Assembly (NCBI GenBank): GCA_044892525.1
Contig: CM097885.1
Span: 235,724,001-235,788,000, forward strand
Length of the DNA stretch: 64,000 nt
Origin: Schmidtea polychroa
Taxonomy: Eukaryota
Direction: 5' to 3'
In this document: positions 1 through 64,000 of the stretch, in pieces
Position numbering within the stretch: position 1 is the first letter of the stretch
Layout of the letters: every line of letters starts with the position of its first letter
Position numbers and translations under genes: made by a program
The notes under the pieces: generated by a model
Told to the model about the DNA's origin: nothing
The model's input: the letters and a program-made list of their open reading frames with translations, nothing else
Database searches by the model: none

Positions 1-1175
1 AATATCGTCTTTATTGTTATCGTAAAAATTGTATTAAAAAATTATAAACTTTTTTCAGTCATTTTTTTCTAAAAATTTCTAAAAATGTCTGTAAATAATT
101 TATTATAGTGCGTTTTTTCATTAAAATGATTCTAAATATCGAAATTTTGCATACAATTTTTACTATGTGTTGTGTTTGTGTGTCAGTTTATTTTTTCTAC
201 CACTTTCTCACTTTCTATATTACAATCATGTTTCTACTTTTAAAATTAACTGATGCGCAACAGATTTTACCAAGAGTCAAATATATGCCCACACTTATTA
301 TAGCTACTCACCAAATGTTTCACATTCGTGACTTTTCTGAAAGAATATTATTGTGTTTCTCTTACAATTTTCGCTACTGATCATGAAAGTAATCTTATCA
401 TACACTGCCCATGTTAAATCTTTATCTTTTCATATTAAATTTCATTTATGATCTTTCGCTGACGTTATAATATACTCCATGCAACTGTGATATCTTCTGG
501 CATCCGCTTAGGACAGGGTGCTTAATGTTTATGTAGTAGGTAATACAGTGAAGCATCAGTGCCGTAGCCACGGGGGGGGGCATGGGTGGGCAGTGCCACC
601 CCGTTGACTGACTTTGCCCCCCCCCCCCGTTATTTTCACCAAATAAATACGAAAATAACTTCAATTCAGAAATGGAAAATATGTATATAATTTATAATTA
701 TATTTAATCATACAATTCGTACAAGTGATATTTATATTTAAATATAAATGACATAATTTAATTCATTATATTTAATTATAAAATATGTTACTATTACTTA
801 ATAATTAAATATATTGCATTAAATTCAGTATTTAATAATTAAATATAATTAATTAAATTACGTAATTTATAATTAAATATAAGTATTAATTAAATTGAAT
901 AATTATCTGAATAAAATACTTATTGTAACTATGATCATTGTTTAAATTCGCCGACGTAAACTTCCACTTATTTAAATTCGCCGTCACTTATTTAACTCCT
1001 GGCGTCAATCCTAAGGTATGTCCATTTCAGACTATCATGCTGCTCAGCAGCTGTGATTCTTTTTATTTCATATCATTTAATTATTAATATATCTGAATTC
1101 ATCAAACATCATTGAAATCATTTAAAAAAACAACTATTTTTTCCTTCATTGTTATATTATTTTCTCTGTTCAATT

Positions 1176-1637
1176 ATGGACATACGAAAATTCTTCGTCA
1201 CAAAGTTATCCACTTGTGCGAATAAAAGCCCGATGACTACAGCTGTCACCAATATCCCAACAACACCTAAAAGTAGTATTGGAGAAAAGACACTCATTTG
1301 TAATCAGATAAACTCAGCAGACGACACCTCTCATGAAATTCTGTCATCCTCACAACCAATTTCTTCTTCATTTGAACCAGTTCTATCATCATCTCAGCCA
1401 GTTTCATTGTCATCTCAGTCAGAACGACCTCTAGATCTCGGAGTTGATAAGCCTATGCAGCCAAAATTGTTCCCTTCAGCATACCCTAAAACAATGTTTG
1501 GTCAAGTTGAACGTCGCTTCAACCCAGCATGGTTCAACAATCACGATTGGCTGGAATATAGTAAAATCCGAGATGCGGCATTTTGCTTTCCGTGTTACAA
1601 GTTCTCGCATCTTGGATGTATATCGACACACCAGGCG
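1176..1637 (+). CDS. 5' part of outer hAT transposase (TTF-type Zn finger)
   Basis: Contains RRFNPAWFNNHDWLEYSKIRDAAFCFPCYKF. Joins in frame to 4158 once the nested element and one TSD copy are removed. Confidence 0.88.
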
Positions 1638-4149
1638 TAGGGTGGAGCTTATTTTTGAACTTTCAAAATATTACCTTCTTACCCTCCCATTCTGTTCCTA
1701 TATATGAAAGAAAAATTCAGGCAAAATATGAACACAATTGAACAATATTTAGGGGTAGCTCAAGGACAGAGAAGTTTCTGATACTCTTAAGCAGCGGCCG
1801 CCCATTTATTTACGGTACTTTACTATAGTAACTGAGAACTAAGTAAATTGAGACTTTCTCAGACTCTGATAATCATACAACATTTCAATCCTTTTTTTAC
1901 AATATACAATTAACACAAATTCTTCATAGTCCAGGCATGATCAGACTTGTTTAGTATGTTTACTGTGTGGACTGGCTATTGCAGGAGTTTGACAAATGTG
2001 TCTATAAATTTAAATTGTAAACAGTTGATAACACTACTATTAAAGTGAGCATTAAATTGCTGGTAGGCCACTGAAGTGAAGCAAGCCTTCCTGAATCTAT
2101 AGCTGCTGGTAAGTTAGTTGAATGTTATTTGAATATTGAATATTATTTTCAATGTTTAAGTGTGAATAGTAATTAAATGAAGATATAGATTAGTTAGATA
2201 AGTAAATGTGAATTTTGTAATACAATTATTCAAATTAACATATCAATCCATGATTCCAAAGTCAATGCTATTTTTATAATATTCATTTCAGATTCATTTC
2301 TGCAAGAAAATGTCATCAGTTGCAAAAGCAACACGATCTCAAACTGAGTTGTATCTTCTTGGCGATTCCGTGACTCAGTTACGTGGCAGCAAGCTGCCAT
2401 CTTTACGTATGGCTCTTGGACTCTTCCTACATCACCATCTGGAACTGAAAGAGACAATAAGACAATCATCGGCTGTTACCATTACAGAAGTATCGAAGTT
2501 TTGGCAGAAAGCGAGGATCCCGATGAGAGATCATCAAAACTGCCAAACCAAGGTTGAGCATGCATTTGAAGAATGGCGTCTTCTGAAAAAGAACAAGGCA
2601 CGATTATCAGCAACTCAACTAGCGAGAGAATCAGCTTTTAGTTCCAAGCTCGAAGATCTCTTTGATCTTGCTCATGCTGATGCACTGACCAGCCCCTCGG
2701 TACTACAGGAAGATAAAAATTTCTTGTTAGTCCAGAGAGAAAAAGGAAGAAGGGGGTCGATGACTGGTGCAGATGAAAAACTTGCTGCTAAGGAGAAAAG
2801 ATCATTTGAACGAGATGAGCAAATGCTTGCGAGGCGACAGCGAATGGAGCAAGTGAAGCAGTTAGCAGCTTCTACCGCTGAACTGATATCGTCATCTTCT
2901 GAAACCAGCTTAGATGGTGGAAACATGAAAAGTGGAGAAAATCTGAGTGATGATGCTGCAGGAGGCAGCACATTTCGGACGCCAAAAAGAAAGAGGGGGC
3001 GAAAAACTGTTATTACTCCAGAACTTGCAGTAGCTTTAGATAGAACTAAAGTGTCAGATCGCAAGGCTGTTTTCGTTATTGCAGAAACTGCTAAAAGCCT
3101 GGGACAGAACATCGATGAACTTGCTCTAAACAGAGACTCGATTCGACGACTTAGGGTAGAACATCGAGTTCAGAGAGCTGCCAACATAAAAGCAAAGTTC
3201 CAGGATAATGTACCACTTGTAGTTCATTGGGACGGCAAACTGATTCCTGATCTGATTGGAAAGGAGAAGGTTGATCGACTGCCGGTTTTGGTTTCTGGAA
3301 AAGGAGTATCTCAGCTACTTACAGTTGCTAAGCTTCTATCTGGAACAGGCGAAGCTCAGGCTGCTGCTGTATATGAAGCCATCAAAGACTGGGGCATAGC
3401 CAAGAGTATCCGAGCTATGTGTTTTGACACTACTAGCTCAAACACTGGTCGGATTGCTGGTGCTTGTGTACTGTTAGAGCAGAAGCTTCAGAAGGAGTTG
3501 TTATCACTGGCTTGTAGGCACCACATTATGGAACTGATAATTGGGGCAGTTTTCCAGGTCTGCATGGGAGCCTCATCCTCCCCAGAAGTTGCACTCTTCA
3601 AATGCTTTCAAGAGTTCTGGAGATTTATAGATACGGCTAAGTATGAAGCAGGCACTACAGCTGATGACGTAGCAAGTTTACTGGAGGATATAAAGCAAGA
3701 CACCGTCGATTATGCCAACAAGTATCTTGAACAGAGTCAGCCGAGAGATGACTATAAAGAATTCTTGGAACTTGTAATTGTCTTCCTCGCAAAATGTATC
3801 CCGACAGCAGGAAAAAGACTCTGTCCGCCATCTCTGGGTTTACATAATAACAGTTAATTTCAAGTTTGCTGGACATTTACAGATTGTTTGTGTCAGAAGC
3901 TAAAGAAACATTTCACTATTAATGTCTATGTGTGTAACACTGAAGTTTGCAAAAAAATAAAATAGAATCAGAATTTGTTGAATTTACAAAAATTTTATCA
4001 TATTTCAGGCACTTGAGCTACCTCTAAACATAAAAATTTATTGCTTAAACTTTTTATACAGTGTTTCTATACCATAAGGAACAGATTAGGGGGTTAAGAC
4101 TTTCAAAAATTATTTTTTTATTTTTTTTTATTTTTTAAGCTCCACCCTA
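1638..4149 (+). mobile_element. Nested hATm-type DNA transposon, internally deleted
   Basis: Perfect 14-bp TIR TAGGGTGGAGCTTA at both ends. 8-bp TSD ACCAGGCG at 1630-1637 and 4150-4157. Confidence 0.93.
2310..3857 (+). pseudogene. hATm-type transposase lacking most of its C-terminal half
   Basis: Motifs VVHWDGK, DRLPVLVSG, MCFDTTSSNTG and ACRHHIMEL. After FLELVIVFL (~3788) it jumps to a terminal peptide in another frame (RKMYPDSRKKTL). Confidence 0.8.
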
Positions 4150-4157
4150 ACCAGGCG

Positions 4158-6110
4158 GAATCAGAAGCTGCTTTTACTCAAAAAGGCTATCGGAACTGGA
4201 AGCGAGGCTTAGTAAAGCATGAAAAGTCGAAGGCTCATGGAACCGCCATGGCACTCTGGAAAGATTTACAACATCGACAACTAATGGGACAGGAAGTTAG
4301 TACTAAGGTGAATGATGAGCAGTGCGAGAGGAACCGCTACTATGTTCGATCAATGATGGACATAATTTTCTTCCTAACAGCGAATGAATTACCTCTACGA
4401 GGTACTCAAGATTCGGCAGGGCTTCAAAAGTTAGGCAGTGTGCTTGATGATACTTCAGAGCCAACTGAGCCATGTGGTCTATTTGTTAAACTCTTTCAAT
4501 ACACTTTGCAGAAGGATCCCTACTTAGCAAGTGTATATAGTACCATTCCTCAGAATGCCTCTTACACGTCAGCCCAATTTCAAAATGAAATTATTCACCA
4601 CTTGGCTGATCTAGTTAAAGAAAGAATTGTAACAGAACTGGATGACAATTGGTTCACTATTATGTGTGATGGCACAAAGGATGTAAACGGAATTGAAAAT
4701 ATCTCAATTGTTTTACGATTTGTCGATCTCAAGGGAAAAGTTCGTGAACGTTTGTTATGTATTGCAGACACATCTAAGCTGGATGCAGAGAGTTTGACAC
4801 ACTTATTGATCAATCATCTCCAGAAGAACAAGATTCGTCTTGATAGGATATTGGCTCAGTGTTATGACGGAGCCAGTGTCAATTCCGGACACAAAGGTGG
4901 AATCCAATCTCTTCTGCAACAGCGGCTTCAGCGCAGAGTGCCTTATATTCACTGTTTTAACCATCAGCTGCATGTCGTGGTCCAGTATGCTGTTTCCTCA
5001 AACGAAACAGTGGCGCTGTACTTTAGTATCTGTCAACAGCTGTATGTATTCTTCCGTCGTCCCATTATCCAAGCCAAGTATAATGGAGAATCACTAAAAC
5101 GTGTATTGGAACAACGCTGGGAAGGTCATCTTTCAGCTGCTGTCACTGTGGGAAAGTTCCTCCAAGATATTCTCAAAGTTCTCGAAGATTGTGAAAAAGG
5201 TGTTGGAGAGATAGCAGTTATTGCCTCAGGAATCCTCAAAAGATTGGCGGACCCACAATTCCTCCTTCTTTCAAAATGTATGCCAGTGTTATTAAACAAA
5301 TTGAATGTTCCCAACAAACTCCTGCAATCCAAATCAATAACATTTCTAGAAGCTGCTGACTGTGTAAATACAACAAAGGAGATGATTCAAGCAATGAACA
5401 ACGAGGAGACCTTTGAGGTCTATTGGTGCTGTGTAGAGAAGGAGACTGTTGCCTCTGTTGAGTCTGGCCATCCTCGCTCTAAAAGACAGCGCTTGATAAG
5501 CTCTCGATTGATAGACAATGAGTATGATCTTTCTCGACTTTCCACAGATAATTCCATAATGCAGTCTTACCCAAATACGGAACGCACACGAGCATGGCAG
5601 ACATATCAGAATCTTTTAAATGGGTTTTTACATGAACTGAACAATCGTTTTGGGGAGTTGCAATGCGACATTGCAAAATCTGTGGAAGCCACTCACCCTG
5701 CATCAAAAAACTTTCTTGAGAAAGCTGCTCTCCAGCCACTTGCCGACTTGGTAGGTTTGGTTCTTGATGATGTGGAATTACAACTTGCTAAGAAATTCTT
5801 CTCCCAAGAGACTGGCCGAGCAGAAGATCCTCGTTCCATCCAAACTTCACCTGTTTCAGAAGCAATGCCAACCATTCGCCAGATTATTGGATTGGCTCGA
5901 ACAATTGGTGTATCAACTGCTGTTTGTGAGTCTTCTTTTAGCACCCTGAATAGGGTTCTAACACCACAAAGACGCTCTATGCTTCATCAGAGACAATCTG
6001 ATTTGATTCTCATTTCCTACGAGAACGCATTGGCTAGAAGTGTTAAGGAGGATGGTAGTCTGATACGTCGCTTCTGGGAGAGTGGATCAAGAAGACTTCA
6101 ACTGTTTTGA
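4158..6110 (+). CDS. 3' part of outer hAT transposase (catalytic and dimerisation domains)
   Basis: Open from 4158. Motifs IMCDGTKD, QCYDGASVNSG, YIHCFNHQLH, QRW and STAVCESSFSTL give the full DDE triad plus CxxH. Confidence 0.93.
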   Translation, partial: ESEAAFTQKGYRNWKRGLVKHEKSKAHGTAMALWKDLQHRQLMGQEVSTKVNDEQCERNRYYVRSMMDIIFFLTANELPLRGTQDSAGLQKLGSVLDDTSEPTEPCGLFVKLFQYTLQKDPYLASVYSTIPQNASYTSAQFQNEIIHHLADLVKERIVTELDDNWFTIMCDGTKDVNGIENISIVLRFVDLKGKVRERLLCIADTSKLDAESLTHLLINHLQKNKIRLDRILAQCYDGASVNSGHKGGIQSLLQQRLQRRVPYIHCFNHQLHVVVQYAVSSNETVALYFSICQQLYVFFRRPIIQAKYNGESLKRVLEQRWEGHLSAAVTVGKFLQDILKVLEDCEKGVGEIAVIASGILKRLADPQFLLLSKCMPVLLNKLNVPNKLLQSKSITFLEAADCVNTTKEMIQAMNNEETFEVYWCCVEKETVASVESGHPRSKRQRLISSRLIDNEYDLSRLSTDNSIMQSYPNTERTRAWQTYQNLLNGFLHELNNRFGELQCDIAKSVEATHPASKNFLEKAALQPLADLVGLVLDDVELQLAKKFFSQETGRAEDPRSIQTSPVSEAMPTIRQIIGLARTIGVSTAVCESSFSTLNRVLTPQRRSMLHQRQSDLILISYENALARSVKEDGSLIRRFWESGSRRLQLF

Positions 6111-8161
6111 TTTATATTGTATTGTGCCTTTGTTAACTTTTTATTTACTGTAGTGTGCAATCAAGTATTCAACAGTTGCCGAATAAAACTCGTGTTTTAA
6201 TTTCAATTTTTTATGAATCGAAATAAGGGAAAATTTGTTCTAAAACTACAAGATCATATTGCCCCTCCGCAAAATTGGTCTGCCCACCCGCAGACAAATT
6301 CCTAGCTACGCCACTGTGAAGCATGCATTTTTAGGACACAAGAATGTAGTACAGGAGCCACAAGTTGGCTTAAAAAGATAATTCTGTCTATACTACATAA
6401 AATAGGGACAAAGACAAAATGTATTTTCAAAAATATATAATGGCAAGATCAAAGAAGACATTTCAAACACGTCAACAACGACCTGCAATCTGAACCAGAA
6501 GAAAAATGCTTGGAAAATGTTAAAAGTATCATGAAAACTACGGAGCACAAGACTAAATTTGCATATATTACAAGTTTGTTCAAACCAAATAATATGAAAA
6601 GTAACATTTCCTAGAAAATACATCCCGGCATTGTGACAGGCACTACAACAAAATTTCAAAACGCGTTGACAAAAAATAATTAACAACAAAACTCCTTGAA
6701 ACCTGTGTAACTTATGTTACATCTCAAAAATACTGGGTAACTTAATAGATAAAATTGCATTTGTCTCTTTTAATTAAAACTTTTAAAATCGGTCTTATAT
6801 TGTTATTATTTCAAGAACGATTAAATGTCTTTTTCCGGCGTATAAACCCTGAGCCCCTTTTCATAATGTTTAGATCGGCTGATGTTGAACACCGTCATTC
6901 TATAATAGGTTAATGAATTTATACTTGTATTTTTGGACACCTGAATTGGAAAACTTTTATGTACGAATAAGAAATCCCCGCAGATCATTTAATTTCATTA
7001 TTGACGCTAAAAATCCTTTGAAAAAACAAATATTTTTCACTATCTAGTTTTAAAATTTTCTTTTTACAACTCGACATGGACATCAATTTTTGTGAAATTT
7101 TTAGTGAATGAAAATTTATTTTAGAATAATTTATTTTTTGAGATATTTAATTATAAATAATTAAAAATTGAAAAAAAAATCAATTGATTATTTAATGTCA
7201 TTCGATGAAAATAAGAGCACAATCGATAATTACACAAAAGCACAATTGTTCATTTCATTGTTCACATCACTAATTTCACCAGCATTTGGTTTGAAAGGAA
7301 CCTATGGTGACCATATCTTCAAGATTGAAAAGTTCATCTTTGCGAAACGTTTTGTTAAGTGCGTTTCAAACGTTAATTTTTAATTTTAAATAACAATCAT
7401 GATCAATGGTGACTTTTTATATGCATTTGACAACGCGCACAATTATCATTTAATCATTCGAAAATTCAATGCAAATCAGTAATTTGCATTGATAAATATT
7501 ATTTTGCTTGAAAGATTTTCTATAAATCATTGACGTATTCAATACTGCTTAATAAAACGTTTGCATTTGTAATAATTTCAAGAGGAAATAAATTTTTTGA
7601 ATCGTCAAACGCTCCATGAATCACATATGATTTATAACTTTTCTATTTATTAAATTATGATTGTAAGGTGATAAAATAATAATTTATAATAAACCATATA
7701 TATTAATAGGACGCTTTGACCTCAATGTTTGATGACTGATAGAGGAATATTTGTGTGTGCAATGAAGTAAAATAAGCATGCATGATAAATTGTCAGCGTA
7801 GATTCAAATCCATCGTGAATTAGAACTTCGATTTTGTTTTTGAGCGTTTCTGACCTATTTTTAATAATCGATTTCGAATACTTTTTCTGCTTCATTAGCC
7901 GGTGCAGTCATCCATTGATCTGTTTTAATTAATAAATCTTTTTCAGAGACGATTGCTTCATCATTCATCGTAACCATTCCAAAAATAGTAAAGAGAAAAG
8001 GCTTGGAAAAATCTTCATTTTCAAATCCTTTTAAAACAAAATCTATAACTTCCAGAAAATTCTTAAAAAACCAAATCCATTAATTCATCCGAATTTATTC
8101 CAACTGTAAATTACAAGAACATTAATCGAAAATTCCAAAACACTTGCAAAATTAAAAAAAT

Positions 8162-8980
8162 TGTTGGGGTTCAACAAGAGAGGTACAAAAATGAGGTGAA
8201 AAATAAATAAAAACATCAAATTCACAATAATAATCTAAAGTATAAAAATATTAATTAAAAACCATAATAAATTAAAAATGAATATATTCCAGGGGAAACT
8301 GGTATGGGCGGATGCCGAACAAAGAGACGAGTTCAAATATAATAAAATAAAATCAATGGGGGTTCCTAGAAGAAATTAATTACAAAAAACTAAAATTAAT
8401 TAAAAATTAATTAGCTAATAGAAAACCCGAGCTAATGGAGAACTCAAGCTGTGTGAGAGGACCCGAATGGTCAATTAAATTTGCCGACGAATAATTAAAT
8501 TGGGGCAAGCTATTATAAAAAGAAGAAAATTGCCCAAACTAAATAGGTAGATAAGACGAAGCCCGTGGAAATGGATTCAACATAATTTGACAAGTGAAAA
8601 TCAAATTATGAGATGGGTATAAAAGCGACCGGCAAGTAAACAAAATCGCCAATAGGTCGAAGAAACGCAAAGGGATAATCTAGCGAGAGGAAGCACCTGA
8701 TAATTGAACTTAGTGATAACTATATATTTTCGAATCGAGCATACCAGAAAGGGGCATTTCCCGTCGGAAGATTAATCCCTGCGCAAGGTTCAGATTTATA
8801 TTGAAAGGTGCAGAGCAAGAGTTGTTTAAAGTTGTGGTTGTTTCATTAAAGAGTGTAATCGATAAAAGTGTAATTGTATTAGTCTCGAAAAAAGATTATT
8901 GTGTTGGGTTGTCTAACTTAATTTCAAAAAGGACACCAAGAAGTCAGACCGTGACACAAACTTGCAAAAAATACCCAACA
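8162..8980 (+). mobile_element. Solo LTR (gypsy-like)
   Basis: Starts TGTTGGG and ends CCCAACA. 4-bp AAAT on both sides. Internal GGGTATAAAAG. Its 3' end resembles the LTRs at 28604 and 45071. Confidence 0.65.
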
Positions 8981-9859
8981 AAATCAAGAAACATTGTTCA
9001 CGTAAGTGTGCACACACATAGATAAGTACACTTTCAAAACCAACGCGCACACAGACGCGATAATTAACCAATGCATGTGATCTGTAATATTTCTATAACT
9101 AATAATATCACCTTTTCTAGATTATAAAATTGTAAGCACTATAAATAGTATAACAATCTCATGTTCCGATTCGAAATATCTTAAATAAATATTGTATAAC
9201 AATGTCTTCTAACAATGAGATTCCAAGTTTTGCACTGGAGTTTACTTCAAGCCGCATTCTTCCGTCAAAATAATTAAAAGTTAAGCTGCGAACTAAGAAC
9301 GTCCGAATTTTGTGAAAGTCAGCAAGTTAATTTTGTTTTTGTTTATGTTGCTTACTTTATTTTGAAATTTTCGTTGTATAATTATATTTAAAAAAACCGA
9401 TTTTTCAAAAACATTTTTGCATATTATGCGAACAAGGATTATTTTAAAGAGTGTTTTAACTATAAAATTCATAAATGAACAAGCAAATTTTTATTAATTC
9501 AAAATCTTTCTTTGAAATTGTTAATTTGAATTATTACAGGGTTTGCCCGTGGCACCACGATGAATTTTTTATTATGTGATAGAAAAATGTTGAAATATTA
9601 TCTACAACAGATAATTTTCTATGTATAATCACGTTTGAATGAATTTATCTTACGAAGGTGACCGGTGACCCCCGTTTTGCTACAGCGCGATTTCGGGCAA
9701 TTCGCTTTTATTTTGTGGTTGTCAATTACCTCATAATGTTTTTTCATGTTACTGAGTAATTGTTTTACATGCTTATTCTTGCTGAGAGCATCTAACAATC
9801 AGGTAAAATTGTCAATTATACTTTTATAAGCTATAAAAGTTTTTTTTGTTGTTTATTTC

Positions 9860-10140
9860 ATCTTTCTCGCAGAAAAATCTCGCAGAAGTAGTGTCCCAAA
9901 AATGAAATCGTGAAGTTATTGCTCACGGAAATAAAAAAGGTATAACAGTCTTAAATTGGACGGATAAGAGAGATTTATTGATACTTTCAACGAAACATTC
10001 AGCAAAAAAGAATCATCAGTCGATTTATCTGACCAAATAATGGCAATTAATAACCATTGCGTAAAACTTCAAAGTGGTATAGGAAATTAGCAATAGAACT
10101 GTTATTAAATACATATATGGTAAATGCAATGGTATTTGTA
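9860..10140 (+). pseudogene. piggyBac (PGBD4-like) transposase fragment
   Basis: Frameshifted GITVLNWTDKRDLLILSTKH, VDLSDQIMA and KWYRKLAIELLLNTYMVNA. Confidence 0.82.
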
Positions 10141-10789
10141 ATGTACAGTTATTTTTGTTAATATTTTAGTGTTCACAATTAGGAATTGTGAATACTAAAA
10201 TATAAAATGCCACCATCTGGGAAATCCAGATTTTCAAGAAAACTATATAGCGATAATTTGCTATAGTAAATTATCGCTATAGTAAATTGAAAAATTAAAA
10301 AAAAAAGAAATCAATAACCAATTAAAGAGTATAAAGATATCAAAGCTAAATTAGCAGAATAAACAATTTAAGATTATATCAAGGATATATCAGAAAATCA
10401 TTCGTTGGATTCTTATCAAAGAAAGGGGAACAAACAATCTTAACAACTATTATATTGGTATAATATCTGAGAGGTAGGACGATTACGAAACGGAAGAAAA
10501 GAGGTCTGGAGACTGATAGAGATTCACAATAACGAATTTAATTTTTTATCCTAAATACATTCTTGCGCAACACAATCTAAAAAGTAAATTAAAGGAAGTG
10601 AAAGAAAAGAAATTGAGAGACCGGCAGAGATTATTATTAAAGCTACTGACTTTGGTCCAAAAATAAATTACTCAAAAGATTGATTAGAAAAACAACTCGA
10701 AATTACAGCAGAAATATTATAAAAGAAATATTCCATATACCACTTTTCTATTCTGACAGTATTACGGAATTCCCGGTAGCCAAGGTTCT

Positions 10790-11703
10790 TAGTTTTGTTT
10801 AAATAAACGTTTTGGTACAATATATTATTGTTTATTATTATTTTTATTTTATTTGCTATTGTCGTACAAACAAACTCAACACGCACCCCGACTGTCCCGC
10901 CACAAGTTTTAACGGAGACTCTTTCGGGCTCATCAAATTTCTATAACAATAACAACAGTATTATTCAAGCGGATAACTCGCACAAATATTCAAATTCCAG
11001 ATTTTAGAATGAACGTAGTGTTGGGCTAGAACTGATTTCTAAACCCAAAAATTGATTTGTGACTGGAATGCGTAGGTACATAGCACGCAAAAAGCAAAAA
11101 GTACAGTTAAATATAAGAATACACCAAGTAAACAATATTAATTAAGAAGGAAAACAACAAAAAATATAAACCCAGAAAGTAAATAAAGTAAGACAAATGC
11201 AAGAAGTTGTGCAAAAATTTAACTCAAAAATAGCAAAGAAACATAGAGTTACAAAAAACAAACTCGAATAATTTAAAAACAGTAAAAACAGTAAAAATTC
11301 TAGAAAAACCCAGAACATTCCATAAAAATGGCGATAACCATCATGAAAGCCACATAAAACAATAAAAGCTATCAAAATAAATAAATTAGTAATAAAAATA
11401 AAAATTCTTAAAAAGAAAGTCAGAAAACATCAATTAAAATAAAAATTAAATTAAAAGTAATATGGAATGTTCTGGAACCGTTCCAAATCCATCATGGAGG
11501 TAAAATTAGCAAAAAATATTTAGAAAATGGAAATTTAAAAATAAAAATAAAAAAAATGACGCAAAAATCGCCATTAAAAATATCAAAAATAGAAAATAGA
11601 AAATTCTATAATAAAAAGAATTCGAGTTTGTTTTAATGCATCAATACATACACGTGTACTTGCACACACAAAATAGGTATATATACGACGCATTTTAGTC
11701 ACA
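10790..11703 (-). repeat. LTR-like repeat, boundaries uncertain
   Basis: On minus it begins TGTGAC, carries the TGTGTGTGCA motif, has a long T-rich body and ends in an AATAAA cluster. No TSD confirmed. Confidence 0.3.
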
Positions 11704-12384
11704 ATTTAATCTTTTTGTATGCCAAAAATTTTCTCAGAAGATCCAAACGATACGGAAAGTAAGGACTTTGATTGTATAACTGTTATTTTGTTATTATGGT
11801 TCATTATATTGATTAAATTTTTTTTGTTGTCTTTTTATCACATTTAGTTCTACTATTACGGAACAAGAGTGACCAGCGTCGTCGTGGACGGGTTGTAGTC
11901 ACGACGCTGATCAGCCTTGTTTCTAACTAATCGTCTACATGCACAAATTCGGGTCTACGACCCTACATGCATTAAAATTTCAATTTTAACCGAAGGTCGC
12001 CACGAACAAATGGTGTCTAATCATGAGTAGGGCGGGTAAATCCATCCCGGTAGTTGGCATAGTCACAGGGACTATGCGGACGAAATAAATTTTGGGATAG
12101 TAACATATTACAATAAGGCCTATCGTACCGTATTCAGTTGAGTCGGGAAAATAGGAAAATTTTAATTAATTCGACTTTTCGGTAAATGACATACCTAAAA
12201 TAAACACTCAACTATCTTATAGGAGACACATCAGTAGGAAAATCTAAACGGGAAATGTTCCAGACTCAAATTATTACAAAGATTCTCAAGTAGTCGGCTA
12301 ATTAGACAAATTACTACAATTAATACTCAATCTTAATTCATAAACTCTAGCAATCTAATCATGATTATTACAAATGTAATCTAA

Positions 12385-12590
12385 TTCCCGTTCAATGGTG
12401 ACCGAAAATCATTTTGTAAAATTATTTATCTTTATATATATATATCTTATAAAAGTACCAACTTCCGTTCGGTAGTGAACTAAAAGCTTTTCGTAAAATC
12501 ATTTATCTTTATGTCGTTAAAACTTACTAATCCCGTGGGATGGTGAACAAAAACCACTTTGAAATTATTTACCTAGATAACAAACATAAT
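12385..12590. repeat. Three degenerate tandem units (~70 bp)
   Basis: TCC(C)GT...GTGA(A/C)..AAAA..ATT(A)TTTATC recurs at ~12385, 12463 and 12531. Confidence 0.6.
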
Positions 12591-13324
12591 TGTATTAAAA
12601 AAAAAAAAATTTTTATGAATTATACGATGAAATTTATTCCCGAAAATAGCTGGATATTTGTCTATTTAAGGGTAATCCGAAGAGGATACTTGCCAAGCTT
12701 TGATAAAGTAAATTAATATATATATATATACCTTGACCACAAAATACCATTATGATATGTATTCCAATTTATAAGAGAAGTCCTATTATATTTACTAAAA
12801 AATGCCAACTTCGAACTGCATGAAATTATGTGATTACATAGGTTATTGCCAATTCGATAATTTGCATCACTTAAGAGAAATCAAACATCCACAGAGTGAA
12901 TAGCAAAGAGTAAATAGTCAAATACACCTGAACATACATTGCAAATGGTAGAAAATCTCCTAAGGGATTATATTTCCATGGAACCGTGAAAGATATAATC
13001 TCCATCTCTGTTCATGAATTTCTGCCGCAACATTGAAGGTTGGTCAACAGCTCTAAATGTACATTTAGGAGATCTGATTGTCGAATGAATCCCGGATGAT
13101 CTTCGTTGAATTAGATCCAATAGTGAACTTGACAGAAATGTAAAACCAAATTGATTACTAAAATTGAAAACTGAAATTGAAAACTAACATTAGAATTACA
13201 TCAAACAATAATCAATAAAATCCATACGTGAGGGAACAATCTTCAAAATTTAGTATGCTTGTCGCAGAAGGATTGGCTAATTTTCTTCACCTACTTAAAC
13301 AATAAGTTAATATGTTATTAGAAT

Positions 13325-13497
13325 CAAGAAAAATTTTCTTACCAATGAATCGATCCAAAATTGAACAACAATTTAATGTAGTATAAAACATCAAGAAAAT
13401 TTCCTCTTACTAATTAATCGATCCAAAAATCGAACAATAATTTAATGGGTCATTAAAGTCAAGAAAGATTTTTTTTCTCAACAATTAATCGATTTCA
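13325..13497. repeat. Three degenerate tandem units (~67 bp)
   Basis: TCAAGAAA...AATCGAT recurs at ~13325, 13391 and 13459. Confidence 0.7.
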
Positions 13498-14149
13498 GAC
13501 CCAAAAACTGTTCTTCGTAATGATAAAGATATTTTCTTTTAATAGTACTATCATTATCATCGTTATGTTTATACTATCATCAACTTGTCATACTACCCAT
13601 TCTACTTGGGTTATATTCAGAAATATAAATTATGAATTTCGATGAATGACCCCTCCTCCCCCCTCAAATCACGTAACCGTTAACCATTTCTTGAGTATAC
13701 CAAATTAGATTAAATTAAATTTCATTTTAAGGATAAAACTTCATAATTTTTCATAGATGAATTCCCAAACCGTGTATACGGTCATCTGATAAAAATATAA
13801 ATCTACGAATACGACCATTTCTTTAGGCATTAGTATTATAATTATTATTAATATTATCATTACCATCATCCTATGTCTATTGTTAAGATTATTCCCCTCA
13901 TTATTATTATCATTATTATTATTATTGATGTTATTGATATCGTGTATTATTATTATCTATTATCATTATTAATACTACTCACGTTGGCATTATTTTTAAC
14001 GAAGATTCGACTCACCCTAACTGACACATCGCAATACATAATAAAGGAAAACCTGAACATCCAACCGAATTAATGGTAAAAATCACGACTAATACATTGT
14101 TCCAGACGCAATTGGAAATATTTTGATATTTTTCCTCATCATTACAGAC

Positions 14150-14617
14150 ATGTCCAACACTGAACCAAGGAATGTACAGAGGGGTCACTCGTCAACCAAC
14201 TCGAGCCTCGAAATGACCCACGAGGAGGCAGACGAAGCCGTCCGATTAAGGGAGGACGCAGAAATCGCCCGGCTAAGGTCTAGATGGATCTGGTACAAGA
14301 TCCATGATTGGACCTACCAGAACATAATTCCAGTGATCCCGAAGGCGGAACCCTATATTAACTACACTTCGTTGGCTTTGATCGACGCATTCGACGATGC
14401 GAAGGAGGCGGTGGACCGGTTGCACCGGCTCGAAGTAGCAACCCTAGCCGGCGAGCTCGAGGACATCGACGGTTACGCCCGAGCCCAGTGCCATCCTAAG
14501 CGGACCTCAGCCCTTCGCCGTGGGTTGGAATGCCAGAGAAGTCTTCCGCGAGGGCCGGACCAGCTGCGAAAGCGCGGTCGTCCACGGAAGATCCGTCCAG
14601 CTCAGTCGAAGCGATAG
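14150..14617 (+). CDS. Orphan protein with a C-terminal AT-hook-like motif
   Basis: GC-rich open frame in an AT-rich background. Ends RKRGRPRKIRP. Pyrimidine-rich CAG acceptor-like site just upstream of the ATG. AATAAA shortly downstream. Confidence 0.55.
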   Translation: MSNTEPRNVQRGHSSTNSSLEMTHEEADEAVRLREDAEIARLRSRWIWYKIHDWTYQNIIPVIPKAEPYINYTSLALIDAFDDAKEAVDRLHRLEVATLAGELEDIDGYARAQCHPKRTSALRRGLECQRSLPRGPDQLRKRGRPRKIRPAQSKR

Positions 14618-15135
14618 CCGGACCAAAGGTCAGCACTGTGCGTCGTGCCTTGGGCAAATTCACATTTAAATTATAATAAATGACCAGGACTTGATTTAAT
14701 AAAAATTCCGATTTGCATGTATCGATTTCGATTACTAAATGTGTACAGTATTATTATTGTCTAACGTGATAGACGCCCTTTTTAATGTAGAGTATTACTC
14801 AATTATATCTGGTATATCAATCTAATTGTTGGTATTTTCTTTATTTTTGTAATTAAAGTTAACTAGCATACCCATCAATTATGCATATATGGTGTTATTA
14901 GGCAGCTATTATTCATACTCCAATTATAGTTTTCCTCATGTAGTTTGGCCCACTATACATCTAAGTGTTTGTTTTCCTACATTTCCTGATATCTCGAGAT
15001 TATCCCTACCAACACCAGAAGACTTTGGAGAGACTCTTAGGGTTAAAGCGGGGTTTAGATGCACATAAATGCGGGGTTGCGACGTGAGGATGGTGGCTCA
15101 TTTAGCGATAGAGGTCGTTATAGGGTACGAATACA

Positions 15136-15639
15136 TTGACGATAGCGCGGAAAGATATTGATGTTATCTTTGTTTTAGTGTTAAAGCTCCTAGAAGAGAT
15201 ACGGGCAGATAGAGAGCGGGCGCAACAGCAGGCAGAGGAATACTGGGCCAAGCTAGCACGAATCAAGGCCCATTGCCGGAATTTCGAATGTACCTGGTTC
15301 CCGCCAGCAGAAATGAAAAAACGGATGAAGCTGATCGCTCAACTGCAACTCCAGAGTGCACAGGATCAGGTTGAGTTGCGGGCCCTCCGCCTGAGGGTGA
15401 AGGAGCTGGAGATCAAGGTACACCAACAGAATCTTGATCGAGAAGTCATCTCCAAGGTCCGACCCATGAGTGAGTTGCTCCACAAACCGAAGGAGTACGC
15501 ACCACCGATAATCCCGAGGAAGAAGATCCGGCCGGGTAAAGCGGGGCGGGCGAGAATAAGACAAGCCAGCCAGGCCCAATTAACACTTCATTCTGCTGTG
15601 TCAGAGCCTACTCCGAAAGAATCGAGCAAGACACTATAA
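15136..15639 (+). CDS. Orphan coiled-coil protein with a basic C-terminus (true start uncertain)
   Basis: GC-rich ORF with E/Q/R/L heptad-like segments and PRKKIRPGKAGRAR. AATAAA about 20 nt after the stop. Confidence 0.5.
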   Translation: MTIARKDIDVIFVLVLKLLEEIRADRERAQQQAEEYWAKLARIKAHCRNFECTWFPPAEMKKRMKLIAQLQLQSAQDQVELRALRLRVKELEIKVHQQNLDREVISKVRPMSELLHKPKEYAPPIIPRKKIRPGKAGRARIRQASQAQLTLHSAVSEPTPKESSKTL

Positions 15640-16049
15640 GTTCTGATTGTGTTTTCCGAATAAATCGTTACTGGTACATCCATATCTGGGCATTTTGATT
15701 TTTTCATAACGTTAATTGTCGTAACGGGGACCTAAAGAAATCGGACATAGGCCTTCTATCGGCAGTCCGTGAACCCCAGTGGGTGCTAGACAATTATAGT
15801 ATGTTAAACATGCTCACTTTTTGCTAGTACCCAAACCCTTGATACAGTACCAACGTTGATTGCTCAACGGGTATCAAGTGGTCAGCTATAAATTGTATTC
15901 TGGGTTACGCTGGAAACAACATGAGGAGGTAGAGATTTTGCAGTACCTGTAACCCACCAGTAGCAATGTATTTAACAAAATGTAATGGTGATGACATTAA
16001 GGTTAACCTTTCTCCACGTGAAAGCTTGTTGAGAAAACCACACCATAAA

Positions 16050-16379
16050 TTAAAAGCAATTCCAAGAAAACCTAGAACTGTGCGATGATTTTGCAAAACA
16101 TGTTTTCAATAAAATTCAAAGAGGGTAGGTATAACTACTGCAAAAAATTGTAGTAAAAAAGTCATGACATTGTGAAGACTGTGATGGTTTTGTGTTTGAA
16201 GTGTTCAGTGCTCGAAGTGAGGCGGGATAGCCGGGATATTATCCCGGCATTGATTATGTAGGCGGAATTGCATCCCGGCACTTCATTTCATATAATCTAT
16301 AGGTTTATCCCGGTACTTATTTCATTTTATAGGCACACAAATACTGCAATTAAGGTCACACATAGTACATCCATATATG

Positions 16380-16410
<31 letters not shown>

Positions 16411-16630
16411 TCTTTATTCTCTATTCTCTATTCAATTAAGAATTTCCCAAGCAGCAGTAATGGATAGGTATGTATTTGTTGGACACCCCCGAAAGTTTTG
16501 CAACACCCCCAACTGAAAATTTCTGCATAAAAGCCTGGAATCCCGGGTGCCACAGCATGCCTATCCCGGCACATATTTTGTTCCACTTCGAGCACTGGAA
16601 GTGTTTCAATAAGACACATCGCAATGTGCG
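16050..16630 (+). pseudogene. piggyBac C-terminal cysteine-rich domain, split by a hAT MITE
   Basis: HKLKAIPRKPRTVR*FCKTCF...KKV..CEDC..LCLKCFNKTH once the MITE at 16206-16597 is removed. Confidence 0.7.
16206..16597. mobile_element. hAT MITE
   Basis: Perfect 14-bp TIR CAGTGCTCGAAGTG. Perfect 8-bp TSD GAAGTGTT. Confidence 0.92.
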
Positions 16631-17187
16631 CACATTAGAGGTCTATATATATTTCATGTATAAATAAAACTATTTTTATGTAATAATAGAGAGAATTTTT
16701 AAGTATTCACATTTGTTTTAGATATATCTTTCTACCGCCAAGTTGAGTGCCAGTCACCGGTGACCCCGTTGTATTCAACACGTTATTGATTAAAGTAGCT
16801 ATTGAATTTATTTATGATTTCACGCGTATTTGTAGGTATTAAATCAATGAATTTCCCACAAAATATAGATTTATTGACACCAAATTTACAACACAAAATC
16901 AATCATTTGCAATCAATTATATCACTATATCGAGTATGCTGTATGCTGTAAGTAGCAGCTATGAAATTCATCGGTGAAACTGTTCTGTCAATGAAATAAT
17001 TTTCCTTTCAGTTTCTTAAATGTGAATGAAACGTCTTAAATTTATTGCTCAATCCCACTGTTATCGCTTTATGTTCTAAGATTTTAATAATAATTACTGG
17101 CAACTGATTTTTTTAAAATTCACTCTTGCTAAGTAACTTACATTTCATTTAATAATCATTTCCTTCATGCCCATCCATAGTTTTGAC

Positions 17188-17237
17188 TAGAGTTGCCAGA
17201 ATTCCTGGTTCGGAGTGGTAAAAATCTGGCAACCTTA
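17188..17237. mobile_element. 50-bp hAT (Blackjack-like) mini element
   Basis: TAGAGTTGCCAGA...TCTGGCAACCTTA, flanked by TTTTGAC and CTTTGAC. Confidence 0.55.
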
Positions 17238-17256
17238 CTTTGACACGAAGAAAATG

Positions 17257-17567
17257 CAGAGCCGTAACAAGGCATTATTGTGCCCTGTGCGGTTCATATA
17301 TCTGGCGCCCCTGAAACCAGAATTCAAATTAGCCCATTTTGTGGACTAAAACTTTTCAAAATACACACCTACAAAGGCACGCTAATGGACCAGTCCAATC
17401 TGCAATGTTAAAGACATGCTAGTTAGTGTGTCGTTTTTTTCGTGCAGGCCATTTAATAATTTCTTTTATTTATATTTTGTTATTTTATGGTAACATAAAA
17501 AAATGTTACATTCCAATTTTGCGCCCTGTGCGACTGCACCACTCGAACCACCCTTGTTGCGGCCCTG
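17257..17567. mobile_element. hAT MITE
   Basis: TIR CAGAGCCGTAACAAGG / CCTTGTTGCGGCCCTG. TSD AGAAAATG / GGAAAATG. Confidence 0.85.
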
Positions 17568-18400
17568 GGAAAATGCATTCAACCAGCTCAACAAAGTAAT
17601 TCGATATATTTTGAATTTGTTTTTATTTACTATTTTCAATTTATTTTGACAACAATTTCAAAGTACATTTTTTGATTAATTTTTTTTCACCTTTTAATAC
17701 CTATTTTCTTTTTGTTTAAGTTATCACGATCTTTCAATGGTAATTTTTATTATTTTTATAACTTTGCACTTCTATTTTTTGCTTGTATAACAACAACTGA
17801 AAATCTCTCTTAAACTTTAATAAATTTTCGGGACATTTCCTGTGTTTTATTTCACAATTCAAAATGTCTTCTTTTTATTACCCGTGTCAAAAAATTTCAT
17901 TTACTTCTTTAAAAGTGGTCATATAATTTTACATATCAGCTGTAACAATTGAAATATAACTTATCATAAAATTGTTGAAAATATTTGAACTGACACTCAA
18001 ATTTGAAAATATTAATAAATGTTGTATTTAAACAAATGATATTTGGAAATTATTTTAGTGTAATAATTAAAGTAGTTCAACAATATTCTTGTGAGTAACT
18101 AAAAAGCCTTGAGATTATTTTAAAAATTATGACGTTTTAATCCCATTGGAAAGATTTAATAAATTTACCTCACAATATATTAATTTATTAATTTTTAACT
18201 AATCTTATTTTAATTACAGATCGTAAAAACTCAAAAATCTTTACGAATTATACTACTTACATTTCATTATGACTATATATAATATATAGTATATACTATA
18301 TAGTTATATAGTATATAATAATACTTTTATTGTATTTTAAAATTTGCTATAAATTGACGCTTCTATATGCAAATAATATTTTTTAAAGATGTTATACTCT

Positions 18401-19130
18401 TCAAATGAGAATTGTTATATACACCCACCTCTTTTTAGACAGTAGATGCGTTCCTAAGAAATCCGTATAAAAAAGTAGAAGGAATAGTTTCCTATAGTAA
18501 AATTGGGGATACCTTCCATGTGATCCGAAAACCATGTAAGATGAAATAAATAAACGTAAGAAATGATGAAAACTGTTTTGATATGTATACGAATTTTTTG
18601 GATATGTATACATTTTTTCCGTTATTCCGTGAATTTGGGTAACGAAGTTTTTCAATTTTTCTCTTGGGGTTATCAACGAATTATATAAAATTTTCCCCGT
18701 ATATGCTATTAGACATATCGACAATGGGATCATCCGGTTTTCTTCACTTACATCATATTCCACGTCCATGAATATGATGTTTCTTCTGATCTTATTTTGT
18801 TGTGCCACACTTCTTTCGTAATTTGCCACGAAGATTTTTCCGGTACAGTTTTGAAATTAGCTCCATCATTCTCCAAGATTTCTATCGTTCCTCTGACTAT
18901 GTGGATTTGCTATTGTTCTTCGTTTTTCCTTACCAATAACTCTGCCAATTTTATGTTTGATTTCCTTTCTAACTCAAAAAGGCATAGCATCATCTCTTCG
19001 TTCCTTATTCTAGCCCAATTCGGTATTTTTAAAATTTTCTTCTGCTACTATGATCTTTTCTGTTCGGCTCCTTCTTTCTCTTTCATAATTTTCATAAAGC
19101 TTCGTGCTTCTCTTAATTTCTTCCATTTGA
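18401..19130 (-). pseudogene. DEDDh 3'-5' exonuclease (REX4/ISG20-like) fragment with a charged N-terminal extension
   Basis: IIFMDVEY...PLSICLIAYTGKILYNSLITPREKLKNFVTQIHGIT matches the ExoI region of this family. Later motifs are lost to frameshifts. Confidence 0.65.
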
Positions 19131-19403
19131 TAATTTGAGTTTTCTTTTGTAATTCTTTAAAAATTTCTTTTTGTCGTCAAAGCATCTGAACAATCGTTAC
19201 TTTTATACCTTAAATATTTTGTCGCGACGGTGTGTGATTATTTACCCAATCAAATTAGATGACCCATAAATCCATTATAAATATTTAAATATTATACAAT
19301 TATTGATTTAAATAAAGTAATGATCACTGAAGGAGTATGAAAGAAATGTTAGGTCAATAGGATGCAATAATAATATCTTACTAAACAAATGTTTCTAACC
19401 ACA

Positions 19404-20520
19404 TCACATCATTGTCTGTGATTTTGAATATCGCGAATGATGAAAATGATTGTTCTTCCCTTTTGTCTTCGACATGATGATGTAGATGAGTAGGATACTG
19501 CTTGGTATTGCCACAATGACACATATGAAGGGTAATTCAACATAATTATTACTAAATGAGCTTTCGTTTTTTGACCATGAGAGTTTTACGGGTAATGTTA
19601 GATTAAAATCATTTGTTAATTCTCCAGAGAGTTGAGTATAAGGAAAATGAATATGTCTATTTTCAATGAATGTGATTTGCCATTGATCCGGATTGGTTTT
19701 CCACTTCCAATATTGCATTTTTATCACGACCTTGTTTGGTTTTGGTTTAGTTTTTGAGTTTGGAGTACTCAACTTTGCTCTTTGTCGGTATTCGTCTAAC
19801 ACCACCTGAATTTTATTATTTACAAAAACATTTACCCTTTGTCTGACACCTAGCTGGCGTGACACAATTATTTCCTTGTTCTCAATTTCTATTTAAACTC
19901 GGTTAGTTTCGTTAGTCAAGTATACTGCTTCGTATTGGCTTTAAACTTCTGCCCATTGATTATTCATATACGTCCCATTATCATGAATGAGTTTCTCGTA
20001 ATAATGTATTGAAAGACCGTAAGTGATATTTACTTGTAAATTTTTATATTTAACAAAAGATTTTCTTTTATTTAACGTTTCAATTATATGGTTTTGGAAA
20101 ACAATTCTGATTTTCTGTGGTTCTTCTGCTTTCCAATACACATGAATTTCATTTATCATCGGTTCAATTTCAACAAAAGTTTTTCACTCTTGTCCAAATG
20201 TTAATTTGTTAAAGGTTATAAATTTTTTGAGTAGCATTTTTTTGATACGTATATTGTTTAATGGTCCAAGAATATTTATAATTTGTTGTCAATTGTCGAG
20301 CTTCATATTCGTTTTGCTCGTAATTCAACGAGACAAATAGATTGCTAACTTCTATTTGTTCTGATATTTCGCGATGATACTTCCACGCAATACTGGTAAA
20401 CGTTGATTATATATATAAATTTTATCCATTAATGGTATTTTTTCGACTGCATATGGTAGCTTCATTGTCATTCCATTCGTATTTGATATGACATTTATTA
20501 AGACTGCCGTTATAAATAAA
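19404..20520 (-). pseudogene. env-like type I membrane glycoprotein ORF downstream of gypsy integrase
   Basis: Broken reading frame with six N-glycosylation sequons (NGS, NAT, NIT, NGT, NLT, NES), a hydrophobic helix LPFICVIVAIPSSILLIYIIM and a basic tail SKTKGK. Confidence 0.55.
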
Positions 20521-20523
20521 ACT

Positions 20524-22267
20524 TTATTCATATATTACACTGGCGTAGGGTTTTTTTTGAAATTTTTGTTGAATGATTGTTTCATCATTAAATTTCTTTT
20601 GTTTTGATGGTAATTGATATTCCATTTCCGAAACTCTTTTACATCGATTGTCATGAACTATAATTGTTTCTGCTCTTTTGTTATTTATTGGACGTAACTT
20701 TAAATTAGTTGCTGTTGCATCACACACGGTGTATGTACCTTTGAATGGTTTTTGCAATTTTGTTGATAGGCCTTTTACTGGCTCCGGTTTATTCAAATCT
20801 ACTAAATCTCCGATTTTTATTCCATGATCATGCGCCTTTTTATCATAGCTTTCTTTGTATTGTTCTTGACGATACTTTATTTTTAGCCCCGTTCGGCCCC
20901 ATGCAGATTGTAATCGTTCTTTTATTGTTACTTTATAATCCGCAACGTCCAAGTATTGAGAAGTTGGGGGTTGAAACTCCAAATCAATTGGCATGTTGTT
21001 TCGTCTCAAATACATTAGATAAAAGGGTGTTTCGCCAGCACTCTCGTTAACTGCATTTCGATAAGCAAACAGACATGGTTTGATAAATAAGTCCCAATCC
21101 TTTTGTTTCCGATTCACATATGATGAGATCATATTGATTAAAGTACCATTAAATCTTTCTACTAACCCACCTGTCTGATGACGTATTCAGTGATTTATTC
21201 AGTTTATAAATACCAAATAATTCTGTGATAGATTTAAATAAATCACTTTGAAAATTTGTTCCTTAATCTGTTAACAATTTCTTTGGAGCTCCATATCTAA
21301 ATATAATCTTTTCGACAAATATTTGAGCAACTGTTTCTGCTTTCTAATTTGGCATTGCGTACGCCTCTGGCCATTTGTTAAATAATCACAAAATACAACA
21401 ATATATTTATTTCCATTTATTGTCTCGGATAAAGGTCTGATAATATCCATTGCTTAAAATCCAATTGGCGCTGCTGGGATTGGCATTGGTTTTAGTGGAA
21501 CTTTTATTTTCTTTCCCGTATTTTTTCGAGTTAGACAAATTTTGCACGTATTGCACCAATGCTTTACATCTTGGTATATTGTATTCCAAAAATACTTTAA
21601 TTTTAATCGTGACATTGTTCTTCTTGCCGATAAATGTCCACCCAATGCTCCATCATGATATTGTAGCAATAACGTATTTCGTTGTTTAGTTGGAACCACT
21701 ATTAATAATTCATCACCTTTAATATACTTTAATATGCCTTTGTGAATTACATATTTATGCTTTTACTCAATTAATTGTTTTAATTCATTGTCCTTTTTCA
21801 TTATTACGGTATGTTTGATTATTTGTTTTAGCTCATTATCCATTTCCTGATCTTGTTGTAGCTCTGGCATATTGTTTGCTGCTTTAATTAATGCAAATAT
21901 TGTATCTCTCAAATTTATTTCTTCTTGGCCAATATTAATATGATTTTCCTGTTCAATATTTGATTTCAAAATCATATTCTCGTAAGGCAACCTTAAGGTC
22001 ACCTTATCAATTTGCTTGTTGCATCTCGATGTTTCATCAACCATTGTAACGGATTATGATCTGTATAGAGTCTATACTATAGACAATAAACTTCCGACCT
22101 ACTAAATATTGTCGAAATGTTGTTATTCCATATACCAAAGCTAAAGTTCCAACATGTTTATGTAAAACTCTACTCACTATTTTAATTATTTCCAATTGTT
22201 TTTTGATATCTGAGAAGTCATATGTTCCGATCTCTAACAAAATATAACTCATAATTGTCAGCACCAT
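20524..22267 (-). mobile_element. Degenerate Ty3/gypsy pol (RNase H end, integrase)
   Basis: LALVYGITTFRQYLVGRKF (RNase H). HDGALGGH...CNTC (HHCC). YGAPKKLLTD and VERFNGTL (core). DWDLFIKPCLFAYR, ETPFYL and KPFKGTY (C-terminus). Confidence 0.9.
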
Positions 22268-22902
22268 ATCTCAACCCATTTCTCTTGTCATCATCTCAGC
22301 TATCACACTATCATCTCAAAACTCCATACTTTCTTTTACTTGTCCAAATACTACACAAGATCTCTTTTTAATTTTCTTTGCAATTTTCTTCACATATTTC
22401 TCAATTTGTAATTTCTTTGTTGATCTTTGTTAATTCATTTGCTAGAGCACGTACAGCTTTCTCAGTTTCCTCTGAGTCCTTCTGATCTCTCTCTTCTTGA
22501 AATCCCTGTATTATTTTACATCTCATTTTATACAAATTTCTGCATTGTTTTCCTTTAATATCATTATCAATCGTCATCTCTGTCATATATGCCTCATTTT
22601 TGACTTTAGTCTTTATCTCATTTTCAACAATAATCTCTTCTGTTTCGTTTCGTATTTCATCTTTTCAGTTTTCATCTCCTCTTTAATAATCTCTTCAGTC
22701 TCATTTTCAATTTCGTCTTTTCTCATTTCTCGTTCATCATACCTCTCATCATCTTTATTCATTATCTCATTTCCCAGTTTGGTAACTCAATTTAAAAACT
22801 TTCTTCTACTTCCTTTAATTTCAATTGTTTCACTGCAACTATTTCATTAACAAACATTTGCGACGTTTACTAATTCGTTAAAGATCCATTTACATCGAAT
22901 TT

Positions 22903-23680
22903 TCATGGTACACAGTCACAATCAAATAAATACTCATCATCATCATCTAACTTAAGACCTTTATACTTTAATACAATTATTCCATCATTGCTCATAATTT
23001 CTGCTGCTCTCCGTCGTATTTTACTCACTTTCGTACACCAATGCTCGTTTGTACATTCTACTCCTTGATCATTTATTTTTAACATTACTATGAATGGCTC
23101 AATATAAACTCCTTCTTCTCTAAATTCTTGTCCAAATTTTCGAATAAGCGCTTTTATCATTTCACTATATTCATTGTTATAAGTCTGACACAAACTAAAA
23201 TTTTTAATTTATCTTCCAATTCAAGTTCTAAATTTATAATATTAATTAATTTATCAGTAATAACATCTGTATATCCCTTGATCAATACTTCATTTAATTC
23301 AAATTTAATTTTATCGACATTATATTTGACTGGTTTCTCATTGGCAATCATGCTCACTATTTGTATCTCATTTTCAACACAATCTACTAAAATTTCGTCG
23401 TCTTCCAACACTCGGCCCATAAATCTAAGTTCTACTACCCAAACTTCACACTTGTGCATTATTTCTCTTTTTAGCTCATGCACTTTCTCGTATGTTTCAA
23501 TTTGATAATCGGATTTGGTGCTATCTAATGCATTTGGTTTGATGAATATTGGATCTAACCTTTTAATTTTCCGTAGAGATTGGCCAAATTCTTTCATAAA
23601 ATTTTCGAATACCTTTCACTTTTCCACACTTGCTGCATAACACTCTGCACAAAGTTTAATAACGGTTTTAAGTTTCAATA
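22903..23680 (-). pseudogene. Unknown ORF fragments 3' of the BEL pol end
   Basis: Overlapping ORFs 23157..23597 and 22903..23193 look like one frameshifted protein (LCAECY...; FDCDC). No family recognised. Confidence 0.3.
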
Positions 23681-23682
23681 TC

Positions 23683-26600
23683 TCAATATCTCAATATCTC
23701 CTTTTCTTTACATCTAGTTATCATCACACATAGTTTTTTTTCTTCTCCAGGAATCGCTTCAATTACCCTCCCCATTGGCCACTGCAACTGCCCATTATGC
23801 CGCATTTTCAGGAATTTATTGATTCGCTCTATTTCCCGTGTCAGTTTATCCATTTCCCCCTTCATTTCCTGCATTTCCTTCGCCATCCTATCACTGTCAG
23901 CCTTCACCTGGTGAATGATGTGCACATTTCCATTCAATTCTTGACATTTTCTGTCGACAATTTTCATTTGCTGTTCTAATTCCAACTGATTGATAGATTC
24001 AATTTGCTCATTTATCGATTTGACCGTATAATTTCTGCACCTGAAATTTATCTCGATATCCATCTGATCCAATTTGATCCACAAATTATTATTGCTATTT
24101 CTCATCATGATTTTCAGCTCTTGATTTTCTGGCTTTATCGCACTGATTTCATTTCTTAATGATTCAATTGATTCATCTTTTTTCATATCATTTATCTTTA
24201 GCTCATTCATTTCCTTTCTCAATTCTTCGATCATTTCAATTAATATTTTATTGTGGTTGTCAATATTAGAGATGGAATGCTCATTCAATTTATCCTGATA
24301 CTTAGTTCGTAAATCTTTCTTTTCAAGCCTTTTAGCTAAACTTCGCAGCCGACTTTCTGCCATTTTATCACTATTGGGCAAGATGTTGGTGACTCTTTCC
24401 ATGGAACTTTTACCTCGAAATTTCCGTCTATTTTTATCATCTCAGATTTTGTTTTCTCATAAATCAACTGGTCTTTTGCTACAAATATATTTTCCTTTAA
24501 GCCACTTTCGTCAATATCCCAAAATCGTTCCATTTGTCTTTCCAAATCATCGCAATTACCAAAGAACTTTTTTATAAAATTGCTTTGATGATTCCAAGTT
24601 CTTCCCACTGAGGTTCTTCTAACACATGTCCAGCCAAGTGGAGTTAAACGGGCAATCGGTTCATCCAACTTACCACTGATTTCTTTGAGTGGTCGTTGAA
24701 GCGTTAAATAATCAGCCCCAATTAAAACTTCAACTGCCTGTCTTTCGTCTAGCATCGGAAAATGGATGCCCTTAAGGTGAGTCCACTTATGTTTTTCTCT
24801 CGCCCAAATTTTACCCTCATTTCTCCCGTGATATTTTCTACGGCCAGTGCATTGAAGTTCTTAGTTAATCGGTCGTCGTTACTAATTAACTTCATGGTCA
24901 CTGGAGTAGCCATCATTTGTTGTACATTACCGCCGATAACCCCTATCGGTGTCCTCTTTTCAACCCCTTTTAAACCAAGCTCCTTTAAAATTTTTAGATT
25001 GATGTAGCTTACTGAGCTTGCATCATCTAACAGTGCATTGACTTTTATTTTCTTGTTCCCATTTTCCAGGTAGATTGGAATTGTTCTTAAACTAAGGTAA
25101 GGTCTTAGGTTTTTCTCGTTCATTCCTTTCTAGGTCAACATCGTGTTGTTACCTTTTTCACTCCCATCACTGAGCTGTCTTTCATGTAATAATTCGTTGT
25201 GTCTTTGCTTACATTCGGTAACCTTGCAGAAAGATTCTTTACGACATTCCTTGACCATGTGATTTCTTTTGAAGCAATTCCTAAACAGTTTCTTTTCTTT
25301 GATGACTTTCTTCCTTTTTGAAATTGTGAGTTGCTTGAACTTGTCACATTGGTCCAGGTAATGTTGACCACCACATTGTACACACTCTAATCTATAAAGG
25401 TTAGAGTTATTCGACTGTATGACCGTTCCACTTTTAACTATGCCATCTGGTAGCCTTGTAAAATGCGTCCAGCCTCCTGGATAGAAGCTTTCTCTTCCTC
25501 TAGACACACCTTCTACTCTTGGCCCATCATAAGTCCTGGTGTTTGGTTGAAACCCATATACGACCTCGTCAGTAGATCTTAGGATCTCCGCTTTTTGTTG
25601 TATCCATCTTCTCAAATCCTCTATCGTCTCTCGCAATTCCTTTTCTATTTTGTCTTTCTTCTATTTATAAACAAGATTTGTGGTTAACATGCCCAAATAC
25701 TTTTGAAAAAGACATCCAGTCTTTAACTCGGATTCTTTCCCAGTGAATTTAAATCGAACGGTGATTGTTTCTAATAATCCAACAAATAAGTCTAAATCCT
25801 TCAAATCTCTTTCTCGAATTGGCCTGAACTTGTCCATCTCATCTAACAATGATAAATATTTCTTTCATCCCCACCATATCGCCTATCCAACTTCTCTTTT
25901 GCCATTTGATAGGCCTCTGCGAAATATCCTACATTTTCAATTAATTTTAAAGGCTCTCCGTGAAGGTACTTATGCAGGTAAAACATCTTTTCAATCTCAT
26001 CACCTTCCGCTTCGTCAACACACGCAATAAAAGCTGCTGTCCATGGTTTGTACTCTTTCATCTTGCCTTTAAAGACAGGTATTGTAATTTTTTGTAGACT
26101 TTCTAGTTTTCTTTTACGCACTGAATTATTTTTCTTGATTGTATCATCATTCTCATTTTCCTTCGCTTTCCTTTTCTTTCCATCAGTGCCCAATCATTTG
26201 ATGTTTTTCCTCGATCTCTTGCAGGCGATGTCCAATCTTTGCAATTTTTTACTAATCCCCTGATTCTTCATCTAGACTCTCCTTTTGATCTTCATATTCA
26301 TCCAACCATTCACTGACTTCCTTCCCATTTATATTATTGAGAATCTTGTTTCTCACTCTCGTTAATTTTCCTTTTTTCATTCTGTTTTTTCACAGTCCTT
26401 CTTCTAAAATCTCTTCGTCATTGCCACCACACAGCCTGAGTGACAAATGAAGTGTCGAACCTACTTGTATGCTATAGTCGTTCAATATTCTTTTATTTTC
26501 TAATTGCATTCCGGCGTAGACTAACGTTTGATAATTTTCCGGAATTCCTTCTTTGTTTTGAATTTTTTCTTTTACATTTTCAATCGTGTCATTCAATTCA

Positions 26601-26752
26601 ACGTCAAGAGTAATTGTCTTACTACTAGTAAGAGTTTTGATAAATATTTGCTTCCTACTTCTCAATCGAAACTCTTCTTCTTCCTCTATTCGATAACTAC
26701 AAGCCTCAAAACCCATTACTCCGCTCACCCTCAACCTTGACTTAGCTCGCAA
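23683..26752 (-). mobile_element. Internally deleted BEL/Pao LTR retrotransposon
   Basis: DUF1759-like gag (IPVFKG...YLHKYLHGEP...KLDRRYG). BEL Zn knuckles (CVQCGGQHYLDQC...NCFKRNHMVKEC...CKQRHNELLH). Protease ALLDDAS, VLIGAD, LTPLGW and FWDID. LPNSDKMAESRL. DUF5641-like WPMGRVIEAIPG. Confidence 0.92.
26423..26653 (-). pseudogene. Ubiquitin domain in frame with BEL gag N-terminus
   Basis: [16 protein letters not shown]...[12 protein letters not shown], 52/76 identical to canonical ubiquitin by manual count. Confidence 0.92.
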
Positions 26753-26781
26753 AAACGCTGAGCTTTTTATTTTATTTTTAT

Positions 26782-27459
26782 TTAAACAGTTCCCGCTTTA
26801 GAAGAGTGCTGGGGCCCATAGCAGCACTTTTTCACACTCGATAAAGAAGAGAGGATGGTTAATTTTACATATATAACTTCAAAATAAAATGAAAATAAAT
26901 GAAAATAGTTTAAAGAAAACCATAATTCACCATTGATTAGCCAGGGCTGTCTCCACTGCTCCATTGGTGCGTAGCCCCCTGAAGGAAACCACGCTCTGCT
27001 ACCATGTTTAAATGTCGAACGGAACATGTTGGCTCTGATAAACTCGCTCTTGTATTGAGCATCATCTTCTTTCGAAGCATCAGCTAAAAGCCTTTGACTT
27101 GATTCCTCAAATAGTAATAACTCATGTTCGGGGATAACGGCAAGCATAATGACCAATTTATAGAGATTCGTGTCCAAATTTCCATGTGTCTGTTCCAGTT
27201 TTATTGTTCGAATATATAGAAATTCATATTTGGATAATGGATCAACTATCCGCTTAAAGTCAATCATTTCTGAACCTTCAACTGATTTGAATTTATTCAA
27301 CTTTATTTGATCAAGATTTAATTTCCATACGATTACATAATCACATAAATCCACACTTCCAAGGAATGAGTTAGTTTAGTTGATTAATTTCGTTATTGAT
27401 TCTGAATGTCCATATAATATATCACTCTGCTTGCCATCTTCTAAACTCCATACAAACAT
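26782..27459 (-). pseudogene. WD40-like repeat fragment fused to an unknown ~190-aa ORF
   Basis: In-frame extension above ORF 26782..27354 reads MFVWSLEDGKQSDILYGHSESITKLIN*TNSFLGSVDLCDYVIVWKL, a GH...W pattern. Confidence 0.45.
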
Positions 27460-27719
27460 AATATAATTTTCCATTTTGAAATTAATAAACGAATTTTTAA
27501 AAACTTTGTATTTTCAAAAACAATCACAAAACTTACCAAATTTAAAGAACTGATATAAATCCAAAAAAATAAAACTTGACATAAATCCTAAAATTGAAAA
27601 AACTGAAATCCAAAACTGTGATAACAACTCGACAATTGTCCGCGTCTGTGTGCGCACACAAATAAATCCAATGTCAAAGTAAAAAACGCACACAGACGCG
27701 AGACATAAACTGATAATTC

Positions 27720-28427
27720 AAAACTATTTCCTGATTCCCAATTGTCTTGGGTTGGGGTTATTGATCTCTCTCTTTGTACTGGAATTATCGCAAATACCTC
27801 AGATTTATTTTTAGAGCTCTTTAGATTCAATTCAATTTTCATAGCCTTTTTTACTAGTTCATCAAAATTGTCATAGTCTACAATTGCCGCCTTTATTTCT
27901 TTATTTACTCCTGACAAAAATTGGTCTTGAATCAGCTCCTGCATCTGTTTGGCTAATCCTGGTTGTCTTGAATCTTCTTCATAGGATTTGCTAGCAAGGG
28001 TTGATAAGTGATACGCAAATTCGCTCACTGTTTCATTTGGATTTTGGACTCTATTATAAAATTTTTGATGCATTAATCTCTTAATATCTCCTTCAATAAG
28101 TTTAACAACCAGTGCATCTTTAAACTTGGCCCAATCATTGGCGATTGTTTTCCTGTCAATTTGTTGCCAAACCTCTCTAGCTGCCCCTTTAAGATATAAG
28201 GGTAATCTTTGAATCATGATTGCTTGAGACCATCCATAAGCCGTTGCATACATATAGTAATCGCTCATAAAATCAACAAAAATAACTGGATCTCCTCCAT
28301 ATTGCTCTACTGCCAATCTTTGACAACTGGCAAAATCATTATTTTCTTTAACAACTGAAACTGGCAAATCTTCACTGCTCATTATCGCTTCCTTTTTATT
28401 CTTACTACGAAAATAATATCGATTCAC
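27720..28427 (-). pseudogene. Ty3/gypsy gag (capsid domain), 3'-truncated
   Basis: YGGDP, YGWSQ, LPLYLKGAAREVW, RVQNPNETVSEFAYHL and DQFLSGV. Lies downstream of the LTR and PBS. Confidence 0.85.
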
Positions 28428-28580
28428 TTTAATAAATTATTTTCTCAAATTGCACAAAATCTAAATCTCAAATTATTATTACAATAAACAATTTACCTTT
28501 CCAAAATCTCTTTTATAATTTCAATTCACCACACTTCATTTTCACAATGTTCCTTTCAACAATCTTTTCACCAACTTTCG

Positions 28581-28598
28581 ATCACGTCGGGCTCACCA
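28581..28598 (-). promoter_or_regulatory. Primer-binding site complementary to the tRNA-Trp 3' end
   Basis: Minus strand TGGTGAGCCCGACGTGAT, 5 nt after the LTR end ...CCCAACA. Confidence 0.85.
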
Positions 28599-28603
28599 AA
28601 ATA

Positions 28604-29260
28604 TGTTGGGTTATTAGGTTGGTGAAAATGTTTGTAAATTCAAACTTTTACTCTGACTCCAAAGCGTGTTTATTAATTTACAATTCAACACTCTCGAACA
28701 CGATAAGCTTTATTAATATTCGCACTGGATTGTACAAATTTCAATTACAATCAATTAACTATAAACCAATTTATTACACAGAGCTTATTTCGACACTACG
28801 TGAAGAATAGCCCTTTCTGTAACCACAACAATAATCACTAGCCGTCAACTACTCAATTACAGGGTACGTTGAATGATTGTTCTATTTGCTTTGACCACCA
28901 AATTTATTTACTCCACTTCCACTTTATATTCAATTTTACAAAAGTTTCTCGTCACTTCTCGTTTCAATCTGTTCTGACTCTGTTTGATTCTCCCTTTAAA
29001 TGTTCTTTTAAATTCTCCCTTTGATTCTCATTTTAACTCTCGTTTTCTTCTCTCATTGACTCCTTTTTTCTCTAATTTTGTTCTACTTTTGTTTCTACTT
29101 TTTTCTACTTTTTGTTCTGATTTCTCGGTCAACTGTTCTGCTTTATATAGTCTGTTTCATTTGTGGCACTGGTGACAGGTTCTGTTTTCCATTTTCTGTT
29201 TTCCATTTTCTGTTTTCCACCGCTTGGGCCAACGATTTGGTATACCGCATATTTTCTTAA
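28604..29260 (-). mobile_element. 5' LTR of the gypsy gag element (start not resolved)
   Basis: Ends GGAGTCAG...AATAACCCAACA. Shares blocks with 44149-45071. Confidence 0.75.
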
Positions 29261-29754
29261 TTTCATTTGTAGGTTTTATATATGTAGTTTTTTGTTTATA
29301 TTATATAATTTAATGAACTCTTTCTAAAAATGGTATATAAGATAAATATTTCATAAATGATTTAATAATGTTATCAAATATAAATTTTAAAGGAAATTTC
29401 TATGTGTCAAAAATGACGTTCCCAAATGGAAAACCACATAAAATTATTTATAGAAGCCAATCCATCTACTATAGTACCTTATGCGGAATTCCGTCTCTCA
29501 AGAATAATCATTCTTAATTTTGTATTTTTAAAAAGCAAATATTCTTTGTTTAAATTCACGAAACTTATCTAGTTTATTTCAGATCTATTTTCTGTGTTAG
29601 TTTAAATAAAGTTTAATTCCCCTTTTTTGGATTGAAGTTTTCTTTGATTACTATTTGTAATTCAGGTTAATTTTCAGAGATCATTTTGAAATTAGGAAAA
29701 ATTCTATTCTTGAAATGAGCAGTCAAATTTAGTGGTCGTTTTGAGGTAACAAAA

Positions 29755-30721
29755 TTTGGCCATTTTGCTGAAGAAGATTTTTGAAAATATCCCAATGCCA
29801 CCAAATGTAGTGAATATATCTATTCTTTTTTCGGATCTACATACCTTTGCGAATCAGCATTTTCATATTTGAAGCTAACAAAGATTATAAAACGTTCTGT
29901 GCTGACTGAGTTCCATACAGAAGACTCATTAATAATATCTTTGTCGGGATATACACCTGATTATGATTCCTTGGTTAGAGACATGCAAACTCAGTCTTCC
30001 CATCAATGTTAAGGGAACAAAGTAAATTCTAAATCTGTATTTAACTGTGGCTACTTTGAATTAATAAATATTGTTAATAATTATCGATGTTCTTTTAATT
30101 CCCCTGGACGCGAGTATTTGGCCCTTTAAATAATTATTGTTCATGTTTTTTACTTAGGTAGATAAGCCGTATATCTATATTTCAGAACGAGATGTACTTA
30201 CGATCTATTGATCAATTAGCAAAAGTAATTCATATTATTCTCTCGTGAAAAATTTTCTTGACCCAAAAAAACAAGAAAATGAAATATTTTAATCAAATTA
30301 TCAGCCATATTGTGCATTTTTATAACAACTTTTTTATATTTACGAACACATATTACAACAACTATACATTGCAGTTGATAAAAAAACTAAATTGCATTTT
30401 AAGTTAGTAAAAATCTATCTCGAAAAAGTGTTGTAAAATAGAATTTTTAGTACCGCATGTACGGAATGTGCTATCAAAAGTTTGGTCTGGGAATTTATTT
30501 TATTCAGGAGCCTAAATCTCGAAAACTAATAAGTGATTTAAAAATAAAAATTTTACGTATCTACCCATACTTCCCTGGAATGCATATTATGCTGAAACAC
30601 AGTGTATAAACATAGTATGCATTACACACCCATTATTCTCCCTTAGACGGCAGTAAGTCGATCTCGACACACTCTTAACAAAAAAAGTAGATCTTGTATA
30701 TAGAAAAGTTGGACACCCCTG
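29755..30721 (+). mobile_element. hAT Buster/Charlie 3' fragment
   Basis: FGSTYLCESAFS...QTQSSH* near 30012. Right TIR TTGGACACCCCTG at 30721, followed by CTTTAAGG (nnnTAnnn). Confidence 0.85.
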
Positions 30722-32665
30722 CTTTAAGGTATGTTGATTGATTTTCTAAAGTTTTCAGTTCAGCTCTATTTAATAGTGCTACTTTCATTTTCACGGGTTC
30801 ATCCATGGTGGGTCATAAATTTTGTTTTCTCTCAAAAATGATTTAAAAGATAGACGCCATCATAGAAAACACCATTGGATAGAGCGCACAAAATTATAGA
30901 CACACCAAGATGTAACCATAAATGTTTAAGAACTTTTATATTAGAAGAAATTGTAAGAGTTCTTTGTTAAATGGTGCTAGCCGAATTTTTGAGAAGTCGT
31001 TGTCTCAAAATACTAAGGGTAACAGAAAAAATATTTTGAAAAAAAATATTATGTAAAAAAATAATTAGAAAATCTTTCAATTAAAGTTTGACTTATTTAT
31101 AATGACTCCATGACTTTGATAAATGACATAGTTGAATTTTTGCAAAAAAAATTTCTAGGGTAAAGGTCTTTGTTATAACATAACCGAATTAAAAAAGATC
31201 ATACTTTTCACATGATACCAACTTCAAAAACGTGTCTGAAAACATGAGTCATAACAAAGAGCATGACACATTAAAATTATTGCTGACTTATTCCGCGTCT
31301 AATGAATTATTACTCCGATGAATCATATTTTCGAAAGCCAATCAGAACGCTATGTGCTGGATAACTCACATCTATCTACTGGTTTATATTTTTCACTGAT
31401 ATTTTCATTTCTGTAATGCTTAAAAAAGTCTTTTAATTAATGATCAGTTCAACTTTTGTTTCATTTTAATTAAATATTTTTGTCAGAATAAATATATTTT
31501 TTTTGGTTTTACTGATAGCTAATTTTGAGAAGCCAATTTCATATAAGTATGGTTAACAAAAGGTTGAATTAATATTATAGTTTATTGAAGTTTTATTATA
31601 AAAATTAAACATGAAACACAAATCAGAACATTTAATTTATTTAAAAGTTTTTCAATCCCATTATTATAATTATATTTATTATAACTTCCCGAAAAAATTA
31701 CCTATTGGGATCGTAACATATATATATCTGCACAGGGAATGTATTATCTAAAATTAAAATAAAACCAATTAATATATAATTAACGAAACAAAACAACTAT
31801 ATTATTAATTCAAAAAACAATAAGATTATTCATTAATAATAAAAAAAACTGTATACATTAATTCAACTGCATATAATAATAGAAAAACTAGGAACATAGT
31901 CCGATACAAATTTATTAATTATTTTGTAAAGTGTTATTTATTACTCACCTGAATCAATTTTAATAACTCCACTGTATCACCTTCACTGGAAGTCTCGCTG
32001 ACATATTCATCATCATCATCAGAGAAAGAACTCAGACTATCAGTTACATATATATCAACAGTTTCTAGATCAGTTTCATTAGCTTCATTAAAATAAAATG
32101 TTAAATAAAAAAAGGAAATTTCAAAACACTAATGACACCTACCTATACTATGATATGCAAAAAATGTTATTCTAATATATTTTTAAACTTTTTCGATTTT
32201 TTTTAATTGAGATCAGATTTTAGATTTTTTTTGATTAGTTGTCAAATGAGAATTTTTTTATAATATTTGTTTATAATATTCAAAAATCGTTTATATTTTC
32301 GACCTCCTTGTCTATATTTACACTTGTCAAAATGATGTTAAACAAATATTTTTATTAATAGATAAAGTTTCACACCATTTTCATAATGGTTTTAGTAGTA
32401 GATAGAATAAAACTAGCATGAAACATAAATCCAATATGAAGTTCGAAATTAATTTCCAAAAAAAATCCAATTACTGTACCCGGGGTACTGTATTTGGACG
32501 AATGTTGCTATTAGTGTATCCGGGGTACTCTATTGGGGGATGTACTATATTCAGAACCTTACGGTATGTAGAATTATTTTTTGTGGAATTCCGCATTTAT
32601 TTACAATTGCGTCATCAAATGTATATTTATACAAAATACAAATAAGAATTTCAGTGAACCTACAA

Positions 32666-33385
32666 ATGAATTTTCCGTACAAAAGATTATCTGAAGAATA
32701 TTTCGAAGACCCCATTATGACTTGTGCAATTTGTCAAAAGAATATTAATCCCAATAATAGGTTACGACTTCCCAACTGCAATCATGAGTATCATTTTAAT
32801 TGTCTTTTCATTCATAATTTTGATAAACAATCTGTGTGTCCCATTTGTCATGAACCGTATAATAAAACGGAATTTATTGGAAATGAAAATATACATTCAA
32901 GAGTTGTAGTGAAAAATTACATTTATGACTATCGAATTGGTCTCAGCCATTATGTCAATGACGAACAAAAAGGATATTCTTATATGATCGGCCTGTACCG
33001 ACCAGTGTATCCATTTGTTTTTACAATCACCGTCAACAGTACCAAGCATAATTGGAATTTATATTGTAAAAGTAAATACAAAACTTTTGTCATCAGTCAG
33101 GAGAATGAAAAGATATTAAACTCATTGCAGAGCGATTCAAGAAATACATTATATGAATACAATTTGAAGCCTGTTGTAAAAGAAAAACAAATCAAAGAAA
33201 TCAATGCTCGTGTTCTCATGTCAGGAGCATTTGTTATATTGGGAGAAATTTTGTTAAATGACGGATTGAACGAAGCCGATATTCCCGGAATGTCAGAGAT
33301 GGAATCAGTGGGAAAGCATATTTCGTATCCTAAATTGGGTATTCTTCCACAAACAAGTTTATCAAAAATGAGACTGTTGAAATAA
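32666..33385 (+). CDS. RING-H2 finger protein plus unknown C-terminal domain, copy 1 (239 aa)
   Basis: CAIC...CNHEYHFNC...CPIC (C3H2C3) in an intact ORF. Confidence 0.85.
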   Translation: MNFPYKRLSEEYFEDPIMTCAICQKNINPNNRLRLPNCNHEYHFNCLFIHNFDKQSVCPICHEPYNKTEFIGNENIHSRVVVKNYIYDYRIGLSHYVNDEQKGYSYMIGLYRPVYPFVFTITVNSTKHNWNLYCKSKYKTFVISQENEKILNSLQSDSRNTLYEYNLKPVVKEKQIKEINARVLMSGAFVILGEILLNDGLNEADIPGMSEMESVGKHISYPKLGILPQTSLSKMRLLK

Positions 33386-33812
33386 TTTACCTTTTCTCCT
33401 AGCGATAATTTCTGCGAAAGGAAGGATGATATTCATCGCTTGCTATAATTATCTGTTATACAAGTCCCTTTATACTAAGCTGTAATTAGATTTATAAGGT
33501 TTTTTGATTATTTAAATATTTTTCTCATTGATTTCATTAATTTTTATTCTAAGAAATACATTTTTTAAACATTTAAAAGGGAACATTTAGGATTGTAATA
33601 TATATCCAATTAGAAAACATTGAGCGCATTTATAATGTTAACACTGCCGGGTTCTGGTAGAATAAAATTTAAATTAAGACCTTGATTCAATAGCTACTAC
33701 GAAAACACATAATTTAATCCACCTAGATAATATACCAATTTATTTAGAATTTAGAGAAAAATAAGTTGCGTTTGTCAAGACTGCTAAGCCAATTACTTTC
33801 TTGGGTTCAAAA

Positions 33813-33935
33813 TAGAGTTGCCACACGTCCTGCTTTCGGTAGAACTGTCCTACAATACGGATATTTGCCATACGTACTACTGTAGTAGGTTATTGATTTG
33901 TCCTACTTTGAGCCTTTCAACATGTGACAACCCTA
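33813..33935. mobile_element. hAT (Blackjack-like) MITE
   Basis: TAGAGTTGCCACA / TGTGACAACCCTA. TSD GTTCAAAA / GTTCAAAG. Confidence 0.8.
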
Positions 33936-34447
33936 GTTCAAAGTAACCAATAGAAGTTTTTTCGCTGTCCTTTTTAATAATGTGTCTTAATCAGCGCGTC
34001 GAATCATATGGCATGCATTTATACTTTAGATTAACATTCCTTAATCATTTCACATTAGTTTCGTTTTATAGATCAAAATATATGCACTGATTTCCGATTT
34101 TGACTCTTAACCATCTTACCTATCATTGTACATCCTTTAAAATTAATTAACTAAAGTGTTTTAGTATTAAAAGAATAAAATCTAACCTGCTTGTAGAATG
34201 TTAAAGCCTTCTTATGGTTTCTCGGCAATAAAAGTGTAAAACATGAGTCAGGATGATTTTCCAAAGGCGATATTGCGGGGTGTGTTAGCATTTCACCAAC
34301 CACAGCTAATAATTGCCTATGTTACGGCGCGTCCGACATAGAAACCGTGCAATTACTAACGCTCCGAGGTCAATTTTTACTTTATTGTAAAGATAATTAT
34401 TTAAATGTGTTGAAAGCACGGTGCTATAAATCTGCAACTACAATTTG

Positions 34448-35490
34448 TTAAAATTTATCTGTCCATGCAGATTTCAGAAGGTGAACCAAAGTATCACAAA
34501 CGATAATTGTATCAATAATGTTAGTATAGATGAACATTTGTCCATAATGTTTAAGTATTTTTGGTTTGCGTACACCATCAGCATTTCCTCGATATGTTTG
34601 TTTCACTAATCCAAGTGTATTAGTCGAATTTTTATCAAATGTCACTTCACAAATATCATCATTCAGGCTGAATTTAAATGATAAATCTTTAACGATTTCC
34701 AAATTTTTAAAGATGTGTGAGGAATTGATTTTTAAATATTTAAATAATTCTTCAAGTTTTTCAATGTATAAATTGTCAGTAAACGTGAATGATTGTTCAA
34801 CTTCATTATTATAAGACTTATATTTTGATTTATTCTTTCAAATAACTGCTTGCTTCAACTAAATCGAAACGTAATAGGTCAGGTGTGGCCAACTTGTTTT
34901 AACTTGCGATAGACTTTGGCATTATAAAATAAATAATGATCTATCAAGTAAAAAAAAGAACGAGTAAATAAATAAAGTTAAAAAAATAAAATAACTGATT
35001 TACAGAAAGAGCTTAAAATGTTTTTATTAAATACATTTTTTTGACAAATTAAGAAATGGCATAATTTTCAAGTACTTTGAGATCGACCAAAAATAACTCT
35101 GCGATCGACTTTTTGGCCATCCCTGTAATAGTTATTCTTATTTTGGTAGAAACAATTTTTCGTTTGGCATCTTCAATATTTTCAATTAATATTGCAAACA
35201 ACATAACTTAATCCATCCCTAAAAATATGTAACAATGCGGATCTAAAATTTGATAGATTAAAATTATTGATAATGAAAATACCGCTACATATTTTTTGTA
35301 CATTCCTTTTATAACCAATCTTGAATTGACTATAAAATGGAAGTATATTGTACCCAAATACCAGTTCCCAATTACCATATAAATATATTAAACTTTGTAG
35401 ATTGACCATGAACTAACTGGTTTGATTGTCTGGATGAATTTTTGGGCAACTATTGGTTGATAAAATGGTATAAAAATTCATTTTACTAAA
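34448..35490 (-). pseudogene. Polinton PX (proposed minor capsid/penton-like) gene
   Basis: MNFYTILSTNS...LQSLIYLYGNWEL at the N-terminus and MFIYTNIIDTIIVCDTLVHLL at the C-terminus. Split by a MITE. Confidence 0.7.
34880..35125. mobile_element. hAT Buster-type MITE
   Basis: CAGGTGTGGCCAA / TTGGCCATCCCTG. TSD TAATAGGT / TAATAGTT (nnnTAnnn). Confidence 0.85.
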
Positions 35491-36330
35491 TCCTTTGCTG
35501 ATATTCATGCCACTTGACATAATATTGTTTCCTTACCCACCTTAGTTTTCAATATCTTTTGTATTCTAAATACTGAAGGCGTGGGAATAACTTGTAGTTC
35601 ATAGAATTTACCATCAACTTCATTATTGTCACAATCTTTAATGACATACTTGACCGGATTTTGAGATGCATTAATTTTTGATATTTGGAAAACTTTATCA
35701 CTCCAATTGCTATCGAAATTCTTGATGAATGGTGAAGCAGATGTTTTAGATATTTGAACATAATCATTACACTATATTTCGGGTTTGTATTTTTTTTGAA
35801 TTATAAAAATTATCTTTTAGTGTTACATCAGCCGGTTTCAACCCTTTTAGACCCTTATGAGATGAATGATTGTAACTATAAATCAATTTCGGCAAAACAT
35901 CTATGCATGTTTTATTGCATTGATGCACGAAATACCTTTTAAGTGTATCTCTCAAAGTTCGGTTAAATCGTTCAACATGAGCTGATTTGAATTGTGAAAA
36001 CACCGAATAATGATTTATTCCCTTAATAATTTTTTTAACTTCGCTATTGTAAATACTCAAATATGTTTGTAAATTCCTTGGCCTTCCTCTTTTAAATATT
36101 ATTTTAATTGAAATCGGCATTCCATTTGCAGATTTTGTTTTGACTGGAATCGCACGAGCAAATCAACTGGAAACATCAATAAATGTCAAAATATACTTGT
36201 AGCATTTGTTAGCCTTTGAAAATGGTATAATTTCCATCAAATCCATTTGCCTCAAATAATTAATACCACGCGTTTTATATGGTCTTATGGGAAATCTTTT
36301 TAGCATTGGTTTGTTTAGGCTGTATGACAG
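35480..36330 (-). pseudogene. Polinton integrase with C-terminal chromodomain
   Basis: QMDL...YKYILTFIDV, KSAHVERFNRTL, YNHSSHKGL..KPADV, PVKYVIKD..GKFY and FRIQKIL..QYYVKW, with stops and frameshifts. Confidence 0.85.
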
Positions 36331-37741
36331 TTGACCCGGTGATCACTTTTGTGTCTCTTTTTCGAGGTTGGAACTTTTTTCTTTAGCTTTTCGGCTTCAT
36401 CAAAACTGGGTTTATCCTTCAGATTTGTCCAAATCTTCTCCATTACAACAAGGAGACTTAAAATTAATTACAAGATTGGGAAATGGATCCATTGGTTGCC
36501 CCATTGTTTATGATGGCTATCCTAATAAACCAACTCCTAATAAAGATAATGCCAATGGCAACAATACTGCAACAATCTCATCTAAATTTTCCAAGAAGGA
36601 AAACCTAAGAAAATAGTGGACAGAAGCGATAAATATCCCATTATATATTTATATAACTATATAAGAAACCATTAACAGATGAAGATTTATAATACAATTT
36701 TTTTGATTTAGCAATCCAATCCATTACAGTTACTGAAGATATTGGAATAAAAGTTAATTTATTCGAATTATCAAGAAAAATTACTTGTGTATATGAACCT
36801 AAGATTTTTTCGGCCTTGAAATATGTCAATATTATGCGTCAATAAACTTGGAAAGGGTAAGATTGTCATACTTGGCAAAAAATCATTAGACTATCAAAAT
36901 TTGGTTAATGAAGTTATCACTGACATCAAATTGTTGATTAATGAAACAAAGTTTCTAAGCATTTTACAAAGTCTTGTTCAAAGAAATTGCAAAATAAATG
37001 CACAATTTCGAATGGTTGATTGTGTGTATTGAAAATTAATATACGTTTATTCACTTAATTTCTAACTTAGAAAATATTCACATTATCATCCAATTTGATT
37101 ACTTTCTTTCTATTTTTAAAATTTGTTACTTTTAAAAAAACTGTTCCAAATTCTAATAACCAAGATGTGTGAACTCTATCCGGGTCTTTTGAAAGATCTG
37201 ATTTATTTGGCACCGGAAATTATTTCATTTCCGAATATGAATGGGAACTGGAATAGATCTCACTGTAGTGTTATTAGAAAACTTGAGAACCCTAGACCAG
37301 ATGTTCTCAAATGTCGAGCTAGGACCTAGACCATGAGTTGTTAGTTGTCATCGAACATTCAGCATATTCTTATAAATGTGAAGCATGTATGGAAAGACAG
37401 CAAAGTTATAATATCTGGGTATTAAGAAATGAGTTGAGAAAATTTTATTTCTTTTCAATTATTGATAATTAATAAATCTTTTCCAAAAAATTGCTTTGTA
37501 TTTTATTTTATCAACCTGTATTAGGAAATTACGTTTGATTGACCCGTATTAGGAAAATATTTGATACAAAGAATATACACTGCAGATGCAATAAGATTGC
37601 AAAACATGGTTCATATCGGTGACTTACAGAGTTTATACACACACATACGAGCCAAACACAGTTAATGCGCTTGATTCATGTTGCACACATATAAATGAAA
37701 ATCAAATGCATTTCAATTGTATGAATTTGACCGGTTGTACA

Positions 37742-38033
37742 TGTAAGGAGTTAGTAAACCTCTATATAAAATTATTATGGTTAAATGTAGAAGTGAGATC
37801 AGTTAGTAGAAATAATTATTTCTGTTAAATTTGTATATTTAAATTCTATATTAAATTATATCATATTATATTAAATTATATTAAATTAAATCAATTAAAT
37901 GTATGACCAGTAATTACATTAATATTAATAATTATCACGCCTCGGTGTTTAAATATTCTAGTAAACGGCTCAGTTTTGAAGTTGTTATAAAAATAAATGC
38001 TTGAAGAAGACTTGAATTTAATTGCGTCTAACA
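37742..38033 (+). repeat. 5' LTR
   Basis: TGTAAGG...CTAACA. One mismatch to the 3' copy over the shared ~284 bp. Confidence 0.95.
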
Positions 38034-39073
38034 TGGCGACCACGACCACGGATTTATTGATAAGCAGACTATTACCTGAGAAATTTCACAAAGGCGATGA
38101 TTTAGAAAATTTTATCAAGGATTGTCAAAGGTTTTTTGGCGCGACAAAAACAACAATTAGGATGCAAGTAATATTAACTACAACATTACTTGACAGATCG
38201 CTAATGGAAGATTATGAAGCAGCCGAAGGAAAAACTATGGAAGAGAAACTTCGATATGCATTTTCAAAACCGACATCATTAATGGATGATCTAAAAGAAG
38301 CTTTGAGTTATGAACAAGGATCAGATTCAGCCGAAACTTTTATAGAGAAAATTAAAAAGATGACAAAGAAATTAATAGCGCACAAATGGGATGAAGAAGA
38401 AATAGAAAAATGCCTGCTTACAAACTGTGTAAGAGATCGAGAAGTTAAAAAAGAGATCGAGATGAAAGATTTGAAAACATCAGAAGAAATAAAAGCGACA
38501 ATAAAGAAATTAGAAAAGGTAAACAAAATTATGGGCCATGTTAATGTTGTGAAGACTTCACCGGTTGTTCAAAACTACAGAAGCTACAGAGATGTTGCTC
38601 AAAGAGGAATGGTAAACGGAAATAATAATTTCAAGCAGCGAAACGTCAGTAACCGACAATTGGAATGCTGGACATGCAAGAAAATTGGTCATGTGAGTCG
38701 AGAATGCCAAATGAAAAAGAAAATTACGTGTTTTGCATGCGCAGTTGAAGGCCACGTACGGCGAGAATGTTCAACGATTCAATGCCAGAGATGTCACTTA
38801 CGTGGACATAAGGAGATTGACTGCTATACAAATTTGGAAAGAAGGAAGTTTCGAACTAATTCAAACATGAGAAACAATAATTATTATGCCCATCGAACCA
38901 CAAGCTATCAACAAAAGATCAACAATCCAAGAAGAACAATTGCAGCCATTGAACCTAATGATGAGACGATGCCATTGGAGTATTCAGACGATGCAGAAGA
39001 CAAATATGAGGAGATTCAGCACCCAAAAGTACATGCTTCGACACGGGAGGCAATGATCGGAGCAATATACTAG
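38033..39073 (+). CDS. gag: Gag with three CCHC zinc knuckles
   Basis: CWTCKKIGHVSREC, CFACAVEGHVRREC and CQRCHLRGHKEIDC. The ATG overlaps the LTR/PBS junction. Confidence 0.92.
   Translation: MATTTTDLLISRLLPEKFHKGDDLENFIKDCQRFFGATKTTIRMQVILTTTLLDRSLMEDYEAAEGKTMEEKLRYAFSKPTSLMDDLKEALSYEQGSDSAETFIEKIKKMTKKLIAHKWDEEEIEKCLLTNCVRDREVKKEIEMKDLKTSEEIKATIKKLEKVNKIMGHVNVVKTSPVVQNYRSYRDVAQRGMVNGNNNFKQRNVSNRQLECWTCKKIGHVSRECQMKKKITCFACAVEGHVRRECSTIQCQRCHLRGHKEIDCYTNLERRKFRTNSNMRNNNYYAHRTTSYQQKINNPRRTIAAIEPNDETMPLEYSDDAEDKYEEIQHPKVHASTREAMIGAIY
38034..38044 (+). promoter_or_regulatory. Primer-binding site, tRNA-Arg-like
   Basis: TGGCGACCACG directly after the LTR. Confidence 0.75.
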
Positions 39074-42000
39074 GTAATTTTGATATTGATGTAAATATTG
39101 GTCATAATAATTTTAATAATGTAAATAATCCTTATATATATAATAATGTAGAACCTTTATGTAATAATATTTGTAATTTTAAAAAGTTTCCTTTAAATAA
39201 TTTTAAATGTTATAGTTATTTTAATGCTGATCGATCTTTAATAAATAATAATAATAATAATCCTAAGAATCAAGAAGAGTATAGTAAAATTAAAGAAGCA
39301 GAATATAATAATAAAATAGTAAATGAAAAAGTTTATAAATTTATTAAGAAGGCAGAAGATAAATTAGAGAGAAATGAAATTGGGTGGATTAATGAAATAT
39401 CAGAGGAGCAAAATATTTTCACTAAAGATGAATGGAAACGACAGAAATTGAGTTATGACAAAATGCAAGGTAGACCGAGTACAACTCTTGAAATTCAGGG
39501 TTATAGAATGGAATGCTTACTAGATACAGGAGCAAGAGTAAATGTAATGGCAGAAGCAGTTGTGGAAAAATTAGTGAATGTGAAAATCATAAAAACAGAT
39601 GAGATGTTAAGATGTGCAAATGATAGTAAATTAGAGACAATCGGAAAAATATATATTGATGTTAGAATTGGTAATATGGAAAGAAAAATAACATTTATAA
39701 TAGTTAAAAATATTGTTCCAGATATAATAGGCGGAGTGGAATTGCAGAAAGAGTTTGGAATTGAATTAAACTACATCAAGCAAAATGAAGAAGGATATAA
39801 TGAATTTGTATGTGAAATAGAAGCTAGATTTGGGGAAAAGATTACAGATAACGAGAGATGTCAAAGAGCAATAGAAATTCTAAGATTAAACGAAAATAAA
39901 AGACTGTTAGAGATTGTTAAAAACAATAAAAGTGTTTTTATGGCTAATAACTGGGATATCGGATGTACTGATTTAATTGCACATAAAATCATCACAAAAG
40001 AAGGGCCAATTATGATAAAACCCAGAAGACAACCCATCAATTTAGAGGAGAAAATAAATGCTGCTATAAAAAATTTAGAAAATAATGATATCATAAGAAG
40101 ATGTAATTCACCTTGGAATACGCCGTTAGTATGCGTGTGGAAAAAAGACAAAAAAGATATCAGACTTTGTTTAGATTTTAGACAGCTTAATAAGATTACT
40201 GAAAGACAAGCTTTTCCTATGCCGAATGTAGAAGAAATTCTAGATACATTACATGGATCTAAGTACTTTAGTTCTATAGACCTTGGGAACGCTTATTATC
40301 AGGTGAAGTTGGACATAGAATCGCAAGAAAAGACAGCATTTTCTACTAAAGAAGGACAATTTTGTTTTAATAGAATGCCTTCTGGCATTGCGGCGGCACC
40401 GGCTACATTCCAAGAATTAATGACAAAAATATTGAAAGATCTATGGAAAGAAGGAGTTATGGTGTATTTAGACGATATTTTAATTTTTACAAGAACAATT
40501 GAAGAACATTACAATGTGTTTGGAAAAGTTCTAGAGAAAATAAGGGAAGCTAAATTGAGAATCAACCCAGAAAAATGTCAGTTATTAAAGAGCGAAGTAA
40601 AGTTTTTAGGGCACATTATTAACAGTCAGGGGATTCGGACAGATCAAAGTAAAATTGAGGCTATTAAATCATTTCAGAGGCCTAAGTGTATAAAGAATTT
40701 GAGAAGCTTTTTAGGTATATGTAACTATTATCGGAGATTTATTAAGGAATATGCAACAAAATCAAGAGCGCTAGAAAGCATATGTGGAAGCAATAGTGAA
40801 AAAATAATCTGGACTGAGGAATGTGAGAAAGCTTTCGAAGAAATGAAAATGGCGTTGACTACAGCGCCAATTCTCGTATTTCCAGATTTCAAGAAAGAAT
40901 TCATATTAGATACAGACGCAAGCTTTGATACAATTGGAGCTGTATTATCACAAAGAGATGAAATGGGGCATGAACACGTTATTGCATATGGATCCCATGC
41001 AATGAGTAGCCATGAAAGAGGATATTGTATAACACGAAAAGAGCTTTTGGCTATATATTATTTCTGTCGCCATTTCAACCATTATTTATACGGTAAACGG
41101 TTTGTTTTGCGCACTGATCATAAAGCAATAACTTTTATGTTAACGACAAAGAAGCCGATAACAGCACAGTTCCAAACGTGGATAAATTACTTGAGCAGTT
41201 TAGACATAAAAATGGAGTTCAGAAAAGGTACGGCGCATACGAATGCAGATATGCTGTCTAGAAATACATGCGGCAAATGTGTACAATGTTTGATGGACCA
41301 TGATAACCCCAATTCAGGGCGATTAAAAACTAGATTGTTAACATTGATGACCGAAAATAATGGAAATGAATGGCAAAGAGATAATGCAGAAATACAAGAT
41401 ATAAAAGATCAAATAAATGAAAGGAAAAATAATAAATATATATTAAAAGGAAATATTATCTATACCAATCAAAACAAAATATGGATACCAGAAACAAAAA
41501 GACGAGAAATGATTAAGGAAACACATTTATTATTATGCCACGCAGGAGTAGAAAAAGTTATGAAATATATTAGGAACAATTTTGATATGGAAGATTTGCT
41601 AAATGAAGTAAAAGAGACTATTTCAATATGTGAAGCATGCCAGAAAAACAAAGTTTTAACTACAAAGTCAAAAGAAAAGACCCAAGTAATTCAAGCTTCA
41701 GAACCTATGGAGAAAATATACATGGATATTTGCGGTCCATTAAGAGAAACCTTCAGAGGAGAAAAATATATTTGTGCAATAATCGATCATTACAGTAAAT
41801 ACATATCTCTAACTCCTATTAGAAAGCAAGATGAAAATACGATAAAGGCAGTTTTGTTAAATAATTGGATATTGAAATTTGGAGCCCCTAAGGAACTACA
41901 TGTTGATTGTGGAAAAAAATTTCGAAGCAAGTAGCATTAAAGAACTAGCAAAGGCAGCAGGAATTGAGTTGATATTTTCGAGTCCGTATCATCATAATAC

Positions 42001-42514
42001 TAATGGTGTAATTGAAAGACAATTTCGTACTATAAGAGACTATATTAACGCGTCACTCAGAGAAGGAGTTAAAAAAAGCTGGGCAGAATTAATACCTGAT
42101 ATAGAATACGTTTTAAATGCGACAGCTCAAAAAACTACTGGAGTGAGTCCAGCAGAAATTATTTTTGGAAGAAAGATTAATAGATCGCAATGGCATAGTA
42201 ATAATGAAGTGGATAGAAATGAAATCATGCGGAAATTAGAGGCTAAAAGACAGCAAGCGAAAGAAATTGGCACAACTAGGAACTTAGAAGTGGGGGACAA
42301 AGTATTGGTGAAACAAGAAATTAGAAACAAAGATCACGAGAGATATGAAGGACCATACACAGTAATAAAACGAAATCATGAAAGAAGTTATTTATTAACA
42401 GACGAAAACGGAAGAAAAATAACGAGGAATATAGAAAAGTTAAAACATTTTAAAGAAGTTAGTAAACCTCTATATAAAATTATTATGGTTAAATGTAGAA
42501 GTGAGATCGGTTAG
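39010..42514 (+). CDS. pol: Pol (PR-RT-RNase H-IN) with a single 1-nt frameshift near 41915
   Basis: LLDTGA, LCLDFRQLN, YLDD, DTDAS, HLLLCH..CEAC, MDICGP, HVDCG, NGVIER and EGPY. A seven-A run in GGAAAAAAATTTC breaks the integrase frame. Confidence 0.93.
39022..39064 (+). promoter_or_regulatory. Candidate -1 ribosomal frameshift signal
   Basis: C CCA AAA in gag phase, 5-nt spacer, then stem TGCTTCGA (39034-41) / TCGGAGCA (39057-64). The pol frame is -1 and open from 39010. Confidence 0.7.
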
Positions 42515-42741
42515 TAGAAATAATTATTTCTGTTAAATTTGTATATTTAAATTCTATATTAAATTATATCATATTATATTAAATTATATTAAATTAAATC
42601 AATTAAATGTATGACCAGTAATTACATTAATATTAATAATTATCACGCCTCGGTGTTTAAATATTCTAGTAAACGGCTCAGTTTTGAAGTTGTTATAAAA
42701 ATAAATGCTTGAAGAAGACTTGAATTTAATTGCGTCTAACA
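42457..42741 (+). repeat. 3' LTR missing its first ~7 nt and the polypurine tract
   Basis: Integrase KLKHFKE runs directly into AGTTAGTAAACC. Confidence 0.92.
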
Positions 42742-43515
42742 GTACACATAAATTTTCAAGTATAAATACGAGCACAAATTGAGTAATTATCATTATTTAA
42801 AGATTCAATCAGTTTTTAGCTTGTAGTAAGAAGTAAAGATGATTCCAAGAAAATCAAAAATGTTCAACTGAAGAAAGAAAGTGATGTCTAGCCTGTTCAA
42901 ATGTTTCAAAACCACCAAATGTTTTTCTTGATAAAGTAAATATTATATAAATTTGCAAATCCAGTCAAATTGTTAAAGTCGCCATATTCAAACCTTAAGT
43001 TATCAGAACTGGAAATAAGGGCAGATCCATATTCAGAATTTTGAAAAATAAGTACATTAATTAACATTCAACAATGAGGACCATATTGAAAAGAGTATCA
43101 AAAGATCAATAATCCCAGAAATAAATTGAAAATGATAAAGCCACATAAAATCTTCTATTGACAGCCATGAACTCGAAAGTGAGAATGCAATGAGGAGTAG
43201 TTCTAGAAATGGAGCTCACCTGCTCATTGATTTTTAGCCATTTTATACATTATCGACATATCTGTAACTATGGGTGGACAAATCGTAGAAATATAATAGT
43301 CATGATATCGTTTAGGGAAGAGTTGATAATAAATTCATCAGCGACCTTAGAACATTTAAATAACATAGACCTAAGTGCCAACATGATGTTTTGGACTTAG
43401 GCGGATTTACTTGTTTTGCCACTGAAACACGATAAGAAAAATAAAAATTTTCGATATTATTTGTATATTTGTTTGTCAATTTAATATATATTTATGAATT
43501 ATTTAGTAGAAATAC

Positions 43516-44132
43516 GGTGTTAGGAAGAAATTACATAAGACGAAATTACATAGGAAGAAATTACATAGGAAGAAATTACATAAGAAAAAATTACATAAGA
43601 CGAAATTACATAGAGAAGAAATTACATAAGACGAAATTACATAGGAAGAAATTACATAAGAAAAAATTACACAAAAAAAATTACACAGAATTAGTATTTA
43701 TTTAAATTTATTATTTAAATTTATTTTAAATTTATTGTTTTTAATTAAGCATAATATAAAATTTGTAGTTTCTTTATAAATATTATTAATTATAATTTTT
43801 CGTCTTATGTAATTTCATCATGTAACCAATAATGGTTGAGTGTGACCAATACCCTTACGACCAGTACCCTTATGACCAGTACCTTTAAGGGGTCAAAACA
43901 TTCTGTCGGATAAACTCCGAGTATATATAATAGAACGAATCAACAATAACTATTTATTTAATGCAATTTTTACTTTGCAATAATAATTTTGTGTAATTCT
44001 TTCTTATGTAATTTCTTCTCTATGTAATTTCGTCTTATGTAATTTCGTCTTATGTAATTTTTTCTTATGTAATTTTTTCTTATGTAATTTCTTCCTATGT
44101 AATTTCGTCTTATGTAATTTCATCATGTAACC
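43516..44132. mobile_element. Foldback/Mutator-type MITE with TIRs built of ~15-bp tandem repeats
   Basis: GAAATTACATAAGAC-type arrays in inverted orientation, GGT...ACC termini, and a perfect 9-bp TSD TAGAAATAC at 43507-15 and 44133-41. Confidence 0.9.
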
Positions 44133-44148
44133 TAGAAATACATATTTG

Positions 44149-45071
44149 TGTTAAGGATACCTAAATGATAAATAGCATAATAAATAAATAAATTACCTGG
44201 GGGAAGATCGTCATGACAAACGTGACAATCTATGGGAACTCAGAAAAGAAAACGAAAGTAAAAAGAAATAAAAAATGAGAAAGATAAATCAAATAAAAGG
44301 AAACAAACAAGAAATTAAAACAAAGATCATTGTTATTTAAGAAGTACAAATAAAAAAAACAAAAATTGGGAAAAAGCCGTATCTTGACAGCTTATCAAAG
44401 ATAGCGGAATTCCCGGAAAAAGACGGCTTAACAAAAAAATGAAAAGGAAAAATATCTCAACATTTGTCAGAGATAAGACTGAAGTAGCGGGGAATACAGA
44501 TGAAAATGAAAATGGAAAAACAAAATCTGTCTCCAGTGCCACAAATAAAACAAACTAGGTAAAGTTAAAATTGGTGGACACAAATTCAGACAAATTTGGG
44601 AGACAAAATTAGAGACAAAATTAGACAAAGTCGGACGAAACGTTATTTAAGAAACGATTTGTGAAAAATAATTGTAAAGAAAATAATTGTGAAGAATAAT
44701 TATTAGAGAAGATTTGAAGAAAAGAATTAGTTGATAAATTAAACGAAAAGAATTCACTCGAGTATTTGAATATAGCTGTGAAGAAGGTCAAAGAAAACAA
44801 CCAGCTCAAAGTCCCAGTTGATAAACCAATCAGTAATTAGTGATTTTTCAATCCGGTGTTATACACAAGTGCTATTCCTCACTGGGTGTTGTAATAAGCA
44901 TAGTATAGTCATTAAGCAGAGTGTTGAATTGATTGTCAGTGTAAAGTGAAAGTTATTTGTGATTATCAAGGAAGATTTCTGTTGTCAAGTGTTATTTGTG
45001 GATCAGTCAAAAACACAATTGGAGTCAGATTAAGAAATTTAAATTTTTATCACCAACCCAATAACCCAACA
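44149..45071 (+). mobile_element. Solo LTR related to 28604-29260
   Basis: Shared blocks GAAAATGGAAAA..AA.CTGTC.CCAGTGCCACAAAT and GGAGTCAGA...CACCAACC.AATAACCCAACA. Flanks TTTG / GTTG. Start inferred. Confidence 0.65.
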
Positions 45072-45568
45072 GTTGGTTCGAATATCATTTCACAAATTCT
45101 TAGTAAAAAAACATGATTATTTGGGTATTATTACAATATTCTATGAATTTGAATAAACCGGGAAAATAATGTATCCTTAGGGAAATTTTATATGAACATG
45201 AAAATATTTCTTGATTTAGCTTTTAATGGGAATAGTTTAATGAATAACTAATAAAAATATTAGGTTTACAATATTTGGTTAATTCTGGGTACTCGTTTCT
45301 TTGTGCGCACAACCATTTTCTGCCTAATTGCAGACGCGAGCAGTTGAGCTTGTAATTGGGTATGTGCATGTGTGTCGAATAAGTAAATTATTCGAATTTT
45401 TTGAAAGTTTAATTTTTTCTTGTGAATCTCCTGGAATCATCGATTTGAATATGCCTGATTTGTTTGGATTTTTTGGGGATTTTCTAATTTCTATGGTTCA
45501 AGAAATATGTTTTCTAACGTTAAATTGTTTTGAAGAATAATTATTTTGTTGAAGAATAATTTAATAAA

Positions 45569-46140
45569 ATGTTTCATGATATTATTGCCTTGGTAATTGG
45601 CAATGGATTTGCTATGCACAAAGCCGGATTTGCAAGTGAGGATGCTACAAGAGGTGCTTTCTCATATATTATCGAAGTATCTCATCATCAAGGTGTTATG
45701 ATTGGAATGAGCCAAAACGATAACTACATGAGCGATGAACCTCAATTCAAAAGAGATATTTTGATGATAAAAAATCTCATTGAACATGGTATTGTTACTT
45801 ACTGGGATATGAGAAAAATCTGGCATCATACATTTTACAATGAATTGAGAATGGCGTCAGAGTTATAAGTTATAAATTATCCAGTTCTTATTTCAATGGC
45901 GTCACTGAATTCAAAAGCTAACAAAAAGAAGGCTCAAATCATGTTTAAAACATTCAATGCTCTTGCTATGGCATGACACTAAACAAGCTGTTCTGTGACT
46001 TTTTAGGCTTCATGAAGAACTACCTGCATTGTTTTTGACTCTGGAAATGGTTTACCACGCACTATGCCAATTTATGAAGATTATGTCTTGCCTCATGTAA
46101 TTTGCAGAATGGATTTTGCAGATTATTTGATGAAAATTAA
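45569..46140 (+). pseudogene. Degenerate intronless actin pseudogene (5' half)
   Basis: [70 protein letters not shown] and DYLMKI, with stops. Confidence 0.92.
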
Positions 46141-46338
46141 ACAATATTAAATCTATTTGTTTTAATATTCTAAAATTCTAGAATTTCCTTTATAATTATT
46201 AATATTTTCTTTACAATAGGTAATATTCTTGTATAATAATAATAGAAAAGAGTTCGAAGACTATAAATCAGTAAAGATTTATATTCTTCAAACTCTCTTT
46301 TCAATTCAATGGATAAAATAATCAGTGGTGAAATTGGA

Positions 46339-46504
46339 NNNNNNNNNNNNNNNNNNNNNNNNNNNNNNNNNNNNNNNNNNNNNNNNNNNNNNNNNNNNNN
46401 NNNNNNNNNNNNNNNNNNNNNNNNNNNNNNNNNNNNNNNNNNNNNNNNNNNNNNNNNNNNNNNNNNNNNNNNNNNNNNNNNNNNNNNNNNNNNNNNNNNN
46501 NNNN
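46339..46504. other. Assembly gap (N run)
   Basis: Run of N. Confidence 1.
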
Positions 46505-46751
46505 GCCTGTTGGTCGAAGAAGCAAAGAGAAGCTCGGATAATCAGGCGAAAAGTGATCAGAAAAAGAAATATCGTAATTTGAAAAAAGTTTAATCCTCGT
46601 ACCAGAAAAGGTTCAAAAGGTGCAAATATAGTAACAAATTGTAATTTGATTGAAATTGAATAAAGTTATTCTGTGTTCGGTTTCGATTTATTTGTTTGAA
46701 TAAGAACGCAAGGAGTCATTGGGAACCGACTTGAAAAATAAAATCCCAACA
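46505..46751 (+). repeat. 3' part of another LTR of the ...CCCAACA type
   Basis: GGAGTCA...AATCCCAACA followed by CTGGTAT. The 5' part is hidden in the gap. Confidence 0.4.
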
Positions 46752-46970
46752 CTGGTATAGCTAAGTTGGAAACAAACATTCTGAAAACAATTGTTATTAT
46801 TAATTATGGTAGTAAATCACGTGAATTTTAACAAGCAAAATCTAGTAAACATAACAATTTCCTGATAAATTAAAGTAGAATAATATTCCGGAATTCCGCA
46901 TTTATTTCCAATTGCGTCATCAAATGTATATTTATACAAAACGCAAATAAGAATTTCAGTGAACCTACAA

Positions 46971-47690
46971 ATGAATTTTTCATACAAAAGATTATCTCAA
47001 GGATATTCTGAAGATCCCATTACGACTTGTGCAATTTGTCAAAAGAATATTAATCCCAATAATAGGTTACGACTTCCCAACTGCAATCATGAGTATCATT
47101 TTAACTGTCTTTTCATTCATAATTTTGATAAACAATCTGTGTGTCCCATTTGTCATGAACCGTATGATAAAACGGAATTTATTGGAAATGAAAATATACA
47201 TTCAAGAGTTGTAGTGAAAAGTTACATTTATGATTATCGAATTGGTCTCAGCCATTATGTCAATGACGAACAAAAAGGATATTCTTTTATGATCGGCCTG
47301 TACCGACCAGTGTATCCATTTGTTTTTACAATCACCGTCAACAGTACCAAGCATAATTGGAATTTATATTGTAAAAGTAAATACAAAACTTTTGTCATCA
47401 GTCAGGAGAATGAAAAGATATTAAACTCATTGCAGAGCGATTCAAGAAATACATTATATGAATACAATTTGAAGCCTGTTGTAAAAGAAAAACAAATCAA
47501 AGAAATCAACGCTCGTGTTCTCATGTCAGGAGAATTTGTTATATTGGGAGAAATTTTGTTAAATGACGGATTGAACGAAGCCGATATTCCCGGAATGTCA
47601 GAGATGGAATCAGTGGGAAAGCATATTTCGAATCCTAAATTGGGTGTTCTTCCACAAACAAGTTTATCAAAAATGAAACTGTTGAAATAA
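46971..47690 (+). CDS. RING-H2 protein, copy 2 (239 aa)
   Basis: 12 aa differences from copy 1 by manual count. Intact ORF. Confidence 0.85.
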   Translation: MNFSYKRLSQGYSEDPITTCAICQKNINPNNRLRLPNCNHEYHFNCLFIHNFDKQSVCPICHEPYDKTEFIGNENIHSRVVVKSYIYDYRIGLSHYVNDEQKGYSFMIGLYRPVYPFVFTITVNSTKHNWNLYCKSKYKTFVISQENEKILNSLQSDSRNTLYEYNLKPVVKEKQIKEINARVLMSGEFVILGEILLNDGLNEADIPGMSEMESVGKHISNPKLGVLPQTSLSKMKLLK

Positions 47691-48078
47691 TTTACCTTTT
47701 CTCCTAGCAATAATTTCTGTGAAAGGAAAGATGATATATAATTTATGTCAACGTGAGGACGATTTGATATAAGCTTTCTTGTATATTAAAAACTTTCTGG
47801 AAAAAAATTGAAAAAAACTATGGTATCAATCTTTTTAAAATCTTCAAATCATGTTCAATACTTTCAATTTCATTAATAAATTTTTTTAATTTGGAAGAAG
47901 TGGTTAATCCTGACTACTTGTGTTTGTGTGAGCACTTCTTCTTGCCTGTGTGCAAACGCGAGTATTCGAATTTTGCTGTTTTATTAGTTTTCGAGTTCTA
48001 CAATTTATAATTTATCGATTCTTCTGGAATTGATTATGTAGAATTTTATGATTGTTTAAAAGTTTTTCGATTTCTAAT

Positions 48079-48200
48079 ATGAATCAAAGTGAATTTAATG
48101 AACGCGTCAAATGCTTTAACTCAAAGAATGGATACGGATTCATTAGTGTTGACAATGATAATAGCTCTAAAGATATCTTTGTTCATATTAAATCTATCGC
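48079..48200 (+). pseudogene. Cold-shock domain (Y-box/Lin28-like) fragment
   Basis: VKCFNSKNGYGFI...DIFVH (RNP1 and RNP2 motifs). Confidence 0.8.
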
Positions 48201-48267
48201 ATCCTTGAGATACACTTTCAATAACTGGTGGGGTTCTTATCGATATTTACAAAAAGAAGAAGGTTGG

Positions 48268-48670
48268 AGACATTTAATCCACCAATGATTTATGTTGGAA
48301 TTCAACCAGTTGTTTCATTGTACTCTTCAAGTTGTACCTCGAGTATCACTCTGGACGCTAGCGATCCTATATCTCGCACTATGTCAATTTGTGAAAGTTA
48401 CGTGTTACCTGATGCTATTTGTAGAATTAATTTAGCCGGAAAAGACTTAAGTGATGATATTCATGATGCAACTTATAACAACATAATGAAATGCCTTGTA
48501 GATTTTCTTAAAGATTTATATAGCTATACAGTCTTATCTGGTGGTTCAACAATGTATCATGTTGTTGCTGATCGTATGAATAAAGAAATTAATGACAATT
48601 AAACAATCTTGATTTACTTCTAAAAATTTACTCATGCTTAGAAAATGTGGATATTGGCGGTATTTCAAAT
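48268..48670 (+). pseudogene. Second actin fragment, internally deleted
   Basis: ETFNPPMIYVGIQPVVSLY...Y.LPDAICRINLAGKDL joined to YNNIMKC...KDLY..TVLSGGSTMY...ADRM.KEI. Confidence 0.88.
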
Positions 48671-48799
48671 TTGATTTTAATATAATTGAATGCTGTTGAT
48701 AAGCTCTTATCGACCTTATCATACCCACTAAAATTCTATTTTAAGTTCAAGATTCAAGTTACTAAGTTTTGTAAAAAACTTGTAAAAAAAATAAATTGA

Positions 48800-48935
48800 A
48801 CAGCCACATTTTGTTTGTTAATTGTATGTAAGATTCTTTTTTCTCAGTTAGGAAGTTTCTAATTTCATCCAATAAATTCACAAACCTCATTAAAAATTTG
48901 CTTCTATTAAGCCACCAAACATATAGAAGTTCTTT
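48800..48935 (-). pseudogene. hAT Buster-type transposase fragment
   Basis: LLYVWWLNRSKFLMRFVNLLDEIRNFLTEK...LTNKMWL, a decayed RWLSRG region. Confidence 0.65.
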
Positions 48936-49462
48936 CATCTGTTCTTAAACAAACATTTCTGGAGAGCACTGCCATATAATATTTTGCATGCCTTATTTGG
49001 AAATGTCACTCCACATTTCATTCTTTGAAATTGAAACAGACGAGGAAGATATTAAACAGCAACATTTACTATTAGACATAATAAAAAATTAAAAGACACA
49101 ATAATACACCATATTTAGAGCAATTATTGAATATAGCTTTGAATTACGTTGTTATTTTTAATATATTTCTTTATTTGCCAGTGTTTTTATCTAAAAATGT
49201 TTAAAATTAAAAAAATGTTTAAATAAAGTATAATAAAATAAAAACACAATTTAAATATTTCTCCCAAACTTAAAAATGAACAAAAAATTGAATTACAAAA
49301 ATTCAATAAATCAATATTAAAAAAATATTTTTAAAGGCTCACCAAAAAATATCGCCAAACATTTTAAAAAATTCTGCAAAAACTTTATTAAAAACAATTA
49401 AATATATTTAAAACATTCCGCTTAAATAATTACTGAAAAGTATTGTTAAGAGAAATTGAAAA

Positions 49463-50131
49463 TTATTTCAACAGTTTCCTTTTTAATGAACTTGTTTGTG
49501 GAAGAATACCCAATTTAGGATTTGAAATATGCTTTCCCACTGATTCCATCTCTGACATTCCGGGAATATCGGCTTCGTTCAATCCGTCATTTAACAAAAT
49601 TTCTCCCAATATAACAAATGCTCCTGACATGAGAACACGAGCGTTGATTTCTTTGATTTGTTTTTCTTTTACAACAGGCTTCAAATTGTATTCATATAAT
49701 GTATTTCTTGAATCGCTCTGCAATGAGTTTAATATCTTTTCATTCTCCTGACTGATGACAAAAGTTTTGTATTTACTTTTACAATATAAATTCCAATTAT
49801 GCTTGGTACTGTTGACGGTGATTGTAAAAACAAATGGATAAAAAGGTCGGTACAGGCCGATCATAAAAGAATATCCTTTTTGTTTGTATTTAACGTAATG
49901 ACTAAGACCAATACGATAGTCATAAATGTAATTTTTCACTACAACTCTTGAATGCATATTTTCATTTCCAATAAATTCCGTTTTATCATACGGTTCATGA
50001 CAAATGGGACACACAGATTGTTTATCAAAATTATGAATGAAAAGACAGTTAAAATGATACTCATGATTGCAGTTGGGAAGTCGTAACCTTTTATTGGGAT
50101 TAATATTCTTTTGACAAATTTTACAATCCAT
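49463..50131 (-). CDS. RING-H2 protein, copy 3 (222 aa), inverted relative to copy 2
   Basis: CKIC...CNHEYHFNC...CPIC with the same C-terminal domain. Confidence 0.82.
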   Translation of the reverse strand: MDCKICQKNINPNKRLRLPNCNHEYHFNCLFIHNFDKQSVCPICHEPYDKTEFIGNENMHSRVVVKNYIYDYRIGLSHYVKYKQKGYSFMIGLYRPFYPFVFTITVNSTKHNWNLYCKSKYKTFVISQENEKILNSLQSDSRNTLYEYNLKPVVKEKQIKEINARVLMSGAFVILGEILLNDGLNEADIPGMSEMESVGKHISNPKLGILPQTSSLKRKLLK

Positions 50132-50631
50132 AATAAAGTTATCGGAATATCCTTCTTTAATAATACTTTTTTAATGGAAAGGCCGTTGAAATAACTTTTA
50201 ATATACAAATAATTCTTTATATAAAACTGGAGTAATTAAAACAAATTATAAAGGGTTATTTTTTTAGTTCCAAGTAAGTTAGTATTTTTTAGTCTTTTTT
50301 TAATGTTTTTAGAATTGATATGATATAATTTCTCAAAAATAATTTAAATTTTCAATAAAATATAATTTAATTTTCATATATTTATTTGTTTCTAACTTGT
50401 AGTTATAAAAAATGTATAGAATTTCACTCAAAATAAAATAAAAATAATGTGAAGTAATAATCTTTCTAAACAATAAATAAATTTGGTGTACGTATGCGTG
50501 TATAAGCAATTCATGCTAAATTCGACTTTTCAAAAAACAAGTAATAATATAGCATTAAAAATACTCATTTCCAAAATGGAGAATATAAAGTAAAATTTTA
50601 AATTATATAATGATAGAAAATTATATATAAA

Positions 50632-51465
50632 ATCACTTGAAAAAGGCTGTGCCGAAAATTCGTGAATATCAAAAAAAACACCGATATCTTTACTGATTCA
50701 TAGTCAAAAAAATTCTAATAAATACAATGTCAATTGAAAAGAAATCAGAGGTGAAAATTGAAAAAAGTTCTTATAATATGTAATCATTAATAATAATTCT
50801 TGTTAAAAATTTTAAATATAAAATAAGACTTTAAAAATTTTATGAAGATATCAAATAGAATTTTAAAGTTTTTAATACGCTTATGTAGACTTAATTTATT
50901 GGATCATTTTTTTGAAAAATACAAAATTGAAAAAAAAATTTTAAATATTAAAAAAGTAATTTAAAAAATATTGATGTTTTAGTTTAAAATAAATTAAATG
51001 GAATTAAATGTGCTTTATTAATTTTTTTTTATATAATGCACTTTTGTAATTTAAAAATACCGTCGGAAATATTTCTAAAGTAGGTTCTCATGTAAACCCA
51101 TGAGCCCAACTTATTTCCCATACAAACCGTACTCCAACATTCTTATTTACTATATTATATCATATACAAAAATTACGTAACAATATTAAATTCTATATCT
51201 AATGAGTAGTCCGACATAAAATAAGTCATTTTAGTGTCGTAACATTTTTTTAATTTGGTTTAAATGAAGTAAACTTACTATAATATTTTATATTATTTTA
51301 AAAATATTTTAAATTTTAAAACCACTTGAAAAAGGCTGTGCCGAAATTTCATGAATATAAAAAATCCTATCGATATCTTTACTGTTTCGCAATCAAATTT
51401 TTAATAAATACAATGTCAATTGAAATAAGTGGTGAAAATTGAAAGAAGTTATTATAATATTTAAA
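50632..51465 (+). repeat. Pair of ~150-bp direct repeats (about 50632-50790 and 51319-51465)
   Basis: CACTTGAAAAAGGCTGTGCCGAAA...GATATCTTTACTG...AATAAATACAATGTCAATTGAAA occurs twice. Confidence 0.8.
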
Positions 51466-52588
51466 AATGTTGTTTTTGTCAGAATTGATTTTCATTTAAA
51501 ATTAACGTCAGCTTAGTTCATTATATATTAAATAATGTTTTAATTGATTGTACAAAATATAAATTTCATAAGAGTTGTTCAAATAAATTTATAATTTAAT
51601 TTGATTTATCTTAATTTTTAAAATTTTAGATTCATTTATCTTCATTTATATTTCAACTATAGGTAACTGTTTTCTATGTTACTCAGCTGAATTAGTCAAA
51701 AACTAAATGAACATAAAAGAAATTTAGTTAACTAAAAATCTATTTTCTAAAATTGATTTTCAAATTTTAATTTATTAAAAATTATTATAATTAAATTTTC
51801 AAATACACTCAACTCTTTTTTATACGCTTTTTTTGCACGATTTCGAAATAACACCGTCCAAAAAAATAAATCAATTACTCTTTTTTTGCCCGATTTATTC
51901 GATTTAACATGAATTTCAAAATTATTTTATAATTTAAAAGAAATTCACTTTTTACAGTGTATTTTATACACTATGTACGTGTAGATACAAAAATAAAATA
52001 TAATTAGGTAAATGCACGAATTTCATTATATTTCTTGCATTCTCTTTTCTATTGCTCGTTGCATTGTATAAATTGTGGTAAGCAATTCATCATTGAGTAT
52101 TTTGTGTTTAAAGTGTTCGTACGACGCATTAATAATTATCTTACATAAAGCTAACAAGTTAAATAACATATTTTCAACATTCGTCCGTAATTCAACAGCT
52201 TTTATTTAAACTATATTGTATAGAATCATGGTACCTTTACCAGTATAATTCGTGTTTTTGATAATTTCTTACAAATAATATAGGTAATGTTATTGTAAAC
52301 ATCCAGTTTAGAACATTTCTATAAATGATTTTTAAATCAATTTTTAAATCAATTTATTATTATAATTTTAGTAGGATTACCTATTTAATAAGATGTCTAA
52401 TCGGAAGAGACAAGCAATTTCTTTAGAAACTAATATTATATTAGACTGTCTTTAGAGAGGCGAACGTCCCACATCTGTTGGCAATAGTTTTGGTTTTAAT
52501 GAAGCGACTATTAGAACTATTAAAAACAATGAGGATTCCATTCGACAATCAGTAATTTCTTGATGAAAACTTAGTTCTAAAACATCAT

Positions 52589-53346
52589 TGTTATAGTTAT
52601 TTAGGGTTATGTTTTGAACTTATTTATGTATAAATAATTATCTTTATTTGTCGAGTGCTTTGTATGTATTGCAGAAGATTTGTAAGAGCCCAGCAGAGTT
52701 TCCTTTACAACTTGTTTTGGAACTGCTAGGATGCTTGTGTGTATTGCTTGTGTAGATATATTTATAACAATAAAAATATATATTTACTTAAAAGTGAAAA
52801 CAAAAAAAAACTAAAATTAATTAACTTGATAACTTTTATTTGAAAAAGATAAGTAAATGAACCTTCAAACTCCCACGACATTTTTTAGTTATATTCAATT
52901 TTGACTTTGGATTTTTGATTTAATATTTTCTATCGTTTTCTTAGTTCTTTAACTTTTATTCGATAAATATAAATGATTGAACCTTCGAACTCCCACGACT
53001 CTTTCTTGTTATATTTAGTATTTTCTCTAGTATTTTCTCTAGTATTTTCTCTAGTATTTTCTCTATCGTTTTCTTACTTCGGTTTCCTTAGTTTTTTTAA
53101 TTTCAATTTTGTTTTTCGAATATTTTGTTTCTTTGGTTTAACCGCCTTTAATTTAGATTTCGAATTTTTTTAATCTTATTTTGATTTTCTTATTGATTTT
53201 TTTAATTTTAAATTATAATGATTATAATAATTTCTGATAACTAATGATAACAAATAAAATGACTACAAACACATAATAAAACATAATAATAATAACGACA
53301 AACACCCCCAAAAATACTAATTCTTATTATTAACGTTTATATCACA
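52589..53346. mobile_element. Solo LTR, 758 bp
   Basis: TGTTATA...TATCACA termini and a perfect 5-bp TSD ATCAT at 52584-88 and 53347-51. Removing it restores the Tigger frame. Confidence 0.88.
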
Positions 53347-54523
53347 ATCATCATATAATGGAAATGCTCTCTTAAGCAAAATGATAAAGTTTTTAGTGGT
53401 TTGGATGGATGATTTACTGCAAAAAAATACCTATAGATAGAAAAACTATAAAAGAGAAGGCTCTTAGGATATACGAACGACTGCAGGAATTGGATCTATC
53501 ATCAAGTTTTCAGACAACTAAAAAACTAATATTTAATGCAAGTAAGGGATGGGTGAGAGGATTATAAAAGCCACGCATTTCATAATGTTAAAATAAAGGG
53601 AGACGTAGCGTCAGCAAACAAAAATTCTGCAAAGAGGTTTCCAGAAATATTACTTAAAATAATTGAAGACAATGGTTATACTCCAGACCAAATATTTAAT
53701 ATCGACAAAACTGGATTATTCTGGAAGAAAATGCCAACAAGAACCTACATTGGAAAATCAGAAAAAGTCTGCTGGTGGCTACAAAGCGGCTAAAGATCGA
53801 ATAACATTCTTATTTTGTAGTAACGCATCTGGGGATAGGATTTTAAAGCCTTTATTAATCATCCGTTCATTATAGTCACAAGCTTTGAAGGGCGAGGATT
53901 TAAAACAGCTTGCCGTTCATTGGGTGCCCAATAAGAAGGCATGGATGACGGCTGATTTATTTAAAAAATGGTTCCACGAGTGTTTCGTTCCTGAAGTCAA
54001 AAAATAAATGGAAGAAAAGTGACTTGAATTCAAACTTCTTTTACTCATTGATAATGCACCAAGCCATCCTGTTCTAGATCATCCAAATATCCAATTGCTG
54101 TTTTTGCCACCCAATACCCCTTTCTTGATTGAGCCACTGGATCAGGGCATTATAACAACCTTCAAAATGTATTATATAAAACAAGCGTTTAAATTATTTT
54201 AGATTCAATTGAGGAAAGAAACTTGACGGTCACGGATGCATGGAAAAATTACACGATTATGCATTGTATTACACATGTTTCTTATGCCGTAAAACAAATT
54301 CGGACATCTACCCTAAATGCTTGCTGGAGAAAGATTTGACCAGAATGCCTCGACAGTGAAAATTCTGTAACAGTCACATCAATTGTGTTTTCGGAAATAA
54401 TAATTTTATCCCACGCCATTGGTTGTGAATGGTTTGACAACATGGATACTGCAGATATCGATGAACTAATGAATGAGAAACCTTAAGATGAGAAGGATCT
54501 GCTTGAAGTTGTAAAAGTTGGTG

Positions 54524-54741
54524 NNNNNNNNNNNNNNNNNNNNNNNNNNNNNNNNNNNNNNNNNNNNNNNNNNNNNNNNNNNNNNNNNNNNNNNNNNNNN
54601 NNNNNNNNNNNNNNNNNNNNNNNNNNNNNNNNNNNNNNNNNNNNNNNNNNNNNNNNNNNNNNNNNNNNNNNNNNNNNNNNNNNNNNNNNNNNNNNNNNNN
54701 NNNNNNNNNNNNNNNNNNNNNNNNNNNNNNNNNNNNNNNNN
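54524..54741. other. Assembly gap (N run)
   Basis: Run of N. Confidence 1.
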
Positions 54742-55554
54742 AGTGTAACATGCAGCTTTGCACGGCTGGATACCAAAAAATCTACAAGCAACTTGAGAAA
54801 CCAAAAATCCAGCCTCTGATAACGGATTTCCTAATAAAAAGAAAGTCAACATCAGAGGAACGAGTGCCTTTAATGGATTCAAGTTTGTTAGATGTGTTAG
54901 ACTAACTTAGTCTAACTTAGACTCTAGCGATGAAAACAATATTGCACTAGTTGGTAATAAACCAACAAATTTTTTATAATTATTTATGGACTAAAATTTA
55001 TTTGTTATCTTTTTTAATAAAAATGAGAATGAGATATATACTAATATGTTGTAGAATAATTATATATGTGCTTTCATAAATTATTTGCACGATTTTTCAT
55101 TCCAAAAAGTTTTTTTTCATCTTATATGGTTTTTTAAAATTGTAGAACACACCCTCAATTTTACTACGACTTCATGTCGTTTTTTACACGATTTTATTTT
55201 ACACTGATTTCTGTGGAACGCATCAACCTTATAAAACAAGAGTTCAGTGTATATAAAATTTATTTTAAGTTCTTTTATAGGCCTTCCGTAGACCTTCTAA
55301 ACGGGTTCGTGACTGCCGATAGGAGGTCTTACTTCGATGTACGGTCATTCCAAAAGTACGGTTCATTAATTTTCAATAAGATCGTTTCCTGGAGTGTAGC
55401 GAGTAGATTATGTAACATATGATCCAATCGATACGTGATTAGTTATTAGTAGTTAAAACTATGCCAATAAACCAAAAAATAAATTAACCAAAAATATATT
55501 GGACTGCGAATCAAAACAGGCAAACAAAATAAAAATTGTCAGTTGGGGAATCAT

Positions 55555-55760
55555 TCCCAAATAGTCTCTTCCTCAGCTTCCGTGAATAATTGATCCAGAT
55601 TGAACTCGTCCATGTTCATGATCCAGGGAAAATCCGTGCAGGTCTGCAGATCGATATCTGAAATCAGAGTACTCAGGGTGGCCGCTTGTTTGGCCCATTT
55701 CCGTCTGTTCCTCTCCGAGCGCGAGACTTGACTGGTGGTACACAGAATGAATTCTTATCC
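55555..55760 (-). other. GC-rich candidate coding exon, unknown product
   Basis: Open frame EFILCTTSQVSRSERNRRKWAKQAATLSTLISDIDLQTCTDFPWIMNMDEFNLDQLFTEAEEETIWE*, preceded by a CAG acceptor-like site. Confidence 0.3.
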
Positions 55761-56118
55761 TGACACTAGAAACAGAGCTTTAATTGCTGATTCTGTTTTG
55801 CTATTTTTCTAGAAAATACAAAGACAAAAATAAAATTTTAGAAAAGTATAGTTAGGAAAAACCCTATAATTTACATGTTGATTATTATGTCAATAAGAAA
55901 ATTATTTTGAAGCGAATAAAAAATATCCTTTCGTCGTAAAAACATTAAAAGTTTATATTATATCCAAAAAACAAGTTTAAATGGAGTAATTTGACTGATA
56001 CTGTATTTAAAAAGTAATTAAAATTTTATATTAACTAAAATTGTATAAATAATTAAATGCAATTGTTTAAATAATTAAATGCAATAAATTTGAATAAGGA
56101 AACAAATGATAATGGGCC

Positions 56119-56370
56119 ATGACTAATATTAATCCTTTCATTTCGTGTCAAAATGATTTCAAAGAAAACATCGATGAAACCAAATCAAGATTTATTATTT
56201 TATTGAAAAATTTGATTTATCTTTGCAATAAAACTGCATCAATTATGGAAGATCTAAATAAAAAATTACTTAATATTATGATAAGATCAGACAATCTAGA
56301 TCGTAAAATTGAACGAATTTATTATGATTTCAACATAATAATATGCCAAACGGTTAGTATTTTATGGTTT
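56119..56370 (+). CDS. Possible host exon with a WAVE/NHS-homology-like helical domain
   Basis: LLKNLIYLCNKTASIMEDLNKKLLNIMIRSDNLDRKIERI follows the L..L...A..I...L........R...L..RI pattern. A 30-nt GT..AG candidate intron follows. Confidence 0.3.
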
Positions 56371-56809
56371 TTATTGTTTCAGATAATATATCATCATAAT
56401 ATCAAAGGGTAATTCAACCAAGAAGTCCTTATGTTTATTTATCTATTAACGCAGAAAAGATTAAAAAAATCAAATTATGGGTTAGATTTCAAAAAACTTC
56501 ATGCAATGCCATGTCTTTGTTTATGAACCTGTTTTATTTTTTGATGATTAGTAGTACACCCGCTTTTGCGATCAACAAAATTTTAGCTATGAATAACCTT
56601 AAAATACTCATATCCCAAATCGGATCAATTGTAGAATTTTTTTACAGCGCCAAATTAGGAAATATTAAATAAATCAAAACAATTCAAATTTTAAATAATG
56701 TCATGGGTATCATTCGACCTTCATCACCAACCTTCAAAAGGTATAAAACCTTCAACTTTTAAAAACTATATATCAAAGGTGAGTATTTACGCGCGCATAT
56801 AGTCTAAGT

Positions 56810-57022
56810 CAGTGGTTCTCAAACTTTTTTGATCACGACCCAAATTTTTGACATTTCATGCCAAAAATTTTATTGCGACCCACATGACAAAGATTAAATA
56901 AATTTAAAAGGCTTAAACTTCCAAAATTTATATTTGTAGATCTTTCCATAAGTCATCGCGACCCACCAAAAATTCTTTCGCGACCCAAAAATGGGTCGCG
57001 ACCCATAGTTTGAGAAACACTG
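56810..57022. mobile_element. hAT Buster/Charlie MITE
   Basis: TIR CAGTGGTTCTCAAACT / AGTTTGAGAAACACTG. Perfect TSD GTCTAAGT (nnnTAnnn). Confidence 0.93.
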
Positions 57023-58809
57023 GTCTAAGTCACAATTTTCAAATTTGTTAAAAATATTAATTATTTATTATAAAAAAGTCGCCATTCGTACATCATTTTT
57101 ACTATATATTTCGATAGCATCACTATCATCTTTAGGTTACCTACATTCACGACGGATGAATATATATACTATATTGATAATATATAAACAAATTATAAAA
57201 AAGTTATAAAATCTATAAATTTTTAAGTTATAAATAACTATTTTAAACAATTATTTTTAAAAATATTTTTTTAATTATTTAACATAACTATTATTAATAT
57301 ACATCAACATTTTAAAATTTAAATGGACAATATTTCACAAGATAAGTAACTATTTTATTAATATTTTTTAATCTCTAGATTTATATTCATGAATCCTGGT
57401 ATTTCACGATTAAAATATTTACCGGAATTCCAGGAATAAATGCCCTAATAACAATACGTGAAAATCTTATTAATGAAAAGTAGGCAATAAATATAACAAG
57501 TGTGCCTTGTTCACATAGTCATTTGGATAAATGAGAAACAGTGACATAATTTAAGGATCTATATATTCGACATTCATCAGGGAGACATGCATGCACAATT
57601 ATGACAAGGAGTTCCATAATATAGCATATTGGGTAAGGCAATCAAATATCTCATTACAATTACATCACAGTAGCATTTACAGGTATTGTTACAAGAACTT
57701 TTCAAGTGAAACTATGAAATTATAATTATTTTATATAAAAACTTTCATTTATTGGTCGTGTGTTTAGAGATTACTCGATGATACAATGATAAACAGCAAG
57801 TCACTAATAAAAAATATTTATGCAACTGGAGACTCTGTGAATATATTTGCGTCAGACGGTAAATTATCTGGTTTTAAAATTGGCTGGTTTATTAAAATTT
57901 GATATTAATAAATTTCAAAATTAAATTTTAGATATTCCGTACTGTAAGGCTAAAGTTATCATTTGTGAATTTCAAAATGAACATGTATACTTCTCTAAAG
58001 TCAATTTTAACAAAGTTTTTAGCATGAAATTAGCAGATTCAAAGAAAGTAAATTGATATTGTATTATATATATTATATTATATTACCCTAAAATCTTGTG
58101 TATAATACGCTCCTGTATTTTTTTAAAAATCAACTTTTTTCTTGTAAAACACGCACTTCAAAAAATATGTTTTAAAATTTAATTTCTAAGTTTTAACCTT
58201 ATCTAGTCAAAACCAATAAAATAATTTATTTATTATTTTAATCCTTGAAAATGGTATCGAAGAAAAAAAGAATCTCATATTCATGTGTAAAAAACTGTAA
58301 TTACTGTGATTGACATACTTGGTAACTATATAGGTACTGTGTTATCATGGTTGAGGTGAGCTTCGCTGCAAATATTTCTCACTGTTGATAAACATCCGGG
58401 GTTTTGGCTGACCTTATAAGGGAAAAACAAATAGAAGAAAAGTTTAAAAATAGCCTATAATTTTCAGTTCGGTGATACCTTTTAAAAATCATGAGATCAT
58501 TTACACTTACTCTCAAAATACTGAAAGTTTTTTCACTGGATTTCCAGTGCTGGATCGAATTGGAATACACCAAGATGTGGATTCATGTTATACAATTGTT
58601 GGTGCTTAAGCTATATATTCGAAATAAAGTTTTGATGAACACTGGTGGCTTGGTGAGTTTCAAAACAGGAAACAACAAATAACGACCTTCATATAATCAT
58701 CGGGATAGCTAAATGAATTGCACTCAATTTATTCTTCACTCATATTTAAATTTTTTTATTAAAATGTATTTTAGGATATACATTCCATAACATAAATTCT
58801 TTAAACAAA

Positions 58810-59400
58810 GTTACAGAAGAACCGACTTTCGTAGTTCCACTAAAAACCATAACCAATTCGGTTGACGTATATGAAGCAATGAAAGCAACATTAGATAAAT
58901 TTTTCATTAACCATCATCAGGTATAGCGACTGGAAGTGCAGCTGCTATGGTTAGACAGTACGATGAATTAACAAAATTAATCAGGGGATGTGCAAAATCA
59001 GTTAGAAATTGGCGTTTCATGAAATATCAATGTATCATACAAGAAAACGTGAGTGGAAAGACTTTAAACATGGCCTATGCTATGAACGTTGTCGTCAAAG
59101 TAATAAATTTATTCGACCAAGAAGATTAAATCATCATTAATTCCAAAAATTCGTTAAATATTTGAATTCGACCAATGAATAATTCACGTCAATAAGATGG
59201 TTAAGTCGTGGCTTAAGAGATTCTACGATTTAAAAAATGAAACAAAATGTTTTAGTATTGAAAATAATAACTTAAGTCGTTTTATAACTCTGTCTGAACA
59301 AAACAACGGAAATAATGAGAAATGTGCTGAAAAATATTTTAGTTCAATAGATTTTGAAAATGCATATTATATTGTCCTGAACTTGTTGAAGACTCAAAGC
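58810..59400 (+). pseudogene. hAT Buster (GTF2IRD2-like) transposase fragment
   Basis: IATGSAAAMV, QCIIQEN, MNVVVKVINFI and LKRFYDLKNE, with frameshifts. Confidence 0.75.
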
Positions 59401-59479
59401 TGTAAGCTATGTTTTCGACGAAGTCAAACCAATACTGCTTTAACAGACTTACCTTTATTTCTTCAAGTCGCACACTAGT

Positions 59480-61350
59480 AGTGTTCTAAGGAGAATTACA
59501 CTTCTTGATAATATTGTTTCTCTCACAAATTTTTTATTGCCTCATTTATTTCCCCTTCCATGTTGACTGGTTGTCTCTATGGTTAAATATTTACCTTTTT
59601 TAGTTGAGTATCTATTCTATGCTTAAATAACTTTGTTCAAACTATGTCCATTTATCAGAGTTGAAAACATTTTGATTATTCCTTTATATAGTCTAGTAAT
59701 ACCTAATTATCTATTTTTAATGTATTCTTTGTTCGTCCCATCTCTGTTTTTGTCTTCACAAATTTTGCTTCGATACGGCATATGTAATCTTGCTTTGTTA
59801 ACTCAATATCTCTATTGACCACTTTAGTTTGAAACTCTACCACCAATCACCTCTTCTATTATCCTAAACTTTACCCTTTTCTGTCTGAAATTTATTTTCA
59901 TTTATAATATTGTTTTACTTTTCGTTTCTAAAACACTATTATTGGCGCATCTCACTCTATTCGTTGTTGTAATTAGTTCTATATCTTTCAGTTTTGCGAA
60001 TTTAAGTTAACTATGACATTTACTGTAGCTTCTGTATCGAGCAAGCATTCCATTTTCCAAGCATAAGCATTTTAATAGTCACCCTTGACCGGACTTGCAT
60101 TTAATCACATCTGACACTTCCATTTTCAATTCTTCTGATGTGAGTATTTTAATCTTTTCAATTTTCTGCTAAATCTTTTTTTAGAAATCTGTTTACTTCA
60201 CACATTATACGCTTATCATTTTCCAGCACTTCTGTATCTATTACATCTTTATCTGTAATATATAATATTCTACTTTTGCTATAATAATTGATACTTTGGG
60301 AGTTAGCATGCACTGTCAGGACTATCCTCTTCTATCGAGTCATCAACTTTTGGGTTTTCTCTGTAATTATCTTTTGTTCTTTCATCTTTGGTTCGTCTAT
60401 ATATACCATATATATCTTATTTACTGGTCTTTTCTCATCTATCTTTTCTAGATAACCGGTATTTACGTCCTATTGCCCCTCTTGTCTTCTGAAATTATCA
60501 TGGGTTCTACTATATCTCATTCTCTCGAATTCTGTATAGCATTTTGTCTCTTTATGACCACCCGACTGTGCATTTCTTGCACCTTATTTCTTGACAATGT
60601 CTTCTTACGTGCCCCGAAGTACCTAATTCATAGGACTTGATTACCTTTCTCTACATGAGTGGATACTCGCTTCTTTCATGCCCTTGCATTTCGCCTGCAA
60701 AACATGTAACTGTCTTTTTCTATGTGCCTTCTCTCCTAAAATGTCCAACATTCGGCTTTTGATGAATTAGATCTTTCTCCTTCATCTCCTATCGGCTCAT
60801 TATTATATTTAGGTGACCCATCATTTCTTGATGGGTTTTTAATCACATCTCTGTAACTTCTTGGGATACTCAGATTTTTTGCTTAACTTCAACTGTTACT
60901 TTAATGTCACTTAAACGCTACTCTCTCATCAAAGTTTTCTCGACAGCACAATGTATTAACAGATATTCTGTTAAACTTTCTTTGTTCAATTCGTGCCCCT
61001 GTATTTTATATACTATTTCGTCTATGATCGTAAAATAGCTTTCGAGTTCCTCGCTCGTTTGTTTAAATGTCAAAGCTGCTTGCAAGTCCTTTACCAATGT
61101 TGCTTTCCTTACGCAGACTTTCCTTATAACACTTGACGTTTGGGTCGACTCCTTTATACATTTACCTTATTGCATTATTGATCAATAATTCGACAATTAT
61201 ATGTTTTTTCGAAACTTTAAAATACTTTTCACATTCTTTGATGAATTTTTCTACATTAAATCATATAGAAATAATTTTTTTACGAGGAATTCCATCAGCG
61301 CGTTCGAACTTCTTCTAGATTGTTTTCCGTTTAAGTCGAAGACATAATTC
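59480..61350 (-). mobile_element. Old degenerate gypsy related to 37742-42741 (gag, protease, start of RT)
   Basis: VEKFIKECEKYF, decayed knuckles (VTCFA..QGH; GHVRRHC..RCKKC), MECLLDTEATVNVI, VRCANNS and RQPVNMEGEINEAIKNL. Confidence 0.8.
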
Positions 61351-61750
61351 AAAATCTATTAATAGCACAATAATGTTTAATTCTTAATCAAAATTTACAA
61401 CAAATTTGTAGTTTCGAACAAATTTTTTTTAAATATTATCAAAAAATTTAACATATATTTTTGAATTTACTATAAAATTCTAACATTTAAATATTTTTTC
61501 ATTTAATTAATATTAAAAACTAATTTCGGATTTTTATAATATCATTATTTACGATTTCAATATATTTTAAACTATTTTAACAAAATATTTAAAATATTTA
61601 ATTCTCAGTTTGAAAACACTTTATAATTATTATTATATTGTTTATTATTATTATTTATTTGATCAGTGTAACGTTCTTATATTTGAATAAATAGTTAAAC
61701 ATACATGGCAATGATCTAATTATAAGATAACGCCAATCAAACATTCTTTT

Positions 61751-61789
61751 CACGATATATTTCGACAGTTTTCCTGTCATCATCAGGTG
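61751..61789 (-). ncRNA. Minimal type I hammerhead ribozyme in the inverted pLTR
   Basis: On minus: CAC CTGATGA T GACAG GAAAA CTGTC GAAA TATA TC GTG, with a palindromic ATATAT stem III. Confidence 0.75.
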
Positions 61790-62033
61790 GGATATAATAA
61801 CTAATTAAATTATTGATTTTAAACAAATTTATTAATTATATATAAAAAATTTTTTTTTATTTTATAAAAACATTTAATTATTTTTAAAAAATTATACTTA
61901 AATTAATGTTATTTTTTTAAAATTTTAACATTCAAAATTTAATTTAATAATTTAAAAATTTTTATTCATTATTTAATTTTTAACAACAATCAATACTGTT
62001 GACAAATTTATTAAAAATCCTAAGGATCCATGT

Positions 62034-62498
62034 TTGAGAAAATCTGGGTGTGGTGTTGTTGAGGTGTGTGAGTCTGATGAGTTAAATAAATTAAATAGTG
62101 TGAGCAAGGATGATGAGCCTAAATTTGTGTTAGTATTGCCGTACTCAGAAGGTTTGAAGGATTATAAAGTGAAGATAAGAAAGCAGTTTGGGAATTTAAA
62201 CTATAGGATAGTGTCAACTTCATGGAAATTACGCAATATGTTTATTAATAAGTCAAAAACTCCGGTCGAATTGTGTTCCGATCTCGTTTATCAGTTTACA
62301 TGTAATGGGTGTAATGCCACATACATTGGAGAGACTTCCAGTCATCTCTGTATTCGAGCTCGAGAACATTGTAGACCGAAGGCCCATATCGGTGAGCACA
62401 ATAAGGGCTGCAAGATTAAAATAGGTATGTCTGATTTTAAAATTTTATTAAAAAATTTCGATAATTATTGGGAACGTGTATTTGTGAGGCGTTGTTGA
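62034..62498 (+). pseudogene. Penelope-type GIY-YIG endonuclease domain
   Basis: LVLPY, VYQFTCNGCNATYIGETS.HL..RAREH and DFKIL. Confidence 0.9.
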
Positions 62499-62780
62499 TA
62501 AAATCATTGAATCCGAAAATTAATGTGCAGAATGCAGTAAATAAGTTTTTAAATAGGTTTTTTTATATTGTATGTATTGATTGTTGTATTAAATTAAATA
62601 ATTAATAAAAATTTTTTAAATTATTAAATTAAAATTTAAATGCTAAAATTCAAAAAAATAATATATTAATTTAAGTATAATTTTTTAAAAATAATTAAAT
62701 GTTTTTATAAAATAAAAAATTTTTTTATATATAATTAATAAATTTGTTTAAAATCCTTAATTTAATTAGTTATTATATCC

Positions 62781-62819
62781 CACCTGATGATGACAGGAAA
62801 ACTGTTGAAATATGTCGTG
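62781..62819 (+). ncRNA. Minimal type I hammerhead ribozyme in the pLTR
   Basis: CAC CTGATGA T GACAG GAAAA CTGTT GAAA TATG TC GTG. Confidence 0.72.
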
Positions 62820-64000
62820 AAAAGAATGTTTTATTGACGTTATCTTATAGTTCTTATATTTATTCCCCACTTTCCCTGCGTTTAATTTATATTGAATCTG
62901 TTATAGGACCTGATAAATCGTGGGGAGGGAGTCCATCAGAATTGAAAATATAACCTTATATGCTTGTAAATATTGTCTTCTACGAGTCATTAGAGAAATC
63001 TGATTTTGGTATTTTTACTCGTAATTTAAATGATAAAAAACAAGAAATATGTTTAATAAAGATGAGAGTACAATTCATATATTTGTTAAGTTTGAAAATA
63101 ATAAAAATAAATCAAACCAATTCTCTATAGTACGATTTGAAGAATCTTACTATAAAGATAAACAATTAAGAAATTAGAAAATTAAAATTGACAAACGAAG
63201 ACAATACTAGCAATGAAATGATACATTTCAATGAATCCAGATTGCCTACATAAGTTGGTCATATATTTCACATTCTGATTTTGACAATATCATACAGCAG
63301 GGTTTTTCAATTAGCGACCCGTGAACCTATGCCAAAATTTTAAGGATTTTTTAAATATATGTTTTTGAATTATTAGAATTATAATTATATGAATTTATAT
63401 CTATAATATATATATTTTTTCATTTTTTCTTATTTGTCATATTGAATAAATTTTATAATTTACAATGTAAATTTTTAATTCACTTTTAAAAGCTTACAAA
63501 ATACACCGTTGCACATGTATAATTTAAAAAAATTTATTAAATCTGCTCATCTGTCCACTTCCCCAAACCACTCCTCCGGGCATCTTACCCGCTAACATCT
63601 CCAGATTGCTCTAGGTTGGCTCTTGACTAAATCTAATTGAATAGCCCTGTCATACAGTGATTATAGTTTCATTTTTGTTATATTTTGTTGTATTTTATAT
63701 AAGACAAACACCCACATAAGAACATATAAAAGCATTTTACATACACAAACACCCCAATTGTCGCGATACATTTTTTAAAGAATATTTTGATTTTACCTCA
63801 AATCCTGACATCAATTAATTACAGTTCCAATAATCATGAAAAGAATCATTCATCTTCATAACATAACTAAGATCATATTATTTCATTGTTTACTTTTGCA
63901 TCAGTATTCAGATCTTCATAAAGAAATTAGTGAACAATGTCCCATCGTTCCTAAAGATACATTCACATACACCCGACGGGAATTGCATGAATGTTTAATG

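Follow-up and report, generated by a model that had tools for sequence, protein, structure and literature searches.

A Burro-like planarian gypsy lineage with an env-containing polyprotein, a predicted FN3 membrane tail and an LTR-enclosed ISG20/REX4-like exonuclease ORF

Does the DEDDh exonuclease fragment that lies beyond a gypsy integrase in the Schmidtea polychroa genome belong to the same mobile element, and what might such an element do with it? A first-pass annotation placed an integrase, a membrane module, a TATA-like box and an exonuclease together on the minus strand of a 64,000-nucleotide stretch of contig CM097885.1, which we refer to as the window, and all four are there (21454–21762, 20531–19381, 19209–19200 and from 19126, respectively). 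The interval is a decayed, 3ʹ-truncated copy of a Burro-like gypsy family, colinear with a full-length copy, G, at 85–93% identity. We hold the overall anatomy of the element, as described below, with near certainty. The arrangement is not a chance one: a 2-kb stretch of the window gave 67 genome matches from the 40 of 194 candidates that were scored.

All features of the window copy lie on the minus strand. The copy retains the 3ʹ part of a 5ʹ LTR (28604–28980; 87–89% identical to the LTRs of copy G) and a primer-binding site (28581–28598), which we take to be tRNA-Trp-like; the motif sits directly after the LTR in the window copy and in the full copies inspected from each family, and no tRNA gene was found in the window. 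Next come the capsid part of gag, cut off downstream (27711–28436; PF03732, E 3e-8; 89% amino acid identity to copy G), and a nested BEL/Pao-type insertion with an N-terminal ubiquitin that is unrelated to the element (23700–26900; PF00240, E 3e-22; DUF1759, E 3e-7; weak DUF5641) and has 39 other long matches at 86–89%. A decayed ubiquitin-like domain, an acidic linker and the start of a Bcl-2-like domain follow (22149–23675; 85% nucleotide identity to copy G; PF00240, E 0.0015). At 22148/22149 the window copy skips from position 6517 of copy G to position 10754, and the 4,236 bases that it lacks are those in which copy G has the true env, protease, reverse transcriptase and most of RNase H. 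The remainder of RNase H and the integrase (20532–22148; PF17917, E 0.0015; PF17921, E 4e-20 at 21454–21762) are matched to copy G by tblastn and carry stops and frameshifts. Beyond them are a broken post-integrase module comprising a signal peptide, predicted FN3 domains, a membrane anchor and a tail ending ETFV (19381–20531); a candidate internal promoter (19200–19252) with an inverted CCAAT-box-like TGATTGG (19252–19246) and a TATA-like box, GGTATAAAAG (19209–19200); and the 5ʹ half of the exonuclease ORF (18611–19126; 86–93% nucleotide identity to copy G), in which an N-terminal domain of unknown fold precedes motif I (18766–18758). This ORF has a deletion of ~170 bases at 18790 and breaks off before motifs II and III, which are missing because the element stops at 18611. 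The sequence from 18610 to 18401 is foreign, and ~18553–18418 matches a dispersed repeat unrelated to the element. The REX4/ISG20-like fragment reported earlier is the 5ʹ half of an exonuclease ORF, and the tail of its 151-aa frame beyond 18611 is not part of the element. A search of the window and of the two neighbouring 10-kb stretches revealed no 3ʹ LTR.

The linkage itself is shown by other copies. LTRs enclose the exonuclease ORF in 11 copies, most of which are flanked by 4-base target duplications; the LTR pairs of these copies are 99.5–99.9% identical, a sign of recent spread. LTR-enclosed exonucleases were found in four of the 19 regions of the window's family (F, G, J and K), in four of five regions of a second (U, V, X and Z), and in e, h and i. 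Copies without the exonuclease, which the first-pass annotation had named as evidence against the link, were not seen in the window's family, where all 19 fetched regions contain exonuclease sequence (these regions were chosen by a query spanning the exonuclease); they do exist as three sister families. The FN3-membrane module lies within ~1.5 kb upstream at 46 of 54 distinct exonuclease loci, the 54 being 66 records minus 12 merged for identical flanks, some of which may be true duplications. At the remaining eight loci, element DNA still matched around the domain, and none of the 54 looked like a domesticated copy standing on its own.

Three families carry the exonuclease, and since the three sister families (a, b and c) have the same polyprotein and equally young LTRs without it, the exonuclease is optional. 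It is also present in a distant metagenome element (L195) and absent from the giant Burro copy checked; no relative was found among viral contigs. The first pol tree, from which two rows were dropped for a missing motif, was unresolved. The best topology nests the exonuclease-less families among exonuclease-bearing rows (support 91/91), and an AU test did not reject a single clade for the four rows that bear it (p 0.127). Together, these results make loss of the exonuclease likely, and stop short of proving it.

Unbroken copies show what the window copy has lost. A single frame encodes gag, ubiquitin-like and Bcl-2-like domains, a class III fusion env, and then protease, reverse transcriptase, RNase H and integrase, the order that characterises Ty3/gypsy elements. 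Pfam searches of the unbroken ORFs matched zf-CCHC, ubiquitin, Bcl-2 (weakly), Monjiviricetes_fusion, PR, RT, RH and IN. The env, which matches PF24664 (E 5e-89 in copies E and G), shares the reading frame of gag and protease and lies between the two. The matches preceding it, to PF00240 (E 7e-4) and PF00452 (E 0.004–0.01), are under the curated cut-offs; a BH2-like W..NGGW motif occurs in sequences of six families. A spacer exists between protease and reverse transcriptase, where a dUTPase-like region might lie, and has no Pfam match. Full copies have TG...CA LTRs, a target duplication, a primer-binding site and a polypurine tract. Exonuclease-bearing elements are 14.7–17.2 kb long with LTRs of ~0.9–1.0 kb, the 10-kb single frame is often intact, and 12 of 102 scored genome matches belong to an uninterrupted 3,437-aa frame. 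The exonuclease-less sister elements measure 14.4–17.1 kb. The earlier suggestion that one lineage combines an envelope with a DEDDh exonuclease therefore holds, with PF24664 upstream of the protease and the exonuclease enclosed by the LTRs. The envelope is not the ORF to which it had been assigned: the post-integrase ORF, formerly read as env, is predicted to be an FN3 module with an anchor.

In unbroken copies this ORF is no separate gene, being the in-frame end of the gag-env-pol polyprotein. It occupies the place where env canonically lies and has a signal peptide, 4–12 N-glycosylation sequons and a membrane anchor. Structural comparison predicts tandem FN3 domains ahead of the anchor. The top Foldseek match of the model, which was built from eight sequences with a mean pLDDT of 61 and was the only one of five this good, is fibronectin (E 5e-9). 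VIA gave Z scores of 8.1–9.2 to FN3 proteins, values near 8 being attainable from a common beta-sandwich; for the middle domain, the scores were 8.1–8.7 with an rmsd of 1.9–2.7 over 74–79 residues. Atlas neighbours are likewise FN3 proteins, as are the top structural matches in the viral library, although a fusogen fold missing from these libraries would escape such a comparison. Identity to the structural matches is 5–14%, and the Pfam fn3 signature is absent from the module. No host parent gene was identified, and homology to the L195 ectodomain is not claimed because a profile comparison was not significant (probability 0.2). Among 44 ORF1 ends, those caught by the scan's own end patterns, 43 finish in the PDZ-like motif T-x-V/L or a shortened form. 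Three unnamed homologues share this type of ending, and family b ends without it.

The exonuclease is encoded separately from the polyprotein, in an intronless ORF of ~480 aa in full copies. It is an ISG20/REX4-like DEDDh protein with predicted nuclease activity (PF00929, E 7e-6; ISG20L2, E 3.5e-7; ISG20, E 8e-7), and the nearest solved structures are ISG20L2, ISG20 and SDN1. Structure prediction for the ORF reached a pLDDT of 32, unusable for a fold search; for the N-terminal domain of ~170 aa, there was no usable Atlas match and the only Pfam match was weak (DUF7881_N, E 0.1). Of 34 unbroken domains, 25 retain the full set of catalytic motifs (D-x-E in motif I, Glu in motif II and H-x4-D in motif III). 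In the families of the S. polychroa genome, Glu replaces Asp in motif II, and activity could therefore be reduced or lost. Element exonucleases branch apart from host REX4 (support 85/90, in a tree with long branches and few cellular rows) and are ~27% identical to it, such that the earlier term “captured” is apt in an ancient sense only. Of the other rows treated as element-borne, P0007–P0009, L197 and L198 were tagged by similarity alone; genomic context is known solely for L195.

The exonuclease ORF is under purifying selection: dN/dS in the catalytic domain is 0.08–0.21 where dS is measurable, and no region exceeds 1. Nonetheless, sister copies diverge far more in the exonuclease than in their backbones. 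G and J are 96–100% identical over gag-pol versus 70–79% over the exonuclease cassette, with dS of 0.11 in integrase versus 2 or saturation in the exonuclease; for U and X, the corresponding values are 0.013 and 0.9–1.3. This contrast favours an arms race, although cassettes can also be exchanged neutrally, through template switching. All but one of the 16 spacers scanned upstream of an exonuclease ORF contain ATTGG. The TATA-like box of the window has a counterpart at the corresponding site in copies A, B, D and H; its sequence differs in copies E, F and G and in those of the J type. From one (X3) of four contig runs compared with family U, poly(A)-like loose ends were discarded as expression evidence because they adjoin genomic A-tracts and their RNA label was guessed.

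What is the functional significance of this combination? We propose, as the probable reading, that the lineage joins a Burro-like gag-env-pol polyprotein ending in an FN3 membrane protein to a separate, LTR-enclosed 3ʹ–5ʹ RNase that likely acts as an unpackaged accessory against host RNA defence. The element protease and signal peptidase, the latter acting at two internal signal peptides, would cut the polyprotein, and the class III env would confer cell entry. We regard it as evenly balanced whether the FN3 protein reaches the surface of the cell or the particle and there mimics an adhesion protein or receptor, anchored to junction scaffolds by its PDZ-type tail. More tentatively, the exonuclease may be made from the internal CCAAT/TATA promoter and trim RNAs that would otherwise set off piRNA silencing or dsRNA sensing. 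Planarians respond to dsRNA through a RIG-I-like pathway (extracts of PMC8797187), and PIWI silences Burro elements in them (extracts of PMC8532177). A broader version is rather doubtful: a virus-like kit of Bcl-2 mimic, class III env, FN3 protein with PDZ tail, and an RNase degrading piRNAs or dsRNA-sensor ligands, old versions of which would pass from one young backbone to another as part of an arms race with the RNA defence of stem cells.

An alternative explanation, possible but unlikely, is that the exonuclease has no role against host defence and acts in the life cycle of the element itself, where it would trim the RNA at its 3ʹ end, the tRNA primer or the cDNA ends. REX4-type enzymes trim structured RNAs, and both the solved relatives (ISG20L2, ISG20 and SDN1) and the purifying selection fit this explanation. 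However, a core replication step is disfavoured because it would predict neither near-identical backbones with very different exonucleases nor sister families that replicate without any. As for the post-integrase module, its signal peptide, sequons and anchor at the env position could suggest a second envelope or fusion helper, and a partner for a class III fusogen is conceivable. This is improbable given that Pfam gave no fusogen family for P0002 and only a weak Glycophorin_A match (E 0.08) for the family U module, the top structures are FN3, an R-x-K/R-R (furin) site past the integrase core occurs in one of eight sequences scanned and thus is not conserved, and a class III env already lies upstream.

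Slightly less probable still is that the exonuclease is cargo that benefits the host by restricting other viruses or transposons in the manner of ISG20. Besides its ISG20 likeness and at least 150 scored genome matches, this reading can draw on PML-like DEDDh enzymes that are reported to restrict LINE-1 (PMC10123124) and on a Burro1 apoptosis inhibitor that protects stem cells, a function reported second-hand in extracts of PMC13465017. However, the exonuclease stays in mobile copies, with no free-standing locus, and selection between families equally fits benefit to the element. By analogy with nidovirus ExoN, a proofreading exonuclease that allows a long genome, the enzyme might correct reverse transcription; the length of the elements and the often intact 10-kb frame would suit such a role, which is nevertheless very unlikely because the exonuclease is outside the packaged polyprotein, the sisters without it are as long, and it is missing from the 30-kb giant Burro copy. 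Finally, the missing 3ʹ LTR of the window copy and the three exonuclease-less families might suggest that the fragment inserted on its own or came recently from host REX4 as a passenger. This reading is refuted by the LTR-bounded copies; conservation across three families and the distant metagenome element, the lack of introns, the low identity to host REX4 and the purifying selection also speak against it.

Known cases of animal retroelements that encode suppressors of PIWI or dsRNA defences are few. If the broader version is correct, the lineage would provide a retroelement-encoded nuclease suppressor of RNA defence that can be tested by RNAi in a tractable animal. A young, enveloped, multi-copy lineage in an animal amenable to whole-body RNAi offers a natural comparison of three families with and three without the exonuclease, making the role of a retroelement exonuclease directly testable; in rotifers, that role was left open (extracts of PMC5408684). 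With its PDZ-type tail, the FN3 module may indicate that the element spreads through cell contact. It also cautions against taking every membrane protein encoded after integrase for an envelope.

How does this lineage compare with known systems? The gag-env-pol backbone is already published for Burro and the Smed errantiviruses. Like Burro/GYPSM1 (Arkhipova and Yushenova 2019; extracts of PMC6431247), the family has a single polyprotein with three CCHC knuckles in gag, ubiquitin/SUMO-like and BCL2-like domains, env between BCL2 and protease, and PR-RT-RH-IN; unlike Burro, which exceeds 30 kb and has multi-kb LTRs and BIR, MATH and ankyrin domains, it is shorter and has no Pfam match to BIR, MATH or ankyrin. 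The pol of family U is 50% identical to that of the giant Burro copy. Smed_errantivirus_1 and _2 are GAG-ENV-POL errantiviruses of gB type (extracts of PMC13524379), and the window's family matches neither exactly. By eye, families U and k have a close sister in the former, and the env of family c is nearly identical to that of the latter. The Burro section of PMC6431247 names neither an exonuclease nor a fibronectin module, and “exonuclease”, “DEDD” and “fibronectin” do not occur in the main text of PMC13524379. Neither cargo is described in the literature searched; Repbase entries, the supplement of Grohme et al. 2018 and the Burro1 function paper may annotate them.

The cargoes themselves resemble cellular proteins. 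The predicted module shares tandem beta-sandwiches, a signal peptide, one membrane helix and a short tail with single-pass FN3 surface proteins (fibronectin repeats, CD45, cytokine receptors and FNDC4/5) but, unlike them, forms the tail of a Pol polyprotein. The exonuclease aligns with ISG20, ISG20L2, REX4 and SDN1 in motifs I, II and III over ~160 residues, and differs in its motif II Glu, extra N-terminal domain and separate branch. A further parallel is with Juno and Vesta of bdelloid rotifers (extracts of PMC5408684), in which ORF3 likewise encodes an exonuclease after pol and inside the LTRs, with a DEDD-to-DEED change and greater similarity to each other than to cellular enzymes. The rotifer enzymes are RNase D-like DEDDy proteins with Tyr in motif III, whereas the planarian enzyme is DEDDh, with His. 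Furthermore, in those extracts, canonical env (TelKA) and DEDDy (Juno and Vesta) occur in different rotifer lineages, whereas the planarian element has env and exonuclease together.

Aligned to copy G, a full-length member of its family, the window's gypsy copy runs along the minus strand from part of a 5ʹ LTR (28980-28604) through the PBS and gag, an unrelated nested BEL/Pao fragment (about 26900-23700) and a ubiquitin-like and Bcl-2-like region to a 4,236-base deletion (junction 22149/22148). Beyond it lie the end of RNase H and the integrase (PF17921, E 4e-20), a signal-peptide and membrane-anchor region (20531-19381), a TATA-like box, GGTATAAAAG (19209-19200), and the first half of an exonuclease ORF that starts at 19126; the element ends at 18611. 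We again saw the integrase, membrane ORF, TATA-like box and exonuclease of the first-pass annotation on one strand, all decayed, with stops and frameshifts breaking RH-IN, membrane region and exonuclease alike. Of the annotated interval, 18401-22267, the final 210 bases lie beyond the end of the element and are foreign sequence.

The nested BEL/Pao-type element (23700-26900, minus) has a ubiquitin domain ahead of gag and 39 other long matches (86-89%). The gag-to-BEL interval (26782-27710, minus) resembles neither, and contains a 197-aa frame without a Pfam match. Elsewhere in the window are two lone LTRs of related families (44149-45071, plus, and 8162-8981; 73% to copy J and 71% to copy U), the first beside two 15-base tandem arrays set as facing inverted arms (43494-44140); a shorter gypsy element (37745-42741, plus) whose 289-base repeats are 99% alike and whose pol frame is 974 aa long; three intronless RING-finger ORFs, one inverted (32453-33385, 46884-47687 and 49466-50170; zf-RING_11 E 5e-8; 94-96% alike); and long ORFs of 525 and 670 aa (2280-6107, plus) that by eye look like hAT-type transposase pieces.

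The order integrase, membrane module, exonuclease recurs between LTRs in copies F, G, J and K of the window's family and in copies of sister family U, so the suspected linkage is real. Copying has been recent: LTR pairs 99.8-99.9% identical bracket the exonuclease in F, G, J and K (with a partial pair in R), and 4-base target duplications flank most full copies. Nor do other copies of the window's family lack the exonuclease, which was present in 19 of 19 fetched regions, chosen with a query that itself spanned it. A DNA search with 18560-20560 gave at least 67 matches in the same genome (40 of 194 candidates scored), and a protein search gave at least 150 (among 1,147 candidates), mostly in sister families at ~50% identity. 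Among these, family U is 17.2 kb long with an ORF1 of 3,437 aa (LTR-bounded copies U, V, X, Z, e, h and i), and family k has an ORF1 of 3,419 aa and an exonuclease frame of 486 aa. The membrane module lies no more than about 1.5 kb upstream at 46 of 54 distinct exonuclease loci; the remaining eight are rearranged element fragments. The exonuclease is nonetheless optional, being absent, with the polyprotein the same, from six LTR-bounded copies of three sister families (a/f, b and c/d/g). In four of the six (L145, L146, L148 and L151; families a, b and c), a conserved ORF of ~80 aa, probably a coiled coil, follows the ORF1 stop at the exonuclease's position.

Three further features were noted around these copies. 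One family b copy (L146-L147) has 1,171-base LTRs 100% identical and sits in a 369-base tandem satellite. The 3ʹ untranslated part of family U (L119:8000-8650) contains antisense pieces resembling, by eye, host Kelch/BTB exons, with an intron. Polinton-like ORFs, judged by eye to include a family B polymerase and an ATPase, are interleaved with several copies (L045-L046, L111-L114, L162-L163).

Unbroken ORFs encode in one frame (Pfam) zf-CCHC, ubiquitin (E 7e-4), Bcl-2 (E 0.004-0.01, under the cut-off), a Monjiviricetes fusion glycoprotein (E 5e-89), protease, RT, RNase H and integrase. The post-integrase ORF had been called env-like; the real class III envelope is the Monjiviricetes domain ahead of the protease, and the post-integrase module is predicted to be FN3. 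In copies G, J, K, U, k, a, b and c the pol frame runs on uninterrupted through this module, which comprises an internal signal peptide, a beta-structured stretch of ~270 residues, a stalk rich in Ser and Thr, a single membrane helix and a short tail. It has no significant Pfam family. Its predicted fold is tandem FN3: with an AlphaFold model from eight sequences (mean pLDDT 61, mostly 70-88 in domains two and three), Foldseek matched fibronectin (E 5e-9) and tandem FN3 proteins, VIA gave Z up to 9.2 (middle domain rmsd 1.9-2.7 over 74-79 residues), and viral structural matches were likewise FN3-type beta-sandwich proteins; Atlas neighbours were FNDC4/5/9 and cytokine receptors, with a recognition score that fell short of the tool's threshold. 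The last four residues of the tail are ETFV, ETWV, ETTV or ETRL, and in further homologues STLV, VTQV or GTVV, which we take to be class I PDZ-binding motifs; family b is the exception. The module's dN/dS is 0.26-0.45. A homologous protein, P0006, starts with integrase-tail-like sequence, which suggests that the same kind of fusion exists elsewhere. In a giant (30-kb) Burro copy (G000:C1:260793-290807, L227-L230), the polyprotein likewise finishes with a signal peptide, a short ectodomain, a membrane helix and the PDZ-motif-like SSRI; among the copy's accessory ORFs is one for a TRAF/MATH-like protein.

The exonuclease is a separate ORF of ~480 aa. Its DEDDh domain follows an N-terminal domain of no recognised fold, and its C-terminal part is basic and variable. 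Its best solved-structure matches are ISG20L2 (E 3.5e-7), ISG20 (8e-7) and SDN1 (0.009). Of 34 unbroken domains, 25 retain a complete set of catalytic motifs, motif II having Glu in place of Asp; the available text on rotifer DEDDy ORFs reports the same DEED change (PMC5408684). The catalytic domain is under purifying selection, with dN/dS of 0.08-0.21 where measurable. Host REX4 is a separate, intron-containing gene, and element-type exonucleases group on their own in the tree (85/90; 84% of bootstrap trees). The proposed capture of a DEDDh RNase is therefore old. A distant metagenome contig (L195, 3-11517), its RT-IN core 56% identical to family U, has the order PR-RT-RH-IN, second protease-like domain, ankyrin repeats, signal peptide, ectodomain, membrane helix and two tandem exonuclease ORFs, one catalytically dead and one intact (PF00929 E 1.5e-11); a ubiquitin-like ORF is also present. 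The giant Burro copy checked has no exonuclease. In the pol tree, exonuclease-less families nest among bearers (91/91), which makes one gain and one loss likely, although the alternative topology was not rejected (p 0.127).

Over 10 kb, copies G and J share 96-100% identity, which then falls to 70-79% across the exonuclease; their dS is 0.11 for the integrase, while the exonuclease value is 2 or saturated. For the pair U and X, the FN3 module gives a dS of 0.013 and the exonuclease one of 0.9-1.3. Near-identical backbones therefore carry old forms of the ORF, which requires recombination at the end of ORF1. Of the 16 exonuclease-bearing spacers scanned, 15 contain an inverted CCAAT-like ATTGG, even in families with otherwise dissimilar spacers, and a TATA-like box lies ~43 bases past it in the window and in four closely related copies (altered in others). 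We infer a candidate internal promoter for the exonuclease ORF.

What might these proteins do? The polyprotein would be cut by its own protease and signal peptidase, the envelope would serve cell entry, and the Bcl-2-like domain would favour cell survival. The chances seem even that the FN3 protein works at the surface, held there by its tail. For the exonuclease we favour, tentatively and at somewhat less than even confidence, a role in counter-defence, as in arenaviruses and coronaviruses, since it lies outside the packaged polyprotein and is dispensable, conserved and swapped as deeply diverged versions. The available accounts of host defences, PIWI silencing of Burro elements (PMC8532177) and a RIG-I-like dsRNA response (PMC8797187), also argue for this role. 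Against counter-defence, dN/dS gives no signal of positive selection and motif II is altered. Processing of the element's own RNA by the exonuclease is a possible but distinctly weaker reading, and a benefit to the host is doubtful. Proofreading is very improbable.

How much of this is new? Planarian Burro elements, in the available part of their description, have the same layout as the unbroken ORFs here (PMC6431247). The accessible part of another study reports GAG-ENV-POL errantiviruses of gB type from flatworms, six of them in Schmidtea, in its supplements (PMC13524379); by eye, the env of Smed_errantivirus_2 is nearly identical to that of family c, and Smed_errantivirus_1 is a sister of families U and k. 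The Burro-type gag-env-pol backbone is therefore already known and published. Our literature search turned up no account that ascribes a DEDDh ORF or an FN3 membrane module to such elements; Repbase, the Burro1 function paper and Grohme et al. 2018 with its supplement lay outside that search and could hold one. Rotifer elements, as far as the available text describes them, likewise place an exonuclease ORF after pol, but it is DEDDy and occurs in lineages without a canonical env (PMC5408684).

Follow-up and report, generated by a model that had tools for sequence, protein, structure and literature searches.

A ubiquitin domain that runs in frame into the Gag of a BEL/Pao retrotransposon, found in a stretch of 64,000 nucleotides from Schmidtea polychroa (the window), raises the questions of whether such a junction is a maintained feature of a family of elements and what a ubiquitin might do at the front of a retrotransposon polyprotein. 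The first-pass annotation of this locus had taken the ubiquitin to be a natural capture that heads the element, and had offered deubiquitinase processing, N-degron control or the recruitment of ESCRT as its possible uses.

The ubiquitin-Gag junction in the window and in its family

The copy in the window (Table 1) is a dead, decayed and internally deleted member of a young BEL/Pao family with many copies. Its ubiquitin domain, which also matches ubiquitin in the PDB (E ~1e-24), is followed by ten in-frame residues, a stop codon and Gag-like sequence, with pieces of DUF1759, protease and DUF5641 beyond. The domain had been described as complete; it is without Met1 and has one extra codon. The lesions of this copy comprise a frameshift in the leader (where an in-frame ATG is present at 26716), frameshifts in gag and protease, and the loss of reverse transcriptase, RNase H and integrase, and no 3' LTR matching its 5' LTR was found. 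Its LTR type has 392 candidates in the same genome, the best 150 of which were scored. The peptide of its LTR open frame had no match in Pfam or PDB, and a host origin is presumed for it from the sister LTRs described below.

Table 1. Features of the BEL/Pao copy in the window
Feature	Position	Strand	Basis
5' LTR (~716 bp), of a high-copy LTR type	27005..27720	-	related LTRs match at 85-97%, with ends at 27005 and ~27720
Open frame within the LTR, reaching the primer site after 124 codons; passenger presumed to come from the host	27003..27375	-	ORF 26782-27375
18-nt primer-binding site, complementary to the 3' end of host tRNA-Met	26987..27004	-	motif at 3' end of ARAGORN tRNA-Met(CAT) genes
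Leader, primer site to ubiquitin; frameshifted here, open in young sisters	26654..26986	-	
Ubiquitin domain ending LRLCGG; GG at 26428-26423	26423..26653	-	PF00240, E 3e-22
Premature stop, not conserved in the family	26390..26392	-	3/80 covered copies
Gag of BEL type, with N-terminal helices, DUF1759 and zinc knuckles, then protease; interrupted by frameshifts and stops	24791..26422	-	
Pol remnant, stops short of reverse transcriptase	24277..24806	-	matches residues 986-1162 of P0001 (tblastn)
What is left of DUF5641, at the 3' end of pol; the preceding RT, RNase H and integrase are absent	23688..23784	-	

Several other frames lie in or near this copy. A coiled-coil-like frame occupies ~23790-24280 (minus strand), where reverse transcriptase, RNase H and integrase were lost. 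A Retrotrans_gag frame (PF03732; 27588-28436, minus strand) runs into the 5' LTR, and the BEL copy is nested inside a Gypsy-type element, the PF03732 gag frame of which it interrupts. Beyond the end of the BEL copy are two neighbouring stretches, 23160-23615 and 22906-23208 (minus strand), one of which gives a weak ubiquitin-family match (E 0.0015) and the other of which looks similar; they probably represent ubiquitin-like domains in tandem that belong to the Gypsy-type element around the BEL copy. Farther away are a RING finger in a 310-codon frame (32453-33385, plus strand) and a frame that looks integrase-like by eye and is without a Pfam match (35767-36162, minus strand).

The same genome holds 915 candidates for the ubiquitin domain, and the best 150 of them, all 82-100% identical, were scored. 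From these top 150 matches, 81 distinct places were drawn for a census of what we call family 1, 51 of them chosen partly for long frames. The ubiquitin reads on into Gag in 80 of the 81 copies, the GG is present in 77, and the next residue is N in all 81; the stop codon of the window copy recurs at the equivalent position in 3 of 80 covered copies, the window copy included. A one-off insertion is ruled out by the first of these counts, and a separate, conserved gag gene by the rarity of the stop and the continuity of the frame, so that neither of the two outcomes named beforehand as fatal to the fusion (sisters lacking the domain, or a conserved stop) was encountered. The earlier claims of a natural and fixed fusion with BEL Gag, of a retained di-Gly and of a secondary TGA are thus upheld. 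The claim that K48 and K63 had both been replaced holds for the second residue, which is V in 78 of the 81 copies and K in none, but not for the first, since K48 is present in 77 copies and the M at this position is private to the window copy. A single-sequence AlphaFold model of the junction reached a mean pLDDT of 50. The census confirms that the ubiquitin-Gag fusion is real and not a one-off event.

Sister copies, among them young ones with LTR pairs at least 99% identical, carry ubiquitin, Gag and Pol as one frame. An element that we designate L031, to which the window copy is 86.8% identical in DNA over 24282-26869, has an LTR pair 99.6% identical and a frame of 2189 codons with ubiquitin, DUF1759, RVT_1, Peptidase_A17 (E 5e-45), an integrase zinc domain and DUF5641, that is, a gag-pol with BEL-type domains and the order PR-RT-RH-IN of BEL/Pao elements. 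A non-autonomous form retains a frame of 1153 codons, and no env-like domain was found in the intact copies. With LTRs of 0.8-1.1 kb, a length of ~7.7 kb, a polypurine tract and a target duplication (a strict automatic test scored an exact 5-bp duplication for 18 of 35 young copies), these elements fit the BEL/Pao ranges of 0.2-1.2 kb for LTRs and 4-10 kb for genomes. Their 18-nt primer site matches tRNA-Met(CAT) and not the tRNA-Arg or tRNA-Gly given for BEL/Pao in the ICTV profile (PMC8742986), which we treat as a variant trait and no ground for exclusion from the group. The primer motif matches exactly 1228 times in the genome, where a tandem tRNA-Met array with a 454-bp period is located at ~79.33-79.39 Mb (L242; G000:C1). 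At three loci (L039, L047 and L118), elements stand in head-to-tail arrays with LTRs in common.

A second family (family 2) has two ubiquitin units per element. The first of these shares 99.1% DNA identity with a unit of a host polyubiquitin gene, which implies a recent recapture of ubiquitin. Among 40 further ubiquitin loci, which resembled family 2, no second, unrelated superfamily bearing ubiquitin was found.

Host mRNA fragments in the LTRs and the frame that runs through them

The ubiquitin does not head the element, as had been thought, because LTR-encoded mosaics of host mRNA and a leader come before it. The LTRs carry pieces of host coding sequence (CCT3, SNF8, proteasome alpha, Rab and DUSP) in the sense orientation and in frame into ubiquitin. 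Their peptides form 34 clusters, some of which are truncated versions of others, and in a Pfam scan 14 of 20 LTR peptides matched host families (proteasome alpha, EAP30, CCT, Rab, LIM, dual-specificity phosphatase and cofilin). Counted by LTR type, host matches appear in the ubiquitin frame of 13 of 18, as against one match, driven by a repeat, for 118 ORFs taken from the remaining five frames in 18 LTR types. The passengers are common to both families, and they are freely deleted and reshuffled among LTRs.

The CCT3 piece is a close match to its host gene (98.9% identity), as are the SNF8 pieces to theirs (94-97%). In the LTR of L031, four exons of a host gene (L239) are joined without the three introns, one of which was checked and is a GT..AG intron of 1656 nt. 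Ahead of these exons, a different host gene, L240, which we take to be RPB6, has contributed its 5' UTR and start codon, and the junction falls at an in-frame short match common to both host genes. Pieces that match host genes and are without their introns are the hallmark of mRNA transduction, and the LTR passengers are thus spliced, mRNA-derived host fragments. Two further LTR ends (L004 and L003) hold pieces that, judged by eye, we presume to resemble eIF1 and a RING-H2 finger. The host source gene for proteasome alpha was not found among the LTR copies, nor was that for DUSP. The genome gives 1376 proteasome-family and 328 EAP30 candidates, and these are apparently for the most part LTR passengers. 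Hundreds of LTR copies that look like expanded proteasome, Rab and phosphatase gene families represent a hazard for annotation and for counts of gene families.

In young copies the ubiquitin frame begins inside the 5' LTR and passes the primer site. This frame was followed in 55 of 80 fetched copies, those with at least 400 open codons downstream, a set that was chosen partly for long frames and whose copies are not independent of one another. The leader, which is AT-rich and 125 codons long, is open in 44 of the 55 and broken in 11, including 3 of the 31 youngest copies. In these 31, the two LTRs of which share 99% identity or more, the leader is open in 28, and 27 have in addition at least 50 open codons in the LTR. 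Counted from the LTR end, 36 of the 55 copies have at least 100 open codons in the ubiquitin frame, compared with 6 for the other sense frames, and shuffles of the leader plus 100 codons gave no open frame in 20000 trials for each of 4 copies. The leader of young copies varies in length, and 13 of 19 distinct lengths retain one frame. A leader that is spliced out is disfavoured by its open frame. In 49 of the 55 copies an AATAAA motif is located at a distance of 26-53 nt from the LTR end, which suggests that the captures lie in a long R region. In four runs presumed to be RNA, contigs account for 24-30 of 30 bins, and in two of these runs the L239 piece lies within longer contigs, although such contigs show no start, strand or level.

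The ratio of nonsynonymous to synonymous change (N/S, counted as distinct changes among copies) differs along this frame. It is 0.96-1.66 in five of six passenger groups and 0.47 in the sixth, 0.93 in the leader, and 0.34-0.44 in Gag. Measurement of dN/dS had been proposed as a check on the fusion; by N/S, the Gag-proximal ubiquitin is constrained (0.36 and 0.40), with 0.73 for the recent extra unit. Passengers thus change mostly like neutral sequence, and ubiquitin is constrained like Gag. Ratios near 1 in most groups, taken with the open frames, indicate that a passenger must stay open and that its residues seem to be free. The differences between LTR pieces and their host genes are mostly synonymous (5 to 0 for CCT3; dN/dS of ~0.2-0.4 for SNF8), and we tentatively read these as changes on the host side.

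Translation might instead start at an ATG just before ubiquitin, with ubiquitin as a folding or expression aid cut at GG and the LTR captures as untranslated camouflage or by-products. Family 1 would allow this, as it has an in-frame ATG 9-21 codons ahead of ubiquitin; the captured coding pieces were already open by origin, and the junction at a short match in L031 indicates that in-frame joins are possible without selection. The broken leaders, including those in the youngest copies, and the one passenger group with a low ratio likewise count against a long frame. A short start, however, leaves unexplained an AT-rich leader that changes neutrally and yet stays open where shuffled sequence does not, the retention of one frame by most leader lengths, and the Gag frame shared by all recognisable passengers, and we consider it unlikely. 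A long frame that begins in the LTR remains the reading that we prefer.

The ubiquitin-bearing clade and a possible role for the ubiquitin

A search for homologs with ubiquitin plus Gag as the query was dominated by polyubiquitins. Among 108 long BEL relatives, five have the ubiquitin domain and another two are truncated directly ahead of a GG junction; five of 148 further representatives have it as well. In a tree of the Gag-protease region, from which ubiquitin was excluded (FastTree only, midpoint root, built without four short rows and two near-duplicates), the 11 rows with ubiquitin, of 108, all fall on one side of a branch with a support of 99, and by this sequence comparison the ubiquitin-bearing BEL elements form one clade. 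The distant members were compared as protein sequences, in which their LTRs are not represented as DNA. Upstream of their ubiquitin are pieces of kinesin and Sec24 in one case and of HSP90 in another, together with DnaJ-like and Ulp1-like pieces recognised by eye; named animal proteins reach at most 54% identity to the Sec24 passenger of P0126. P0127, another distant member, has an extra, near-canonical partial ubiquitin ahead of its diverged unit, like family 2.

Twelve lineages, aligned without gaps and identical to host ubiquitin at 22-62 of 76 positions, differ in the parts of the domain that they retain. All of them have T66, L73, G75 and G76, and 11 of the 12 have L71; K48 is kept in 10, R72 in 6, K63 in 5, R74 in 4, I44 in 3 and V70 in 2, and L8 in 6 of 11 covered. 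GG is followed by S, M, G, N or Q and never by Pro, with S, M or G in 10 of the 12. The domain therefore has the end of a ubiquitin fusion precursor, L-x-L-x-G-G followed by a residue other than Pro, and not the L8/I44/V70 patch of a late-domain substitute. L73, G75 and G76 belong to the ubiquitin tail that is read by deubiquitinases. Retention of this tail with loss of the patch makes a linker that is cut off the best reading, and the deubiquitinase processing first proposed for this locus is, on such sequence grounds, the most plausible of its suggested uses. The limited retention of R74 and R72 may mean that cleavage is slowed.

From this architecture, the spliced origin of the passengers, their frame, the pattern of selection and the clade, we infer how translation of the LTR, cleavage, the start and poly(A) sites and the route of capture might fit together. 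Transcription would likely start near the 5' end of the LTR and polyadenylation would likely occur near its 3' end, which would make the R region long. Reverse transcriptase would likely switch to co-packaged host mRNAs at short matches, which would place spliced sense fragments in both LTRs. Only captures that keep the frame would still yield Gag and spread, and the passenger peptide would likely be disposable. Ubiquitin would be the enabling step in that it would provide a fixed Gag N-terminus regardless of the sequence upstream, with host deubiquitinases likely cutting after Gly-Gly and releasing Gag from its variable front end. We regard it as probable that a host-mRNA mosaic in the LTR, the leader, ubiquitin and Gag (or Gag-Pol) are read in one frame in this way, with Gag likely freed by host deubiquitinases.

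Rather less likely than a short start is the idea that ubiquitin is retained on Gag and recruits ESCRT or proteasome factors, or that the residue exposed after GG sets the half-life of Gag. The frequent retention of K48 across lineages and the uniform N after GG in family 1 would be in keeping with these uses, and a fused ubiquitin can indeed substitute for late domains, as the annotation had stated; the engineered fusions, however, are C-terminal, without GG and dependent on L8 and I44 (PMC2958808). The scarcity of I44 and V70 weakens the case for ESCRT recruitment, and the differences between lineages in the residue after GG (N, Q, S, M or G) weaken that for N-degron control. The invariant GG, the predominance of S, M or G behind it and the failure to find an env-like domain in intact copies also count against a retained ubiquitin. 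We give slightly less credence still to functional decoys of the proteasome, chaperonin, ESCRT-II or Rab freed by ubiquitin cleavage, or to host mimicry against piRNA silencing, since the great abundance of proteasome-alpha pieces in both families and a plant review on donor-gene conflict as a limit to silencing (PMC13317346) would accord with them, whereas neutral ratios and free deletion and reshuffling argue against a protein function and leave room for mimicry at the RNA level.

To return to the cut-off linker, we suggest tentatively, as a broader proposal that we rate at slightly less than an even chance, that an old BEL/Pao clade uses captured ubiquitin in this role and has an LTR that is a continually rewritten, translated cassette of host mRNA. 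Template switching would then alter the 5' end and start codon and bring in host-like sequence that is unsafe for small-RNA silencing to target, while Gag-Pol would be unchanged. If this is true, it would explain how an LTR element can tolerate constant capture of host mRNA without losing Gag, and the LTRs would be a record of co-packaged mRNAs by which template switching and piRNA mimicry could be tested with existing types of data.

Relation to known systems

The nearest kin of these elements are the BEL/Pao LTR retrotransposons (Belpaoviridae), possibly in the Flow superfamily. The accounts of this group (PMC8742986; PMC3118150) describe the same single gag-pol frame, Peptidase_A17, DUF1759, DUF5641, 18-nt primer site and polypurine tract; the present clade differs in having ubiquitin before Gag and a coding LTR with mosaics of host mRNA, and the word "ubiquitin" is absent from the main text of PMC3118150. 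A full-text literature search found no description of this architecture, although Repbase, Dfam and subscription journals were outside the search and may hold such families. It is a real and clade-wide variant of BEL/Pao that is probably undescribed.

Each of the other comparisons shares a part of the arrangement. The giant Gypsy elements Burro and GYPSM1 have a ubiquitin- or SUMO-like motif in a retroelement polyprotein, but they belong to another superfamily and have this motif within the polyprotein, beyond Gag, and LTR mosaics are not mentioned in the available part of that report (PMC6431247). Engineered Gag-ubiquitin is likewise an in-line fusion, with the opposite pattern of position, GG and patch residues (PMC2958808). 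In LTR-mediated retroposition, or transduction of the Bs1 type, template switching at short matches gives internal retrocopies, and the resemblance extends to partial spliced mRNA pieces, several donors, short-match junctions and further rounds of copying; the pieces described there are internal chimeras, whereas those of the BEL clade are in both LTRs and in the Gag frame, and are compatible with a full gag-pol (PMC5131818).

The closest parallel for the ubiquitin itself is found in the cytopathogenic pestiviruses (BVDV Osloss, CP1 and CP Rit), in which host hydrolases cut at a captured cellular ubiquitin and thereby create the authentic N-terminus of a viral protein, and in which a truncated ubiquitin behind a host fragment still releases authentic NS3 (PMC8310069). 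Host sequence before ubiquitin and truncation at its N-terminus are features that the two systems share. The pestivirus inserts described in that source are sporadic events in an RNA virus, whereas the ubiquitin of the BEL clade is fixed, diverged, clade-wide and coupled to repeated capture in the LTR, and, if the cut-off linker is the right reading, it would be a fixed and heritable version of the ubiquitin processing known from those sporadic mutants.
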